From: a virus
Taxonomy: Duplodnaviria; Caudoviricetes
Length of the DNA: 54,648 nt
Reading direction: 5' to 3' (one strand)
Virus record (IMG/VR): IMGVR_UViG_3300023055_000119
Span: 1 to 54,648 of that record
How positions within the stretch are numbered: position 1 is the stretch's first letter; every line of letters starts with the position of its first letter. The position numbers and the translations under genes are program-made. Below, in pieces: positions 1 to 54,648 of this stretch. The notes beneath the pieces were generated by a model. The model was not told where the DNA came from and did no database searches. It saw nothing but the letters and a program-made list of their open reading frames with translations.

Positions 1-58
1 TACTGAATAAAGATCGCAGTCGGGCAAGACGGGCTGCAATCCACGGGGTAATTCGCAT
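1..58 (-). CDS. Partial CDS (5' end only), MRITPWIAARLARLRSLFS..., third gene of the leftward phage-like operon
   Basis: ATG at 58 with AAGGAGG SD a few nt upstream, directly after the stop of 69..401; runs off the window. Confidence 0.5.
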   Translation of the reverse strand, partial: MRITPWIAARLARLRSLFS

Positions 59-68
59 GATGCCCTCC

Positions 69-401
69 TTAACGCTTGGGTTGAGGTGGCGACTTATCTC
101 CTTCTGCCGGTTTCCCTTTGTCAGCCGGATTGCTGACCGGGTGCTTCACGGTGCCTTCGAGCTTGTTCTGCAGCGCCACCAGCTGGCTGGTAAGCTCCGC
201 CACGCGCGCTTCACGTCGTTCCGATATGGTTCGATATTGCTGTCGAATCTCTTCAACACGCTGATTGGCGCTGTTACTGACGAACAGGAATAGCACCGTC
301 ATCGCCACGCACATCAACGACAACATCAGCAAAAAGCCGCCGAAGAACAGTTGGCGCCGATGGTTTTTCACTACGTACTCACTGTTTATCTGCATCATCA
401 C
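69..401 (-). CDS. Phage-like membrane protein (single TM plus coiled coil), putative lysis-associated
   Basis: One hydrophobic helix then heptad-rich segment; overlaps 379..768. Confidence 0.55.
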   Translation of the reverse strand: MMMQINSEYVVKNHRRQLFFGGFLLMLSLMCVAMTVLFLFVSNSANQRVEEIRQQYRTISERREARVAELTSQLVALQNKLEGTVKHPVSNPADKGKPAEGDKSPPQPKR

Positions 402-768
402 GACTCTCCTCCAGAGTGGTAATCAGTTGGTTAACCTGGCTGCGAAACTTCTCGCTGTGCTCGGCTTCCGTGGTGGCCAGCAAAATGCTCAGGGCGTTTT
501 TTATCAGCCGCAGATCGGTTTCCAGCGAAGAGATACGCCGCAGGTTTTTGTCATGTCGGATGCGCAATTCATCGTTTTCCTGGCGCATCAAGGCGTGACC
601 TTCTTTGAGCAGCATCACCTGTTCTTTGTAACTGGTGATGATCTCCCCACCGGCACGATTGCTGGTGACGATAGCGGCGATACCCGCCATTAACGGTTTC
701 CAGAACACAGCTGCTGCGCCGCCGCCGAGAAGCAACGCACCTACGCTGGTGACTAAACTACTTTCCAT
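379..768 (-). CDS. Putative phage holin-like protein (N-terminal TM plus coiled coil)
   Basis: Hydrophobic N-terminus ALLLGGGAAAVFW, coiled-coil C-terminus, GAGG SD; resembles phage holin-like gene pairs from recall. Confidence 0.5.
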   Translation of the reverse strand: MESSLVTSVGALLLGGGAAAVFWKPLMAGIAAIVTSNRAGGEIITSYKEQVMLLKEGHALMRQENDELRIRHDKNLRRISSLETDLRLIKNALSILLATTEAEHSEKFRSQVNQLITTLEESRDDADKQ

Positions 769-846
769 GCTTCACCTCTCACCCCTGGCAAGGGATGTGC
801 CCCATAAGCACGCTGACCACCCTTGCCAGCTTCGCGGTCAACGCCT

Positions 847-888
847 GAATTTAAGTTTACTTTAACTTATGAATTTAAGTATACTTAA
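847..888. promoter_or_regulatory. Putative operators of the 913..1560 repressor
   Basis: Palindrome TTAAGTATACTTAA (875-888) and near copy TTAAGTTTACTTTA (851-864), 24 bp apart in the divergent intergenic region. Confidence 0.55.
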
Positions 889-912
889 GTCGTTCCTTCA
901 GGAGATGTCAAG

Positions 913-1560
913 ATGATGAAAAAAGAATCTTCCGGTGAGCGCATCCGGGCAAGACGTAAAGCACTACAGTTGACGCAGCAGGCGCTGGCCAAAAGCATTG
1001 GGGTGTCGCATGTGGCTGTATCGCAGTGGGAAAAAGAGGAAACCGTACCGCGTGGCGAGAATTTGCTGCGGCTCGCGCAGTGGCTGCAATGCACGGCGGC
1101 ATGGATTATCGACGGGGATGGCGAAGTGTTTGCCACCCACGCCAAAGCCGCACCGGTTGCGGCGGTGCCATTGATTAGCCTGGCGCAAGCGTCAGCGTGG
1201 CTGAGCGAGGAACGGTTGTTGCTCAAACAGCAGGCTGCGCATTTTCTCTATAGCGAGAGTCAGTTGGGCGATGGCGCGCTGGCGGTCACGATAGACGATC
1301 AGGCGATGCAGCCCGATTACCGGCCCGGTGACAAAGTGATCTTTGATCCTGACGTTCAGCCGCAGCCGGGCGATGTGGTGCTGGCGCTGGTGGATGGCGT
1401 GGCACGAGTGCGGATTTATCGCCTGCAAACGCAACAGCAGGATGAGCAGATCTTCACATTGCGCGCGTTGAATGATGATTTTCCGCAGCTGCATTCGGCG
1501 GAATCGGCGCTAGAAATTATCGGCACGCTGATGGAGTTGCGACGTTACCGAAGCGGCTAG
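913..1560 (+). CDS. XRE-HTH plus S24-like CI-type repressor, autocleavage residues degenerate
   Basis: HTH LTQQALAKSIGVSHVAVSQWE; C-terminal S24 fold (PGDKVIFDPD...GDVVLA...IIG). Confidence 0.85.
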   Translation: MMKKESSGERIRARRKALQLTQQALAKSIGVSHVAVSQWEKEETVPRGENLLRLAQWLQCTAAWIIDGDGEVFATHAKAAPVAAVPLISLAQASAWLSEERLLLKQQAAHFLYSESQLGDGALAVTIDDQAMQPDYRPGDKVIFDPDVQPQPGDVVLALVDGVARVRIYRLQTQQQDEQIFTLRALNDDFPQLHSAESALEIIGTLMELRRYRSG

Positions 1561-1680
1561 CCGCTTCGCTTAAGCTGTTATAATAAAAAAAGTTTAGCCT
1601 GATCGCGGGAAGCTATGGACAGACCCCGCGGTAAGGCTGCTAATCTAGCCGCAAAATAATAAATTATCCGGACAATCTCG

Positions 1681-2892
1681 ATGCTCACCACAATTATTTA
1701 CCGCAGCCATCTGCACGATCACGTGCCAATCAAAACGCTCGAAGATATGGTTGCTAAAGCCAATAGCAAAAACAAAAACTTCGACGTTACTGGCATCCTG
1801 CTGTTCGACGGCCTGCACTTCTTCCAGTTGCTGGAAGGACCGCGTGAGTCCGTTCAGGGCATATACAAGCGTATTTGTCAGGACGCACGCCACCATAATC
1901 TGGTGGAGTTAATGCACGACTTCGCGCCTGAACGCCGTTTTGGCAAAGTCGGCATGGAGCTGTTCGATCTGCGCGAGCATGACAAGGACACTGTGCTGCA
2001 AGCTGTGCTGGATAAAGGCACCTCGCGTTATCAGCTCACCTACAACGATCGCGCGCTGCAGTTTTTGCGTACCTTCGTGGTGGCGCGCGACAAAGAGAAC
2101 TACTTCGAGATCCCGCCAGCCAATACCTGGGAATTTGTTCCGGATATTGAATGGCAGAACGATCTGGAGGGTATCGATCAGAGCCTGCAGGATTGCCGCT
2201 TTGCTTTTCAACCCATCATCGATCCCTTCGCGCGCCGCGTCACTTCGTTTGAAGCGCTGATCCGCACGCCAAACGGTGGCTCACCCGATGAGTATTTCTC
2301 CGCGTTTGGCGGCGAAGCGATTTATCACGCGGATATCAAATCGAAACGTCTGGCCTTTCGCGTGGCGAACAAACTGGGCATTGGCGAGCATCGTCTGTCG
2401 ATCAACCTGCTGCCGATGTCACTGGTGACGGTGCCAAACGCGGTGGAATTCCTGCTTACTGAGATCAACGCCAGCGGGCTGGTGCCGCAACAGGTGATTG
2501 TCGAAGTGACCGAAAATGAGATCATTTCGCGCTCGGATGAATTTGCTGCCGAAGTGAGAAAGTTAAAAGCGGCGGGTATCAGCCTGGCGCTGGACGATTT
2601 TGGTGCCGGTTTTGCTGGCTTGTCGCTGTTATCGAAATTCCAACCGGACAAAATCAAAATCGATCGCGAGCTGATCCGCGATGTGCACAAAAGCGGCCCG
2701 AAGCAGGCGATCATGCACGCCATCATTAAGTGCTGCGCATCGCTGGAGATTGCGGTGATTGCCGAAGGTGTCGAGCAAGCTGAAGAGTGGATGTGGCTGG
2801 AAGCCGCAGGCATTAGCCAGTTCCAGGGTTTCCTGTTTGCTTATCCGCTGCTGAATGGATTCCCGGCTGTTGCATGGCCTGAGATTAAATAG
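1681..2892 (+). CDS. bluF: Blue-light/temperature sensor BluF (YcgF), BLUF plus degenerate EAL domain
   Basis: MLTTIIYRS, TGILLFDG.HFFQLLEG (BLUF); FQPIID, EAL, DDFGAG, IKID; 403 aa. Confidence 0.93.
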   Translation: MLTTIIYRSHLHDHVPIKTLEDMVAKANSKNKNFDVTGILLFDGLHFFQLLEGPRESVQGIYKRICQDARHHNLVELMHDFAPERRFGKVGMELFDLREHDKDTVLQAVLDKGTSRYQLTYNDRALQFLRTFVVARDKENYFEIPPANTWEFVPDIEWQNDLEGIDQSLQDCRFAFQPIIDPFARRVTSFEALIRTPNGGSPDEYFSAFGGEAIYHADIKSKRLAFRVANKLGIGEHRLSINLLPMSLVTVPNAVEFLLTEINASGLVPQQVIVEVTENEIISRSDEFAAEVRKLKAAGISLALDDFGAGFAGLSLLSKFQPDKIKIDRELIRDVHKSGPKQAIMHAIIKCCASLEIAVIAEGVEQAEEWMWLEAAGISQFQGFLFAYPLLNGFPAVAWPEIK

Positions 2893-2923
2893 TGTTGGTC
2901 GCCATGCATGGCGACCCCACCAA

Positions 2924-3631
2924 TCAGTAATACGTTACCTCAATATTGCCATACTGCTTATCAATCACGTTGCCTGCCGCGTCAACGCTAATAATGTCGC
3001 AATAATAGGGAACGTCGTGTTTGTATTTGCAGACATTGCTGACGGTTTTAATTTGGTCATTTCGCTTCACCGTGGTGACCACGTCAGAGATCTTTTTCTT
3101 ATCTTCTGCTCGCACCGCGGTAGCACGCGACACTTCCGTTCCGGCCTGGGTAATACTCAATACCGCCATTTCACCGGCGCTGTTATAAGCGAGGTGAAAA
3201 GCGGCATCGGAGGCGGGCGATGAGATCTGCTCGACCAAACCCTGTTTGTTATAGGCAATATCCACGGTCATGGTCGGCGTGACTTTCTTCACCATGGCGC
3301 AGTTCTTATCCAGCGTCACCACCACGTCCTGACCGTTTTCACTGCCTTTTAATTGGTCGCCATCGCGCGTGACATCAATCACTTCGCCCTGTTTGCGCAC
3401 CGATTTCACGTGCGTCGGACAGCCGTTGCGGTCAAAATCGACATTCACTTCGAAGATCTGCTGGCCGTCGGCGGTAAACAGCGTTTGATGGGTCGTTTTG
3501 ACTTTGCCGGGCAGCGCTTCGAATTGATACAAATAGGCAAAGTTTTTCATTTGCGAGTAGTAAGTCGCGTCATCCTTGTCACATCCCGTGAGCAGGAAAA
3601 TAGCGATTAAAAACAGCAGGGTTTTCTTCAC
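2924..3631 (-). CDS. YnfC/UPF0257-family lipoprotein
   Basis: Lipobox LLTGC; F..L.G.VK...QTL motif, conserved Cys pattern and terminal YY as in E. coli YnfC. Confidence 0.7.
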   Translation of the reverse strand: MKKTLLFLIAIFLLTGCDKDDATYYSQMKNFAYLYQFEALPGKVKTTHQTLFTADGQQIFEVNVDFDRNGCPTHVKSVRKQGEVIDVTRDGDQLKGSENGQDVVVTLDKNCAMVKKVTPTMTVDIAYNKQGLVEQISSPASDAAFHLAYNSAGEMAVLSITQAGTEVSRATAVRAEDKKKISDVVTTVKRNDQIKTVSNVCKYKHDVPYYCDIISVDAAGNVIDKQYGNIEVTYY

Positions 3632-3878
3632 GTGAGAATCCTCTTCTCAAAATAAGGCAACGCGGTGGCTGGAGTAACGTCTTAATCCTAAAAAGAACCT
3701 TCCCTCCTCCTGATAAGAAAATAGTCCCAATAGAGAACTATAACTTATTTAAGTTTTTATATTCACTATTTACTAGCAAAAACTCTCAAACTTTGAAAGT
3801 ACAAAAGTCGCCAATGAGCGACTTTATAAGTACTGATAATTAATGCATATGATACAAAGGCAATTTTTGATTTTTTTT

Positions 3879-4247
3879 CTACATTCTATTCGTAGATATC
3901 ATTAAATAACGCGTTAATCCGTTAGTTGCACTTTGCGAAGCTAATTGATTTTCTGCTATTAACCTGAATTTGTCAGAATTGCCACGCTGTTCACTATCAG
4001 ATGGTAAAACAGAATATTTAACTAAATCATGGCCGCCGTCATAAGAACACACCATTTCCCATTGTTGCGTTTTGCCCTTGGATGCCGCGCATTTTCCAGG
4101 ACCGTATGTGTACATTAAAAAGTTATTAGTTGTGTTCTCCGCCTTCAAAACATAGCCCGGCTTATCGTTGCTATAGGCAATTCCCGCAAAGACGAGAGTA
4201 GAAGCAAATAATATAGAGCTACCAATAACAGCAATTTTGGTTTTCAC
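3879..4247 (-). CDS. Hypothetical exported protein, AT-rich
   Basis: Signal-peptide-like N-terminus, Cys pair; 122 aa. Confidence 0.6.
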   Translation of the reverse strand: MKTKIAVIGSSILFASTLVFAGIAYSNDKPGYVLKAENTTNNFLMYTYGPGKCAASKGKTQQWEMVCSYDGGHDLVKYSVLPSDSEQRGNSDKFRLIAENQLASQSATNGLTRYLMISTNRM

Positions 4248-4739
4248 ATTAATATTCCATCATCATAGTAGATGATGATATCTTATAAGAATCGTCTTAG
4301 TTTTTCACTAGGTAAGCGTAAAAAATGTTAGTAGTTGTATCTGTGCTCGATTGATTGTATAGCCGCTTTTAAGACTCCTTGTTCTAAAACCTCATAACTG
4401 TACTAAATTTGACCAGGTGAATCCGTTATTTATATTTGACTATTAATGGTAGCAGCTATGATTCTTTATGAATAACCTAATGAAATGAATGGGATTTTTA
4501 TTACGCAAGAATAGTTACTATGGGGCATAATGATTAATATTTTTAATCAAATATCATAATTTAATCGAGTTTTGCTTACCATTAAATTAAGAAAATTGAT
4601 GATTGCAGTCACATCGCACCAAGTCACCAGCTCATTGTTTTGCTGAGAAATGAAAATAGGAACATTCTTGCAAAGGTTACGTATTTGTGACAAAAAGCCT
4701 GAATCGATTAAACTTACTTAACTCAAGATATCTTAAAGC

Positions 4740-6959
4740 ATGATCTACTTTTTATTTGCTGCCTTAATAACATTAACATTACTATCACCTAGGTTTATTG
4801 TAACTAAAACAATAATAACCTGCGTAGCATTATTGTTGTTTGCTTTTTGGTACGTTTGCAATATGTTCACTGGGCATGGGGTTACGGATGCAGTGTTCTA
4901 CCATTTGTTTGAGACTTCCACTGGCGCTTCAACAGAAGATTTAGTCCCAAAGATTAAGGTTGCAGCATTCTATATTATCTTGCTGATATTACTTGTTACC
5001 TATTGTACTCTAGTCTTATTGGGAAAAATCAAATCACTCTCCTTCAGGTTTACAGGGGGGATGTACGTTATCTGTCTTTCACTAATACTGAGTTCTGCAT
5101 TTGCTAAAAATATTTACCTATCAGTTAAAAACTCATTTTTAACAAAAGGAGATTCTAGTTTAGTAGAAAAAGAATACGCTAACATTTTAAATGAAAAGAA
5201 AGCCAGTAAAAAATATAATTATGTTTTTATTTATGCGGAAAGCTTAGAAAGAACATTCAGGGATTTGCGAGGGAAAAATCATTTACCCAAATTAAGTCAG
5301 ATTGCTGATAAATATATTGAGTTCACTAATATCATTCAACCTGCCGCATCTGGCTTTGGATGGACCATGGCCGGAATGGTCAATACTCAGTGTGGTATTC
5401 CGCTTGTCATGGCTCAGGGTAATTCTGGAGCAAACTTTGCTGAGTTTCTCTCCAATGCAAAATGCGTTGCTTCATGGTTTAATGAAAGTGGCTATAAAAC
5501 AGAATTTATAAGAGGAAGTGATAAAAATTTCGCCGGAGGGAATAAGTTTTTCTCTCAGCATGGATGGCAACGCCAGGATGACCTTGGGTATTTCAAAGAA
5601 ACGGGACAGGCAACATTATCGAATGTTAGTGGCTGGGGAATACATGATGACGCCATGCTTGACCATGCCTGGAATGAATTTCAGAGGCTCTCATCTTTAA
5701 ACACTCCATTTTTACTCTCTTTTTTAACAGTTAATACCCACGCGCCAGATGGATTTTTCTTGCCCGTTTGCAATGAAATGGTAAATCACTCAAATAAATA
5801 CGCTATTCTTTCTGCTGTTGAATGTTCGGATTATTTGCTTTCCGGCTTCATAAACAAAATCGTAAACAGTGAGCACTTTGACAACACAATTATTGTTTTA
5901 GTCTCCGATCATCTCATGATGGCCAATGATGCGTCCTCACTTCTTAATGAAGTGGAGAGTAAAAGAAGAAATAACTTTATTGTTATCAAGAAAGATATTA
6001 AACCTGCAAAGGTGGTAAAAGAAGGCACGCTTGTAGACGTGTGGCCCACGGTGTTTGATATATCCGGAGATAAAAAATCCGTTGGTTTCGGCAGAAGTCT
6101 GCTAGACAATGACTCTGATAACTTCGCTAAAGCTATTGCCAAAGGTGATATTTCAGATTATTTATCATTTTCGTCAGAACTTTGGGGGATCGTATCTTTA
6201 TCTAACGGGCTGTCTAAGGTTGGAGATTTTATTCAGATAGGTAAGCAGCAATACAAACTGCCCGTTTATGGCATGCTTGATGGAAACATAATTCATTCTC
6301 TTTGGTTTGAGGGATTTGCGAAAAATATAGTCAATATTGCAAAAAGTGAAGCGCCATTCTTCTATGCGAATATTTGCAAAAACATTGGAATCGACGATGA
6401 CACAATTTGCGCTTATATCGTAACAAAAGATGATATAACTAAAATGAGAATATCACCTAACGGGATTGTTTCCAGAAAGAAATTCGATAAATCAACCTTG
6501 TTTTATCGCGACAATATTTTGGGAGTGTCATCCGCACCATTTTATATGGATACAGGATTTTCAGACGGAGCTGTAGATAATTTACCTAGCGGAATAAATT
6601 TTTACACGATTGAACACGGAAAGTTAAACCTAAATGCATCATATCAAACATGTATACATCAACAAGTTGATTCCGAAACCGTGCAAAATATTTTGAAAAA
6701 AAATAAACCTTTGATTGTCGCCTCAAGCGACTCAGTTTACTGCGGAGAAAAAGAGAGTTATTCAACGTTATCTCAGGTACTATCTACTGGTACTTTTGAT
6801 AAATTACAATTCCTGCAGCAAACGATCGGAGTATATAATGCAGGAAAATCCTCTTCGCTTTTAGGTTTACCTTTACTGCCACTGGATGGTTTTATCGATC
6901 TGCAAAAAGGTAAAATTTTCAGTGTTTGCCAGGCTTTTGATGACTGCGTAACACATTGA
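4740..6959 (+). CDS. OpgB/MdoB-like phosphoglycerol transferase (sulfatase/LTA synthase superfamily), AT-rich
   Basis: N-terminal TMs; IYAESLERTF, WTMAGMVNTQCGIPL, FLTVNTHAPDG, VSDHL motifs. Confidence 0.8.
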   Translation: MIYFLFAALITLTLLSPRFIVTKTIITCVALLLFAFWYVCNMFTGHGVTDAVFYHLFETSTGASTEDLVPKIKVAAFYIILLILLVTYCTLVLLGKIKSLSFRFTGGMYVICLSLILSSAFAKNIYLSVKNSFLTKGDSSLVEKEYANILNEKKASKKYNYVFIYAESLERTFRDLRGKNHLPKLSQIADKYIEFTNIIQPAASGFGWTMAGMVNTQCGIPLVMAQGNSGANFAEFLSNAKCVASWFNESGYKTEFIRGSDKNFAGGNKFFSQHGWQRQDDLGYFKETGQATLSNVSGWGIHDDAMLDHAWNEFQRLSSLNTPFLLSFLTVNTHAPDGFFLPVCNEMVNHSNKYAILSAVECSDYLLSGFINKIVNSEHFDNTIIVLVSDHLMMANDASSLLNEVESKRRNNFIVIKKDIKPAKVVKEGTLVDVWPTVFDISGDKKSVGFGRSLLDNDSDNFAKAIAKGDISDYLSFSSELWGIVSLSNGLSKVGDFIQIGKQQYKLPVYGMLDGNIIHSLWFEGFAKNIVNIAKSEAPFFYANICKNIGIDDDTICAYIVTKDDITKMRISPNGIVSRKKFDKSTLFYRDNILGVSSAPFYMDTGFSDGAVDNLPSGINFYTIEHGKLNLNASYQTCIHQQVDSETVQNILKKNKPLIVASSDSVYCGEKESYSTLSQVLSTGTFDKLQFLQQTIGVYNAGKSSSLLGLPLLPLDGFIDLQKGKIFSVCQAFDDCVTH

Positions 6960-6963
6960 GTTT

Positions 6964-7011
6964 GCCCTTTTCTGGGGCTTTTACTAAATTGAAGCCTGCC
7001 TGCCAGGCTTC
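6964..7011. terminator. Hairpins between the OpgB-like gene and the original fliE 3' end
   Basis: GCCC..GGGC-TTTT (6964-6982) and GAAGCCTG-N5-CAGGCTTC (6991-7011). Confidence 0.55.
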
Positions 7012-7038
7012 AAACGCTTTATTATAGCGTCTAAAAAG

Positions 7039-7058
7039 CTAAACCTGCATGCTCATAA
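7039..7058 (-). other. Left att junction: displaced original 3' end of fliE plus 7-bp core CTCATAA (7052-7058)
   Basis: Minus strand reads ATG AGC ATG CAG GTT TAG = MSMQV*, identical in protein to the fliE end at 54356-54373; core repeated at 54369-54375. Confidence 0.88.
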
Positions 7059-7079
7059 AACCAGTTGGTGTAGTTAATA

Positions 7080-7194
7080 CAGTAAGTTGCTATACGGTGC
7101 CCTAGGGTTTAGCAATGCATTACCGCAAACTGATTCTTTGCCGCGCGTGGCTTTGAGTTGCTTTGCGGTAATTTTTTGCCCTGTATATGCCCTA
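7080..7194. repeat. Integrase arm-type repeats and IHF-like site at the left junction
   Basis: TGCCCT at 7098, 7177 and 7188; TTGCCCTGTATATGCCCTA (7176-7194) matches 54287-54305 at 17/19; CAGTAAGTT at 7080 also at 54341. Confidence 0.7.
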
Positions 7195-7197
7195 ACT

Positions 7198-7497
7198 CTA
7201 AATTGTCGGCCTGTCATCCTCATGCATGGTAGTGATTTCATGCGTCACCACTCCCACCACCGCAATATCTTCCAGCAGGTCGTCCATCAGGAATGCGCCA
7301 TCATCGGTAATGAGTCGCCGAGGATGAATCATGATCATCGCCCACTCATACATACCTGACATATCAATCAGCACAGTGTCACCGTTTACCGGGTAACGCT
7401 GCTTATCGATTATGCACCTGCGGCCATTTATCTCGACCATGCTGGAAGTCTCGCGCGTGGACAGGATGTGCTGCAGCGGCTGTAGCAGAAACGTCAC
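7198..7497 (-). CDS. UmuD'/HumD-like protein without N-terminal arm or catalytic Ser/Lys
   Basis: GRRCIID..PVNGDTVLIDMSG..IAVVGVVTHEI aligns by eye with the UmuD C-terminal fold; GTG start overlaps the umuC TGA (alternative ATG at 7440). Confidence 0.6.
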   Translation of the reverse strand: MTFLLQPLQHILSTRETSSMVEINGRRCIIDKQRYPVNGDTVLIDMSGMYEWAMIMIHPRRLITDDGAFLMDDLLEDIAVVGVVTHEITTMHEDDRPTI

Positions 7498-8756
7498 TTC
7501 GCCACTGGCAGGTCCGACAGTCTGGTTGTGTATGCCGGCGACAACATTTCTCGCTTCATCTCCCAGGATTTCTGGATACCCTGTCCTGCAAACCATAATT
7601 TCCCCTTCCCGCTCTGGTTGAGGCCGTCAACGACACGCATCAGCGATTCGCTGTTGGCCTGTGGTTTGTATTCATCAAAGAGATTGAGCTGAGACACGCC
7701 CTGGCTGTAAAAGTCGCCCAGCATCACGCCTGCTTTCATATACCGGCACCCGTCGCGCCATATGTGGTCGAGGCCCTGCATGGCAACCCGTATGATGTCG
7801 CGTGTGTCGTTGGAGGGAGTGAGAAGCCTGCCCATCGCCTGATTGCCATAGAACACCTCTCCTTCAGCGTGCGGGCTTGTACGGACGAACACCGCTATCT
7901 GTCGGCAATACTGGCGCTCACGCCTCAGCTTCTCAGCAGCGCGTTCTGCGTACGAGCAAACCGCCTGGCGCATGTCCATGTACTCGGTGATGCGCGAACC
8001 GAACGATCGGGAGCAGACAATCTGCTGTTTGGTCGGGGCGAACTCTTCCAGTTCGAGGCACGGCTCGCCGCGCAGCTCACGCACCGTTCTCTCCAGCACC
8101 ACATTGAAGTGCTTCCGGATGATGTATGTACTTTGCTCTGACAGGTCTTTGGCGGTGATGATGCCCATTGCATTTAGCTTTTTGCTGATGCGGCGACCAA
8201 CGCCCCAGACATCCTCTACCGGTACCAGCGCCATCAGCTTTTTCTGCCGATCAACATTAGACAGGTCAACGACGCCGCCGGTCTGCTTCCACTTCTTCGC
8301 GGCGTGATTGGCGAGCTTGGCGAGCGTTTTGGTCTGTGCAATACCAACACCGACGGTCAGATGCGTGTCTCGCTTGATTCGCTCCCTCACCTCGCGTCCA
8401 AAGTCTTCCAGTACACGACAATTTCGGACGCCGGTCAGGTCGAGGAATGCTTCGTCGATGGAGTAAACTTCTACCGATGGCGCCATCTGCTCCAGCGTCG
8501 TCATAACCCGGTTCGACATGTCAGCGTAGAGCGCATAGTTGCTGCTGAACACGTGAATCTTGTGCCGGCGGATTTCGTCCTTTAGCTTGAAGTAAGGCGC
8601 ACCCATAGGGATTTTCAGCTCTTTAACTTCTGCACTACGGGCGATCACACAGCCGTCGTTGTTGCTCAGAACCAGTACCGGTTTGCCGCGCAAATCAGGC
8701 CTGAAAACCGTCTCGCAGCTGGCGTAAAACGAGTTTACGTCAACGAGCGCAAACAT
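7494..8756 (-). CDS. umuC: Y-family DNA polymerase V catalytic subunit
   Basis: MFALVDVNSFYASCE, SNNDGCVIARS, YSIDEAF, SRSFG, C-terminal LSPAYTT. Confidence 0.95.
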   Translation of the reverse strand: MFALVDVNSFYASCETVFRPDLRGKPVLVLSNNDGCVIARSAEVKELKIPMGAPYFKLKDEIRRHKIHVFSSNYALYADMSNRVMTTLEQMAPSVEVYSIDEAFLDLTGVRNCRVLEDFGREVRERIKRDTHLTVGVGIAQTKTLAKLANHAAKKWKQTGGVVDLSNVDRQKKLMALVPVEDVWGVGRRISKKLNAMGIITAKDLSEQSTYIIRKHFNVVLERTVRELRGEPCLELEEFAPTKQQIVCSRSFGSRITEYMDMRQAVCSYAERAAEKLRRERQYCRQIAVFVRTSPHAEGEVFYGNQAMGRLLTPSNDTRDIIRVAMQGLDHIWRDGCRYMKAGVMLGDFYSQGVSQLNLFDEYKPQANSESLMRVVDGLNQSGKGKLWFAGQGIQKSWEMKREMLSPAYTTRLSDLPVAK

Positions 8757-8995
8757 CACATGCCGCCGTTTGGATTGAATACCTGAAACACGCGCTCATC
8801 ACCTTCCGATGTCGAAATATCGCGGAATACTGACTTGTGAGCCTCGATCCAGTTATTCGCTTGCCGTGGCGTGTAATGCCAGTTCAGGCGCTCAAGTTCA
8901 CTGACAAAGTCGAGTGTGCTTACGGTGTAGCGGCCAGCAGCATCGCGTTTGATTGCGAACCTGAAGGCGTCTTTGATTTCGTAGTCGCGGGGCAT
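8756..8995 (-). CDS. 79-aa hypothetical protein in the position normally held by umuD
   Basis: GGAGGGAG SD; TGATG overlap with the umuC start; no UmuD similarity. Confidence 0.8.
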   Translation of the reverse strand: MPRDYEIKDAFRFAIKRDAAGRYTVSTLDFVSELERLNWHYTPRQANNWIEAHKSVFRDISTSEGDERVFQVFNPNGGM

Positions 8996-9017
8996 GGTCA
9001 TCTCCCTCCATGATAGA

Positions 9018-9037
9018 TACTGTATATATATACAGTA
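9018..9037. promoter_or_regulatory. LexA (SOS) box, perfect consensus
   Basis: TACTGTATATATATACAGTA, overlapping the -10 of a leftward TTGATC-N18-TACTGT promoter. Confidence 0.95.
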
Positions 9038-9189
9038 ATATCGATCGGTGGGATCGATCAAGTCGATTGATGGTGGTTTTTGCGAAGGGATTGGCGGGGA
9101 AGGAAATTTAGGTGGGCGACTCCGGAGTGAGTGACTAAGCTTTAATCACACACCCCGTAGCCTGCATGAAGATGGACGCGGTATTAAGC

Positions 9190-9211
9190 TGCCCCGTCGC
9201 CGGGGCTTTTT
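9190..9211 (+). terminator. Rho-independent terminator
   Basis: GCCCCG-tcgc-CGGGGC followed by a T run. Confidence 0.65.
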
Positions 9212-9303
9212 TGGTTATTACCTTTAGAAACATCCTTTTGTTGTCAATTTATATTGCGCGTATAAACTACACTCATCACAGAAATAATATCTCTGGAGTT
9301 TCC

Positions 9304-9396
9304 ATGAATGTCTCACCTCGCATAGTTATTCTTATAAATATTGCCGCTATCGTATTGCTGGTTTGGTGGCTTGGAGAATACAAAGGATGGTTTTAA
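9304..9396 (+). CDS. 30-aa membrane peptide MNVSPRIVILINIAAIVLLVWWLGEYKGWF
   Basis: GGAG SD; upstream TTGTCA-N16-TAAACT; single TM. Confidence 0.6.
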   Translation: MNVSPRIVILINIAAIVLLVWWLGEYKGWF

Positions 9397-9473
9397 CAAT
9401 TTGACTCATTCTACTAGCGGAGTGTAAAAAACAATGCTTTAATTGGTTCTTTACATTTTCTTAACGCGAAAAC

Positions 9474-10508
9474 ATGAGCAGAATTGCATATATAGATCAT
9501 ATGAAATCGATTGCGATTTTACTCGTAATTCTTACCCACGCTCATGAGTTTGCAGGGGTTAAAAATCCAACAATACTAAGCCTTCTATATTCGATTGATA
9601 GGATTGGCGTACCTCTATTTCTGATTACATCCGGGATATTGACAATTAAGCGAGCCGCCACAGAAGGCCTTAATTATATTAAACTGGGCGTGCTTATTCA
9701 GCTAATGGCACTACTAATAATCTTTTCAGTATTTACAAATGGATTATATAACAATCTTATTTTAAAAATACCTTTTGCCGATTCATTCGTCAGAGCGATT
9801 GAATTTAATAACATTGTGATGTATGGCGAGAATCATAACGCCATACATCTTTGGTATCTTTTTTTATAAATACCAATGTACGCGCTGGCCCCTTTCATCG
9901 GAAAGCTTTCTGTAAGCTGCACTAAAAATGAGTTGTTGGTTTTTATGATTATCTGCATTCTTTTAAACCAGTTACCAAGAACAATCGAGATAGTTACAGG
10001 ACAAAAAATATTCCTTAATTCATTTTACACAGACTTCACTGGTTCATTTTTGCTTTTTTATGTGTTTGGGTACTGGTATGTGTTTAAGAATGGGGGTGGA
10101 TCAATCTCGTTGCTTGGTGCGTTGGGGTGTGGCGCTGTTGCACTTTCAATAATAATTGCAAAATGTATTTATGAAACAAAATACGGCATCAGCTTCCTTT
10201 TGAACTGGTACAATAATTCATTGAGCATACTAGCACTTGGAGTAATCTCATTTATTATTCTGTATAGAATCACAAAGAACTCCTCAAACTCAGCTCTATC
10301 TGGGTATATTTCAAATCTGTCATTTGGCGTATACCTAATTCATTTGATTTTCATAATCATAGCTAAGTACTACATTTTAAATCTTGAAATAACTAGCAAC
10401 CCGTATCTGATTATGATGTTGCTTTTTGCAGCGGCAACACTATCGTTTCCTGTTGTAAAATTCATGTCTAGTTACAAGGCATTAAGATGGCTCTCAGGAT
10501 TTAGGTAA
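9474..10508 (+). pseudogene. Acyltransferase-3 family (O-antigen/surface glycan acetylase-like), split by one in-frame TAA at 9867-9869
   Basis: RIAYID.MKSIAILLVILTH, RIGVPLF, HLWYL, SFGVYLIH motifs; both halves are in the same frame. Confidence 0.85.
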
Positions 10509-10510
10509 TT

Positions 10511-10532
10511 TAAGCCGCTTGGTAGCGGCTTA
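10511..10532. terminator. Bidirectional terminator between convergent genes
   Basis: TAAGCCGCT-tggt-AGCGGCTTA. Confidence 0.7.
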
Positions 10533-10539
10533 TAATAAT

Positions 10540-12444
10540 TTAAACCGATGGAGTTTGACGCCAATTTGTTCCATCAAAGACGTACATCATGGTATCTCCA
10601 CCACTAAGTGTTTTGTCGCTGGCCCCATTGTTAGCTATGCCGCCATTGCCCGGGTTGTGTCGCATGACAAAGGCTATCGCTGCTGAATTTCTAATTATGA
10701 GGAGGAAACCCGGGCGTACAGGTTGACCATAGTCGTCGTTGACGGAAATACTGCCAAATGTACTTCCAGTAGATGTTGCCGAAACCGCTACAACTCCTGT
10801 AGCCCCGAGACTGTCACCAACTATCATATTGGCGTTAGTGCCGGTTACTTGCTGTTCTTTGTAGCCAGGCCTTGGCTTGCCCGCGCCTATAACTTTCGCC
10901 TTAACTGATGATAACCTGTTGTTTAGGTAATTATTACCCAGGTTAAGAGTCATTAAATCGCTACCGTATTGGCGAACGAGCTGGATATTTGAGCCATTAA
11001 AAAGCCCTACAGCATTACTAACTTCAGCAGCGGTGTCGGCGGGCGCGCCACTTTTTAGCGATCCGTAAAACCCCGTCACCATTAGCTGCTCACAGAACCC
11101 TGCAGCCAGAAACTTCTGGCTACTGACTGCTGTGATATTGTTAAGGCTAACGTTGTAGAGTGTACCAGCCTTGGTTCCTTCAACCAGAACGTCGGCATAG
11201 GTTGATCCGGAGTAATTAGCGCCATTTACTTGAACGTCATTCGCTACATTTTCTGATTTGATGCGCATATGAATAGATGTGCCAGTACTTTGCAGGTTAG
11301 AGCATGTCACTCGCTCTAACTGTGCAGTTGTGCTGTAAACCCAAACACCCTGACTGCAAACACCGTTTCCAATGTTTATATGCCCATCAAGAACTACATT
11401 CTTTGCCGTGCTGTAATCGGCGTCCGATTTGATGATTACGCCAGTGTCACAACTTACAGAAATTATGCTTTGAGCAATTACATTCCTGCTTTTAATAGCT
11501 AATCCAAAAAGATTATATGCTGCGGTAACGAGGCTGATATGTGCCGAATCATACCCCTCAACCAGAACTGCATGATACTGATCGCTACTTGATAAACCCG
11601 AGCAGACAATATTTCTGACCCGCGCAGATGCTCCGGCAGTATTATTTGTAGAAAGGATGAGACAGTCACCAGCTGATCCTGCATCCCTCTTAATTCCTAG
11701 ATTTTCAACAACTACCTGAGGAGATGAGATTCGAAGGTTACCAATAATAATGCTGCCTTTGGACATGGTGTTCGTTGACCAGTTATAGTCAGGAACTCTA
11801 TCCCCGATGATTGCTATCGGTACAGTAATTACGCCACCTTTCCATACGTAGGACTTAGCGGGAATTCGTAATGCAATTCCCCTGGCAGCACAATACGTTA
11901 TTGCCTGTTGAATGGCTGTCGTATCGTTTGTTACACCATCGCCTTTGGCTCCAAAATCATCAGGAGTTTTATAGCCAAATTTAAACAGATTAATTTCCTC
12001 CTGGACAGTTTTGCCAGATTCTGTTCGCGACAGTCCCGCCCCGGTATTTTCATTGAGATTAGACCGTAAAGATGCATCTCCAACACCGACCCATTTTCCA
12101 CTTCCAATGCCGCCAGCACTATCTGGAGTAGAGCCAGCGGGCACTACTTTGGGGAGGGTGCCGTCCCAGCGGTAGAACTCTCCGTTCGCTTTCCAGCGCA
12201 AGCACTCGTTAGCAAGGCTAATGGTGCCGCCATCCTCAAAAGAATCCTTCGTGATATAGCCATATTTCAGCATTGCCTGATTTGCATCGTAATTTATGCC
12301 TTCAATTGTACGATGTGTTCCCCCAAGTCGGTCAATGTATTCATGACCTTCCGAAGTAACAAACTCATCAATTTTACCTGCATTGAACTTAAGGTCGCGT
12401 GGTGATTCGCTAGGTACAGCGTTGTTTGTTGGTTGCGTAGCCAT
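10540..12444 (-). CDS. Tailspike with virion-binding N-terminus and pectate-lyase-like beta-helix
   Basis: MATQPT..VPSESPRDLKFNAGKIDEFV; DFGAKGDGVTNDTTAIQ.A; N/S/G-rich beta-helix. Confidence 0.88.
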   Translation of the reverse strand: MATQPTNNAVPSESPRDLKFNAGKIDEFVTSEGHEYIDRLGGTHRTIEGINYDANQAMLKYGYITKDSFEDGGTISLANECLRWKANGEFYRWDGTLPKVVPAGSTPDSAGGIGSGKWVGVGDASLRSNLNENTGAGLSRTESGKTVQEEINLFKFGYKTPDDFGAKGDGVTNDTTAIQQAITYCAARGIALRIPAKSYVWKGGVITVPIAIIGDRVPDYNWSTNTMSKGSIIIGNLRISSPQVVVENLGIKRDAGSAGDCLILSTNNTAGASARVRNIVCSGLSSSDQYHAVLVEGYDSAHISLVTAAYNLFGLAIKSRNVIAQSIISVSCDTGVIIKSDADYSTAKNVVLDGHINIGNGVCSQGVWVYSTTAQLERVTCSNLQSTGTSIHMRIKSENVANDVQVNGANYSGSTYADVLVEGTKAGTLYNVSLNNITAVSSQKFLAAGFCEQLMVTGFYGSLKSGAPADTAAEVSNAVGLFNGSNIQLVRQYGSDLMTLNLGNNYLNNRLSSVKAKVIGAGKPRPGYKEQQVTGTNANMIVGDSLGATGVVAVSATSTGSTFGSISVNDDYGQPVRPGFLLIIRNSAAIAFVMRHNPGNGGIANNGASDKTLSGGDTMMYVFDGTNWRQTPSV

Positions 12445-12455
12445 ATTATTCCCAT

Positions 12456-12480
12456 AAAAAAAGCCAGCTTGATGGCTGGC
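12456..12480 (-). terminator. Terminator after the lipoprotein moron
   Basis: GCCAGC-N5-GCTGGC-T7 on the minus strand. Confidence 0.7.
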
Positions 12481-12509
12481 CTTGTGTTGGATAAGTTATT
12501 TTCGGTGAT

Positions 12510-12863
12510 TTACCGGTACTGAGTGGTCCCTGGATTAGTCAGTGCATGATTCACAACAATCCCATCCCGGAGAAGAACCTCCAGCGCTTTCTTGCTGACA
12601 TCAACTTTAGGGTTTGGGTTGAACATCTTCACAGCGGCGGTTGAGGTCACGTACTCATAAATCCATTTGACCTCATGATCGTTCACAATCTCTTTTTTAA
12701 CCGGCTCGCCTAACAGTGAGATCAGCTGATGATCGGTTGTTTTACCTGAAACAAGCTGAGTTGCTTTAGTTTCATCGAAATCTTTGCCAGCGTGGGCAGT
12801 GCTTCGATAAACACACCCAGAGAGTAGAAGTGCAATTAGTGAGACTATTACAATGTTTTTCAT
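12510..12863 (-). CDS. Lipoprotein moron, SmpA/OmlA (BamE)-like fold
   Basis: Lipobox LLSGC; G.T...LI.LLGEP...W.YEY pattern; start corrected to 12863. Confidence 0.7.
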   Translation of the reverse strand: MKNIVIVSLIALLLSGCVYRSTAHAGKDFDETKATQLVSGKTTDHQLISLLGEPVKKEIVNDHEVKWIYEYVTSTAAVKMFNPNPKVDVSKKALEVLLRDGIVVNHALTNPGTTQYR

Positions 12864-12936
12864 GTTCCATTCCTTTGATAGTGATTGCACTAATCCTAAA
12901 GAATGCCTCATGCAATAGAAAGCAAATCACGGTCAA

Positions 12937-15429
12937 TCACGGGTAAATCAGGTCGCTATACTCTGCGAGGGTTAATGCGGTAGTGCCATCGCTATTAGGC
13001 TGCTTCTCGCTGATGATCCACTGAGTCGCATTGAGCTCTTCAGTTGTGGCGATGACGTATCTCGATGGAGACTGAACGTCATAGCCGTCGAAGATGTTTA
13101 ACGCCATGTCAGGAATCGCAGCAGTGAACCCAAACGCGGTATCGGTGCGCGGCGTGGCGGCATATCTGGCAGAACTGTTGCCCAGCGAATCGGTGATGAC
13201 CACAAACATCGATCCAGCGAAATTGATTCGTTCACTGGTTTCGAACGTATTGCCACTGCGGGAAACGATGTAACCTGCCTGCTGGTTGGTGTCGTAGGTG
13301 TCTGGCACCTGAACCATATCGCCTACGTTCACCCACTCTCCATCTGCCAGCGCGGTAATTGCCATGCTCATACGCGAATAAAGCAACTGGCGGCATTCCT
13401 TCTGAGCGCGATAATCAGCCTGGAAAGCGTTGCGGATATACATCATCTCGAACTTCTTAGCTTTAGCGGGCTGGCCCAGCACTATCTGGTTGTTAGCTAC
13501 CCGGTAACGCACAAAAGCCTGCTTATTGGTGTTGGGGTCACGATACTGAACCTCAACGCCATCGTAATCACCTGGCAGGGTCATTTCATAGCTAAGTGAA
13601 TATCCTGACTGAACTGTGTTGGACCTATTAAAAACCGTCACAGGCCTGTCGCGCTTTTCATCCAGCGTGAATGACAACACGCCGTCGTCCCAGAAAACAC
13701 TCACTCCCGCCGCATCGCATATCGTCTCCATGCGGGAACCCAGTGATACATCCTCATCATCGAATGTGTAGTCGCAGTAACCGAGGCGAACATCTTTTGC
13801 ATCTAATTTGGCCTGAATCTGGTAAAGACCGTAAATGTCGATGCTGCTTTCCGCTTGCCCGCCAACTACCAGCCAGTTAAACAAGGCGATATCGGAGAAT
13901 TTTCGCGAGGGGCGCAGAGCGTAATCAACTGCTTGAGTCGTAGCGTTGTAGCTGATGACATAGCGATTAATCAGCGCGTTGTATTTCCTCTCTCTTTCGC
14001 TTGTAGCGTTCTCTGTTCCCTTCACCGTCACCCGCACAATGCAGTCGTTTTGATAGACCACATTTGATCTGATGTTCACAGAGTGAATGGCCTCGACTGT
14101 CAGCTTGTTGCCGGAATTAGAGTTATTCGTGCGGTAAAACGAGACTGCATACCTTCCGGCGCCAGCGGCCGGTGTTAGCTTGTATGTGTTGTAATAAGTT
14201 TTTGTGGTGACGTTGTAGGGGTTGTCAACGCTATAGGTGAAAGACTGCTCCGTTCCCGGGATCTGATTATTATCGTCGTCCACCTTCCATATTTTCGTTA
14301 CCCAATCTGTCGTGCCATCTGTCGGGCCTAGCTGGGAAACCATGTGCACCCATAGTTGCGATGATGCCACAGCAGAAAAGTAAGGGCCTGAAACGAGCCC
14401 CTCGTTATCGTTCAGAATGAACTTCACAAGGTTAATCGTGGCGTTTGCTGGCACGATACCGGCGTCAGCCCCTGACAGCGAGCCAATCACAAACGTGTAG
14501 TAATAGATTGGCGCCGTTACCGATCCGTTGTCACTCTGAGTTGCGCTAATCAGCGTACCGCTGAATGTTGCATCGCGCGTTACCGAGCCGCTTCCGGAGT
14601 TGTATGTGACGTTGACAGTAAAAGTTACGGCATGGGGTTTCGGCAAATCGAAGAAATAAGCGAACGATGACTGTCTGGTGATTTTAATTCTTGCCTGGTT
14701 ATTGATGAATCCAGCTTCAATCAGGCTTGTTGAGGTGGCAGTTTCAACAACAACACCATCATTCTCGTTCGCACCAAGAACCTCCTGCCCGTCTATTCCG
14801 TCAAAAGCAAATCCGACATTAACCGATCCGATATTCTCGCCAGGCTGGAAAACGGTATAACTCGCACCGGCAAGTGACGAAAGGTTTGACTCAGAATACC
14901 TGATACTGCTTACGTCATATTTTCCAAGACCAAAGTTCATCCATTCAGTGATGTATTTGTCATTGTTCGAATACTCAAATAACGACTCCTGAATAAGGTC
15001 CGGGAATGAGCGAATAAGCCCAAAGCTATCTGGCTTGGCCTCACCATTACGAGCGATGTTAGTCTGACCTTTCACGCTGTTGTTTGGCGATGTTTTACTG
15101 TTTCCAGCCGCGGCGCTGGCGTTTGGCTGCTTGATCAGCCCGCTCATTACTTTTTGGGTGAACTTGATGGGGTTAAAGTGCTCTAGAGGGTTAAGCAGCG
15201 TTCCTACCAGGCCGCCGCTTTTAGGCTGGTCAAATATGATAATCCTGTCGTTCTCATTGAGCGAAAAACCGACCTCATCATCATCTTGCAGCTCACGTCC
15301 ATTGACGTTTACGCGCATTTCAGCATGCAAGTTTGATTCGCCCAGCCATTCACTCAGTAGTGTCCCCGCAGGAACTTCTACGCGTTCTTTAGGCAGCCCC
15401 GGAACGCGCTGAATCTCGATAACTGGCAT
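12937..15429 (-). CDS. Tail tip / host specificity protein (TipJ-like)
   Basis: Size and position; SPNNS.KGQTN.AR, PDLIQ motifs; start corrected to MPVIEIQ. Confidence 0.8.
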   Translation of the reverse strand: MPVIEIQRVPGLPKERVEVPAGTLLSEWLGESNLHAEMRVNVNGRELQDDDEVGFSLNENDRIIIFDQPKSGGLVGTLLNPLEHFNPIKFTQKVMSGLIKQPNASAAAGNSKTSPNNSVKGQTNIARNGEAKPDSFGLIRSFPDLIQESLFEYSNNDKYITEWMNFGLGKYDVSSIRYSESNLSSLAGASYTVFQPGENIGSVNVGFAFDGIDGQEVLGANENDGVVVETATSTSLIEAGFINNQARIKITRQSSFAYFFDLPKPHAVTFTVNVTYNSGSGSVTRDATFSGTLISATQSDNGSVTAPIYYYTFVIGSLSGADAGIVPANATINLVKFILNDNEGLVSGPYFSAVASSQLWVHMVSQLGPTDGTTDWVTKIWKVDDDNNQIPGTEQSFTYSVDNPYNVTTKTYYNTYKLTPAAGAGRYAVSFYRTNNSNSGNKLTVEAIHSVNIRSNVVYQNDCIVRVTVKGTENATSERERKYNALINRYVISYNATTQAVDYALRPSRKFSDIALFNWLVVGGQAESSIDIYGLYQIQAKLDAKDVRLGYCDYTFDDEDVSLGSRMETICDAAGVSVFWDDGVLSFTLDEKRDRPVTVFNRSNTVQSGYSLSYEMTLPGDYDGVEVQYRDPNTNKQAFVRYRVANNQIVLGQPAKAKKFEMMYIRNAFQADYRAQKECRQLLYSRMSMAITALADGEWVNVGDMVQVPDTYDTNQQAGYIVSRSGNTFETSERINFAGSMFVVITDSLGNSSARYAATPRTDTAFGFTAAIPDMALNIFDGYDVQSPSRYVIATTEELNATQWIISEKQPNSDGTTALTLAEYSDLIYP

Positions 15430-15808
15430 ACGAATAAAACTCCACTTTGGTAAAAAGCTTTTGGATAGTGCGCATGTGGTCAGAACGTACGTGGCCGTTT
15501 TCTCCACGGCTATGTAGCGCCATCCCATATATCACTAACCCAACGTGAACCGGTTGTGCTCCGTAGAAGGCAACAAACATGTCGCCGTCACAGAAGGTTT
15601 CACCTTTGCGCCAGTAAACGATCTCGTTAAAAAAACACGTGGCAAAATCTCTTTCCGCTTCATATCCCGGCACATCATGGAGCTCAATTCCAAGCACGTG
15701 ACGGTAATACAGCACAATCAATCCCCAGCAATCGGCACCCTCAAAGCTGCAGGCACGATTGCGCCAGGGAATCCCCTCAACCTTTTCAAGAAATTCATCT
15801 TTAAGCAT
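15389..15808 (-). CDS. NlpC/P60 tail assembly protein
   Basis: GADCWGL, HVG...LH catalytic motifs. Confidence 0.82.
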   Translation of the reverse strand: MLKDEFLEKVEGIPWRNRACSFEGADCWGLIVLYYRHVLGIELHDVPGYEAERDFATCFFNEIVYWRKGETFCDGDMFVAFYGAQPVHVGLVIYGMALHSRGENGHVRSDHMRTIQKLFTKVEFYSYASYRDSARSGAA

Positions 15809-16271
15809 TTTGTAATCCGGGGAATTCTTCGATCGTATAGAGGCGGCCAACATTGTTGTTAACCGGATTCTTCAGGGTCAATGTGCAGGTAACGTCAGTG
15901 TCATCCATTGACACATCAGACACGTACAGGGTCCACGGCTTGAGTGGCGTGTTCATATCTCGCGCATCGAATTGCTGGTAAGTTGCAGATATAGGCGTCA
16001 GACGCGCGTATGCTTTCCACGCTTTCAGCTTTTGCTTGAAGTCCTGCGCTAGTCTCCCGAACTTGACGGAGCAGTCGATAACCGGCGTGCTGCTCTGCTG
16101 GCTCTCAATAACTTCCATTCGGCATGGCTGATAAACCTGTCCGGCGAATGTTTTTGGGAATATCTGGCGATTTACCAGACGAACCGAACCAAACACCGGA
16201 CTATTGAAAGTTAGCGTGTCGAAAAGGATTTGATTTGGCCGCTGGCTTTTAACTTCTCTAAATGTCGGCAT
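15801..16271 (-). CDS. Minor tail protein (DUF1833-like)
   Basis: Position after the distal tail gene; C-terminal YT.EEFPGL. Confidence 0.7.
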   Translation of the reverse strand: MPTFREVKSQRPNQILFDTLTFNSPVFGSVRLVNRQIFPKTFAGQVYQPCRMEVIESQQSSTPVIDCSVKFGRLAQDFKQKLKAWKAYARLTPISATYQQFDARDMNTPLKPWTLYVSDVSMDDTDVTCTLTLKNPVNNNVGRLYTIEEFPGLQNA

Positions 16272-16768
16272 TACGGCACCCTCGGCAATGATTCAGGATC
16301 TCGATTATCCGGATAGCCAGTCACCACAATATCCAGCCAACTAGCCCAAGGCGGCGGCAATTCAATAAGAATGTCGTCAAAGTCATCATCGGAGCTTTTC
16401 AGCTCACGCGCGATGACCGTGCCAGCCCAGGTGAACGTCGAACCGCTCTGGTTCCACGTCGGATAAGCTGTAAAGTGAAGCTCCTGCATTTCCAGCCCTG
16501 TGTCACCCGTACCGGTTGAAAGCCTCATGCTGAACCATTGATTGGCGTTATCCAGATAGTTCGGACTGCGCAACCACTGATAAAAGGCCCGATGTTGGGC
16601 GGCGGTAAAAATCCAGGTAAGGTTGAATGAAGCTTTCAGGTCATCAGTGAGCTTTTGAAATATGGGGGCACCGACCTGTGGCTGATCGGTGCGAAACCCC
16701 GTGTCATTGGTGACGTTTTTATTCGACTTCTGAGCGAGAGGAAGCCAGTCAGGATAGGGAATTGCCAT
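16271..16768 (-). CDS. Distal tail protein-like
   Basis: Follows tape measure; MAIPYP.WLPL start. Confidence 0.65.
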   Translation of the reverse strand: MAIPYPDWLPLAQKSNKNVTNDTGFRTDQPQVGAPIFQKLTDDLKASFNLTWIFTAAQHRAFYQWLRSPNYLDNANQWFSMRLSTGTGDTGLEMQELHFTAYPTWNQSGSTFTWAGTVIARELKSSDDDFDDILIELPPPWASWLDIVVTGYPDNRDPESLPRVP

Positions 16769-16770
16769 GG

Positions 16771-19700
16771 TTATCCTTTTGCTTTTCGTGGAGCCTGGAA
16801 GTTATTTGTCAGCGCATTGCTGATCCTCCCTCCCTGATTAAGGTCTGCAACTATCACGTCAATCGTTACGCCGTTGCCGTCATTGCTTGCCTGTGCATCA
16901 ACAGTCGCAGAGGTGTAGTTCTGGATATTAATGACCACGCCACCGCTGGCTGACGCGCCGCCGCCTGAGCTCAGGTCTTTATTGCTGATAACTGAGCCGT
17001 TGTCCCCGGGTATCATGTACTGGCTGCCATTGCTGGCACGGTAGATTTCAGGCATGCCACCCTCACCCACCTGATACATCGAGCCAGCCGACACTGGTCC
17101 GCCGTTCTTACGCTTTCCAGCCAACCCGCCCGCCAGCGCCATCCCCGCAATCAACGCACCAATACCGATTATCGCTGCGCCACCAAACGAACCAATTGAT
17201 GCCGCAGCAGCTGCTGGCAACCATGCGACCGTAGTTGTTGCTGCAGATGCTGTGCTTGCTGCGGTAGTTGTGGCTATGCCTGCAACCGATGCGGACGTTG
17301 TTGCAGCTGTTGCTGAGATTTGAGCAGTCGAACCCATCACAGCAGATTTAACCCACTCAACGCCCATCTGGACGAAGGAGTTAATCAGGCTGTTGATAGC
17401 GTTGCTGGCGAGTGACTGCATAGCCTCCTGAGCTGTCATGCTGCCAGTAACCATTCCTGTGAAGGCGTTAGATGCATTGCCAGCCAGTGAATCAAACGAT
17501 GCTGCTAAGGCCTCATTGCCAACACTCTGATTGCGCCACATAGTCCACATCGCAGCTGTTCGCTGCTGGTCGTACTGTGTGTTCAGTGAATTGCGCAGAG
17601 CGAGGCTTTGCTGTTCGGTAAGAACCTTTTGGTTCTCGAACTGCTGGATGAGCGCTAATTTCTGCGCATTCTCATTGGCAAGCTGCTGAACTGGATCGAC
17701 AGTGCCGGCGGCGGCCTGCTGTGGCGTGACAACCTGCTCGGAGCGTATTTTCGCAAGGTTGGTCTGGTGCTGCTGCTCCAGTTGCTCAGCGGTGGCGTTA
17801 TACTGCTCTTGGCTGATTTTCTTCGCGGATAATGCAGCATTCAGATCGTCTACATCCTGCTTGTAGCTGGCGTTCTCCTTCGCTTCAGGCAATAACTTCT
17901 CTGCCGCTGCCTGTGCGCGGATTGCATTGCCGGTATCCCACTTTGCAGCAGCATACTTGCCAGCCAGCTCAATATCTTTTTGAGTTGCAGCGCTGCCAAG
18001 CGATTGCTGTGCGGTAAGAATAGCCTGCTCACGACTCAGCTCACGAGTCGAATCGCCAACCAATTCTGATTGCTGCTTCAGATTAGCTAGCTTCTGAGCG
18101 ACAGAATCAGCCTGTGTTTCCGCCCTCTTTCCTTCAGCTATTCCTGCGCGCGTCTCTTTGTTGCGATTTGCCTCGGCCTGCTGAAGATCGTACTGGGCCC
18201 CAGCCAGTTCTCCGGCGGTGTTAATTTGGTTTTGATTGCCACCTTTTGCGTTTGCCTCCATGCGAGCTTTGGTTACAGCACGGAGTCGCTTATCTGTAAT
18301 GGCAAGTAAGGCGTTTTCAGCTTCAAGGTCTTTGTTATAGGCATCCGCCTGATCGCTACGTGGCAGCTGCAGGCTGGTTGAGTTAAATTTCTCCTTGGAC
18401 CTGCTGGCAAAATCAATCGCATTCCCAAACTGATTCATCAGGCCAGTTGCAACTCCAGCAGCCTCACCATCTCGTTTAAGCAGGTCGATACCCTGCGCGA
18501 AGGTGCCATTCATCTGTGCGCGCAAAATGCCTGTCTTGCTAACCGTCTGACTCAGCTTGTTCTGAGCTGTCTCATTCTGCGCGAGTAGTTGGGTGTGCTC
18601 GCTCTGTGCATCTGTCAGTTCTGAAAGCGTGACTTTGTAGAGCAGGCTGCCTTCCTGAAGATAACTAAGCGTGCGGCGAAGGCGGTATTGCTGCAGCTCG
18701 TTGGATTCAAGGCTGGACTGGTTATCTTTTATCGCATCGGCCTGCGCCTTGATGGATTTGGTCGCATTGTCGATTTCAGCTGCAAGCTGAATCTGACTCA
18801 TGCTCTTCATCTTGGCGATCACACCATCAAGCTTGTCAGCGAAATCGATGCTCTCCTGACGAGCCTGCTGCATTTTCTGGTAGAAGTAGAAGATGCCTGC
18901 TGCAGCAATTACCGCCAGCCCTGCCGGTCCGCCAATCAACGCCAGAGCGCCTTTGGCTAAACCGCCAATAGTGGTAGTCGCAGCAGCAGAAGCCGAAGCT
19001 GCTGTTCTGGTTGCGGCAGCTTCTGCCAGTTGCGCTTCTGCATATGCAGCCGATCGCTGAATAGCTACAGATTTGACGGCCACCAGATTTTCAAGCGCGA
19101 ACGCCTCCGCCGCCGAACCTCTGGCAACGTTGTATTCAGTCTGAGCAAGCGCAAGGTTTGATAATGCCTGCTCTTTGTCGAGACCTGCTTTCAGAGCCGT
19201 AACGCGCGCGGCGTTAGCTGTAGCCGCTGCTGATTGGGCTGTCGCTGCTGTCTGAGCCTTCGCCGCCAGTGAATCATCAATGCGGGCTTTGGTTGCCAGC
19301 GCCAACGCGCCGACAAAACGGCCGCCAAAAATTACTGCAGCAACAGCAATTGCGTTCGCCACGATATCGAGATTCTGACTGAGTGAAATCACACCCTCAT
19401 TAAACACACGAATTGAAGTGGAAACGCTGGAGCTTTCGCCTACGAATTTGGTGATGTTGTTGGTGGCGATCGTAAACGCCTGGCCCATTGTGGTCGTGGT
19501 GTTTGCGAATTCCTTTGCGATTGCGCTGCTCTGCTTGAGCAGGCCGTTAACGACCACTTCAGTTGTCAATTTACCCTGCGCAGCCATGCCACGAAGCTGG
19601 CCAATGGTCACGCCAAGAGAATCGGCAAGTGCCACCGCAAGGCGGCTACCGTTCTCAGAGATTGAGTTGAATTCCTCACCGCGCAGAACGCCAGACGCCA

Positions 19701-20229
19701 GCGCCTGTGAAAGCTGCGTCATCGTCGAGCTAGCTTCTTCGGTCGTGGCGCCAGATACTGCCAGGCCTTTGTTAATTGTCGAGGTAAGTGTGATCAGGTC
19801 TTTAGTGCTTGTGCCGGCGCTGCGGGTTGCACGCTCGAGGCGGCCATACAAAGTTGCAGTAGCCGCCAGGCTGCTCATGGTGTTCTGGGATATGTCGAAA
19901 ACGCGCTGAGTAACTTCCGCCAGTGATTCGTTGGCCCGAACGGAGTTAGCCAGCTTGTTGTTTACCGTTACCCACTCATTGCCATACGCGGCTACCTGCT
20001 GAACAGAAATGGCAGCGATTACGCCCCGAGCTACTGCGCTCAGGCTGGACATGGTGCGCTGCATTGAAGCGACTGAGCGCTCCGCTCGGGTCACTGTGGC
20101 ATCAAGACGACCAACAGTTCCGTTCATGCCGCTAAGCGCGGCGTCTACTTCGCGGCGGGCCGCCAGCAGGCGAGCGGTGTCCATATCCACTTCATAGATA
20201 ATGCTGCCTGCGTTAACTGAACCAGCCAT
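16771..20229 (-). CDS. Tail tape measure protein
   Basis: 1152 aa, Ala-rich; QLSQALASGVLRGEEFNSI.E; GGPV.AG..Y.VGE.G.PE. Confidence 0.92.
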   Translation of the reverse strand: MAGSVNAGSIIYEVDMDTARLLAARREVDAALSGMNGTVGRLDATVTRAERSVASMQRTMSSLSAVARGVIAAISVQQVAAYGNEWVTVNNKLANSVRANESLAEVTQRVFDISQNTMSSLAATATLYGRLERATRSAGTSTKDLITLTSTINKGLAVSGATTEEASSTMTQLSQALASGVLRGEEFNSISENGSRLAVALADSLGVTIGQLRGMAAQGKLTTEVVVNGLLKQSSAIAKEFANTTTTMGQAFTIATNNITKFVGESSSVSTSIRVFNEGVISLSQNLDIVANAIAVAAVIFGGRFVGALALATKARIDDSLAAKAQTAATAQSAAATANAARVTALKAGLDKEQALSNLALAQTEYNVARGSAAEAFALENLVAVKSVAIQRSAAYAEAQLAEAAATRTAASASAAATTTIGGLAKGALALIGGPAGLAVIAAAGIFYFYQKMQQARQESIDFADKLDGVIAKMKSMSQIQLAAEIDNATKSIKAQADAIKDNQSSLESNELQQYRLRRTLSYLQEGSLLYKVTLSELTDAQSEHTQLLAQNETAQNKLSQTVSKTGILRAQMNGTFAQGIDLLKRDGEAAGVATGLMNQFGNAIDFASRSKEKFNSTSLQLPRSDQADAYNKDLEAENALLAITDKRLRAVTKARMEANAKGGNQNQINTAGELAGAQYDLQQAEANRNKETRAGIAEGKRAETQADSVAQKLANLKQQSELVGDSTRELSREQAILTAQQSLGSAATQKDIELAGKYAAAKWDTGNAIRAQAAAEKLLPEAKENASYKQDVDDLNAALSAKKISQEQYNATAEQLEQQHQTNLAKIRSEQVVTPQQAAAGTVDPVQQLANENAQKLALIQQFENQKVLTEQQSLALRNSLNTQYDQQRTAAMWTMWRNQSVGNEALAASFDSLAGNASNAFTGMVTGSMTAQEAMQSLASNAINSLINSFVQMGVEWVKSAVMGSTAQISATAATTSASVAGIATTTAASTASAATTTVAWLPAAAAASIGSFGGAAIIGIGALIAGMALAGGLAGKRKNGGPVSAGSMYQVGEGGMPEIYRASNGSQYMIPGDNGSVISNKDLSSGGGASASGGVVINIQNYTSATVDAQASNDGNGVTIDVIVADLNQGGRISNALTNNFQAPRKAKG

Positions 20230-20272
20230 TCACTATTCTCCAGGCGTAAAAAAACCTGCCGGAGCAGGTTGG

Positions 20273-20950
20273 TTATTGTTTTGCTTTAGCGAGACGCCTC
20301 GCTTTCTTCGCCATGTAATCATCGGCCACCGCATCATACTCATCGCGCGTAAATCCTTTCTGATCGGGATATTTGGCGTTGAGCATGTGCTGGAACTCAG
20401 TCATGGTCAGTCGTTCCGCCTCTTCCCGGCTAATGCCGAAGTGGTTGCGTGCGGCGCTGATGTATTCGAAAGCCGAGAATTCTGATGTTCCCTGGCTGCT
20501 TTCATGGCGCTGCAACTGGCGCACTTTCGCTTTACCGATGATGCCATGCGTGATGAGGGATTGGGCGATCAGCAATATTTCGAAGTCTCCCATCTGCCCG
20601 GTGCGGCGCTTAAACGGCTTACCCTTCGTTTTTGCAGTTCGGAATTCACCTATAAGCGATGAAATATCGCATTCACTGCACGCCTCCATCACGGTAAGCG
20701 CTGCCATCAGTGCGCGTTTGCCGTAAGTGGTGTTGCGGATATGCTCAACCAACCATACTGGCACGTGCCCATAAGCCGCCACCGCGCGCTCAATCAATGG
20801 CGTCACCTCATCACTGTGCAGATCGTAAAACGTCTGCACAATCTCCTGTGGTTCGCCAATTCGCATCATATTGGCAAAGGATGGGCGAAACATGTAATCG
20901 GCGTCCTGTGTTGAAATCAGGCACTCACCAATCTCTTTCATCGGGGTCAT
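20273..20950 (-). CDS. Tail assembly chaperone-like protein
   Basis: Between the major tail and tape measure genes; terminators on both sides. Confidence 0.65.
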   Translation of the reverse strand: MTPMKEIGECLISTQDADYMFRPSFANMMRIGEPQEIVQTFYDLHSDEVTPLIERAVAAYGHVPVWLVEHIRNTTYGKRALMAALTVMEACSECDISSLIGEFRTAKTKGKPFKRRTGQMGDFEILLIAQSLITHGIIGKAKVRQLQRHESSQGTSEFSAFEYISAARNHFGISREEAERLTMTEFQHMLNAKYPDQKGFTRDEYDAVADDYMAKKARRLAKAKQ

Positions 20951-21009
20951 GAGTTAATCCGGTAAAAAACATTTTCGGGGCCACCAGGCGGAAGCCCCTG
21001 AAATGGCAA

Positions 21010-21756
21010 TTACGAAGCTGTAACGGTTACTGCGGTCGTGCCAACCTTCGCGCCGTCCGTGGTGGTGAACGTTGCGTTGCCGGTACCCGCCGCTACGCCG
21101 GTGATCAGGCCTGAAGTGCTGATGGTGAACTTTGATGTGTCAGAGGATGCCCACATGCCCGTTTTATCAGTCGCATCAGTAGGTGATACGGTGGCAGTCA
21201 ACTGACGCGTGGCGCCCACAACAACAGAAGTGGTTGCAGGGGTCAGCGCAACGCCGGTTACGGGAACCTCATTGTCTGTGTCGATCACCTGAATGGTGTC
21301 GGCATCTGCAACTTTGAACTCGGTAGAGAACGTGATGATGTCGTTGGTGCCACCGTCAGAACTCAGGGCGTTAATCAGCATATAGCCGATGAATGTGACC
21401 GGGCCAAACTCCATGCGCACCCATAGCGTTGGCTGGCGTGTTGCCTGAATTTCCGTGTTGAAGTACTTAATCAGGCGTCCTACACCGTACTGATCCAGCT
21501 TGTCGTTGCGGCGCACTTCACCCTCAAAGGAGATAGTGAAGTCAGCGTTGGTAACGATGTTCTCAACGTAGCCTTTGGTGTCATCTGCATCCGACGTCAC
21601 GCTGTTTGGCGAGAAGTCGAAGCCTTTACTTGTGCCAGCGGCCAGAGCTTTCCACTCCGACTCCAGCGGTACCGCATCGGCGCAACCATCGGCTACTTCG
21701 AGCACAATGGCGCGGCCAAACAACTTGGTGTTGTCCGTTGGGCAATTTGCTGCCAT
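21010..21756 (-). CDS. Major tail tube protein with C-terminal Ig-like (Big_2) domain
   Basis: VPVTGVALTP..LTATVSP.DAT...WASSD Ig motif; start corrected to MAANCP. Confidence 0.85.
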   Translation of the reverse strand: MAANCPTDNTKLFGRAIVLEVADGCADAVPLESEWKALAAGTSKGFDFSPNSVTSDADDTKGYVENIVTNADFTISFEGEVRRNDKLDQYGVGRLIKYFNTEIQATRQPTLWVRMEFGPVTFIGYMLINALSSDGGTNDIITFSTEFKVADADTIQVIDTDNEVPVTGVALTPATTSVVVGATRQLTATVSPTDATDKTGMWASSDTSKFTISTSGLITGVAAGTGNATFTTTDGAKVGTTAVTVTAS

Positions 21757-21782
21757 GGGTAATTCCTCTTTGGTGTTATCGG

Positions 21783-22166
21783 CTATTCGCCGTACTTGAT
21801 TGCAAACTGAAGCCGATAGACCAGGCGGCCTTCGGTGGTGAGAACTGGCGCGGGTATTCCGCCGAAGTTTTCGATGTAGCCGATACAACTGTCTGAAATG
21901 GAGTTGCTCTGAATGCTGCTGATAATCTGCTGAACGCGCTCATCGACTGCGCCGTTGGCGCCCTTCGCTCCAATCACGTCAACCATCACGTAATATTCGG
22001 CGCCCAATTCATCTCGGATTGGTGAGCCGCCATTTGGCCTGAACACCATGAATGAGTCGGTCAATTTGCCGCTGTCATTCCAGACCAGCAACTGCGTGGT
22101 AAATCCAACGGTAAGCCCGGCATCAACAAAGTGATTGCGAACGCGCGTATGCATTGGAGGATTCAA
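21783..22166 (-). CDS. Tail terminator-like protein
   Basis: Position immediately upstream of the major tail gene. Confidence 0.65.
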   Translation of the reverse strand: MNPPMHTRVRNHFVDAGLTVGFTTQLLVWNDSGKLTDSFMVFRPNGGSPIRDELGAEYYVMVDVIGAKGANGAVDERVQQIISSIQSNSISDSCIGYIENFGGIPAPVLTTEGRLVYRLQFAIKYGE

Positions 22167-22531
22167 AATGACATCTCCTTATGGACTGAGCTATCAATCA
22201 GCGATCGCTCATCCTCAAACCCGAGCGTCAGAAATTCTTTCTTGGCAGTTGCACGACGGAATCTCTGCGGGTTAGCTGGGTCATGCACATACGCTGCATA
22301 GCTGGCTGTATAGCCCACGCGTCCGGTTATACGCGTACCATTTACGATGATTTCCCGGAACTGACTGTTAATCAGAAAAGAGGTGTCGATGGCGGTATAA
22401 AGTGCCGCACGCGTACCACCAATGAGCATTGCCACTGTAAGAGCACGAACAACACGCCGGTCCTGAATGTTATCGATAGCGCGGTTAACGTTGCGCGTGA
22501 CCTGTTTGATGCCTTTGACTTTCACGCCCAT
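22163..22531 (-). CDS. HK97 gp10-like neck/tail completion protein
   Basis: MGVKVKGI, IDTS.LINS, YAAYVH. Confidence 0.7.
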   Translation of the reverse strand: MGVKVKGIKQVTRNVNRAIDNIQDRRVVRALTVAMLIGGTRAALYTAIDTSFLINSQFREIIVNGTRITGRVGYTASYAAYVHDPANPQRFRRATAKKEFLTLGFEDERSLIDSSVHKEMSF

Positions 22532-22547
22532 GCTTTTCTCCAGACGT

Positions 22548-22571
22548 AAAAAAGGCCGCTTTCGCGACCTT
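22548..22571 (-). terminator. Terminator inside the late operon after a small moron
   Basis: AGGTCGC-GAAA-GCGGCCT followed by a T run on the minus strand. Confidence 0.75.
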
Positions 22572-22695
22572 AGTTTTTCTTTTTCTCCCGCAGCCAATGC
22601 CACATCTCCCATATACCCCTTGAGGATATGGTAATTGCAGCAAGCCCAAGAGTCAGAGTGGCAATAGCAATAGCTAGCGAAAAATAGTCAGACAT
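22570..22695 (-). CDS. 41-aa membrane peptide MSDYFSLAIAIATLTLGLAAITISSRGIWEMWHWLREKKKN (not in ORF track)
   Basis: GAGG SD, single TM, basic tail, terminator directly after the stop. Confidence 0.65.
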   Translation of the reverse strand: MSDYFSLAIAIATLTLGLAAITISSRGIWEMWHWLREKKKN

Positions 22696-22714
22696 AACTA
22701 CCTCTTGATTAGCA

Positions 22715-23062
22715 TCACACGCCAGTAATTATTGCATAATCATCCGCCGTGCGATCAAAGGTATCGGCGTAACGGATAGCCTGCATAACCTCATCGGCGC
22801 CTGCCGCAATTGGGTCGGGGTTGTTAGACACACCTATAAGCAGGTAATCGCCGGTGTCAGCCAGCGCATACTCTGTCCACACGGTGTTCTTAACTACCTT
22901 CTCGGCGCCGATGTCGCCAAGACGCTTTGAAAGCCCACCCTGATAATCACAGGCAATCACCAGCGGAGCTTCGAACATCGGGTCGCCGTAGTCATTGCTT
23001 GCGCCTGAGCGCTTCCAAATCGTCGCCTGAGCTGTGTATGACCAGTTAGCCAAAGATGACAT
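22715..23062 (-). CDS. Head closure/adaptor protein
   Basis: Position in the neck module; DYGDP.F..P. Confidence 0.65.
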   Translation of the reverse strand: MSSLANWSYTAQATIWKRSGASNDYGDPMFEAPLVIACDYQGGLSKRLGDIGAEKVVKNTVWTEYALADTGDYLLIGVSNNPDPIAAGADEVMQAIRYADTFDRTADDYAIITGV

Positions 23063-23063
23063 G

Positions 23064-23231
23064 TCATTTCCTCCAGCTGGTCACTGCGGGCTTATCAGCA
23101 GCAATTCTCGGGCAGTTAATCACCCACTCGCCGCTGCTGTTCACGTAGCCGGTCGTCTGCCGGCCGCTTGATGTCATTATCCACACTCGCTCGAATGGCT
23201 TGGGCGGTTGTGATGCCGGTTGCCAGTCCAT
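23064..23231 (-). CDS. 55-aa hypothetical protein MDWQPASQPPKPFERVWI... (not in ORF track)
   Basis: Open frame filling the gap; TGATG overlap with the upstream gene. Confidence 0.6.
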   Translation of the reverse strand: MDWQPASQPPKPFERVWIMTSSGRQTTGYVNSSGEWVINCPRIAADKPAVTSWRK

Positions 23232-23608
23232 CAGCAGCCACCAATCACATCGAAGAAGCCTACGCTTGTGCCAACGTCAATCGGCAGCAGCGCGGTGCAT
23301 CCTGATGTGTCCAGCGCAGCCAGCGTATTTCGCATCGTCTTCACATCGCCGCTGTAATCAAACGTTCGGGACGCCCCTGAAGGCGCTGACTGTGATTTGA
23401 TGCGCTGACTAAAGGCGGTGATAGCCATAAGGGTGACGGCGTACACCTGAATCAGTGTCATGTCGCATTCATCGTAGCCAGCCGCCTCCAGGCACATGCT
23501 TATACTGCCCAGCTTGCAGAGGTAGGCATCAATCATGAAATCCGGGATGGTGTAACCCAGCGCAGATAACTGCTGTTTAACCTGCGCTGCCGTTATCTGC
23601 ACTGCCAT
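23231..23608 (-). CDS. Head-tail connector protein
   Basis: Position after the capsid genes; IKSQSAPSGASRTFDY. Confidence 0.65.
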   Translation of the reverse strand: MAVQITAAQVKQQLSALGYTIPDFMIDAYLCKLGSISMCLEAAGYDECDMTLIQVYAVTLMAITAFSQRIKSQSAPSGASRTFDYSGDVKTMRNTLAALDTSGCTALLPIDVGTSVGFFDVIGGC

Positions 23609-23610
23609 GA

Positions 23611-24012
23611 TTACCTGTCCTTTTTGGTTGCAGCTGTCAGCGCTGCCTCTGCTTTATCTGCACGATCGTTTGCTGCAGCAAGCTCAGTGGCGTGAGCAGA
23701 TTTCAGCTGCTCCAGCGCGTCGTCATGCTCTTTGTCTTTCGCTTCAGCTGCATCTTGAGCGGTCTTCAGCTGCTCCAGCGCGTCATTCAATTTCGACTGC
23801 AACACAGATGTATCCGTGCTAACCGGCGCCGATGGGGTTGCCACTTCGAAGGTCAGCTTCTCGCCTTTCTTCTCGTTGGTTTTCTCCGCCTTACCGCTGG
23901 CAATCCACTTTTCAGCAACCGAATCATCCACGTCATAAACCTGACCAGCCTCCAGTTTCTGGAAGCTGGCACCGGCAAAGAGGTTTGCTACCAATACCTT
24001 TACGAGTGCCAT
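23611..24012 (-). CDS. Hypothetical virion-associated protein with internal DALEQLK repeat
   Basis: Follows the major capsid gene; coiled-coil C-terminus. Confidence 0.65.
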   Translation of the reverse strand: MALVKVLVANLFAGASFQKLEAGQVYDVDDSVAEKWIASGKAEKTNEKKGEKLTFEVATPSAPVSTDTSVLQSKLNDALEQLKTAQDAAEAKDKEHDDALEQLKSAHATELAAANDRADKAEAALTAATKKDR

Positions 24013-24021
24013 GTTTGTTCC

Positions 24022-25092
24022 TTAGCTCGAAGCGTGGATGACTGAGTATTTGTTGTTGATGTCCTGCTTAACCATCAGGCCCATGGCACCCCATGTACGC
24101 CAGATGTAATCGCTGTTGTAGTGCTGGCGCGGGTCGGCAACAGTGCCGATGGCCTGGCCAACAATTGGAGCAATCACGCCTGCGGTCAGCGGAACAATCA
24201 GGATTTCGTTGCCTGACAGTTGCGCGTCTTCTTTGATTGCAGCGATGCCGGACAGCTTCAGGAACTCTTCCAGAACAGTGCGCGTCGCATTCACATCGAA
24301 GTAACGCTCAAGGTTGGACATGATTTCTGCTGAAACATACCAGGTCTGAGGCGCGTACTGGCTGTTTGTCACACGAACCACGTCACGCAGTGCGATAGCA
24401 TTGGTGCGCAGCGCTACCGGATCGGTGCTGGTTGCAAAGTTGAACGTCAGCGTTACCTGAGCAACGCGTTCGTCAGCCTTCAGGCCTTTCCAGGTTAAGC
24501 CATCAAACTTCACGTAATTGCCTTCAGAGTCGCGGAAGCCGTTGAACATGTAGTCAACGTACTGACGCTGCACGTCTTCGACAGAACCACGCTGAGCATC
24601 AGCCTGAGACTGAAGGGCCGACGGACTGTTGAAAATCGGATCGCGCCAGTTGAACTTAAAGCCTGAGTCATGCACCGGCACCATCGTGCCATCAAAGGTG
24701 TAACTCTTGGCATCCAGCGCCGCGCCAATCTGTCCGGACATGGACGTATGAGCCCAACCACGACCACCAGTACGAGCGTAGTCATAGCGCGACTGCTCAA
24801 TACGAACAGAACGCGACAGAGGCATCAGGTCATTCAGCAAAGTGAACTGAGTGGTTGGCTCGAACTGAGCCAGAACAGTGGTATCGAAAGCGCGATAAAG
24901 GCGGCGGATATCATCAACTGCGTTTACCGCATCCAGTCGCCCAGCATCTTCACGGACGCCACGCACGCGACCAATGAAGTCAGCAGCGGCTTGAGCACCT
25001 TCGTTACGCGCAATTTGCAGTTCGGCAAACTGAGACTGGTTAACCTCGAGGTTTCCAGTGCGTTCGCCCAGAGAACGGGAAAATACAAACAT
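24022..25092 (-). CDS. Major capsid protein
   Basis: 356 aa, position after scaffold and decoration genes, strong SD. Confidence 0.8.
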   Translation of the reverse strand: MFVFSRSLGERTGNLEVNQSQFAELQIARNEGAQAAADFIGRVRGVREDAGRLDAVNAVDDIRRLYRAFDTTVLAQFEPTTQFTLLNDLMPLSRSVRIEQSRYDYARTGGRGWAHTSMSGQIGAALDAKSYTFDGTMVPVHDSGFKFNWRDPIFNSPSALQSQADAQRGSVEDVQRQYVDYMFNGFRDSEGNYVKFDGLTWKGLKADERVAQVTLTFNFATSTDPVALRTNAIALRDVVRVTNSQYAPQTWYVSAEIMSNLERYFDVNATRTVLEEFLKLSGIAAIKEDAQLSGNEILIVPLTAGVIAPIVGQAIGTVADPRQHYNSDYIWRTWGAMGLMVKQDINNKYSVIHASS

Positions 25093-25103
25093 TCAGGTGC
25101 TCC

Positions 25104-25538
25104 TTACTTAATCACAACGCGCAGCAGGTCACCTGCGGCAGCGGTATATGCTTTGTCTTCTTCGACATAGCAACGAATTGACTCATCACCGGCTTGAGCC
25201 TTGACCTGACCATTTGCGATCGACAAAGGCTGCCCTTTTTTGTAGGTACCGGCAGCGGCGCGTACGTTCAGGAACATGCCCTGCAATGGCTGAATGCCAA
25301 CTACCAGCTCACCGACCGGAATGCTGTCATCAACAGTCAGGCAGCGCAGATAATCGAAGTTGGCCACATAAAGGATCGCCTGCTCGTTACCTGCAACTGA
25401 TGCGGTGAATTTGCCTGCATCGAAGAAGCCGATTGTGCCAGGCTTAGTTGCCGCTGCAGCCGCACCTTCACGGTTAAGCAGAGGGTTAGGGAATACGCCA
25501 CCGGCGTGAATTACATGCTTTCCATCTTTAGCCATCAT
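25104..25538 (-). CDS. Capsid decoration/cement protein
   Basis: Small Ala/Gly-rich gene directly upstream of the capsid gene. Confidence 0.65.
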   Translation of the reverse strand: MMAKDGKHVIHAGGVFPNPLLNREGAAAAATKPGTIGFFDAGKFTASVAGNEQAILYVANFDYLRCLTVDDSIPVGELVVGIQPLQGMFLNVRAAAGTYKKGQPLSIANGQVKAQAGDESIRCYVEEDKAYTAAAGDLLRVVIK

Positions 25539-26936
25539 TTACTCCGGCATTTCGCTGAGGGATTTATCTGAGTTGACCTGACGCAGAGAGCTATTCAGGC
25601 CGATGGATGTCTGGCATTGAGCGAAGAGTTCATTCAGCGGCTCACCATCAAGCGCATTCACCGCGATATCAGTCATGCCGAACTTGGCTTTAACAGCGGC
25701 ACGTTTTTCGCCTTTCTCTTTGTCAGAGTTAACTGCCAGGCCGCTTTCAATGGTGCTCAGTTTTTCGGCGAATGGTTTGAACCATGCCGGGGCTTCATCG
25801 CTATTGGTGGCGGTCTCTTTGGCCTTCTTGTCATCCGCCTCTTTCTTCTCTCGGGCGGCCTTCTCTTCAGGCGTCTCTTGTTTTGCAGCTGCTTTTTCAG
25901 CAGCCATCTGGTTGTATGCGTCCATCAGCTCTGCGTCGGTTTTGCCTTCGGTCGGCTTACCAGCTGCTTTCAGCGCATTTACGATCAGGTCTTTCATGGG
26001 ATCATTTGCTCCATTTGTTTTAATCTCGTACTCAGGTTGTTTGCGCACGACTTCTACAGGTTCGCCAACGAATTGGGCTTTGCCGTCATCATCGAGGATG
26101 TACTTCTGCTTGAAATAACGGGAATCATCCCGATAAACGAAGGTGTCTGGCCAGACTGACTCGGGCCACAACCAATTGTCATCTGATCGCCCGTCACGCA
26201 GCTTTTCGCTTATGGCGCGCTGAATGTCGTCAAAGCTGAAATTGGAGGCGTTGGTGAAGAAGAACTTCGTTTTGTTAACGAGGCCTTCTTTGGTGCAGTT
26301 GGATGCATCAGAAAGGCTCGCTACTTCAATCTGCTGATCCTCGCCATCAGAGTTAACGAAGATGCCAACGCCTTCATCTGGAGTGCCTGCGCCGGGCTCA
26401 TCAAGCAGCACCGCCACATGGTCAAACATCATGTTCGTGGCGATCTCGTTGTACTTTTTCCCCTTCGACTCGCCGTTGGCAGCGATGCCGGAATACAACA
26501 GGCCAGTTGAGATGTGGATCGGCTCGGCGTTGGTGCCGGCGGCCATTTCATCCAGGCGGTTAATCAGACGCTTACCCTTGTCGCTGGATTCTGCATAGCG
26601 GCGATCAACGTACATGTCGCCCGTTACTTTGCCGGCGGTGTGACTGACGTTCTGTAGCCAGGCGCCAACGTGGTAGTTGTTGACTGCGCGAACATCGCGC
26701 GCCGATACGTGCTTGCCGTCCACCTTTGGATGGCCCAGCGGCATCGGATTTCGCTCAAGCGTGTTAAACGCCTTTTCAATTTCTGCTGCCGGGTACAACT
26801 TCCGGTTCATCACGATATCGTCGACAACGGGCGTGATGCCGCGAACCACGATATGTGGTTTGCCGTCGATGGTTTCAGTGGTGATGTTTGAAGCGGAGTT
26901 GACGACGGTCAGCACGTTAACGCGATTGCGCTTCAT
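25539..26936 (-). CDS. Prohead protease/scaffold (DUF2213-like)
   Basis: LGHP, ISTG, DHVAVL..EPGAG; charged C-terminal scaffold. Confidence 0.75.
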   Translation of the reverse strand: MKRNRVNVLTVVNSASNITTETIDGKPHIVVRGITPVVDDIVMNRKLYPAAEIEKAFNTLERNPMPLGHPKVDGKHVSARDVRAVNNYHVGAWLQNVSHTAGKVTGDMYVDRRYAESSDKGKRLINRLDEMAAGTNAEPIHISTGLLYSGIAANGESKGKKYNEIATNMMFDHVAVLLDEPGAGTPDEGVGIFVNSDGEDQQIEVASLSDASNCTKEGLVNKTKFFFTNASNFSFDDIQRAISEKLRDGRSDDNWLWPESVWPDTFVYRDDSRYFKQKYILDDDGKAQFVGEPVEVVRKQPEYEIKTNGANDPMKDLIVNALKAAGKPTEGKTDAELMDAYNQMAAEKAAAKQETPEEKAAREKKEADDKKAKETATNSDEAPAWFKPFAEKLSTIESGLAVNSDKEKGEKRAAVKAKFGMTDIAVNALDGEPLNELFAQCQTSIGLNSSLRQVNSDKSLSEMPE

Positions 26937-26960
26937 GCTGTGTCCTCATGGGATGGATAG

Positions 26961-27929
26961 TTAAGTGGTCTGCTGCCACTCCTTGCGCTCTTTGCTCAGC
27001 CTGTCAACGAGGCCGGTATTTATGATCTTCCCTTTGTCATCCAGCAGACAGGGCACGTTAGCGCAATAGCAGTGATACCTATTGCCTCGCTCGGCATAGA
27101 AGGCCTCCACTTGCTCTGTAGTGTAAGTGTGGCCGTGACGGGCAGCGTGCCATGAGCGCGTTGTAGGCTTCAGCGCAGAAAGCCAGAGGATGGCAGTGTT
27201 CAGGCCTAGCCTTTCCTTTGCCCAATCCGTTTCAAGCCACTGTGCTTTGCGTAATGCGCCTACCTGCTCGGTCTGCGCAATGTTCTTGGCCTGCGCCATC
27301 GAAACATCAAGCCGCTTACTGATGATGCGGGCGGTCTCGCGCGGGTTAACGCCACGACCGATTGAGTCTGACACGACAGTAGCTAGGTCAGCACGAGCTG
27401 CATCACTGATGCCTTTCCAGTCGCTATAGGTTGAGACATAAGCTGCGGCAATCTGATTCTGATACGCCGGGCTGCTCAGCAACTGCGCCAGAGTAGTCTG
27501 CTGCTCGTAGACGGCTGATTGCACTGACAGGTTGGTGAAAGCCTGCCGGGTTCCGCGCTCATACTCGGCGGCTACATAGCTCAGCGCCCACAGGTTTTGA
27601 CTGCCGCCGTCGAGAAGGTGATCGTCAAGAATCAGTTGGACACGCTGCAGCAGGTCAGCCAGTTGCGCGGCTGTCATGTCGTAGATGTAGGTGCCGGCGT
27701 TAACCTGGTAAATCACATCGCCATACACAGCGTAAGAGGCGTTACCGATGCGCTCAGTTCCGGTTAACCGCTCATCAAAGAGCTGCTTAAGCGCGAGTTT
27801 AATCTGGTAATAGCGATCATCGATGTCGCGGTACATCCGGCCTACCTGACGCGATGATTGCGTCGGGTCAGCTTTGTTGCGGGGAATTATCGGTGTTCCG
27901 ATTCGGTTTCTCGCTGGCGTCGTCATCAT
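26961..27929 (-). CDS. Minor head protein (SPP1 gp7 / Mu gpF-like)
   Basis: IAQTE..., TR.WHAARHG, HCYC. Confidence 0.8.
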   Translation of the reverse strand: MMTTPARNRIGTPIIPRNKADPTQSSRQVGRMYRDIDDRYYQIKLALKQLFDERLTGTERIGNASYAVYGDVIYQVNAGTYIYDMTAAQLADLLQRVQLILDDHLLDGGSQNLWALSYVAAEYERGTRQAFTNLSVQSAVYEQQTTLAQLLSSPAYQNQIAAAYVSTYSDWKGISDAARADLATVVSDSIGRGVNPRETARIISKRLDVSMAQAKNIAQTEQVGALRKAQWLETDWAKERLGLNTAILWLSALKPTTRSWHAARHGHTYTTEQVEAFYAERGNRYHCYCANVPCLLDDKGKIINTGLVDRLSKERKEWQQTT

Positions 27930-29325
27930 TCAGCGGGTCCTTATCGTTTAGCTTTTTGTTTGGGTCAGGCGTCGATGGTGCCTTGCGTGGTTCAAGTTCA
28001 CCGACGGTGCGCACCTCGTTTTCGTCAATCGCTGGCGTGCCAAATGCCTGCTGCGTGTCTTTCGCTACAGAGGCCATTGCCTGCATATTGGCGATCTTCT
28101 CTTTCTCGCTTGGTGCGAGTAAATCTGACCATGCCAGAGTGACCTCGCCGGATGTCGGCGCATCGATGACACCAATTTTCCAGAAGCGCTCCAGCAGCAT
28201 TTGCACGACGGCCGTCTGGAATCCCCAGCGGCGACCGTTGCAGCGCTTGGCCCAATCGGTTTTATCCTCATCGGAGGCAAGTCGTCCGGTCTGCTGACCA
28301 AACAGTATGGTGAACGGACACTGTATTGAAGATGAAAACTCATTGGCCGTAACCGTCCAGCTTGGCGCCGGGTCGGCTGCTGCGACTGACAGAACCGATG
28401 TGGTGCCCGATTGGGTGACGAGTGCCGAATCAGTACCGCGATTCAGCTTCATCATCTTATCGTTCATCGCTTCGCCGAGGTCTTTGTACCCTGCCTTGGT
28501 AGCCATGTCAGCCAGAGTTTTCATGTCTGTCTGCGCGTCGAAGCTGATGCCTAACTGGCGGCTGGCGTTCTTCAGGAAGCCTTCAGCGCTACCACCGGAT
28601 ATCTTTTCGAGGTCCAGCAACTTGTTGTAGCCCGCACGGAGTAATGGCACGCCGGAAAGCATGTTTTCATCTTCCGAGCCTTCACACAGGATGATGACGC
28701 GATCGGGATGAACCGTAACGCTGCGGACAGGACCGTACGTGCCATCGTCACCAACTGGCTGCTCATTAAACTGGTAGTTAACCGGTTCGCCGTAGGTTTC
28801 CGACATGGTATCTGTGTCGAAGTTGCCAGGCTTAATCTGCGATTCCCAAACCGGAATGAGTTTGACGATCGCCTTATCACGTAACCGCTTTACAACGGCC
28901 GTATCTACCGGCTCTTTCCACTCGCGACCATCTTTGAACTGGATGAGCAGCGCAGAATACCGGCCTACCAGATTGCGGCGGTCAGCATCTTTGATTTTCG
29001 CCCAGTGCTTGCTCAGCAGCTTGGTTGCCGACTTCTCCCACGGCGTGGTTTCGGTCGACTCTTTGTTCTCGTCACCGTCGATAATCGTCGGCTTATCCGT
29101 CCAGCATGATTCCAGCAGCTTATGCACGGCGGCATAGGCTACTGGGTTACGCTCATAGGCGCGGTAATACTGATCGAATCCAAGTTCGTCGGGATAGCCG
29201 AACTCCTCATACAGTTTTGTGCGCTTTGTGTTGCCATTTCTGGCGCCATACATCATGCGCTGGCGGCCCACAGCATCAGCGAGGGCGTTCACAAGGAATT
29301 GCTCCCCGTTGCTTAGTTCACTCAC
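27868..29325 (-). CDS. Portal protein (DUF1073-like)
   Basis: Directly after the terminase; VHPDRVI, P.TILFGQQTG. Confidence 0.8.
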   Translation of the reverse strand: MSELSNGEQFLVNALADAVGRQRMMYGARNGNTKRTKLYEEFGYPDELGFDQYYRAYERNPVAYAAVHKLLESCWTDKPTIIDGDENKESTETTPWEKSATKLLSKHWAKIKDADRRNLVGRYSALLIQFKDGREWKEPVDTAVVKRLRDKAIVKLIPVWESQIKPGNFDTDTMSETYGEPVNYQFNEQPVGDDGTYGPVRSVTVHPDRVIILCEGSEDENMLSGVPLLRAGYNKLLDLEKISGGSAEGFLKNASRQLGISFDAQTDMKTLADMATKAGYKDLGEAMNDKMMKLNRGTDSALVTQSGTTSVLSVAAADPAPSWTVTANEFSSSIQCPFTILFGQQTGRLASDEDKTDWAKRCNGRRWGFQTAVVQMLLERFWKIGVIDAPTSGEVTLAWSDLLAPSEKEKIANMQAMASVAKDTQQAFGTPAIDENEVRTVGELEPRKAPSTPDPNKKLNDKDPLNDDDASEKPNRNTDNSPQQS

Positions 29326-29336
29326 TGATGAGCTCC

Positions 29337-30809
29337 TTAGAAGAATATTGCGCCGGTCTGTTTGTGGTTGGTCTTCGCTACAGCAAAGTAGCGGAACGCA
29401 TCAGCACCGTGCGATGTGAAGTCGTGCAGTGGTTTATCTTTCCAGCAGCCGCGCTTGTCGTCCCACTCCTTGCGGTACCCCTCAAGGTGAGAGATTCCCA
29501 GCTCGCATTTAGCGGAGTCGAAGGCGCATTTAGGGAGGATTTCTCGCACTGAATCGATGCCGGTATCAACGCCAAGCTTTGGCGCGACCTTAAAGCGAAT
29601 TGAGTAAACCTGCCCGTCGATTTCGAAGCCTTCAGCCGCTATCTGCTTGCGGCTTTTACCATCGCCAGCAAATTCACGGTTATCGATATCGTGTGGCGCC
29701 CAATGGTCACCGTATTCATAGCCGCGGTCTTTCAGCACCTTCATGTAGTGGCGCAAGCCTTCGCCGCTGTTCTCGTAATAGTCGATGACGTGGAATTCAT
29801 CACCAACCTCACGCACGAACCAGATTGCGGTGGAGTCGCCTACACCGATATCCCAGAACGTGTGAACGAGCTGGTGAGAGTTGTCCGGCAATTCACCAAC
29901 GCGCTTGTTGGTATAGAGCCAGCGGAACTGCTTAGCGTAGTAAGCGCCCTCAACAGACTGTTCAAACGCTTCAGCCGGTATCGATGGATACTCGCGCTTC
30001 ATGTCGTCGCCGAGCGTCTTCTCTTTGGCGTAATACCACGCCTTCTGGCGCTCGTTCAGGGTGATGCCTTGCTTCGCCTCGATATCATCAAAATAATCGG
30101 TGAGGCGCTGCGGGAGTGGCTCTACCTGGTCGATTGCATAGAGTGGATTCTTCCACCAGGAGAAGAAGAAAAACTTCCAGTCGAGGTTAGAAAGCTGCTT
30201 ACCCTGCAACTGAGCTTTCTCAGCAGTCTGGCAATAGTCGAAGAAGTAACTCGCGCGACCTTCAGCTGTGCTCTCGATAGTGGTGAAACAATCGCTTGAT
30301 ACCGCCTCAAACGCACCGGTGACAATCTCACGCGCTTTATCAGGAAACTTGGCGCATATCTTCCCGAACTCGGAAACGTGCAGGAAGCGCAGCGTGCCGC
30401 CGCGGAATGACGTGCTGACGTAGAGTGAGCCGCCCTTTTTGAATACCAGCTCACCCGCTGAATCATTGCTTGCCGGGTTGGCAGCTCTGATTTCTATCGG
30501 CAGCCGGTCGTAGGCGTATTTCACCTTTTCGCGAAACAGGCGCTTGGCATCGTTCAGGGTGTGGGCGATCAGTGCGCACTTCGCAGCCTCGAACAATGCA
30601 GCATCCAGCTGAATAATGCAGACCTCAGTCGTGAAGCCGAGCTGGCGCGCTTTCAGGATGATGTTGCGGGTGTGCATGCCTTCGAAGTATTCGAGCTGCT
30701 CCGGCGTCATTTTGAATCGTACCGGCTTGCCTTCTTTGTCGGTGATCCAGTAGAGGTTATTCAGGCGCCAGAGCTTGTCACGCAGAAGTGCGATGTGTTC
30801 TGGCTTCAT
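29337..30809 (-). CDS. Terminase large subunit
   Basis: Walker A LKARQLGFTT, Walker B LHVSE, WDIG..DST nuclease, HGADAFRY. Confidence 0.92.
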   Translation of the reverse strand: MKPEHIALLRDKLWRLNNLYWITDKEGKPVRFKMTPEQLEYFEGMHTRNIILKARQLGFTTEVCIIQLDAALFEAAKCALIAHTLNDAKRLFREKVKYAYDRLPIEIRAANPASNDSAGELVFKKGGSLYVSTSFRGGTLRFLHVSEFGKICAKFPDKAREIVTGAFEAVSSDCFTTIESTAEGRASYFFDYCQTAEKAQLQGKQLSNLDWKFFFFSWWKNPLYAIDQVEPLPQRLTDYFDDIEAKQGITLNERQKAWYYAKEKTLGDDMKREYPSIPAEAFEQSVEGAYYAKQFRWLYTNKRVGELPDNSHQLVHTFWDIGVGDSTAIWFVREVGDEFHVIDYYENSGEGLRHYMKVLKDRGYEYGDHWAPHDIDNREFAGDGKSRKQIAAEGFEIDGQVYSIRFKVAPKLGVDTGIDSVREILPKCAFDSAKCELGISHLEGYRKEWDDKRGCWKDKPLHDFTSHGADAFRYFAVAKTNHKQTGAIFF

Positions 30810-30811
30810 GA

Positions 30812-31411
30812 TTACCCCTTGGCTAAATCATCCATCAGATCGGAAAGCTTCTTCGTTGACTCGTCGCCGGTTGGGCCGTCGATATCGTATGCCTGTCTCT
30901 CAAGGCCAATCAGCGTTTTGAGGGTGTCGGATAAATCTTTCATCGACTTCACTCGCCCTGGCATGCTGATGACCTTGTGATAAATTTCGCTCAGCTTGTC
31001 ATATCCGTTATCGTCAGGCTCATGCATCAGCTCGCCAAGCTGATGAAGCGCCGGCACGTCTGCGCACTCAGCCTCAAGCTCACCAAACAATGAGCTGGCA
31101 ATGTTACGGGCGCGGCGGATGTCGCCACGATGTTCCATGCGGACGTTGGCGATCACCTCGGCGTTAGCCTCAATCAGTATCCGCTCGTTGGTAGCCGTTT
31201 CGGTGGATACCTGTCTGGATACCTCGCGTTTGGATACCAGAGCATCGGCCTTGGCTTTTATCTTAGCCTTAAGGTCTCGCTCCCACCCATCCCGCTTGGC
31301 ACGCTTATTAACGGCCCCATGGGTTATGCCATGCTGTGAAGCTATTTCGCGGATAGACATCAAACCGGCCCGGTAAGCCGATTCGATGGCTTCCCAGTCT
31401 GGTGATGCCAT
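30812..31411 (-). CDS. Terminase small subunit
   Basis: N-terminal HTH (DWEAIE..YRAG..SIREIA) upstream of the large subunit. Confidence 0.8.
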   Translation of the reverse strand: MASPDWEAIESAYRAGLMSIREIASQHGITHGAVNKRAKRDGWERDLKAKIKAKADALVSKREVSRQVSTETATNERILIEANAEVIANVRMEHRGDIRRARNIASSLFGELEAECADVPALHQLGELMHEPDDNGYDKLSEIYHKVISMPGRVKSMKDLSDTLKTLIGLERQAYDIDGPTGDESTKKLSDLMDDLAKG

Positions 31412-31436
31412 AATTTTTTCTCTGAACGGAGGTTAG

Positions 31437-31682
31437 ATGACTACTACTTACTTACAAGCAGCAGCAATTTTATTTGGCTTCGTTGGAAGCTTCGTTATGT
31501 TTTCAAACGGTCACGTGCTTAAGCCATATCCAGGAGGAATGTTTGCACCCGATAACTACGATGAAATTGCGAAGCAGATAACAAAGGATAATAAGCGCAT
31601 TGTTTTCATGCAGCGTTTCGGGATGTTGTTTCTTTGCGTGAGCTTTGGCCTGCAGGGGGCTGCTCTATACCTTTCAACTTGA
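31437..31682 (+). CDS. Two-TM moron protein, opposite strand to the late operon
   Basis: GGAGG SD; two hydrophobic segments. Confidence 0.65.
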   Translation: MTTTYLQAAAILFGFVGSFVMFSNGHVLKPYPGGMFAPDNYDEIAKQITKDNKRIVFMQRFGMLFLCVSFGLQGAALYLST

Positions 31683-31865
31683 TTCGGTTGCCTCAGGCAT
31701 GTACTCCATCTTGAGCACGTCATCTGGCGCGAGGTATACCCAAGCGCCATCTTCCTGAGCAACACCAATGAAGCCGTTTACGATTTCAGGTTGTGAGCGA
31801 TTCATCAGGCCAATGTGGGTTTCGCCTGACTTGGTGGTTACTGTGATGCGGTAGGTATCAGACAT
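31674..31865 (-). CDS. Small hypothetical phage protein
   Basis: GGAG SD; 63 aa. Confidence 0.6.
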   Translation of the reverse strand: MSDTYRITVTTKSGETHIGLMNRSQPEIVNGFIGVAQEDGAWVYLAPDDVLKMEYMPEATESS

Positions 31866-31992
31866 TATCACTCCAACTAAATCACGTTATATTTCAAACG
31901 GCTGAAAAATAATTTCATAAAGTGCCTGTTTTTCGGCCGAGGCTTCTACTCAAAACACTAATTACTTGCTCTATCTAAAATTGGAGCAGGTA

Positions 31993-32130
31993 ATGAAACC
32001 TCTTATCGCAATATTTTTAGTCTTATTGATTGTCGTGTCTTTCGTTATTATTCCGGTAGAAAAGCTGGATAAAATCATACAAATTCTGCGTTATATACTC
32101 TTAATAATTAATGAGTTATCGCGAAAATAG
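31993..32130 (+). CDS. 45-aa hydrophobic peptide MKPLIAIFLVLLIVVSFVIIPVEKLDKIIQILRYILLIINELSRK (not in ORF track)
   Basis: GGAG SD, AT-rich, ends before the hairpin at 32151-32188. Confidence 0.55.
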   Translation: MKPLIAIFLVLLIVVSFVIIPVEKLDKIIQILRYILLIINELSRK

Positions 32131-32150
32131 TAGAACAATTTTCTATCCAA

Positions 32151-32188
32151 CCATCATCAGGCGCACTCGCAAATGCGCCTTGTGATGG
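32151..32188. terminator. Hairpin between the convergent moron and the rha-like gene
   Basis: CCATCA..AGGCGCA-N8-TGCGCCT..TGATGG. Confidence 0.6.
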
Positions 32189-32728
32189 TCACTTTGGTAA
32201 GCCTGGAATGGTGATTTGCCCGTGCTGGTCGATTCGCTCAATACGCGCGAGCAGCTGCGGCTTCTTCACCCTTCCCCAGCGGTTCAGCAACCGGCCTGAC
32301 ATGCTGGCAACATCTTTCTCTTTCATGAACTCAAGTACGGCTGCATTTCGCTCTGCTTCAAGGTTTGCTACGCCCTGACGGATCATGTCGGTCATCCAAT
32401 TGAATGCGGCTATGTATGCCTCTTTGAATGCCATTGCAGCCTTACCGGTAAAGCTGAATACCAGCATAGTCCAGCCATCACGCGTCATCTGGTAGAAAGG
32501 CTGCGGCTTACCGTTCTGTAACTCATTGTTTTCATGGCAAAGCGTAAAATTGCGCTCTGCAAATTCGGTTGAGCACTGGCTGATGACGGCGCGGGTTTTA
32601 CGCAGCACGTCTTTGTGATCCTTCCCAAACGCTAGCGCCACTTTGAAAGTGTCAGTTGATGACTCCGCGCCGGTCAGAAATACCAGCTCACGGAAGTCCA
32701 TGCCATTCACTACAGTTGGATATGTCAT
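32189..32728 (-). CDS. Rha-family phage regulatory protein
   Basis: VA..FGK.HKDVLR, Y.MTRDG...LV..FTG..A..FKEAYI.AFN. Confidence 0.88.
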   Translation of the reverse strand: MTYPTVVNGMDFRELVFLTGAESSTDTFKVALAFGKDHKDVLRKTRAVISQCSTEFAERNFTLCHENNELQNGKPQPFYQMTRDGWTMLVFSFTGKAAMAFKEAYIAAFNWMTDMIRQGVANLEAERNAAVLEFMKEKDVASMSGRLLNRWGRVKKPQLLARIERIDQHGQITIPGLPK

Positions 32729-32750
32729 TGCGATCTACCTTTTAGAAAGT

Positions 32751-32855
32751 GAGCCTGTCTCACAGAAAAGCCGCCCGAGAGAGGTCGCCACCTATAACGG
32801 CTGTTCTCAGGCTCGCTTACTGAAAGGCTCTCGTTGAATTGCGCGTGAGATGCGC
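32751..32855 (-). ncRNA. Candidate structured leader RNA upstream of the rha-like gene
   Basis: GAGCCUG/CAGGCUC, AGAA/UUCU and AGCCG/CGGCU stems plus two possible long-range pairings. Confidence 0.55.
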
Positions 32856-32900
32856 GGTATGAAATTAAGCTGCAATAACTGACCACTATGGGGCAGTTAT

Positions 32901-32925
32901 AAAAAAGCCCCGCTATTGCGAGGCT
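32901..32925 (-). terminator. Terminator after the spanin genes
   Basis: AGCCTCGC-aata-GCGGGGCT followed by a T run. Confidence 0.75.
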
Positions 32926-32928
32926 GGG

Positions 32929-33378
32929 TTACTTCAGGCACTGCTCGGTGATGTACTGCTGTAGCGCGGCTATTTTTGACTGGTCGTTTTTGATTCCGGC
33001 TCTGATACCGAGAACGTTTCGTCCAGCAATGTCAGAGAGTTCGACGGTGGCTCCATTGTCCACGCTGGCGGGTCCGGCGGTTTGCTTCTGACAGTTACCG
33101 GCGACGAGCACCCGGCCACCGCGATCAAGCTTGCGCTGCAAAGCATCATTTTCAGCTTTCGCACTTGCTAGCTCCTTCGTGTATTTCGCATCGAGTGCAG
33201 CAACATCGCGCTGGCGCACCTGCATGTCATTAATCGTCTGCTGACGTTCAGTAGCCTGGCTTTCTGCGGTGATGTATTTGTCATGGTAATGACTGGCAAG
33301 CTTCGCCATCCCGACGCAAGAGATAATCAGCGCCGCGGCGGCAATCACTTTCCAGTTATCAGCTAACCACTTCATCAT
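32929..33378 (-). CDS. i-spanin (Rz-like)
   Basis: N-terminal TM; RQRDVAALDAKYTKELA, LQQYI.EQCL. Confidence 0.9.
   Translation of the reverse strand: MMKWLADNWKVIAAAALIISCVGMAKLASHYHDKYITAESQATERQQTINDMQVRQRDVAALDAKYTKELASAKAENDALQRKLDRGGRVLVAGNCQKQTAGPASVDNGATVELSDIAGRNVLGIRAGIKNDQSKIAALQQYITEQCLK
32970..33164 (-). CDS. o-spanin (Rz1-like) lipoprotein embedded in Rz
   Basis: Lipobox VAGC, Pro-rich PPDPPAWTMEPPSN, different frame. Confidence 0.88.
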   Translation of the reverse strand: MRKLKMMLCSASLIAVAGCSSPVTVRSKPPDPPAWTMEPPSNSLTLLDETFSVSEPESKTTSQK

Positions 33379-33776
33379 TCACCTGCCGGGGCTGCCTGGA
33401 TAATTACCCTGTTGCCATCCTTCTTGCCCTTTTCAACTGCGCTCGGATCGATAGCGATTGAGCACTGCTTACTGGAGCGGAGGAATTCGTTTTCTTTCTG
33501 GAGTGAATTGGCTCGCGTCTCAGCCGTTGACCGGCGGCGGGTTTCTTCATCCAGTGTCTTAGCCAGGCTGTCGAGGCGCTTGGTGATCGGCTCCATCTGG
33601 TCAGCGAACTTCATGTTGCGTTCGTTAGCCAGGAGGAACTGCTCACGCAGGCGGTTGTTACGTTCAGTCAAATAGGCGTTGTCATACCAGAGCTTAACTA
33701 CGAAGCTGATGATGATTGCCGCAAACAGCGCCGGTATGAATCGGCGGTAGCGGGCCATTCTTGCTTTACCTGTCAT
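33375..33776 (-). CDS. Extra TM plus coiled-coil protein in the lysis cassette (spanin-like)
   Basis: ATGA overlaps at both ends; start corrected to MTGKARM. Confidence 0.65.
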   Translation of the reverse strand: MTGKARMARYRRFIPALFAAIIISFVVKLWYDNAYLTERNNRLREQFLLANERNMKFADQMEPITKRLDSLAKTLDEETRRRSTAETRANSLQKENEFLRSSKQCSIAIDPSAVEKGKKDGNRVIIQAAPAGE

Positions 33777-34402
33777 AGGAGCACCTGCAAAGCTTTGTCT
33801 GTGCGAGCGCGGCGGTCGGCTAATCCGTTGAATCCACCATTGACGGTTTTCGTTAGCCCGTTGAGATCGCCTTTGTCTGCGTACTGATTGCAGTTGTTGG
33901 CCTTCCAGAACCAACCGGCAGAGCGTGCCGCATTGGCACCCTGAAGCAGCATGTCAGGGTTATCTGCCAGTGGGAGATTTAATGCCTTGCCACATGCAAG
34001 ATAGTTAGCGAGGAAAGTGACCTGTTTCAAACCACGGCCGCGATACTTCCAGCCATCGCCATTCAGGTTATTGCCGTAGCGCCCACCGTAAACGAGATTG
34101 GCGATCGCCGCCTGACGTTCTGGCGACAATGCTGATTCACCGGGTTTACGCCCAAGCTGCTGGCGCTGTGCATCGGTAAGTCGCGTGCCGAAAATCTTCA
34201 GGCCTTCAACGCTGTAGTTCAGGCTTTCTTTCACCTGCGTGAAGCCATTGGACTCAGTACCGATTTGCCCGATGAAATACGCCTGGCGCTTTGCCGTGTC
34301 GATGCCGAACTCTTTCATTGCCGCGGCTATATGCGGGTACCACTTATCAGCCAGCGCATCATTGATGCCGGCGGCTGCTTTGAACTGGTCACGGGTAATC
34401 AT
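33773..34402 (-). CDS. Glycoside hydrolase family 19 endolysin
   Basis: A.FIGQ.G.ES..F...ESLNYS, DGWKYRGRG..QVT...NY, NGG.NGL.DR. Confidence 0.92.
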   Translation of the reverse strand: MITRDQFKAAAGINDALADKWYPHIAAAMKEFGIDTAKRQAYFIGQIGTESNGFTQVKESLNYSVEGLKIFGTRLTDAQRQQLGRKPGESALSPERQAAIANLVYGGRYGNNLNGDGWKYRGRGLKQVTFLANYLACGKALNLPLADNPDMLLQGANAARSAGWFWKANNCNQYADKGDLNGLTKTVNGGFNGLADRRARTDKALQVLL

Positions 34403-34722
34403 TCGGCAACTCCCGCATCACCTGCAGCTTTTTGCAGGAAACGCTTTTCAAGTGCTTTGATCAGAGATGAGCCAGACCAGCCAGCCATGCCGCAGATTGC
34501 ACCGGTTACTTCCTGAGGCCACGCCCAGTAGGTAGCGAGCAGCATCATCAGGAAGCCAGCGAATATGGATACGATTAGCTGCAGGCAGAGCGTGCGCCAG
34601 CTGAAGGCGTCACCACTGAGAACTTTGTAGGCATATGCAGCCACCGCGCCGAGTACAGTCATGCCCAGCGCAATCAGCGTGGCAATAAAGCCCGGATCGG
34701 ATTTGTAAGGCATACGTTTCAT
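34399..34722 (-). CDS. Holin with M-K-R-M dual-start motif
   Basis: Three TMs, charged C-terminus, upstream of the endolysin; ATGs at 34722 and 34713. Confidence 0.82.
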   Translation of the reverse strand: MKRMPYKSDPGFIATLIALGMTVLGAVAAYAYKVLSGDAFSWRTLCLQLIVSIFAGFLMMLLATYWAWPQEVTGAICGMAGWSGSSLIKALEKRFLQKAAGDAGVAE

Positions 34723-34850
34723 TTCCACCCCCGCGTAGGGGACTTGTCCAAATAGGAATTGTCTAAATGTTGAACAGGACAAGCCCGGGTAAACTTCATC
34801 TTGTCGATAGAAGAAGTTCCGCCTTGCGCCGTTGGGTAGCCAATAAGAAA

Positions 34851-34877
34851 TAATCCGCCTGAGTGCGGATTTTTTTA
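34851..34877 (+). terminator. Terminator oriented antisense to the late transcript
   Basis: AATCCGC-ctgagt-GCGGATT followed by a T run on the plus strand. Confidence 0.65.
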
Positions 34878-35009
34878 TGCATAAAAGACGCCCGATGCCA
34901 CACAGGATAACGAGTGAGTTTGAAATGGCTGGCATGGGCGAAAGAAGTGATCAGCTCTATGGCTGACCTTTAATCTCAGGCAATCGCAAAAGTGCCTGAT
35001 TTTGAGATT

Positions 35010-35114
35010 TGGTTGCTGGATGCCGCAGTTTCGAACCGTCCAGCGCGGAAGCCTCATGACCCATCAGCGGCGTTGGTTCCCGCGCTCCGTTAGGATACGC
35101 AGGGCATTCCAGCT
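35010..35114 (-). ncRNA. tRNA-like four-way-junction RNA with T-loop and 3' ACCA; not a canonical tRNA
   Basis: GCUGGA-A-UGCC / GGCA-UCCAGC closing stem, 12-bp central stem, CGG-UUCGAAA-CUG, ends ACCA. Confidence 0.5.
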
Positions 35115-35136
35115 GGCTGCCAGAATCCAGAAAAAC

Positions 35137-35220
35137 AAAAAGCCCCATCGGTTAAGACGGGGCTTTCGGCCTGATATGCGAGATGAATGATTGGACTAAA
35201 GAACAATACACATCAGGCGA
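35137..35220 (-). ncRNA. Candidate ~85-nt sRNA with its own promoter and terminator
   Basis: TTGACA(35254-35249)-N17-TAAAAA with extended TG; GCCUGAUGUG/CAUAUCAGGC stem; terminator AAAGCCCC..GGGGCUUUUU. Confidence 0.6.
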
Positions 35221-35260
35221 TTCACTTTTTACAAAAACTTTTTTCGGGTGTCAATATCGC

Positions 35261-35296
35261 AAAAAAGCCCCGTTAGCTGGTGAGGCTACGAGGCTC
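35261..35296 (-). terminator. tR'-like terminator
   Basis: AGCCTCGTAGC..GCTAACGGGGCT followed by a T run, downstream of the pR'-like promoter. Confidence 0.7.
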
Positions 35297-35349
35297 TTTA
35301 ACTATCTCACTGTGATAGAAATTGTTCTTACTCACTTACTTCTGACGCG

Positions 35350-35378
35350 AGTATAGCAGAAATCTACCAGGTCCAATT
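35350..35378 (-). promoter_or_regulatory. Late promoter pR'-like
   Basis: Extended -10 TGcTATACT just downstream of the Q-like gene. Confidence 0.6.
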
Positions 35379-35422
35379 GACGTTTGCAAGAGGTTGCAAG
35401 ATATTTTTGCGTACTTTCGCAT

Positions 35423-36034
35423 TTACGCAGCAATATCTAGCTTTTTAGACTCGATTTCTGACTTGATCCCGTCAAGAACAGCTGCCTCCAATAGCTGCCT
35501 ACACCAACGAACTCTGGTCTTACTATTCTCAATATGCATTCCTGACACCTTACTGATGTATTCCGCGATATCTTGCGCGCATTTGCGTTCACAGTAGTAT
35601 TTAATTGCAACTTGTCGGATCGGATTGCTGGGCGCAAAGATTCGGCACATAACGGTTTCAACTAAGTCTGCATCTTCTTGCTCGTTGGCGCGTTCAAGGA
35701 GATTGCCGACACTGTTTTGCGGATTGATCATTTGCCATGCTTTAACGAACAATTCATTTCCGCTGTATCCCTGTTCGCTCAGGTTATTTATCACATCGAG
35801 GATCGCACTTGATTCCCTGTCATTCCATTCCTTGCGAATCATCAGCCGCCCAAGGATGTTTATGGCACCTGCCGGGCCTTCATAACCACCATACTTAGCA
35901 CCCCACGCATCAAGCATGCATCGCACCCATGCAGATTGAAGTGGTGTGATGAGCTTTACAGGCGGTAGGTATCGCTTTTTAAGTTCTGACTTGCGCATTA
36001 TCTGCGCCAGTTGAGCGAGTGCGTCACTGTGCAT
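35423..36034 (-). CDS. Late antiterminator Q-like protein
   Basis: Position between nin genes and the late promoter; L..WG and C-terminal HTH (IA.YI....RVRW). Confidence 0.7.
   Translation of the reverse strand: MHSDALAQLAQIMRKSELKKRYLPPVKLITPLQSAWVRCMLDAWGAKYGGYEGPAGAINILGRLMIRKEWNDRESSAILDVINNLSEQGYSGNELFVKAWQMINPQNSVGNLLERANEQEDADLVETVMCRIFAPSNPIRQVAIKYYCERKCAQDIAEYISKVSGMHIENSKTRVRWCRQLLEAAVLDGIKSEIESKKLDIAA
35573..35605 (+). promoter_or_regulatory. paQ-like CII-activated antisense promoter
   Basis: TTGC-N6-TTGC then 13 nt to TTTAAT, inside and antisense to Q. Confidence 0.55.
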
Positions 36035-36149
36035 GCTTGGGCCCTCTCAGCTTTAGTTCTAAACGGATTAGTCGATAGTTGATCTCATACATTCCGCGCA
36101 TCTTCATAATGCGTAGCCGGAGCCACTTCTGTCTGAGGCAGTCGGTCAC
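36024..36149 (-). CDS. YlcG-like small protein
   Basis: LRQKW.RLR......NYRLIR; GTG start overlapping the upstream stop. Confidence 0.55.
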   Translation of the reverse strand: MTDCLRQKWLRLRIMKMRGMYEINYRLIRLELKLRGPKHAQ

Positions 36150-36322
36150 GATGGCCTCCCGGTAAGCTCTCTGATTGCCTTGTATTTCTGCTTGAAGCGA
36201 TAGCCTTTGTTCATTGCTCGTAGTGACCTCATTCGCTTTTGATGCTGCATGTGCTTTCTGGGCATCCAAACAAACAAAAGTGTTCCCCATGCGGCAATGA
36301 TGAAAACCACATCCCAGTTCAT
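36146..36322 (-). CDS. 58-aa membrane-anchored basic protein MNWDVVFIIAAWG... (not in ORF track)
   Basis: ATGA overlap with the ninG stop; GAGG SD. Confidence 0.55.
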   Translation of the reverse strand: MNWDVVFIIAAWGTLLFVWMPRKHMQHQKRMRSLRAMNKGYRFKQKYKAIRELTGRPS

Positions 36323-36924
36323 GCTGCCTCTCTTTGCTTATTCAGCTCTCTGGTTTTTTTCCGGTAATGCGCCGCCAGCTCCTGCAGCCCTTCCCGCGTC
36401 CACTTTTTCAGCTCATGCGGCCCCATAAGGCGATCAAACGCAGCCTGACCGATTTTCTTGATCAGGTTTGGCGTGTAGTTTTCGATGTTGCCGGAGAGGT
36501 GCTGGTTACAGGGAACGCATTGCTTATGGCAGTTGGTTTCGTCGTAACGTGTGGCCGGTGAGGCGCCGCGGGTGCGGTAGTGGCCTGCGTCATATTTTCC
36601 CTCATGAAAACGCCCGCAGCTGATGCATGGCGCTTCTGCGTCACGGGTTCGGATGTATTCGTTGAAGGCGGCTTGTGCTTGCTTGTGGAAGTGGCTGAGG
36701 GGTTGTAGTGCTAACTTGCGGACTTTGATACTGCGTCGTTCCTGCTGGGCTTCATCCTTTCGTCGTCGTTCTGCGTCCTGTATCGACTTCTGCCGGTCTT
36801 TTTCTCTTTTGGCTAATGCGATTACCGTTCCGCATTCCGGGCTGCACCACCATTGGTTGCTGAATTTTGGATGGAACCATTCGCGGCAGTCGGGGTTTTT
36901 ACATCGCCTTCTGACTTTCCTCAT
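36319..36924 (-). CDS. ninG: NinG/Rap junction endonuclease
   Basis: RRRCKNP.CREWF, CSPECG, FNEYIR.RD, CISCG, DAGHYR, N.HKQC..CN. Confidence 0.9.
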   Translation of the reverse strand: MRKVRRRCKNPDCREWFHPKFSNQWWCSPECGTVIALAKREKDRQKSIQDAERRRKDEAQQERRSIKVRKLALQPLSHFHKQAQAAFNEYIRTRDAEAPCISCGRFHEGKYDAGHYRTRGASPATRYDETNCHKQCVPCNQHLSGNIENYTPNLIKKIGQAAFDRLMGPHELKKWTREGLQELAAHYRKKTRELNKQREAA

Positions 36925-37090
36925 CGCTTCCTCCGCACATCCTGAAATTCGGGTCGCTCATTAGCTCCACCTCGCAAGCGCTGCTGCAATAGGTCTCGCA
37001 ATCGGTCAGGGTAATGGCGCAGAACACGCAGACCAAAGCAGATAGCTCGCCAGCGCCAGTAGGCTGATTTGATGGGGTTGTGTTGCTCAT
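36899..37090 (-). CDS. NinF-like protein
   Basis: C..C..L...E.Y..C..ELMSDPN; GGAGGAG SD. Confidence 0.6.
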   Translation of the reverse strand: MSNTTPSNQPTGAGELSALVCVFCAITLTDCETYCSSACEVELMSDPNFRMCGGSDEESQKAM

Positions 37091-37196
37091 ACTCCTCCCA
37101 CTTGAGGTCGGTTTCGCAAGACTCGCATGCAACTGAATACCAGTGCTTATCTTCACTGGTGAGGATGGTGTGGCAGCGGGTGCAGCGTTCTCTCAT
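36921..37196 (-). CDS. Zn-finger hypothetical protein overlapping the NinF-like ORF
   Basis: CxxC..CxxC; ATGA-coupled to ninE upstream and ninG downstream. Confidence 0.55.
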   Translation of the reverse strand: MRERCTRCHTILTSEDKHWYSVACESCETDLKWEEYEQHNPIKSAYWRWRAICFGLRVLRHYPDRLRDLLQQRLRGGANERPEFQDVRRKR

Positions 37197-37369
37197 CGTG
37201 TCAGCCTCATTCTGTTCCACTTAGCGCGCAGCAATCCGTAGGTGTAGTCGAAGGTTTTCACCTCGCTGGCTGGCGGTATGGGTTTGCGTTTTGTTCTTGT
37301 GCGGCGGGTAGGCTGGAATATCAGGTGGTCTATGCAGAGTTGAGTGGGTGATTTGCGCTGTCTGCTCAT
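37193..37369 (-). CDS. NinE-like protein
   Basis: RQRKS...PTRRTR.KRKPIP..SEVKTFDYT. Confidence 0.75.
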   Translation of the reverse strand: MSRQRKSPTQLCIDHLIFQPTRRTRTKRKPIPPASEVKTFDYTYGLLRAKWNRMRLTR

Positions 37370-37515
37370 CTCGCCCTCGCTAACATATGGCGGCATGTGT
37401 CGATGCTGCATCCCATGCGCTGGCTGATGATTGCGAATGTCAGCCCCATTTTTCTTAGCTTCCCTACCTTGTTGCACTCTTCCTGTGTGTGGTGTTGGTA
37501 TCTGCCTTTGCTCAT
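37366..37515 (-). CDS. 49-aa HTH-like protein (not in ORF track)
   Basis: LRKMGLTFAIISQRMGCS; ATGA overlaps at both ends. Confidence 0.55.
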   Translation of the reverse strand: MSKGRYQHHTQEECNKVGKLRKMGLTFAIISQRMGCSIDTCRHMLARAR

Positions 37516-37949
37516 GCCGCCCTCCCGAAATAATCGCCGGTGTACCGCACCTCGCGGAGGTTAACGCCGTTGCCGACAGCCCACGCGGTGGAGTAGTCGA
37601 TTAAACTTGTCATGCGCTTAATGCCCATTTTTGCGGTTGATTCCCTGATGTTGCAGAACTCACCTTCCAGCCCCGGCACCACTTCAGCTCCTAGCCCGGT
37701 AGCCACTGAGTGTCCGGAAACGAATAGCGTTTTCCACTGCACCGCCGTTCGTTGCTCGTTCATCCAGATAGCCTGACGCGCCACGTCACCACACAGAGCG
37801 TGGAACATGCTGTTTTGCAAAAGTGAGCGGTCGAAGTCGGTAATGCGGATGGTGAGGGGGTGATGGTCGTTCAGGGGGAGTTTGTTGATTTGCTCTATCA
37901 GGTTTCGTCGTACCTGCTCGTTACGCAGGAAGAACGTTTGTTTATCCAC
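37512..37949 (-). CDS. ninB: NinB-family recombination protein
   Basis: RSL.QN..FHALC.DVA.Q, WK.LF, VPGLEGEF, RESTAKM. Confidence 0.85.
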   Translation of the reverse strand: MDKQTFFLRNEQVRRNLIEQINKLPLNDHHPLTIRITDFDRSLLQNSMFHALCGDVARQAIWMNEQRTAVQWKTLFVSGHSVATGLGAEVVPGLEGEFCNIRESTAKMGIKRMTSLIDYSTAWAVGNGVNLREVRYTGDYFGRAA

Positions 37950-37951
37950 TG

Positions 37952-38149
37952 TTACCTCCCTTCGATTGTCTCCACGTAGTCATAGAGATTGTCGTGAAGC
38001 TCTTTTGATAACTGCTCGGCCTGACGTTTTAGTATCTGATCGGCGAATGTTGGCGTGCTGACCTGTGCAAGCACGAACTGGAGTTTTGCTAACTTCTCCA
38101 TTGCTTCATGCAACTGCTTATGGGGACGCAGAGGGATTACATTGTTCAT
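37952..38149 (-). CDS. Hypothetical phage protein
   Basis: MNNVIPLRP start; coupled to the upstream gene. Confidence 0.6.
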   Translation of the reverse strand: MNNVIPLRPHKQLHEAMEKLAKLQFVLAQVSTPTFADQILKRQAEQLSKELHDNLYDYVETIEGR

Positions 38150-38412
38150 GGCTTGCGATCTCCTCGATACATGAAAATATTCAGGTTACCTTTGGTTGCA
38201 ACCCTCATCGTATGACCATCTTTCAGGCGGTCCAGCTCAAAGGCATCATAAAGCTCATTCACCGCCTTTTGCCGACGAGTGTCCTTTCGGCGCTTATCCC
38301 ATTGAGTAGCTAACACCAGGACAAACCATTCAAAAGATTTGATGATGATAAAAACGTACCCAATTCCCATTAGCCCAATCATCATCCATTTGCCGAAATC
38401 AATTCCTATCAT
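38146..38412 (-). CDS. Hypothetical membrane-anchored phage protein (DUF4752-like)
   Basis: TM followed by RRQKAVNELYDAFEL. Confidence 0.6.
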   Translation of the reverse strand: MIGIDFGKWMMIGLMGIGYVFIIIKSFEWFVLVLATQWDKRRKDTRRQKAVNELYDAFELDRLKDGHTMRVATKGNLNIFMYRGDRKP

Positions 38413-38473
38413 GCTTCCCCCTCACCACTTTCACGGCAATCATCGCCGCTGGTTTGATGGTTGGCGAACTGAG

Positions 38474-38758
38474 TCATGATGCCTCCAGGTTAACTTTGAT
38501 GGCGAAAACCTTCACAGGCTTGGCGCCAAAGTGCTTATGAGTAATGGTTTTTATCTCGTAGCCATCGTAAGGGATATCGATGCGGCGGGATAAGTCATCG
38601 CGCTTTGGGTATCCGCGGGTGATGATGAGCCTGTCATAGTCACGACCGAAAATACGGTTTCCCCAATACGGATTAACCAGCCGATACTCCTCCACCTTGT
38701 CGCCGCGCTTCATGGCGTCGAAATATTCACCGTTCACTGCAAGTTGCAGATTCGCCAT
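38474..38758 (-). CDS. ASCH-domain protein
   Basis: L.L.V.GEYFD.MK.G.K.EEYR. Confidence 0.78.
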   Translation of the reverse strand: MANLQLAVNGEYFDAMKRGDKVEEYRLVNPYWGNRIFGRDYDRLIITRGYPKRDDLSRRIDIPYDGYEIKTITHKHFGAKPVKVFAIKVNLEAS

Positions 38759-39156
38759 TACCCTTCCCTCCCATCATTTTCAATCTGCCGGTAGGTGTCC
38801 GTTGGGGGCTGCGGCACTTCAAGTTCTGCAAGTAGATCCTTGCCATCCTGTACCCACTGGCCTGATGCGCCCGGAAAACGATAAGTCACTACATCGCAAC
38901 TTACGCTGGGGCTGTGCTGATATAACTGCATGAGGTAATCAGCAATATCGCCTACTGGTCTTTTGATGTATGGCAGATGGCCAGGCTTTCTCACCACAAT
39001 GAACACGTCTTTGCTTTCCTGCTGCTCCAGTACTGGCAGGGCAATCTCAAGGGCTTGCATCATGTACTCATCACGGATACTTGGTCCTGCGTAGGCTGCA
39101 TTCTCTTTCAAACCAGCGATAATCTGCTTCGCTTTATCAGCGGTTAGCTTGTTCAT
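38758..39156 (-). CDS. Hypothetical phage protein
   Basis: Start corrected to MNKLTADK; coupled to its neighbours. Confidence 0.6.
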   Translation of the reverse strand: MNKLTADKAKQIIAGLKENAAYAGPSIRDEYMMQALEIALPVLEQQESKDVFIVVRKPGHLPYIKRPVGDIADYLMQLYQHSPSVSCDVVTYRFPGASGQWVQDGKDLLAELEVPQPPTDTYRQIENDGREG

Positions 39157-39344
39157 TTGGCACCACCCGGTATCAGCGCGATGATCCAGAACATAGCCAC
39201 CAAAGCTGCGCTCATGCGGGCTATGTATTTCCATCCAAAGGTTTTAAATGCGTTTTGCCACATGACGAATGACAGGAATACAACAACAGCAGGGAACGCC
39301 GCCGCTACCGTGATAGTTGCCATAGTTGCTTTATAAATATCCAT
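39153..39344 (-). CDS. Small two-TM protein
   Basis: Two hydrophobic segments; coupled overlaps. Confidence 0.6.
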   Translation of the reverse strand: MDIYKATMATITVAAAFPAVVVFLSFVMWQNAFKTFGWKYIARMSAALVAMFWIIALIPGGAK

Positions 39345-39599
39345 CAGAATCCACCCTTAGTTTTGTTATTGCCGCCTTTTTCGGAACGGGAATCTCGCTG
39401 CTCATACCACTCACCATCGCCATCGCAGTCGGGACATTTGGCCTTCGGATTGTTGAATGAGTAGCCACCAAGTTGCTCGTTGACAGTGCCAGTGCCATGG
39501 CAGGTTTCGCATTCATGTGTTGTGTATGCTGGCTTTTCTTTCTCCGAATACGCGCTTAATCAGCTCAGCGCGAGGCAGTCCGTGAATTACTTGTGTCAT
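39344..39599 (-). pseudogene. Frameshifted CxxCxGxG zinc-finger gene
   Basis: ATG frame stops after 28 aa; the +1 frame encodes CETCHGTG..CPDCDGDG and has no start codon of its own. Confidence 0.6.
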
Positions 39600-39940
39600 G
39601 CTGGCTCCTTAACTTTCATGCCGGCCGATTTGATAGCGTCAACCACGTCACGCTGGTAAAGCTGTGGTTTGAATACGCCGTCATACCAGTATTCGCTGTT
39701 GTTGATGTCGGGCAGTTCCACATCGGCATAGTCGGTTAGCACAAGGCCACGACTGACACCCCTCACGCATCGGACATAGCCCTTTCGGATCAGAACATCG
39801 GTCATCTGATGCGTGCTGGTTACATGGACGCTGAAGTGTTTAGCCATCTCGGCATAGGTTGGTGAGATTCCGTTTTTGGCGATGAAGCTGCGGATAAAAT
39901 CGACCAGTTGTGCTTGCTTGGTGCTGAGTGCTGCTCTCAT
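39596..39940 (-). CDS. LexA-type winged-helix DNA-binding protein without a protease domain
   Basis: LSTKQ.QLVDFI..FI..NGISPT.AEMA..F.......L.RKGY......RGL. Confidence 0.75.
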   Translation of the reverse strand: MRAALSTKQAQLVDFIRSFIAKNGISPTYAEMAKHFSVHVTSTHQMTDVLIRKGYVRCVRGVSRGLVLTDYADVELPDINNSEYWYDGVFKPQLYQRDVVDAIKSAGMKVKEPA

Positions 39941-40173
39941 GCCCCCTCCCTACCATCACTATCGGTTAATCGTCTGGCGTTGTTTATCGCTTGGCGCATG
40001 GCGATATCCCATGCATATGCAGAAACAATCATTTCAGTGGCGATCCGGTCAGATAACTCAATTATCTTGGCGTGATCCAAGCGGATGGACTCCAGGATGC
40101 ACCACCGAGAGTCAGGATGGAAATCTGACATGTAGGCCTCAATTACTAGCCAGTCGTTATCGTCGATAATCAA
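39937..40173 (-). CDS. Hypothetical protein
   Basis: TTG start overlapping the loader stop. Confidence 0.5.
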   Translation of the reverse strand: MIIDDNDWLVIEAYMSDFHPDSRWCILESIRLDHAKIIELSDRIATEMIVSAYAWDIAMRQAINNARRLTDSDGREGA

Positions 40174-41045
40174 GCGCCACCCCGCGAACGATACGAATCC
40201 CAAGTAAAGGCCAGCGTACAGCCTCCGCCGTCGTTCATGCGGTCGATGACGCGCTCACCGATGAAGGCTGACAGCTCTTCCAAGGGCAGGTTGCTAATCA
40301 GGATGGTTGGCTTCATCTGCTCGTAACGTGTGTTGATTACTTCGAACAGGATTAGCTTTTCCGACTCGCTGCCGAACTGCACGCCAACCTCATCGATGAT
40401 TAACAGGTCGGGATCGGTGTAGGCGTGGATCACATCGTACTCGGTGCGCTCGGCGTTCTTACCCCATGTGGATTTAAATGCTCGAGCAACACGTAATGCC
40501 GTTGTAAACATCGCCGCTTGCTGGTGCTCGTTGATGACGTGCTTTGCGATCGACAGCGCCAGATGATTCTTTCCGGTACCGGGCTTGCCGCACATAACAA
40601 GCCCACCGCCCTGCTTGCGACGATCTGCCCATTTCGATGCGTAGGCTTTGCAGAGTTTTAGGCATCGGGCCGCTTCAGGGTTAACCGGCTGATAGTTATC
40701 CAGGGTGGCTTCGCTAAAGCGCTGCGGCAAATTTAGATCACACATCAGGCGCGTGATAATGCTGTCCTTGCGGCGATCTTCGATGGCTTGAGTGTCGCTT
40801 TTCAGGATAGCCAGCCGCTCACGAAGGCACGCTTCGCATTCGCTTTTCGTGGAGATCCCGGCGTTGCCTAGACTCATGCGGCGAACGCGCTGCTCGAATG
40901 AGCCGTGTTTTTCGCAGACAGCAGAGACAATTTCGAAAACAGTATTTTCGATTTGAGGCGGCGGCGCGCTTAGTTCGTCAAGCTGACGCTGAACCTTTGC
41001 GATTTTGTCGCGGTTTTCGCTAGCCATTGAATCGTGATAATTCAT
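40170..41045 (-). CDS. DnaC/IstB-like helicase loader
   Basis: GKPGTGKNHLA, LLIIDEVG, ISN, R..DR. Confidence 0.9.
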   Translation of the reverse strand: MNYHDSMASENRDKIAKVQRQLDELSAPPPQIENTVFEIVSAVCEKHGSFEQRVRRMSLGNAGISTKSECEACLRERLAILKSDTQAIEDRRKDSIITRLMCDLNLPQRFSEATLDNYQPVNPEAARCLKLCKAYASKWADRRKQGGGLVMCGKPGTGKNHLALSIAKHVINEHQQAAMFTTALRVARAFKSTWGKNAERTEYDVIHAYTDPDLLIIDEVGVQFGSESEKLILFEVINTRYEQMKPTILISNLPLEELSAFIGERVIDRMNDGGGCTLAFTWDSYRSRGGA

Positions 41046-41917
41046 GATTGCTCCCTAGCCCATGCAGGCTCTTGAGTCTGACCGTAGTCTTTGGCGGCAA
41101 AGTTCTCAGCCACGGCGCGTGTTGGTGCAGCTGCTGGTTTGTAGGCTGGCTTAGCCCCGAACTTGGCTGCGTTTCTCAACCAGTTATTCAGGGCTTTGTT
41201 CCAGTCAGTAAACTTTGAGCCTTTGGCCTGATGGTGATCAGCGAACGCATCAAACTCGCGTTCAAGATTTACGCCTAGCTCCTTGGCTAATTCACGGTTG
41301 CGATCATTTGGCTCAAGAGCTTTGGGGAACTGGCATTGCCGTTTTTGTTTGGCAGGCTCGTCAGGAACATCGGAAGGGACTACAGGGTTAATATTGTTTT
41401 TGTCTTTACTGTCTTTTGTAGAATTGTCTTTTGTGTTTAACAGATTCTGTAAACCCTGTTTTACTGATTCCGTAAATGTTTCCTTTACAGATTCTGTAAA
41501 GTTTACAGTTTCTGTAATATTTACTGATTCTGTAATGACAGGTTTACTGATTGTGTGAAACTTGGTGTCCCAAGCACTGATTTCTTTGTTGATGCCAATC
41601 AGGCGCCCATTCATGGCTAGAACTTTCATCTTGATTAGCTTATTGCGTTCCGTGCTGCACCGGGTTTCAGGTAACCCGGTTAGTTCGGAGAGTTGAGCGT
41701 TCCCTACCCAATCGGATGTTTTGTTATACCCGTATGTTTTGCGAATAACCGCCAAGGTGATCAGCATCTGGTTCTGAGTTAACCCAGCGCCTATAACAGC
41801 CTCTAGCAGCTCATTAGCGATACGGGTGAAACCATTATCGGTATCAACCACGCGACGCTCCACGACCTGCAGATCAGGCCTGATAGGTGAGACGTATTTA
41901 AGGGCAGCTTCAGCCAT
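41042..41917 (-). CDS. Replication initiator (lambda O-like)
   Basis: GFTRIANELLEA, IRKTYGYNK..DW; internal iterons. Confidence 0.9.
   Translation of the reverse strand: MAEAALKYVSPIRPDLQVVERRVVDTDNGFTRIANELLEAVIGAGLTQNQMLITLAVIRKTYGYNKTSDWVGNAQLSELTGLPETRCSTERNKLIKMKVLAMNGRLIGINKEISAWDTKFHTISKPVITESVNITETVNFTESVKETFTESVKQGLQNLLNTKDNSTKDSKDKNNINPVVPSDVPDEPAKQKRQCQFPKALEPNDRNRELAKELGVNLEREFDAFADHHQAKGSKFTDWNKALNNWLRNAAKFGAKPAYKPAAAPTRAVAENFAAKDYGQTQEPAWAREQS
41438..41558. repeat. Replication origin iterons
   Basis: 5-6 copies of near-palindromic TTAC(A/T)GATTCTGTAA at about 41438, 41461, 41485, 41503, 41521, 41544 next to an AT-rich tract. Confidence 0.85.
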
Positions 41918-41929
41918 AAAAGCCCCCTT

Positions 41930-41963
41930 TACTGTTTACATATCCAGTTAGTCCTGGCATTAT
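41930..41963 (+). promoter_or_regulatory. pO-like promoter with LexA box
   Basis: CTG-tttacatatc-CAG (41932-41947) over TTTACA-N17-CATTAT, same arrangement as lambda pO. Confidence 0.7.
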
Positions 41964-41969
41964 TAACCC

Positions 41970-42033
41970 CGTCGATTGTCAGAATTCGATTGTTATTTGA
42001 GAGGCCTCAACTGTTCGCGCAGTTGGGGCTTTT
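41970..42033 (+). ncRNA. OOP-like antisense RNA to the cII 3' end
   Basis: Downstream of the pO-like promoter; ends in GCCTCAACTG..CAGTTGGGGC-TTTTT. Confidence 0.7.
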
Positions 42034-42275
42034 TGTTTTGTGAGGATTGTTGCTACCTGCTTGGCCAGCCGGGCCATGTCGTCATCAACGACACCCCATT
42101 CCAGCACCGCCAGGAGCATGGAGAACTTTGGTATCCAGTCCTTCTTCCATCTGCTTATCTGCGCCTTATCGACGCCGACGGCCTCAGCCGTTTTCTCAGT
42201 GCCTAACATCGCGATCTTGTTCAGTAATGTGCTTTCAATTCGAAGAGCCTCATTGCGTTTCTTTGCGCGTTCCAT
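41979..42275 (-). CDS. cII: CII transcriptional activator
   Basis: Near-identical to lambda CII: RNEALRIES.LLNKIAMLGTEKTAEAVGVDK.QISRWK.DWIPKFSMLLAVLEWG. Confidence 0.95.
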   Translation of the reverse strand: MERAKKRNEALRIESTLLNKIAMLGTEKTAEAVGVDKAQISRWKKDWIPKFSMLLAVLEWGVVDDDMARLAKQVATILTKQKAPTARTVEASQITIEF

Positions 42276-42285
42276 GTGACATCAT
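42253..42285 (+). promoter_or_regulatory. pRE-like promoter
   Basis: TTGC-gtttct-TTGC, 13 nt, CATCAT at the start of cII. Confidence 0.75.
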
Positions 42286-42364
42286 TCCTTGGTTGGTTAA
42301 GGGTTCAGACGTGACAAAGCCGAGGCTTATGCCACGAATCATTTTTTTTGTTTCGTTTGGATTT

Positions 42365-42408
42365 CACTTTTCAGTGACGTGGGACTTCATGTCCGTTGTT
42401 GAAGAGCG
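42365..42408 (-). promoter_or_regulatory. nutR
   Basis: boxA CGCTCTTCAACAA and boxB CACT-GAAA-AGTG just after cro. Confidence 0.7.
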
Positions 42409-42415
42409 GGTAAAA

Positions 42416-42634
42416 CTAAGCGGCGCGGTTGCCGCCTTTGCTGCCATACATCAACCAGAGCGGATCACACTTGAGCGCTAAGGCCAGTTCAAACAGGAAG
42501 CGTGGACGTTGCGTCGTACCATCTTCAATTCGCTGTAAAGATTGCTGCTTCATGCCAGCTTTCTCAGCCAACTGCGCCTGAGTCAGATTTAACTCCATGC
42601 GCTTCTGTTTGAGGCGTTGAGAAATTGTATCCAT
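42416..42634 (-). CDS. cro: Cro repressor (434-type)
   Basis: [51 protein letters not shown]. Confidence 0.92.
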
Positions 42635-42645
42635 TACTCACCTCC

Positions 42646-42704
42646 ACAGTTTTATCTGTATTCTCCAACAGTTATATCTGTTTGTCAAATACAGCTTTAA
42701 CTGT
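42646..42704. promoter_or_regulatory. OR operators (three)
   Basis: ACAG-N6-CTGT at 42646, 42668 and 42691. Confidence 0.88.
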
Positions 42705-42734
42705 GAAGCTTGTGGGGTATATGGAGAGGAACCT

Positions 42735-43367
42735 ATGAGCCTTGCAGATCGGGTTAAACAAAGAAGATTAGAGCTGCGCCTTACTCAGACAGAAGTCGCA
42801 GAAAAAGCGGGGATCACTCAGCAGTCTTGGGCTAGTATTGAGGATGGAAAGACCCTCAAACCTCGTAATATCGTTGGTATGGCCGAAGCGCTTAATTGTG
42901 ATCCTGCATGGCTCATGAATGGCGGCACGCTTGTTCCGGTAGGCGAGGTGAATACAAGGAGGATTCCCTTGATCAATTACGTTCAGGCTGGCGCGTTAGC
43001 CACCAAACCAGCAATAGAGGCTATGGACGGCAGCTATGAATATGTGCTCACCGACATGGACTGGTCACAATACACATTTGCTTTGAAGATCGTGGGCGAC
43101 TCAATGGAGCCTGATTTTAAGGCCGGGGACGTGATCGTAGTCGACCCTGAAATAGAGCCAGCGCCAGGCGAATTTGTTGTCGCTAAGAATGGAGAACACG
43201 AAGCCACTTTCAAAAAGTATCGGCCTACCGTCTTCTCTCCTGAAGGTAAGCAGCACTTCGAACTAGTACCGCTCAACGATGACTATCCAACTATGAAGAG
43301 CGTAGAAAGAGAGATTAAAATCATCGGCACCATGGTTGAACATCGCATCTACAGACGAAAACGTTAA
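42735..43367 (+). CDS. cI: CI repressor, RecA-cleavable
   Basis: HTH plus intact Ala-Gly (VQAGA), Ser (GDSM) and Lys (FKKY). Confidence 0.93.
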   Translation: MSLADRVKQRRLELRLTQTEVAEKAGITQQSWASIEDGKTLKPRNIVGMAEALNCDPAWLMNGGTLVPVGEVNTRRIPLINYVQAGALATKPAIEAMDGSYEYVLTDMDWSQYTFALKIVGDSMEPDFKAGDVIVVDPEIEPAPGEFVVAKNGEHEATFKKYRPTVFSPEGKQHFELVPLNDDYPTMKSVEREIKIIGTMVEHRIYRRKR

Positions 43368-43381
43368 ATCCCCTCACATCA

Positions 43382-43406
43382 AGCCGCCGAAAGGCGGTTT
43401 TTTTTT
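43382..43406 (+). terminator. Terminator after cI
   Basis: GCCGCC-gaaa-GGCGGT followed by a T run. Confidence 0.8.
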
Positions 43407-43466
43407 GCCTTTTACAAATTTATTTCCCTTTCAATACAGTTTGATACCTCAATATCTGTAATTAAT

Positions 43467-43509
43467 ACAGTTTTATCTGTTGACGATAAAACAGTTTTAC
43501 CTGTATCTT
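43467..43509 (+). promoter_or_regulatory. OL operators and pL
   Basis: ACAG-N6-CTGT at 43467 and 43491 flanking TTGACG-N18-TATCTT. Confidence 0.85.
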
Positions 43510-43551
43510 TATCCCGTCAGCAGGACGCTGGCGAACAACGAAACGGACAAC

Positions 43552-43596
43552 AGCTCTTTACACAACGGTGATGGATCACCTACGTGGCCGAAAGGC
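43552..43596 (+). promoter_or_regulatory. nutL
   Basis: boxA GCTCTTTACACAA; boxB GCC-GAAA-GGC. Confidence 0.7.
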
Positions 43597-43613
43597 CAAT
43601 AAGTACCAAAGCG

Positions 43614-43784
43614 TGAGTTTTGGGGTGTGGTGGCGGTGTCCTCAAGCGAGGTGCAACGCTAGCAGTGTGATAAGACCTGATGAACCGGCTGGGCAGATAG
43701 CTTTTTGCCAATACAGAAACAGGGCGTTCAGGAAGTAAGTGAGAGTGGCGACTCAGTGCCGCACCACCACACCACCAAAATTCA
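43614..43784 (+). other. Long N-leader hairpin (RNase III-site-like)
   Basis: TGAGTTTTGG..GTGTGGTGG pairs with CCACCACAC..CCAAAATTCA just upstream of the N RBS. Confidence 0.6.
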
Positions 43785-43798
43785 CTCAGGAGGTATCT

Positions 43799-44125
43799 AT
43801 GACACGCAGAACTCAATTCGCTGGTTCAGCTGCTGGTCGTCGCCGGGAACGCCGCGCAGGCCTCCAGAGCGAAGCAAGCGTTAGCGCTGAAGTGTTGCAT
43901 CGCCCTACTCCAAGCCGCGTTGTTTTGCAGTGCAAGCGCAAGCCGGTAGATGTGGTCAGCAAGGCAGTCGACACCGAGACGGAGTATCACAAGCAGATTC
44001 TTGCGGGTGCAGCGGCATATGTTGAGCACCGCATCAGCAGCAAATACCAGAAGGTCAGCAACGAAGCTGGTCGTCAGATTCACGCAGTGCAGAAGATGCG
44101 CGGCAAGAGCATTCCTTTAATCTAA
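43799..44125 (+). CDS. Antitermination protein N
   Basis: Arg-rich motif SAAGRRRERRA, C-terminal QKMRGKSIPLI; first gene after pL/nutL. Confidence 0.85.
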   Translation: MTRRTQFAGSAAGRRRERRAGLQSEASVSAEVLHRPTPSRVVLQCKRKPVDVVSKAVDTETEYHKQILAGAAAYVEHRISSKYQKVSNEAGRQIHAVQKMRGKSIPLI

Positions 44126-44200
44126 AGCGCTGCGACAACTATAGACGGAACTAATAACTAATGATAAATATCATTAACCACTACTAAATGAGGTTTGCCA

Positions 44201-44671
44201 ATGGAAGGTCATCATTTTGAACGGTTAAAAGAGCATATATTGAGCCTGTCAGTATCAGACAATTTCTCTGTGGCTTGTAATGAGTGGGAGCTTGATACCA
44301 TTGAGTTATCCGAAGAGTGGGATAACTGCCCTTGCGGCCAAGATATCAAGGAGCACTGTTACATAAGAAACAAGCTCAACAACAATACAACATACGTTGG
44401 AAATCAATGCATTAAACGCTTCATGAATAAAAATGAAGATAGCTTATTTGATGGGTTGAAACGTATTAAAGAGAATCCTAAAGCCAACGCAAATCAGGCA
44501 GTAATCGATTATGCATTCAAGAAAGGCTTTATATGGGATCTAAAGGAATATAATTTTTTAGTTGAAACAAAAAACAAAAGGAAACCTTCGCCAGGGCAAC
44601 TGAGCTGGAAGGAAAAGGTTAACAGGCGAATATTAAATGGCACAGTAGTAAAGAAAAGAACATCAAGATAA
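44201..44671 (+). CDS. AT-rich moron, Cys-rich hypothetical protein
   Basis: CPCG..C..VGNQC; candidate promoter TAGACG-N17-TAAATA; terminator AACCCGC..GCGGGTTTTTT follows. Confidence 0.75.
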   Translation: MEGHHFERLKEHILSLSVSDNFSVACNEWELDTIELSEEWDNCPCGQDIKEHCYIRNKLNNNTTYVGNQCIKRFMNKNEDSLFDGLKRIKENPKANANQAVIDYAFKKGFIWDLKEYNFLVETKNKRKPSPGQLSWKEKVNRRILNGTVVKKRTSR

Positions 44672-44741
44672 ACAACCCGCTCCGGCGGGTTTTTTATTGG
44701 CTATCGGAAATCTAAAGACAACGTAACGGCGAGAGGTTGAG

Positions 44742-44957
44742 ATGTTTAGAGATAGGTCGAGTTTACGCACTCCTGACTGCCCAACATTTGAATTTGATGA
44801 TAGCGACGGCGACGTTTGCTGCATCCAGTTTTACCAAGATGGCGAAGGTGAATGCGGATTGGTTGAGCTACAGATTTATAGCGAGAGCGGATGCGCCACC
44901 TTCACTAAAGAACAGGCGCTGGCTCTCGCGAACAAGATTATTGAGCACTCTAAATAA
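44742..44957 (+). CDS. Hypothetical acidic phage protein
   Basis: GAGG SD; 71 aa. Confidence 0.55.
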   Translation: MFRDRSSLRTPDCPTFEFDDSDGDVCCIQFYQDGEGECGLVELQIYSESGCATFTKEQALALANKIIEHSK

Positions 44958-45037
44958 CAGGCTGCCTAACCCGCGGCCTTTTTTACGCCACCTGTTCCCT
45001 AAACAGCGTGGACGCAGCAGAACTTATAGAGGTGAGT

Positions 45038-45874
45038 ATGGAAACCAAGTTTCTTTCAGATGGCCGCAAGGTCGTCATTGTCGGGCAACTGAACAACACA
45101 GAAACCATCGTTCAGGAAGTATTTGTAACGCAGGCTGGCGATGAGTTGCCCGGTGGCGAGCGCTTTGTAGTTAAAAGCCTGCACGACCAGCCGGTTGAAT
45201 CATATCTGTCGCGTGAGAAGGCTAAGCAAGAGAAAGCCCTGGCTGATGCCAAGTCGAAGATTGAAGGGATCAACAAGGAGATTGGCGACCTGCGCAAAAC
45301 GCTTAGCTTCTGGAAAGAAATGGTTAAACAGGTGAGAGCCTTTTCTGAGCATATCGATGAGGCTGATTTAGACCACTTTGCAGATGTTATGACTGGTCAA
45401 GTTCGCTTTGCTGTTCGTCGCAATTATAGCCTGCCATCTATAGAGCGATTTGAAGATTTCATGTCGTCCATTGATAACTACTACGGTAATAAGAAATTCG
45501 AAGGCATTAAGTGCCTGTCAGTTTTGGGTAGTACTAATGGCGACATTGCCTTGGGGGTGAGTCGCTACTCAGACGGCAGTGGTGGAAGCGATGACGTTGA
45601 GTTCTACAAGACCATTGAAGAAGCAAGAGAGTGCGTTAAGCGAATTGCTATGGAAAGGTTTAACAAACATGGATTAGCCATCGAAGAGGTTAAGAAATGC
45701 CGCAAGATGGGCATTGAATTCAGCCTGGATGAGATGAAGCTAATCAAAGAGCGACTTTTTGCATCTTCAGAAAAGAATCTCGCCAACTATCAAGAACAGT
45801 TCGATAAGCATGTTAATCAGATAAACGATGGCAAAAAAGCCATTGAGCAGATGCTAAACGAAGCAATCAAATAA
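45038..45874 (+). CDS. Hypothetical phage protein (coiled coil)
   Basis: GAGGTG SD; long ORF followed by a terminator. Confidence 0.75.
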   Translation: METKFLSDGRKVVIVGQLNNTETIVQEVFVTQAGDELPGGERFVVKSLHDQPVESYLSREKAKQEKALADAKSKIEGINKEIGDLRKTLSFWKEMVKQVRAFSEHIDEADLDHFADVMTGQVRFAVRRNYSLPSIERFEDFMSSIDNYYGNKKFEGIKCLSVLGSTNGDIALGVSRYSDGSGGSDDVEFYKTIEEARECVKRIAMERFNKHGLAIEEVKKCRKMGIEFSLDEMKLIKERLFASSEKNLANYQEQFDKHVNQINDGKKAIEQMLNEAIK

Positions 45875-45920
45875 CCCGCCCCAGAGCGGGTTTCTTTTTA
45901 CCTTAACCAAGGCCAATACC

Positions 45921-45998
45921 ATGAGCACACAAGATTGCATTATCTGCTGGGTAGTGACTGCTTTGCTGATGGGGTTGGCGATGATAGCGAGGATTTGA
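45921..45998 (+). CDS. 25-aa hydrophobic peptide MSTQDCIICWVVTALLMGLAMIARI
   Basis: Fills the gap before 46000; weak SD. Confidence 0.4.
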   Translation: MSTQDCIICWVVTALLMGLAMIARI

Positions 45999-45999
45999 G

Positions 46000-46266
46000 A
46001 TGAGCGGATTTAATGGGACGCCGGGGCCATGGATAGTTGCGTTCCATGGGCCGGATAACTGCTGGGTTGTGGATAGCGAACGAGAGTCCGCGGTAGCAAA
46101 AATCATGCGTTATAAAAATAATGGCGTAACGCAGAAAGCTAATTTCGACCTAATCGCTGCGGCTCCAGAGCTTCTTGAGGCCGTACAGGAAGCCATGAAG
46201 TTCTCAATGAGCGAGGAAGCTTACAACAAATGCGCTGCCGCAGTGAGTAAGGCGTTGGGCCAGTAA
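46000..46266 (+). CDS. Hypothetical phage protein
   Basis: GTPGPW..AN..LIAAAPELLEA motif common in phage early regions. Confidence 0.7.
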   Translation: MSGFNGTPGPWIVAFHGPDNCWVVDSERESAVAKIMRYKNNGVTQKANFDLIAAAPELLEAVQEAMKFSMSEEAYNKCAAAVSKALGQ

Positions 46267-46279
46267 CCACTTACAACGC

Positions 46280-46405
46280 TCACTGCCTCCGGCACCGCTC
46301 CGAGCACTTACGCACTTCATCCCAGCACTTCTCCCACTTTTTACGCCAGGTGAAAGGCCGTCCACACACGATGCATATTTTGGTTGGGAGTTCACTTTTC
46401 TTCAT
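46280..46405 (-). CDS. DUF2256-like 41-aa Zn-binding protein (not in ORF track)
   Basis: [41 protein letters not shown]; GAGGTG SD. Confidence 0.8.
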
Positions 46406-46606
46406 AACGCACCTCATCTGGAAAGTGATGCAGAGGGATTATTTTAGCTGATAGAGCAGCGCAATGCCCTCACTGAGGGCATTTCGGTGCTAGTCACCAA
46501 CGCCTTTAGAGGGCTCAGATAACCAGAACGTTAGACACCTTATGGGCTGCGCAATGCGGCCCAACTTTTTCCAACACCAATCAACCTAATTCAACGGAGT
46601 ATCCCC

Positions 46607-46780
46607 ATGCCTACTTATGCAATGGCTGGGGCGGCATCGGGCTGCCCCAAATTCGACGGCATCAAATCAATTATGTATGCGCGTCACAACACTCTCTCTG
46701 GTGCCGACTTCGCGCAGCCACCACGCAAGAGCTTCCTGCAAAAACTGGTCGAGCTTCTTAACCGGAGTATTGAGCCATGA
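46607..46780 (+). CDS. CIII-like protein (not in ORF track)
   Basis: YAMAG...GCP and LQKLVELLN resemble lambda CIII; GGAG SD. Confidence 0.6.
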   Translation: MPTYAMAGAASGCPKFDGIKSIMYARHNTLSGADFAQPPRKSFLQKLVELLNRSIEP

Positions 46781-46914
46781 GCGCGCCATCACCAGTGGAA
46801 CAATACCGCAAGCAACAGGAAGAAGCTGACCGGCTGGTAATGCTTAAGAAAAGTCAGCATCACCCATTCATCAACGGCCTGCTGAAATTCATTTTTGGGA
46901 GTGAAAAATCATGA
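46777..46914 (+). CDS. 45-aa hypothetical protein
   Basis: ATGA overlaps at both ends. Confidence 0.5.
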   Translation: MSAPSPVEQYRKQQEEADRLVMLKKSQHHPFINGLLKFIFGSEKS

Positions 46915-47081
46915 ACTTCCCGCAATCCCGTACGGCGCTTATTTCATGGCACCGCCACTATTTGGTACTGGCTAAAGAGAGCCGCCGCACTGGCGACAGA
47001 GAATCAGCAGCACACCTCCTATCAATGGCATCAGAGACACGCAAATGCATAACCATCCTCCACACAAAGACAGCAGCGTGA
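46911..47081 (+). CDS. 56-aa hypothetical protein
   Basis: ATGA/GTGA overlaps; GGGAG SD. Confidence 0.5.
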   Translation: MNFPQSRTALISWHRHYLVLAKESRRTGDRESAAHLLSMASETRKCITILHTKTAA

Positions 47082-47233
47082 GCGACGACGCAGCGTTTAT
47101 TGAATTCATGCAGGGTGCGCTGGGCGACCTGTCCAACCCTATGACATACGAGCAAGCCGCAAAGGATGCGATTGCCGATCACCGCACGGAATGCCAGTTT
47201 GAAATGATGGGAGGCACGAATGAGCGTCTATAA
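47078..47233 (+). CDS. 51-aa hypothetical protein upstream of the recombinase
   Basis: GTG start overlapping the upstream stop. Confidence 0.5.
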   Translation: MSDDAAFIEFMQGALGDLSNPMTYEQAAKDAIADHRTECQFEMMGGTNERL

Positions 47234-47849
47234 GGCGATTAGCGCTGTAGCCAAGGAAATGGCGGAGAAAGGCATTAGCAAGGACCGCAAGAACGTGCAG
47301 CAGAACTTCCAGTTTCGCGGTATCGATCAGGTTTACAACGCGCTGGCGCCAATGCTGGCAAAGCACGGGCTGGTAATCTTGCCACGAATTACAGAGCGCA
47401 CCGTAACTGAGCGAACCACACAGAAAGGCGGCGTCCTGTTTTACGTTGTGGTGAAGGCTGAGTTCGATTTCGTTGCCACTGAAGACGGCAGCATTCATAC
47501 CGTGACGACATACGGTGAAGCCATGGATAGCGGCGACAAGGCGACCAACAAGGCTATGTCGATCGCTTACAAGTACGCAGCGTTTCAGGCTTTTTGTATT
47601 CCTACGGAAGAAACCGCAGTTGATCCTGATGCAGAAGTTCACCATGTGGCGCCACAACAAAAAGCCAAACCTGCGCCGGATGCAGCGCTGGCTGCGTTCA
47701 CTGAGGCCGCTATGAAGAAGGCAACGCTGGAAGAGTTGAAACAGGCGTTCGCCAAAGCATGGCAGATGCTTGACGGCACGCCAGAGCAGCAGAAAGCGAA
47801 AGACGTTTACGAAATCAGGAAGTCTGAACTGGAAGGAGCGACAGCATAA
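47220..47849 (+). CDS. ERF-family single-strand annealing protein
   Basis: GEAMDSGDKATNKAMSIAYKYA..Q.F.IPT. Confidence 0.85.
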   Translation: MSVYKAISAVAKEMAEKGISKDRKNVQQNFQFRGIDQVYNALAPMLAKHGLVILPRITERTVTERTTQKGGVLFYVVVKAEFDFVATEDGSIHTVTTYGEAMDSGDKATNKAMSIAYKYAAFQAFCIPTEETAVDPDAEVHHVAPQQKAKPAPDAALAAFTEAAMKKATLEELKQAFAKAWQMLDGTPEQQKAKDVYEIRKSELEGATA

Positions 47850-48241
47850 TGCCCATCAATACGATCACAATCTCAGGCAACGTTGGGAAAGACGCCGTGT
47901 TGCGCGTAACCCCAAATGGCAAACACATTGCCACCTTCTCACTGCCGGCTAAATCTGGCTTTGGTGAGAATGAAAAAACATCCTGGCTGCAATGCAAAAT
48001 GTTCGGCGCTATGGCTGAGAAGCTTCACCAGAGCATCGTGAAAGGCGCAAAGATAACGGTGACTGGTTCATTCGTGAATGAGGAATGGACGCGTGATGAT
48101 GGCACCAAGGCGTCATCACCGACGATTCTGGTAAACGACATCGACCTTCCGCCACGCAATCAGGGAAACGCGCCATCGAATCAGCAGCAAGCGCGTGGGC
48201 AATCTACGGCACCTGAATACGACGATTCGATCCCCTTCTGA
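47849..48241 (+). CDS. ssb: Single-stranded DNA-binding protein
   Basis: N.ITISGNVGKD OB fold; C-terminal DDSIPF. Confidence 0.9.
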   Translation: MPINTITISGNVGKDAVLRVTPNGKHIATFSLPAKSGFGENEKTSWLQCKMFGAMAEKLHQSIVKGAKITVTGSFVNEEWTRDDGTKASSPTILVNDIDLPPRNQGNAPSNQQQARGQSTAPEYDDSIPF

Positions 48242-48267
48242 TTTAACCCACCAATAAGGCCTTCACC

Positions 48268-48591
48268 ATGAACCATTCACCGGTACAACCGGCGCATTTG
48301 TCACGCCTGGATGCAGCTGATGAAGAGATAAAGCGCCGTAAGCAGGAAGTACTGGATTGCGTGATGGCGGCCTTACAGGCGCAGGCTGCCGGCGCTGACC
48401 ACCCTCGCCTGTTAACGCCTGAGCGAAAGGAATCGCTCTACATCAAAGAGATTGAGCGGCGTGAGCATTACGAGATGTCAAAGCGCCCACCGCTGCCACA
48501 AATCATCGTGACGAAGAAAGTCGACGATTACGAATGGCGCGACTTTACGAACACCATTCGCGGGCGTTTCGGCGCTCAATTGCAAGAGTAG
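48268..48591 (+). CDS. Hypothetical phage protein
   Basis: 107-aa ORF in the early operon. Confidence 0.6.
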   Translation: MNHSPVQPAHLSRLDAADEEIKRRKQEVLDCVMAALQAQAAGADHPRLLTPERKESLYIKEIERREHYEMSKRPPLPQIIVTKKVDDYEWRDFTNTIRGRFGAQLQE

Positions 48592-48659
48592 CGGCACAGC
48601 GCCGCGCCAGATTAATCAACGCTGGCCTGTACCCGGTTGGCGAATGAGGGGAAAGAGAT

Positions 48660-49013
48660 ATGAGTGACGTAATCAAATACAGCATTGTCATTAAGAACGG
48701 AACGCACCACCTCGCAGAAAGTGATAGCGGCACCTTGGTTCTCGTGGATGACTACGCCGCCCTGCAGCAGAAGCTGGATGCGGTGCTGGCGGAGAATGCC
48801 CGCATGTTGAGCGACTATCGCGACATCCCGGAAATGAAACGGATTGGCGCACCATTAACCCCAGCCACTGATGCCATCCTCAACACGGTGCGAGCTGAGG
48901 GCGTGGACATGCTCGTCGCTGACAAGGTTTTCGAATGGATGGATTCTTACAGGGAGGATGCGCACAAGTTCGCCAACCAACTCCGCGCCGGCAGCACAGA
49001 AGGAGGTGTGTGA
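48660..49013 (+). CDS. Ead/Ea22-like early protein
   Basis: L.AENA..TPATDA.L..VRAEGV.M..FA.QLR. Confidence 0.65.
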   Translation: MSDVIKYSIVIKNGTHHLAESDSGTLVLVDDYAALQQKLDAVLAENARMLSDYRDIPEMKRIGAPLTPATDAILNTVRAEGVDMLVADKVFEWMDSYREDAHKFANQLRAGSTEGGV

Positions 49014-49342
49014 TGACTAGCAAAGCTATGCAGGACGTGGCGGCAGAGCGCCAAAGACAAAGGGAAATTGAAGGTTACAGTGAGCAGCATGACGATAGCT
49101 ATTTGGCTGGCATTCTTTCCCTTGCAGGTGCAGCTTACGCTGTCGCGGGTTCGGCGATGAATGGTGTTGGTACATATAGCTTGAGAGCAAAGAACCTGTG
49201 GCCGTGGCATGACAAAAGCTCATTCAAGCCATCGCAAAGTAACCATGCTTTGGATCGTCGGCGCGACTTGGTTAAAGCTGCTGCGCTGCTTATCGCGGAG
49301 ATTGAGCGCATTGACCGCACAACAGGAGCCACCCATGACTAA
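49013..49342 (+). CDS. Conserved phage protein
   Basis: DV.AERQRQ...EG.S..HDD.Y..WPW..RRDLVKAAAL.IAEIERIDR. Confidence 0.7.
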   Translation: MTSKAMQDVAAERQRQREIEGYSEQHDDSYLAGILSLAGAAYAVAGSAMNGVGTYSLRAKNLWPWHDKSSFKPSQSNHALDRRRDLVKAAALLIAEIERIDRTTGATHD

Positions 49343-49961
49343 CAACCAGCAACTTGCAGCAATCACAGCAGAAGAACATGTGGCGCTGATTGCTGACTGC
49401 AAATCTGATATCGATTTCCTCACCACGGAAATTAATAAGTTCACCGCGAAGAAGGTGCCGCCTTCTGTTATGGCAAGAATGCTGAGCCAGCTTAAGCGCC
49501 AGCAAATGGCACTTGCCGCACTCACCCAGCCTGCAAGCCAGGCTTTCAAGTTGCCTGAAACAATCAGCGTGCGAACTGCGATGGTTGCCCTGGATGATGC
49601 CGCTGCGATAACGACTATCGCACAAAGCTACAAGATGGCATGGAATGCCTGCATTGCTGAAACAAAACGCCTCAATGCCCCACACACAGCACAGATAGAG
49701 CCTATTTGTGCCACAGGTGGTGCAGAGTGGGTGAAGGTGCCACGCAAGTTGACCGCCGAGAATGGTGCAAAGTCAGCACTCATTGGAGAATTCAAAGAGG
49801 AATACTCGGTAGGTTGTCCAGAATGCTTTGGTGATGAAGAGTGTGAAACCTGCGACGGCAGTGGGCGCATCCACGTTGAAGTACCTGTTAGCTGGACAAC
49901 AATTAAAGATGTCTGGGGTAAAGCGATTGAGCACTTTGATGAGGCAGCGCCGGAGGCCTAA
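49335..49961 (+). CDS. Eaa-like early protein with C-terminal Zn finger
   Basis: WNAC, VP..LTAENGAK, CPEC..CETCDGSG. Confidence 0.65.
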   Translation: MTNNQQLAAITAEEHVALIADCKSDIDFLTTEINKFTAKKVPPSVMARMLSQLKRQQMALAALTQPASQAFKLPETISVRTAMVALDDAAAITTIAQSYKMAWNACIAETKRLNAPHTAQIEPICATGGAEWVKVPRKLTAENGAKSALIGEFKEEYSVGCPECFGDEECETCDGSGRIHVEVPVSWTTIKDVWGKAIEHFDEAAPEA

Positions 49962-50642
49962 TTACGCAACCGGGTCATCAATCTCTTCTACCAGCTCATC
50001 ACCCTGATTATGGATATTCCCGACTTTTTTGCTGACCGGATGCCAGGCGAAATCTTTCTCTGGTACCGCAGCATCATGGGCGATTTCCTGTGCACGCTCA
50101 GGTGTCGTTTCTTCGCTTAGCCATTCACGTACAGCATCAGCAGTCAGCACCAGCGGGCGCCGGTCATGGATATCAACCATACCCTTGTTGCTTGATGACG
50201 TGACGATGACGAAGCCCTCTTTATCGTGGTCTTTACCATATGGCGCTTTGCCGATGGCGGCGAAGAACAGCGGCGTTTTTTTCTTGTGGTAGATGAAGTA
50301 AGGCTGATTCTTGTCGCCGTCCTTCTTCCATTCATACCAGCCGTCAGCCGGCACAATGGCGCGGCCGTGATTCCACAGAGGTTTGAACATGCGCCCGGTG
50401 GCAGCGGTTTCGCCACGTGCATTGATGAGAGGTTGCTTATCCCACCACTCCGGCCCGTATCCCCAATACACCGGATCGAGATGCAGCGCTTCGTCTCGTT
50501 CATTGAGCATTAGCACCTTCGTGCCGGGGGCGACGTTAAACCGCCCTATCGGCTCATGGTCATACTGGATTTCGTCAGCCTTAAGGCCTAGCGATTCAAA
50601 GTATTCATCTCTGCTGCTGTACTGGGCGAATCGTCCACACAT
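49962..50642 (-). CDS. SRAP/YedK abasic-site-protecting protein
   Basis: MCGRF (catalytic Cys2), FNVAP, INARGET, ADGWYEW, IHDRRP. Confidence 0.93.
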   Translation of the reverse strand: MCGRFAQYSSRDEYFESLGLKADEIQYDHEPIGRFNVAPGTKVLMLNERDEALHLDPVYWGYGPEWWDKQPLINARGETAATGRMFKPLWNHGRAIVPADGWYEWKKDGDKNQPYFIYHKKKTPLFFAAIGKAPYGKDHDKEGFVIVTSSSNKGMVDIHDRRPLVLTADAVREWLSEETTPERAQEIAHDAAVPEKDFAWHPVSKKVGNIHNQGDELVEEIDDPVA

Positions 50643-50697
50643 ATGCACCTCCTGTTTTAAGGATAGCGCGGTATACTCGCTTCAGGAGGACAACATC

Positions 50698-50940
50698 ATG
50701 TCTCACAATTTGGCAGCACGCAGCAGAGAAGAGCGCGACAGGATTAACGTTGATTTAGCCGCATCTGGAGTGGCTTACAAGGAGCGCATGAACCTGCCGG
50801 TTATCGCCATGGAAGTGGAGATGCAGCAGCCGGAGGAGCTTCGTGAATACTTTCGTGAGCGCCTGCAGCATTACAGGAATGTCGCGCTGCAGTTCCCGCG
50901 TGGTAGTGATCCGGTTTATCAGAAGGAGAGCAAGGATTGA
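50698..50940 (+). CDS. DNA polymerase III theta homolog (HolE/Hot-like)
   Basis: NLA....EE.DRINVDLAASGVAYKERMNLPV...EVE.QQPE.LR.YFRERL. Confidence 0.9.
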   Translation: MSHNLAARSREERDRINVDLAASGVAYKERMNLPVIAMEVEMQQPEELREYFRERLQHYRNVALQFPRGSDPVYQKESKD

Positions 50941-51446
50941 GTTGGCATCATGGAGATTATATAGACTTTTTCGCGGCCATTGGTGGCATGGTATCTGCTG
51001 GAGCAGCTGCATATGCAGCAATTCAAAGCCGCAAAAGTGCCAGTGATACGTTTAACCAGCAAAAAGAACTATTCAGATTTGAACGAGAAAGACACCTACT
51101 GGACCTCTTAAGGGCTGAAGCTAGCAAGGCCAATGAAAGCGTAAAAAACACCATGGGTCAGGACTGGACTTTTTTTCAAGCTGCAAATGCAACGTATGCA
51201 CTTGATGCTGCTAAACAAATTATCAGAGGTCAGAGTATTCAGCATACCTCGGATGAGGTCGAAAGATACAAGTTATTTTTCTTGGATCAACTTTGTTATG
51301 AAATAACTTCTGAAATGAATGAGGCTCATAACATGCCAGACGGTTTTTTGGACTCACATAAAGGCTTTCGCGAATCCCGAAAAATCATTCCTTTATGGTT
51401 AGATAATTTGCGCTTCTTTGATTTTTTAAGCGATGAGGTTAAATAG
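50937..51446 (+). CDS. AT-rich membrane-anchored hypothetical protein
   Basis: N-terminal TM; TTG start overlapping the theta stop; terminator at about 51475-51498. Confidence 0.65.
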   Translation: MSWHHGDYIDFFAAIGGMVSAGAAAYAAIQSRKSASDTFNQQKELFRFERERHLLDLLRAEASKANESVKNTMGQDWTFFQAANATYALDAAKQIIRGQSIQHTSDEVERYKLFFLDQLCYEITSEMNEAHNMPDGFLDSHKGFRESRKIIPLWLDNLRFFDFLSDEVK

Positions 51447-51518
51447 TTTTTAATTAATACGCCCACTAAGTAAATGCCGCCCACTGAGGCGGTTTTTTAT
51501 TGCCTATAGGAAACCGAA

Positions 51519-51758
51519 ATGATTAACACAGATTATCCGAATGAGCTTCGTACTAACCTCGTCGCAGCAGTTAAAGGATGCTTTGCAGATTGCGCTGATC
51601 AAAGCGAGCTCTATATCGCAGGCAACTGCATCGTTGAAATTCTCTCTGCGCTATCCATGAGCGATCAAGAACTGGTTTCTGTGCTTCAGGATGCATCAGG
51701 TGATGCTGCTGAGGTAGATGAATACATTGATAAAATGATTTCCAATATCACGGAGTAA
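51519..51758 (+). CDS. Hypothetical acidic protein
   Basis: 79-aa ORF with AGGA SD. Confidence 0.6.
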   Translation: MINTDYPNELRTNLVAAVKGCFADCADQSELYIAGNCIVEILSALSMSDQELVSVLQDASGDAAEVDEYIDKMISNITE

Positions 51759-51763
51759 TCGCT

Positions 51764-51970
51764 ATGTCTGACGAACTCGACCAGGCCTCAGAACTCGAAA
51801 TGCTCAACATGCAGATTGCGCTGGCGAATCGCCAGAAGCCAACAATGATATTCACCGGCGCCTGTCACTACTGCGAGGAGAAAGTGGATAAGGGCTTCTT
51901 CTGCTGCCCTGAGTGCCGGGAAGATTATGAGCGCGTGCAGTGGGCGCAGAAGCAGAGGGCATTCATGTGA
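51764..51970 (+). CDS. TraR/DksA-like C4 zinc-finger protein
   Basis: MSDELDQASELE..CHYC..FCC.ECREDYE. Confidence 0.7.
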   Translation: MSDELDQASELEMLNMQIALANRQKPTMIFTGACHYCEEKVDKGFFCCPECREDYERVQWAQKQRAFM

Positions 51971-52173
51971 GTAAAAATTACGCTAACTGGAATATCACTC
52001 TAAATACCGATTGCCCTAAGTGCGAAGAATGTTTCGACTTAATTGAGCAGGACGATGACTTTTGGGTCGATGCTCGTTATAAGGCCTGCGAGCATGACAC
52101 AAGAAATACACGCGACGTAGAAGTCGAGTGTCCTGAATGCGGTCATAAGTTCAAAGTCGATTTCTGCTACTAA
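51967..52173 (+). CDS. Small zinc-ribbon protein
   Basis: CPKC..CPECG. Confidence 0.6.
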   Translation: MSKNYANWNITLNTDCPKCEECFDLIEQDDDFWVDARYKACEHDTRNTRDVEVECPECGHKFKVDFCY

Positions 52174-52224
52174 TCCCTCGCCCCACCCCATTAACCTTTA
52201 TCGCGCTCTGCGTGAGGAGTTGTT

Positions 52225-52587
52225 ATGTCTGAAGAACCTTCAGCTTTTCGGACGGTATATCGCACTGCAAGGAAGGGGCACAAATGTTGCGAATGCCGAC
52301 AGCCCATAGTGACCAGTGAGCGATATCTTTATTCATCTGGTATCTGGGATGGAGAACCGAGTGATTACAAGCAATGCCTAATCTGTGCAGAGGTCATGGC
52401 ACGCGCGGCGGCCATTTCAGATGACCCAGAGGAAAAACCATGCTTCACAGCTCTCAGGGAGTGGTTTGCTAATCAGGTCTGCCGGGAGTTTCAGGGTGAT
52501 GAATTCGTAGCTGTGTTTGCCCGAGACATGCAGGTATCTCCTGAAAAAATTTGGCACGTCCTTGGCAATGGGTTCTTTGATGAATGA
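52225..52587 (+). CDS. Cys-rich phage protein
   Basis: ARK.HKCCEC..I..E.Y..G.WDG..K.C..C. Confidence 0.7.
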   Translation: MSEEPSAFRTVYRTARKGHKCCECRQPIVTSERYLYSSGIWDGEPSDYKQCLICAEVMARAAAISDDPEEKPCFTALREWFANQVCREFQGDEFVAVFARDMQVSPEKIWHVLGNGFFDE

Positions 52588-52691
52588 CCGCCACCTGCGA
52601 AGACATCACCCCGGCTGAGGTCATCATCGACTTCAGCCTTCTCGCTGCAGTAATCATCGCTTTTATCCTCGGCAAACCACCTAAGGAGTGA
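52584..52691 (+). CDS. 35-aa membrane peptide MTATCEDITPAEVIIDFSLLAAVIIAFILGKPPKE
   Basis: ATGA overlap; one TM. Confidence 0.45.
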   Translation: MTATCEDITPAEVIIDFSLLAAVIIAFILGKPPKE

Positions 52692-52760
52692 GTGTGGCTA
52701 TATGGTCACATTTGCTCTGATTGGATGGGATTGTTGTTATATACCGACATTGGAGAATCC

Positions 52761-53009
52761 ATGGAAAACGTTATTCAACTGGCGCCAAGTAAATGGGTGT
52801 CGGAATCTGTACTCATGGCGATAACCGGCATGAAGAAAAACACCATCAAAACTGCCCGCGAAGTGTCATGGATGGAGGGGCGAGAATACAAACACGTCGC
52901 GCCGGACGGCATCCCCTATGACAACAGCATGTGTTTTTACGACTGGAAGCTCATAGAGAAATGGATTGAGAAGCAACCGCCGGCGATCCCCCGCAAGAAA
53001 TCTGCTTAA
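52761..53009 (+). CDS. Excisionase
   Basis: VIQLAP.KWVSE..L.A.TG....I..AR..SWMEGREY.HV, directly upstream of int. Confidence 0.82.
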   Translation: MENVIQLAPSKWVSESVLMAITGMKKNTIKTAREVSWMEGREYKHVAPDGIPYDNSMCFYDWKLIEKWIEKQPPAIPRKKSA

Positions 53010-53040
53010 ATGTGCTTCCCTTTCACAGCGAGGAAATGAG

Positions 53041-54327
53041 ATGGCTAAATACCCGACCGGGGTTGAGGCTAATGGCAACAACCTGCGCATCTGGTTCACA
53101 TGGCAGGGAGCTAGGCGCAGGGAGCAGCTGAGCGTGCCAGATACCCCAAAGAACAGAAAGTTGGCAGGAGAGCTTCGGGCAAACATCGTTTACCAGATCA
53201 AGACAGGCACTTTCGATTACCGCGATAGCTTCCCCGAGTCACAGCTATTTAAAGGAGAAGTAAGGGAGGATGAAAGGTTCACAATAAAGCAGGTTGCCCA
53301 AAAATGGCTGAAGCTGAAACAAACGGAGATAGCTCACAGCACCTACTGCACTTATGAGCGGCGCATGCGCGTAACCATTGAAATGTTAGGAGAGGATCGT
53401 CCGGTAAAAACCATCACTGGCGAACACTTGCTGGAACTAAGAAACGAGCTTCTTACCGGTTACCAATGTGAAGGAAGAAAACATAGCATAATAAAGAAAG
53501 GAAGATCGGCTGCCACGGTGAATGGCTGCATGTCTGACCTGTATGCAATATTCAAATTCGCGCTGGATAATGGGTACATAACCAAAAACCCGATGGCAAA
53601 CATTAGCATTCTCCGTAAGGAACGGAAGAAACCTGATCCACTAACCCGAGAGGAATTTCCGCGCGTCATTCATTGTTGCAGAAACCGTCAAATTGCTAAT
53701 CTCTGGAGTCTGGCCGTTTTAACTGGCCTGCGTCACGGTGAATTGTGCGCACTCGCCTGGGAAGATATTGATCTGCAGGAAGGCTACCTGATGGTGAACC
53801 GCAACCTCACAAATGAGGATCGATTTACCCCACCCAAAACAAGGTCGAGCACAAACCGCAAGGTCTGTCTGGTGAATCCCGCAATTGAAATATTGCGCGA
53901 CCAGATGGAGCTTACAAGAATGAACCGTCCATCGATCATCAAGGTCGAGACGCGGGAATACAATTCAGCAGAAGATGAGGAATGCACATTCGTATTCAAC
54001 CCTCGCCTTTTTGCGATCAACAGCCGAGCGGGAGATTATTACTCTGTTGCGTCACTACGACAGACGTGGACAGCTGCATTGAAAAAGGCAGGCATTCGAC
54101 ATCGTAAGGCGTACCAATCCAGGCACACATTCGCATGCTGGTCTCTAGCTGCTGGCGCAAACCCAAATTATGTAGCCGCACAAATGGGACACGCTAATTC
54201 GCAAATGGTCTACCTGGTTTACGGAACATGGATGCAGGAAAACAACGATGAGCAAGTGAGCCTAATTAACTCAAAATTTGCTGACGTTGCCCTACATATG
54301 CCCTATCGCAAAGCATCAGGAGGATAA
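53041..54327 (+). CDS. int: Tyrosine integrase with N-terminal arm-binding domain
   Basis: TGLRHGE, YQSRHTFA, MGH, VYG catalytic motifs. Confidence 0.95.
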   Translation: MAKYPTGVEANGNNLRIWFTWQGARRREQLSVPDTPKNRKLAGELRANIVYQIKTGTFDYRDSFPESQLFKGEVREDERFTIKQVAQKWLKLKQTEIAHSTYCTYERRMRVTIEMLGEDRPVKTITGEHLLELRNELLTGYQCEGRKHSIIKKGRSAATVNGCMSDLYAIFKFALDNGYITKNPMANISILRKERKKPDPLTREEFPRVIHCCRNRQIANLWSLAVLTGLRHGELCALAWEDIDLQEGYLMVNRNLTNEDRFTPPKTRSSTNRKVCLVNPAIEILRDQMELTRMNRPSIIKVETREYNSAEDEECTFVFNPRLFAINSRAGDYYSVASLRQTWTAALKKAGIRHRKAYQSRHTFACWSLAAGANPNYVAAQMGHANSQMVYLVYGTWMQENNDEQVSLINSKFADVALHMPYRKASGG

Positions 54328-54375
54328 TTTCAAACCCCTTCAGTAAGTTACACCACTACACTTGCATACTCATAA
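54287..54375. other. Right att junction: arm repeats, IHF-like site, phage-supplied fliE tail and core CTCATAA (54369-54375)
   Basis: TGCCCT at 54288 and 54299; CAGTAAGTT at 54341; core identical to 7052-7058. Confidence 0.85.
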
Positions 54376-54648
54376 TATCGGTATACGCCGACACCAGTTT
54401 GTTACGCACCTGCACGCCCATCTGCATGGAAATAGAGGATTTTTGCAGATCGACCATCACATCATTTAACTGGATACCCGGTTTACCCATTTCGAAATCC
54501 TGCGCCTGAGCGCGGGCCGTAGTCTGGGTTTCGCTGATCTTGTCGAGTGCTGCTTTCATGGTGGCACTGAAATCGACCTGATTAGTGGACTCCGCTTGCT
54601 TACCGCTGGCCTGCAGAGACGTCATCTGCAGCTGCTGCAGCACACCCT
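54356..54648 (-). CDS. fliE: Flagellar hook-basal body protein FliE (5' end outside the window)
   Basis: LNDVMVDLQKSSISMQMGVQVRNKLVSAY..IMSMQV. Confidence 0.93.
   Translation of the reverse strand, partial: GVLQQLQMTSLQASGKQAESTNQVDFSATMKAALDKISETQTTARAQAQDFEMGKPGIQLNDVMVDLQKSSISMQMGVQVRNKLVSAYTDIMSMQV

Follow-up and report, generated by a model that had tools for sequence, protein, structure and literature searches.

The end of a lambdoid Pantoea prophage that bears the attachment site holds an exact LexA box, followed on the minus strand by a 79-aa gene (ORF79), an intact umuC and a 99-aa gene (ORF99), which are joined to one another by stop/start overlaps. On balance, this cassette is probably a HumD-style DNA polymerase V (Pol V) module that depends on cleavage of LexA and not on processing of UmuD. 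The trio represents one arrangement among several in a modular family of LexA-controlled cassettes. Pol V is normally restrained by two successive RecA*-dependent steps, cleavage of LexA and then of UmuD; a ready-made, uncleavable UmuD' carried on mobile elements would remove the second of these brakes. The relevant features of the window (the whole 54,648-nt stretch of DNA that was analysed) are as follows.

7198..7497, minus strand: ORF99, mini-UmuD'-like, S24 beta-core, 99 aa, GTG start overlapping the umuC stop
7497-7494, minus strand: junction 2, GTGA, where the umuC stop overlaps the ORF99 start
7494..8756, minus strand: umuC, Y-family polymerase, catalytic subunit of Pol V, 420 aa, apparently intact
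8758-8756, minus strand: junction 1, ATGTGATG, where the ORF79 stop TGA overlaps the umuC ATG at 8756
8756..8995, minus strand: ORF79, phrog_3893, NCBI name 'DNA polymerase V', 79 aa, ATG at 8995
9002..9009, minus strand: Shine-Dalgarno-like GGAGGGAG for ORF79, about 6-9 nt before the ATG at 8995
9018..9037, no strand assigned: LexA (SOS) box TACTGTATATATATACAGTA, a perfect palindrome
9056..9061, minus strand: -35-like hexamer TTGATC, 18 nt upstream of the LexA box, with a putative promoter role

The first-pass annotation had described a perfect LexA box, a chain of three genes with overlapping stops and starts, and the absence of umuD upstream of umuC. All three descriptions hold: the box at 9018-9037 is the sole exact match to TACTGT-N8-ACAGTA within the 54.6-kb window, both junctions were found as described, and the operon has no umuD, its slot being occupied by the 79-aa gene. 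With two mismatches allowed, the same pattern gives three matches in the window, against 0.95 expected. The box equals the E. coli LexA consensus, TACTG(TA)5CAGTA. It covers the putative -10 region, and (C)TTGATC recurs at identical spacing in most of the 27 printed upstream regions; a generic promoter scan did not call the -35-like hexamer at 9056..9061. A CTGT-N8-ACAG box precedes the first gene by 35-41 nt in 36/36 ORF99-anchored loci, and such a box is found before the first gene in all 70 loci having upstream sequence and in 22 of the 26 named-species loci. A box that overlaps a putative promoter and is conserved across the family is what would be expected of a LexA-regulon member. Metatranscriptome contigs from four runs span the operon and both of its flanks equally, a pattern that DNA carry-over could produce and that does not show transcription. 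No att repeats of 12 nt or longer were found between the two prophage ends examined.

From the profile matches, it is clear that the central gene belongs with UmuC. Its product scores 770 bits against the NCBIfam UmuC model (NF002955, cut-off 431) and has the Pfam domains IMS, IMS_C and IMS_HHH with a C-terminal DUF4113. Residues D6, D101 and E102, together with Q356 and F360 of the QLNLF clamp motif, are invariant in the UmuC alignment (A7). The protein, judged from its sequence, is an intact Y-family translesion polymerase. The C-terminal tail of UmuC is given as the main UmuD' binding site in the accessible part of PMC6511836.

ORF99 is, by sequence and predicted structure, a true but highly reduced UmuD' homologue. 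Most of its homologues start with ATG at the identical overlap and the first 19 residues, which open with (V/M)TFLLQPLQ, are conserved, which is why we consider the 99-aa form real; alternative readings of 132 and 80 aa were ruled out by the homologue alignment. The protein matches phrog_3469 ('UmuD-like') with an E value of 4.8e-15 (residues 9-98 on profile positions 18-105 of 106), and hhalign pairs it with UmuD over 100 columns at 97% probability (E 8e-11). In this alignment an 11-residue gap falls exactly over the SGDSM...G Ser loop of UmuD, a Met stands at the position of the catalytic Lys, meaning that the Ser-Lys dyad is absent. ORF99 also has neither an arm nor a Cys/Ala-Gly cleavage site; residue 1 of its AF2 model aligns with UmuD' residue 33. 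The model (pLDDT 87.3) is closest to UmuD'/UmuD, namely 1umu_A (Z 10.9, rmsd 3.3, 88 aligned), 1ay9_A (Z 10.8) and 8gmt_A (Z 10.4). Comparisons of the HHpred/Foldseek type, run on both small proteins, thus returned UmuD' for ORF99 and only a generic winged helix for ORF79, and the original assignment of ORF99 as a UmuD'-fold protein without arm or Ser/Lys is confirmed. A PDB sequence search with ORF99 returned nothing, and no match to Pfam PF00717 (S24) was found at E values up to 1. Since UmuD' residues 25-32 and a surface loop are missing, binding to UmuC may be altered.

A short gene that has lost its catalytic residues and N-terminus, has no Pfam match and is missing from many related operons, one lineage retaining only about 25 nt of its start, could be a decaying umuD remnant without a function of its own. 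We find this very improbable, as ORF99 is under purifying selection over its full length (median dN/dS 0.17 over 250 allele pairs; 0.24 for codons 2-20), the start/stop overlap is conserved, and 33 columns are invariant among homologues of 65-98% identity. The confident predicted fold and the related mini forms present in other genera point the same way. The truncated-remnant outcome, which had been named at the outset as one that would overturn the proposal, is thus disfavoured by selection, start and fold alike.

The closest precedent is HumD of phage P1 (also N15 gp26), which is likewise borne on a mobile element, controlled by LexA and naturally pre-truncated to a UmuD' form. The first residue of HumD is the one that follows the cleavage site of UmuD, and HumD therefore needs no RecA*-assisted processing; its record states that it 'functionally complements E. 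coli UmuD'' and annotates a LexA site. The likeness in concept that had been drawn to this pre-shortened protein is borne out. The two differ, however, in several respects. HumD has 129 aa and retains the loop that is absent from ORF99, whereas ORF99 has no GFPSPA start, is placed after umuC and scores only 15.7 bits against the HumD family model (NCBIfam NF051876, cut-off 120). P1 also has no ORF79, the divergent neighbour of humD being an unrelated 190-aa gene, lxr.

What the data show directly are the sequence features and gene order, the homologies and predicted folds, the purifying selection and the conserved LexA box. The scheme that we infer from there runs from LexA binding and the assembly of ORF99 with UmuC to translesion synthesis, escape from the cleavage checkpoint and whatever ORF79 contributes. 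DNA damage would lead to LexA cleavage and open the promoter under the consensus SOS box, and a single mRNA would then give three translationally coupled proteins. ORF99, as a minimal UmuD' consisting of the beta-core only, would most likely replace UmuD'2 on the C-terminal tail of UmuC. Because it would be made already 'processed' and uncleavable, by the same logic as HumD, the polymerase should need inactivation of LexA and not RecA*-assisted cleavage of UmuD. ORF79, a small and non-basic predicted winged helix, would most likely serve as a partner or regulator on the UmuD'/UmuC/RecA* axis. A complex prediction of UmuC, ORF99 and ORF79, with ORF79 as the partner, gave 0.00 against a mark of 0.32 and carries no weight for or against binding.

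The trio had been expected to be conserved as a unit, and the synteny survey contradicts this. Among 68 classifiable ORF79-anchored viral loci, the form found in the window (ORF79-umuC-ORF99) accounts for only 21, while in 29 nothing follows ORF79-umuC; a further 8 carry another type of mini-UmuD', 8 a full-length cleavable umuD (5 of them with ORF99 as well) and 2 a truncated umuC. Counted over the same classifiable ORF79-umuC operons, 34/68 have no UmuD'-like gene after umuC, an arrangement also present in a Pantoea megaplasmid copy. When the loci are anchored on ORF99 instead, umuC lies upstream in 31/36, and the other five retain its last 47-57 codons. A full-length cleavable umuD accompanies ORF99 in 8/36 (six with and two without ORF79), and ORF99 is therefore not simply a UmuD substitute.

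Pantoea phages contain three diverged mini-UmuD' subtypes (30-36% identity), all located directly after umuC. Two of them, the ORF99 subtype and one of 89 aa, have a start that overlaps the stop of umuC; the third begins after a short gap. Minimal UmuD' forms without the catalytic loop span 89-107 aa, and sister proteins of about 105 aa begin with MGFPSPA, which, as in P1 HumD, places their start immediately past the cleavage site of UmuD. In genera other than Pantoea, the gene next to ORF79 is normally a UmuD' of the HumD-like or mini type, and umuC is absent; this arrangement, with a pre-truncated, HumD-like UmuD', is found in most of the other prophages of Enterobacterales and on about 1,000 plasmids. 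This does not agree with ORF79 being a part specific to a Pol V cassette. The variability of the trio and these umuC-less forms together indicate that ORF99 is not a simple UmuD replacement and that ORF79 is not Pol V-specific. Used as a nucleotide query, the window cassette matched nothing in phages, plasmids or E. coli genomes, and megablast of the mEp390 cassette against E. coli genomes gave none.

The same distribution bears on an alternative in which ORF99, and perhaps ORF79, are SOS modulators and not polymerase subunits. As a catalytically dead UmuD' decoy, ORF99 would fill the groove of the RecA* filament or heterodimerise with host UmuD/UmuD', tuning UmuD processing, the level of Pol V or prophage induction, with umuC as independent cargo that shares the moron slot. 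The pair of ORF79 and a UmuD'-like gene stands without umuC in 22/26 named-species loci (2 of these 22 disrupted) and on enterobacterial plasmids, so the small proteins may act on host factors. Each of the ten host genomes checked carries a umuC of its own at another site, most copies with a canonical umuD upstream, and in coliphages the pair is arranged back to back with a homologue of dinI, whose product DinI binds RecA filaments. The co-occurrence of ORF99 with full-length umuD fits a modulator as well, as does the superposition of its model on RecA-filament-bound UmuD (8gmt_A). The CI protein of the prophage is itself a repressor of the S24 type and would be a RecA* target; a genome-wide PF00717 scan found only two other Peptidase_S24 genes in the record, both HTH repressors (913-1560 and 42735-43367). 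We nevertheless judge a modulator role unlikely, given that all three mini-UmuD' subtypes sit directly after umuC, two of them with overlapping starts, that umuC deletions retain the C-terminal tail of UmuC, and that the annotated precedent, P1 HumD, is a UmuD' substitute. The HumD-style Pol V module thus remains our preferred reading of the cassette, in the variable form described above.

ORF79 is a generic winged helix by prediction. It is a full-length match to phrog_3893 (E 5.3e-33, residues 1-78 of 79); an alternative ATG at 9001 is unused by the homologues, which all begin with MPR. No match was found in Pfam (E up to 1), NCBIfam or PADLOC, a sequence search of the PDB gave chance-level matches only, and the ESM Atlas and BFVD returned nothing beyond the protein's own family. 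The AF2 model (pLDDT 83) has the topology H-b-H-H-b-b, which fits a winged helix, and its structural neighbours are generic winged-helix proteins only (best Z 6.5, best Foldseek E 0.045). A 'split LexA', with ORF79 as the N-terminal and the UmuD'-like protein as the C-terminal domain of a LexA divided at its cleavage site, was rejected: when ORF79 is aligned by hhalign with the N-terminal domains of LexA, the probability is 0.2%, and only the broad fold class is common. Identity with P1 Lxr was ruled out, lxr being a divergent 190-aa gene, and a defence-system reading of the cassette was dropped after PADLOC gave no match.

The predicted topology would also suit a DNA-binding winged-helix transcription factor, which would act as a second-tier regulator on this operon or on further genes of phage or host and would not be physically connected with Pol V. 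The best neighbours are mostly DNA-binding winged helices (PadR, Fur, IclR, FOX, Sso10a), ORF79 is the first gene behind the promoter in every cassette variant where it is present, and it can occur without umuC or a UmuD'-like gene (phage HK225 and loci L135 and L139). Against this, members of the family have near-neutral isoelectric points (median pI 6.45, range 5.0-8.2), unusual for proteins that bind DNA, no conserved second operator beside the LexA box was seen when 27 upstream regions were aligned, the structural matches are only generic (Z at most 6.5), and ORF79 tightly abuts or overlaps the next gene. We regard the transcription factor as quite improbable. A more specific version of the partner role proposed above, which we offer tentatively and with considerable doubt, is that ORF79 is a third Pol V component of mobile elements, a LexA-controlled winged-helix adaptor for pre-truncated, non-cleavable UmuD' proteins and, in Pantoea, directly for UmuC. 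If so, it would assume roles of the UmuD arm or of activation by RecA*, the cleavage checkpoint of the host would no longer limit how prophages and conjugative plasmids turn on or tune error-prone synthesis, and the loop-deleted mini-UmuD' would be the smallest natural accessory subunit of Pol V.

Shared with umuDC, mucAB and rumAB are the LexA box, the Y-family UmuC with its C-terminal tail and beta-clamp motif, and the overlapping genes of a single operon that also encodes a small subunit of S24 fold. In those systems, however, umuD precedes umuC, and its product, as examples from related prophages and hosts illustrate, has 139-146 aa and possesses both a Cys/Ala-Gly site and the Ser-Lys dyad, whereas here the uncleavable small subunit follows umuC and a non-homologous, predicted winged-helix gene lies upstream. 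Lodwick et al. reportedly described in 1990 the impCAB operon of plasmid TP110, in which a small third gene comes before the umuD and umuC homologues; this Pol V operon, too, comprises three genes and opens with a small one. ORF79 has no DinI or other Pfam match (E up to 1), and a separate dinI adjoins it in coliphages; as ImpC belongs to the DinI family, we rejected ORF79 as a DinI/ImpC protein.

Two further systems are alike in general design. In Acinetobacter, a UmuD-family protein (UmuDAb) and a small lineage-restricted protein (DdrR) control error-prone polymerases, according to the portions of PMC11332147 and PMC7273328 available. UmuDAb, however, is a repressor of full length that can be cleaved, and its genus has no LexA, whereas here the LexA boxes remain intact and the protein that resembles UmuD has been truncated. 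In Gram-positive bacteria, YolD/YqjX is a small non-UmuD protein encoded upstream of the UmuC-like polymerase UvrX/YqjW, and these operons are SOS-regulated and often prophage-borne, with YolD proposed as a UmuD analogue (PMC6511836, in its accessible part). YolD is predicted to be an SH3-like beta-barrel, in contrast to the alpha/beta winged helix predicted for ORF79, which has no YolD Pfam match.

The proposal that this is an undescribed system stands only in part: both small families were already in databases (phrog_3469 and phrog_3893), but they are uncharacterised, and a literature search on them, supplements aside, found no functional study. Homologues of ORF79 carry the NCBI name 'DNA polymerase V', and in the available part of PMC7317114 a protein of this family is hypothetical, with that name taken from homologous entries. 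The name is misleading, with no tested function behind it, and a very common gene is thus annotated only in this way or as 'hypothetical'. The pre-truncated UmuD' genes form a large modular family that includes the minimal loop-less form, and they are almost always led by this one 79-aa predicted winged-helix gene under a consensus LexA box; its function would clarify how phages and plasmids influence the stress-induced mutagenesis of their hosts. The homologues of ORF79 fall into 579 protein clusters. Of 61 Pantoea species genomes, 46 carry the gene; it is also present on 1,083 plasmid records, of which 954 are conjugative.

A re-check of the cassette confirmed that all the features described for it in the first-pass annotation are present.

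Features of the cassette
18 nt upstream of the LexA box: TTGATC hexamer, putative promoter element
9018–9037: LexA box, a perfect palindrome and the sole exact match within the window
8756–8995, minus strand: ORF79, the 79-aa first gene
7494–8756, minus strand: umuC, Y-family polymerase gene (420 aa)
7198–7497, minus strand: ORF99, the 99-aa gene downstream of umuC

The LexA box ends 24 nt before the ORF79 ATG at 8995, and a similar geometry, with the box ending 16–25 nt before the ATG, was found across 27 upstream regions picked from loci already having a LexA box. The TGA of ORF79 overlaps the ATG of umuC, and the TGA of umuC in turn overlaps the GTG of ORF99, an ATG standing at the same overlap in most ORF99 homologues. 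UmuC is intact and belongs clearly to its family, as shown by Pfam, NCBIfam and inspection of residues. A LexA-box-like site with two mismatches (TACTGTTTACATATCCAGTT) lies at 41930–41949, shortly before the replication O gene; matches allowing this many mismatches occur at chance level in the window (3 versus 0.95 expected, with 8 of 100 shuffles reaching 3). One metatranscriptome contig carries nine clustered substitutions over the umuC/ORF99 junction (7426–7527), which fits strain-level mosaicism there.

The Pfam scan gave no significant match for ORF99, and its score against the NCBIfam model of HumD, the naturally pre-truncated UmuD' of phage P1, was 15.7 bits, below the cut-off of 120. 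It does match PHROG 3469 ('UmuD-like', E 4.8e-15), and profile–profile comparison gave homology to UmuD with 97% probability (E 8e-11, 100 columns, one 11-residue gap). Its AF2 model (pLDDT 87.3) has UmuD' as nearest structure (1umu_A, Z 10.9; 1ay9_A, Z 10.8), with model residue 1 corresponding to UmuD' residue 33, followed by UmuD in the RecA filament (8gmt_A, Z 10.4) and then by the C-terminal domains of lambda CI and LexA; Foldseek returned the same top set (best E 2.5e-3). The UmuD C-terminal fold, previously recognized by eye, is upheld by both the profile comparison and the model.

A profile run against 1.84 billion representatives placed 31 clusters in the ORF99 family at E ≤ 1e-3, all of 51–132 aa, and a word-indexed search gave 26 close clusters, the named ones all from Pantoea. 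When aligned with full-length UmuD of related prophages, many members open with MGFPSPA, exactly after the UmuD Cys-Gly cleavage site, and the SGDSMxxGGIxDG loop bearing the nucleophilic Ser is absent from every member. At the position of the general-base Lys most members have a different residue, which is Met in ORF99. The first 19 residues of ORF99 are conserved among homologues, and Met20, the start chosen by some gene callers, is Leu in many of them. Pairwise dN/dS among 24 distinct 297-nt alleles (loci L011–L041, excluding the 279-nt and 300-nt alleles and the window's own copy) had a median of 0.17 (IQR 0.13–0.22, 250 pairs), and codons 2–20 gave 0.24. From this homology, fold and selection, therefore, ORF99 is a genuine gene under selection, encoding a minimal UmuD' core that is protease-dead.

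ORF79 has no family in Pfam, NCBIfam or PADLOC. It is a member of PHROG 3893, whose function is unannotated; its homologues bear the NCBI name 'DNA polymerase V', and an Erwinia temperate-phage paper (PMC7317114) treats one as hypothetical and notes that homologous entries carry that polymerase annotation. The AF2 model (pLDDT 83.1) runs helix, strand, helix, helix, beta-hairpin, and the predicted fold is a winged helix. The structures nearest to it are all generic winged-helix proteins (Foldseek best E 0.045; best VIA Z 6.5, none at Z ≥ 8), BFVD and the ESM Atlas returned its own family alone, and profile comparison with the LexA N-terminal domain revealed no similarity. The modelled fold would allow DNA binding; the family is not basic (median pI 6.45). 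Its position and tight coupling suggest that ORF79 is a protein partner or regulator on the UmuD'/UmuC/RecA* axis.

Gene order has been compared in two sets of viral loci, one anchored on ORF99 (36 loci, representatives read individually) and one on ORF79 (the nearest 80 of 181 loci).

Gene orders at viral loci
ORF99-anchored, of 36
ORF79-umuC-ORF99: 21
the same, umuC apparently frameshifted: 2
ORF79, full-length umuD (146 aa, SGDSM and Lys), umuC, ORF99: 6
umuD-umuC-ORF99, without ORF79: 2
ORF79, last 47–57 umuC codons only, ORF99: 5
ORF79-anchored, of the best 80 of 181
ORF79-umuC, nothing after: 29
ORF79-umuC-ORF99, the window's form: 21
ORF79-umuC and another mini-UmuD' subtype: 8
ORF79-umuD-umuC-ORF99: 5
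ORF79-umuD-umuC: 3
umuC truncated: 2
locus interrupted by contig ends: 12

Two elements stay constant, the LexA box and ORF79, and those that vary are umuC, umuD and pre-truncated forms of UmuD'. Sequence identity is uncoupled between the three genes, one locus having 100% for ORF79, 87% for UmuC and 97% for ORF99 and a second having 77%, 98% and 94%, respectively, which fits modular recombination. The other mini-UmuD' (shorter, loop-deleted) subtypes also lie directly after umuC, and the start codon of an 89-aa form, GTG or ATG, falls within the umuC stop.

Several loci carry remnants or joined genes. At L042–L046 (about 3822–4000) the umuC remnant between ORF79 and the ORF99 homologue is the DUF4113 tail, contained in a 68-aa ORF in L042. 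Two ORF79-umuD-umuC loci lacking ORF99 (L064 and L130) have about 25 nt like the ORF99 start (GTGAAGTTTACTACTGCC...) right after the umuC stop, which suggests a past ORF99 deletion. Protein P0113 (L146–L154, around 3501–3600) matches the ORF79 N-terminus over its first 33 or so residues and mini-UmuD' over the rest, and looks like an in-frame fusion of the two.

In genomes of named species, a UmuD'-like gene follows ORF79 within a few bases at 22 of 26 loci (14 mini forms of 104–107 aa, 6 HumD-like of 124–130 aa and 2 disrupted), and 21 of the 22 products begin with MGFPSPA or a close variant of it; umuD-umuC follows at one locus and nothing detectable at three. None of these 22 pairs has umuC as a neighbour. 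The host genomes checked all carry umuC elsewhere (10/10, full length in 8), and the 11 full-length copies are preceded by canonical umuD (8), a HumD-like gene (1) or neither (2), with ORF79 beside none. In two host genomes (L169, 1498–2757; L170, 1501–2754) umuC is intact, and neither umuD nor another small ORF could be recognised upstream of it. Among 5,426 complete E. coli genomes, 45 contain a match to the ORF79/mini-UmuD' pair that spans 80% or more of the query, annotated there as hypothetical or S24/S26 peptidase. Of 61 Pantoea species genomes, 46 carry ORF79 and 58 carry umuC, the latter often in multiple copies; up to nine umuC matches were seen per genome (G006–G069), many of them partial.

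The pair is also present in phages mEp390, phiES15, vB_EhrS_59, Eeyore and vB_EcoS-733R5, and HK225 has ORF79 without the UmuD'-like gene; in three of these phages (mEp390, Eeyore and HK225) a divergent dinI adjoins the cassette. The gene before umuC is a short UmuD'-like one in CobraSix and Oslo; PHB10 and ENT39118 have a full umuD. ORF79 homologues occur in 1,083 plasmid records (954 conjugative), with hosts mostly Klebsiella, Escherichia and Enterobacter and IS elements often nearby (L182–L185). Three inspected enterobacterial plasmids (IncFIB, IncR and IncX3) have ORF79 and then a UmuD-like or S24 gene, umuC being absent, and ORF79-umuC, followed by ycgZ, is carried by a Pantoea agglomerans plasmid of 575 kb.

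Diverged mini-UmuD' subtypes recur immediately behind umuC, with start/stop overlap in two of them; where the rest of the polymerase is deleted, the UmuC C-terminal tail alone survives, reported as the UmuD' binding site (PMC6511836); and P1 HumD provides a precedent. These points argue that mini-UmuD' probably works with UmuC as UmuD' does. There is room for a different role, in which mini-UmuD', and perhaps ORF79, would modulate host UmuD/UmuD' or RecA*, since a cleavable umuD coexists with ORF99, a UmuD'-like gene is missing from many ORF79-umuC operons, the ORF79/UmuD' pair is very common without umuC, and dinI neighbours the cassette in coliphages. On the same four observations, the fixed three-subunit mutasome proposed in the first-pass annotation is too narrow.

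Mobile elements are already known to carry SOS-controlled modules of the umuDC type, pre-truncated HumD among them. Three things appear to be new, literature searches having returned no functional description of any of them: the minimal UmuD' family that lacks the loop, the position of its genes behind umuC, and the ubiquitous, predicted winged-helix first gene ORF79.

The window, a complete IMG/VR virus record, holds a lambdoid prophage, and the close relatives of its proteins bear Pantoea names.

Features of the prophage
52966–54327: integrase
42735–43367: CI repressor, HTH and Peptidase_S24
40170–41917: replication O and DnaC-like loader
10540–12444: tailspike
9474–10508, plus strand: O-acetyltransferase gene

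The cassette lies at the prophage end opposite the integrase in the window, and the integrase directly adjoins it in related viral contigs (for example, L014); the cassette therefore fills the usual accessory-gene slot at the attachment site. Positions 1–6959, with HTH-S24, BLUF-EAL, UPF0257 and sulfatase-family genes, look like host flank. At 913–2892 (plus strand) a second HTH and Peptidase_S24 repressor-like protein (215 aa) adjoins the BLUF-EAL protein, and this region resembles host DNA or a different element, outside this prophage. The acyltransferase gene (Pfam Acyl_transf_3, O-antigen-type) is broken by a stop at 9867–9869 into same-frame ORFs at 9474–9869 and 9876–10508, and one metatranscriptome contig has a 1-nt insertion at 10002.
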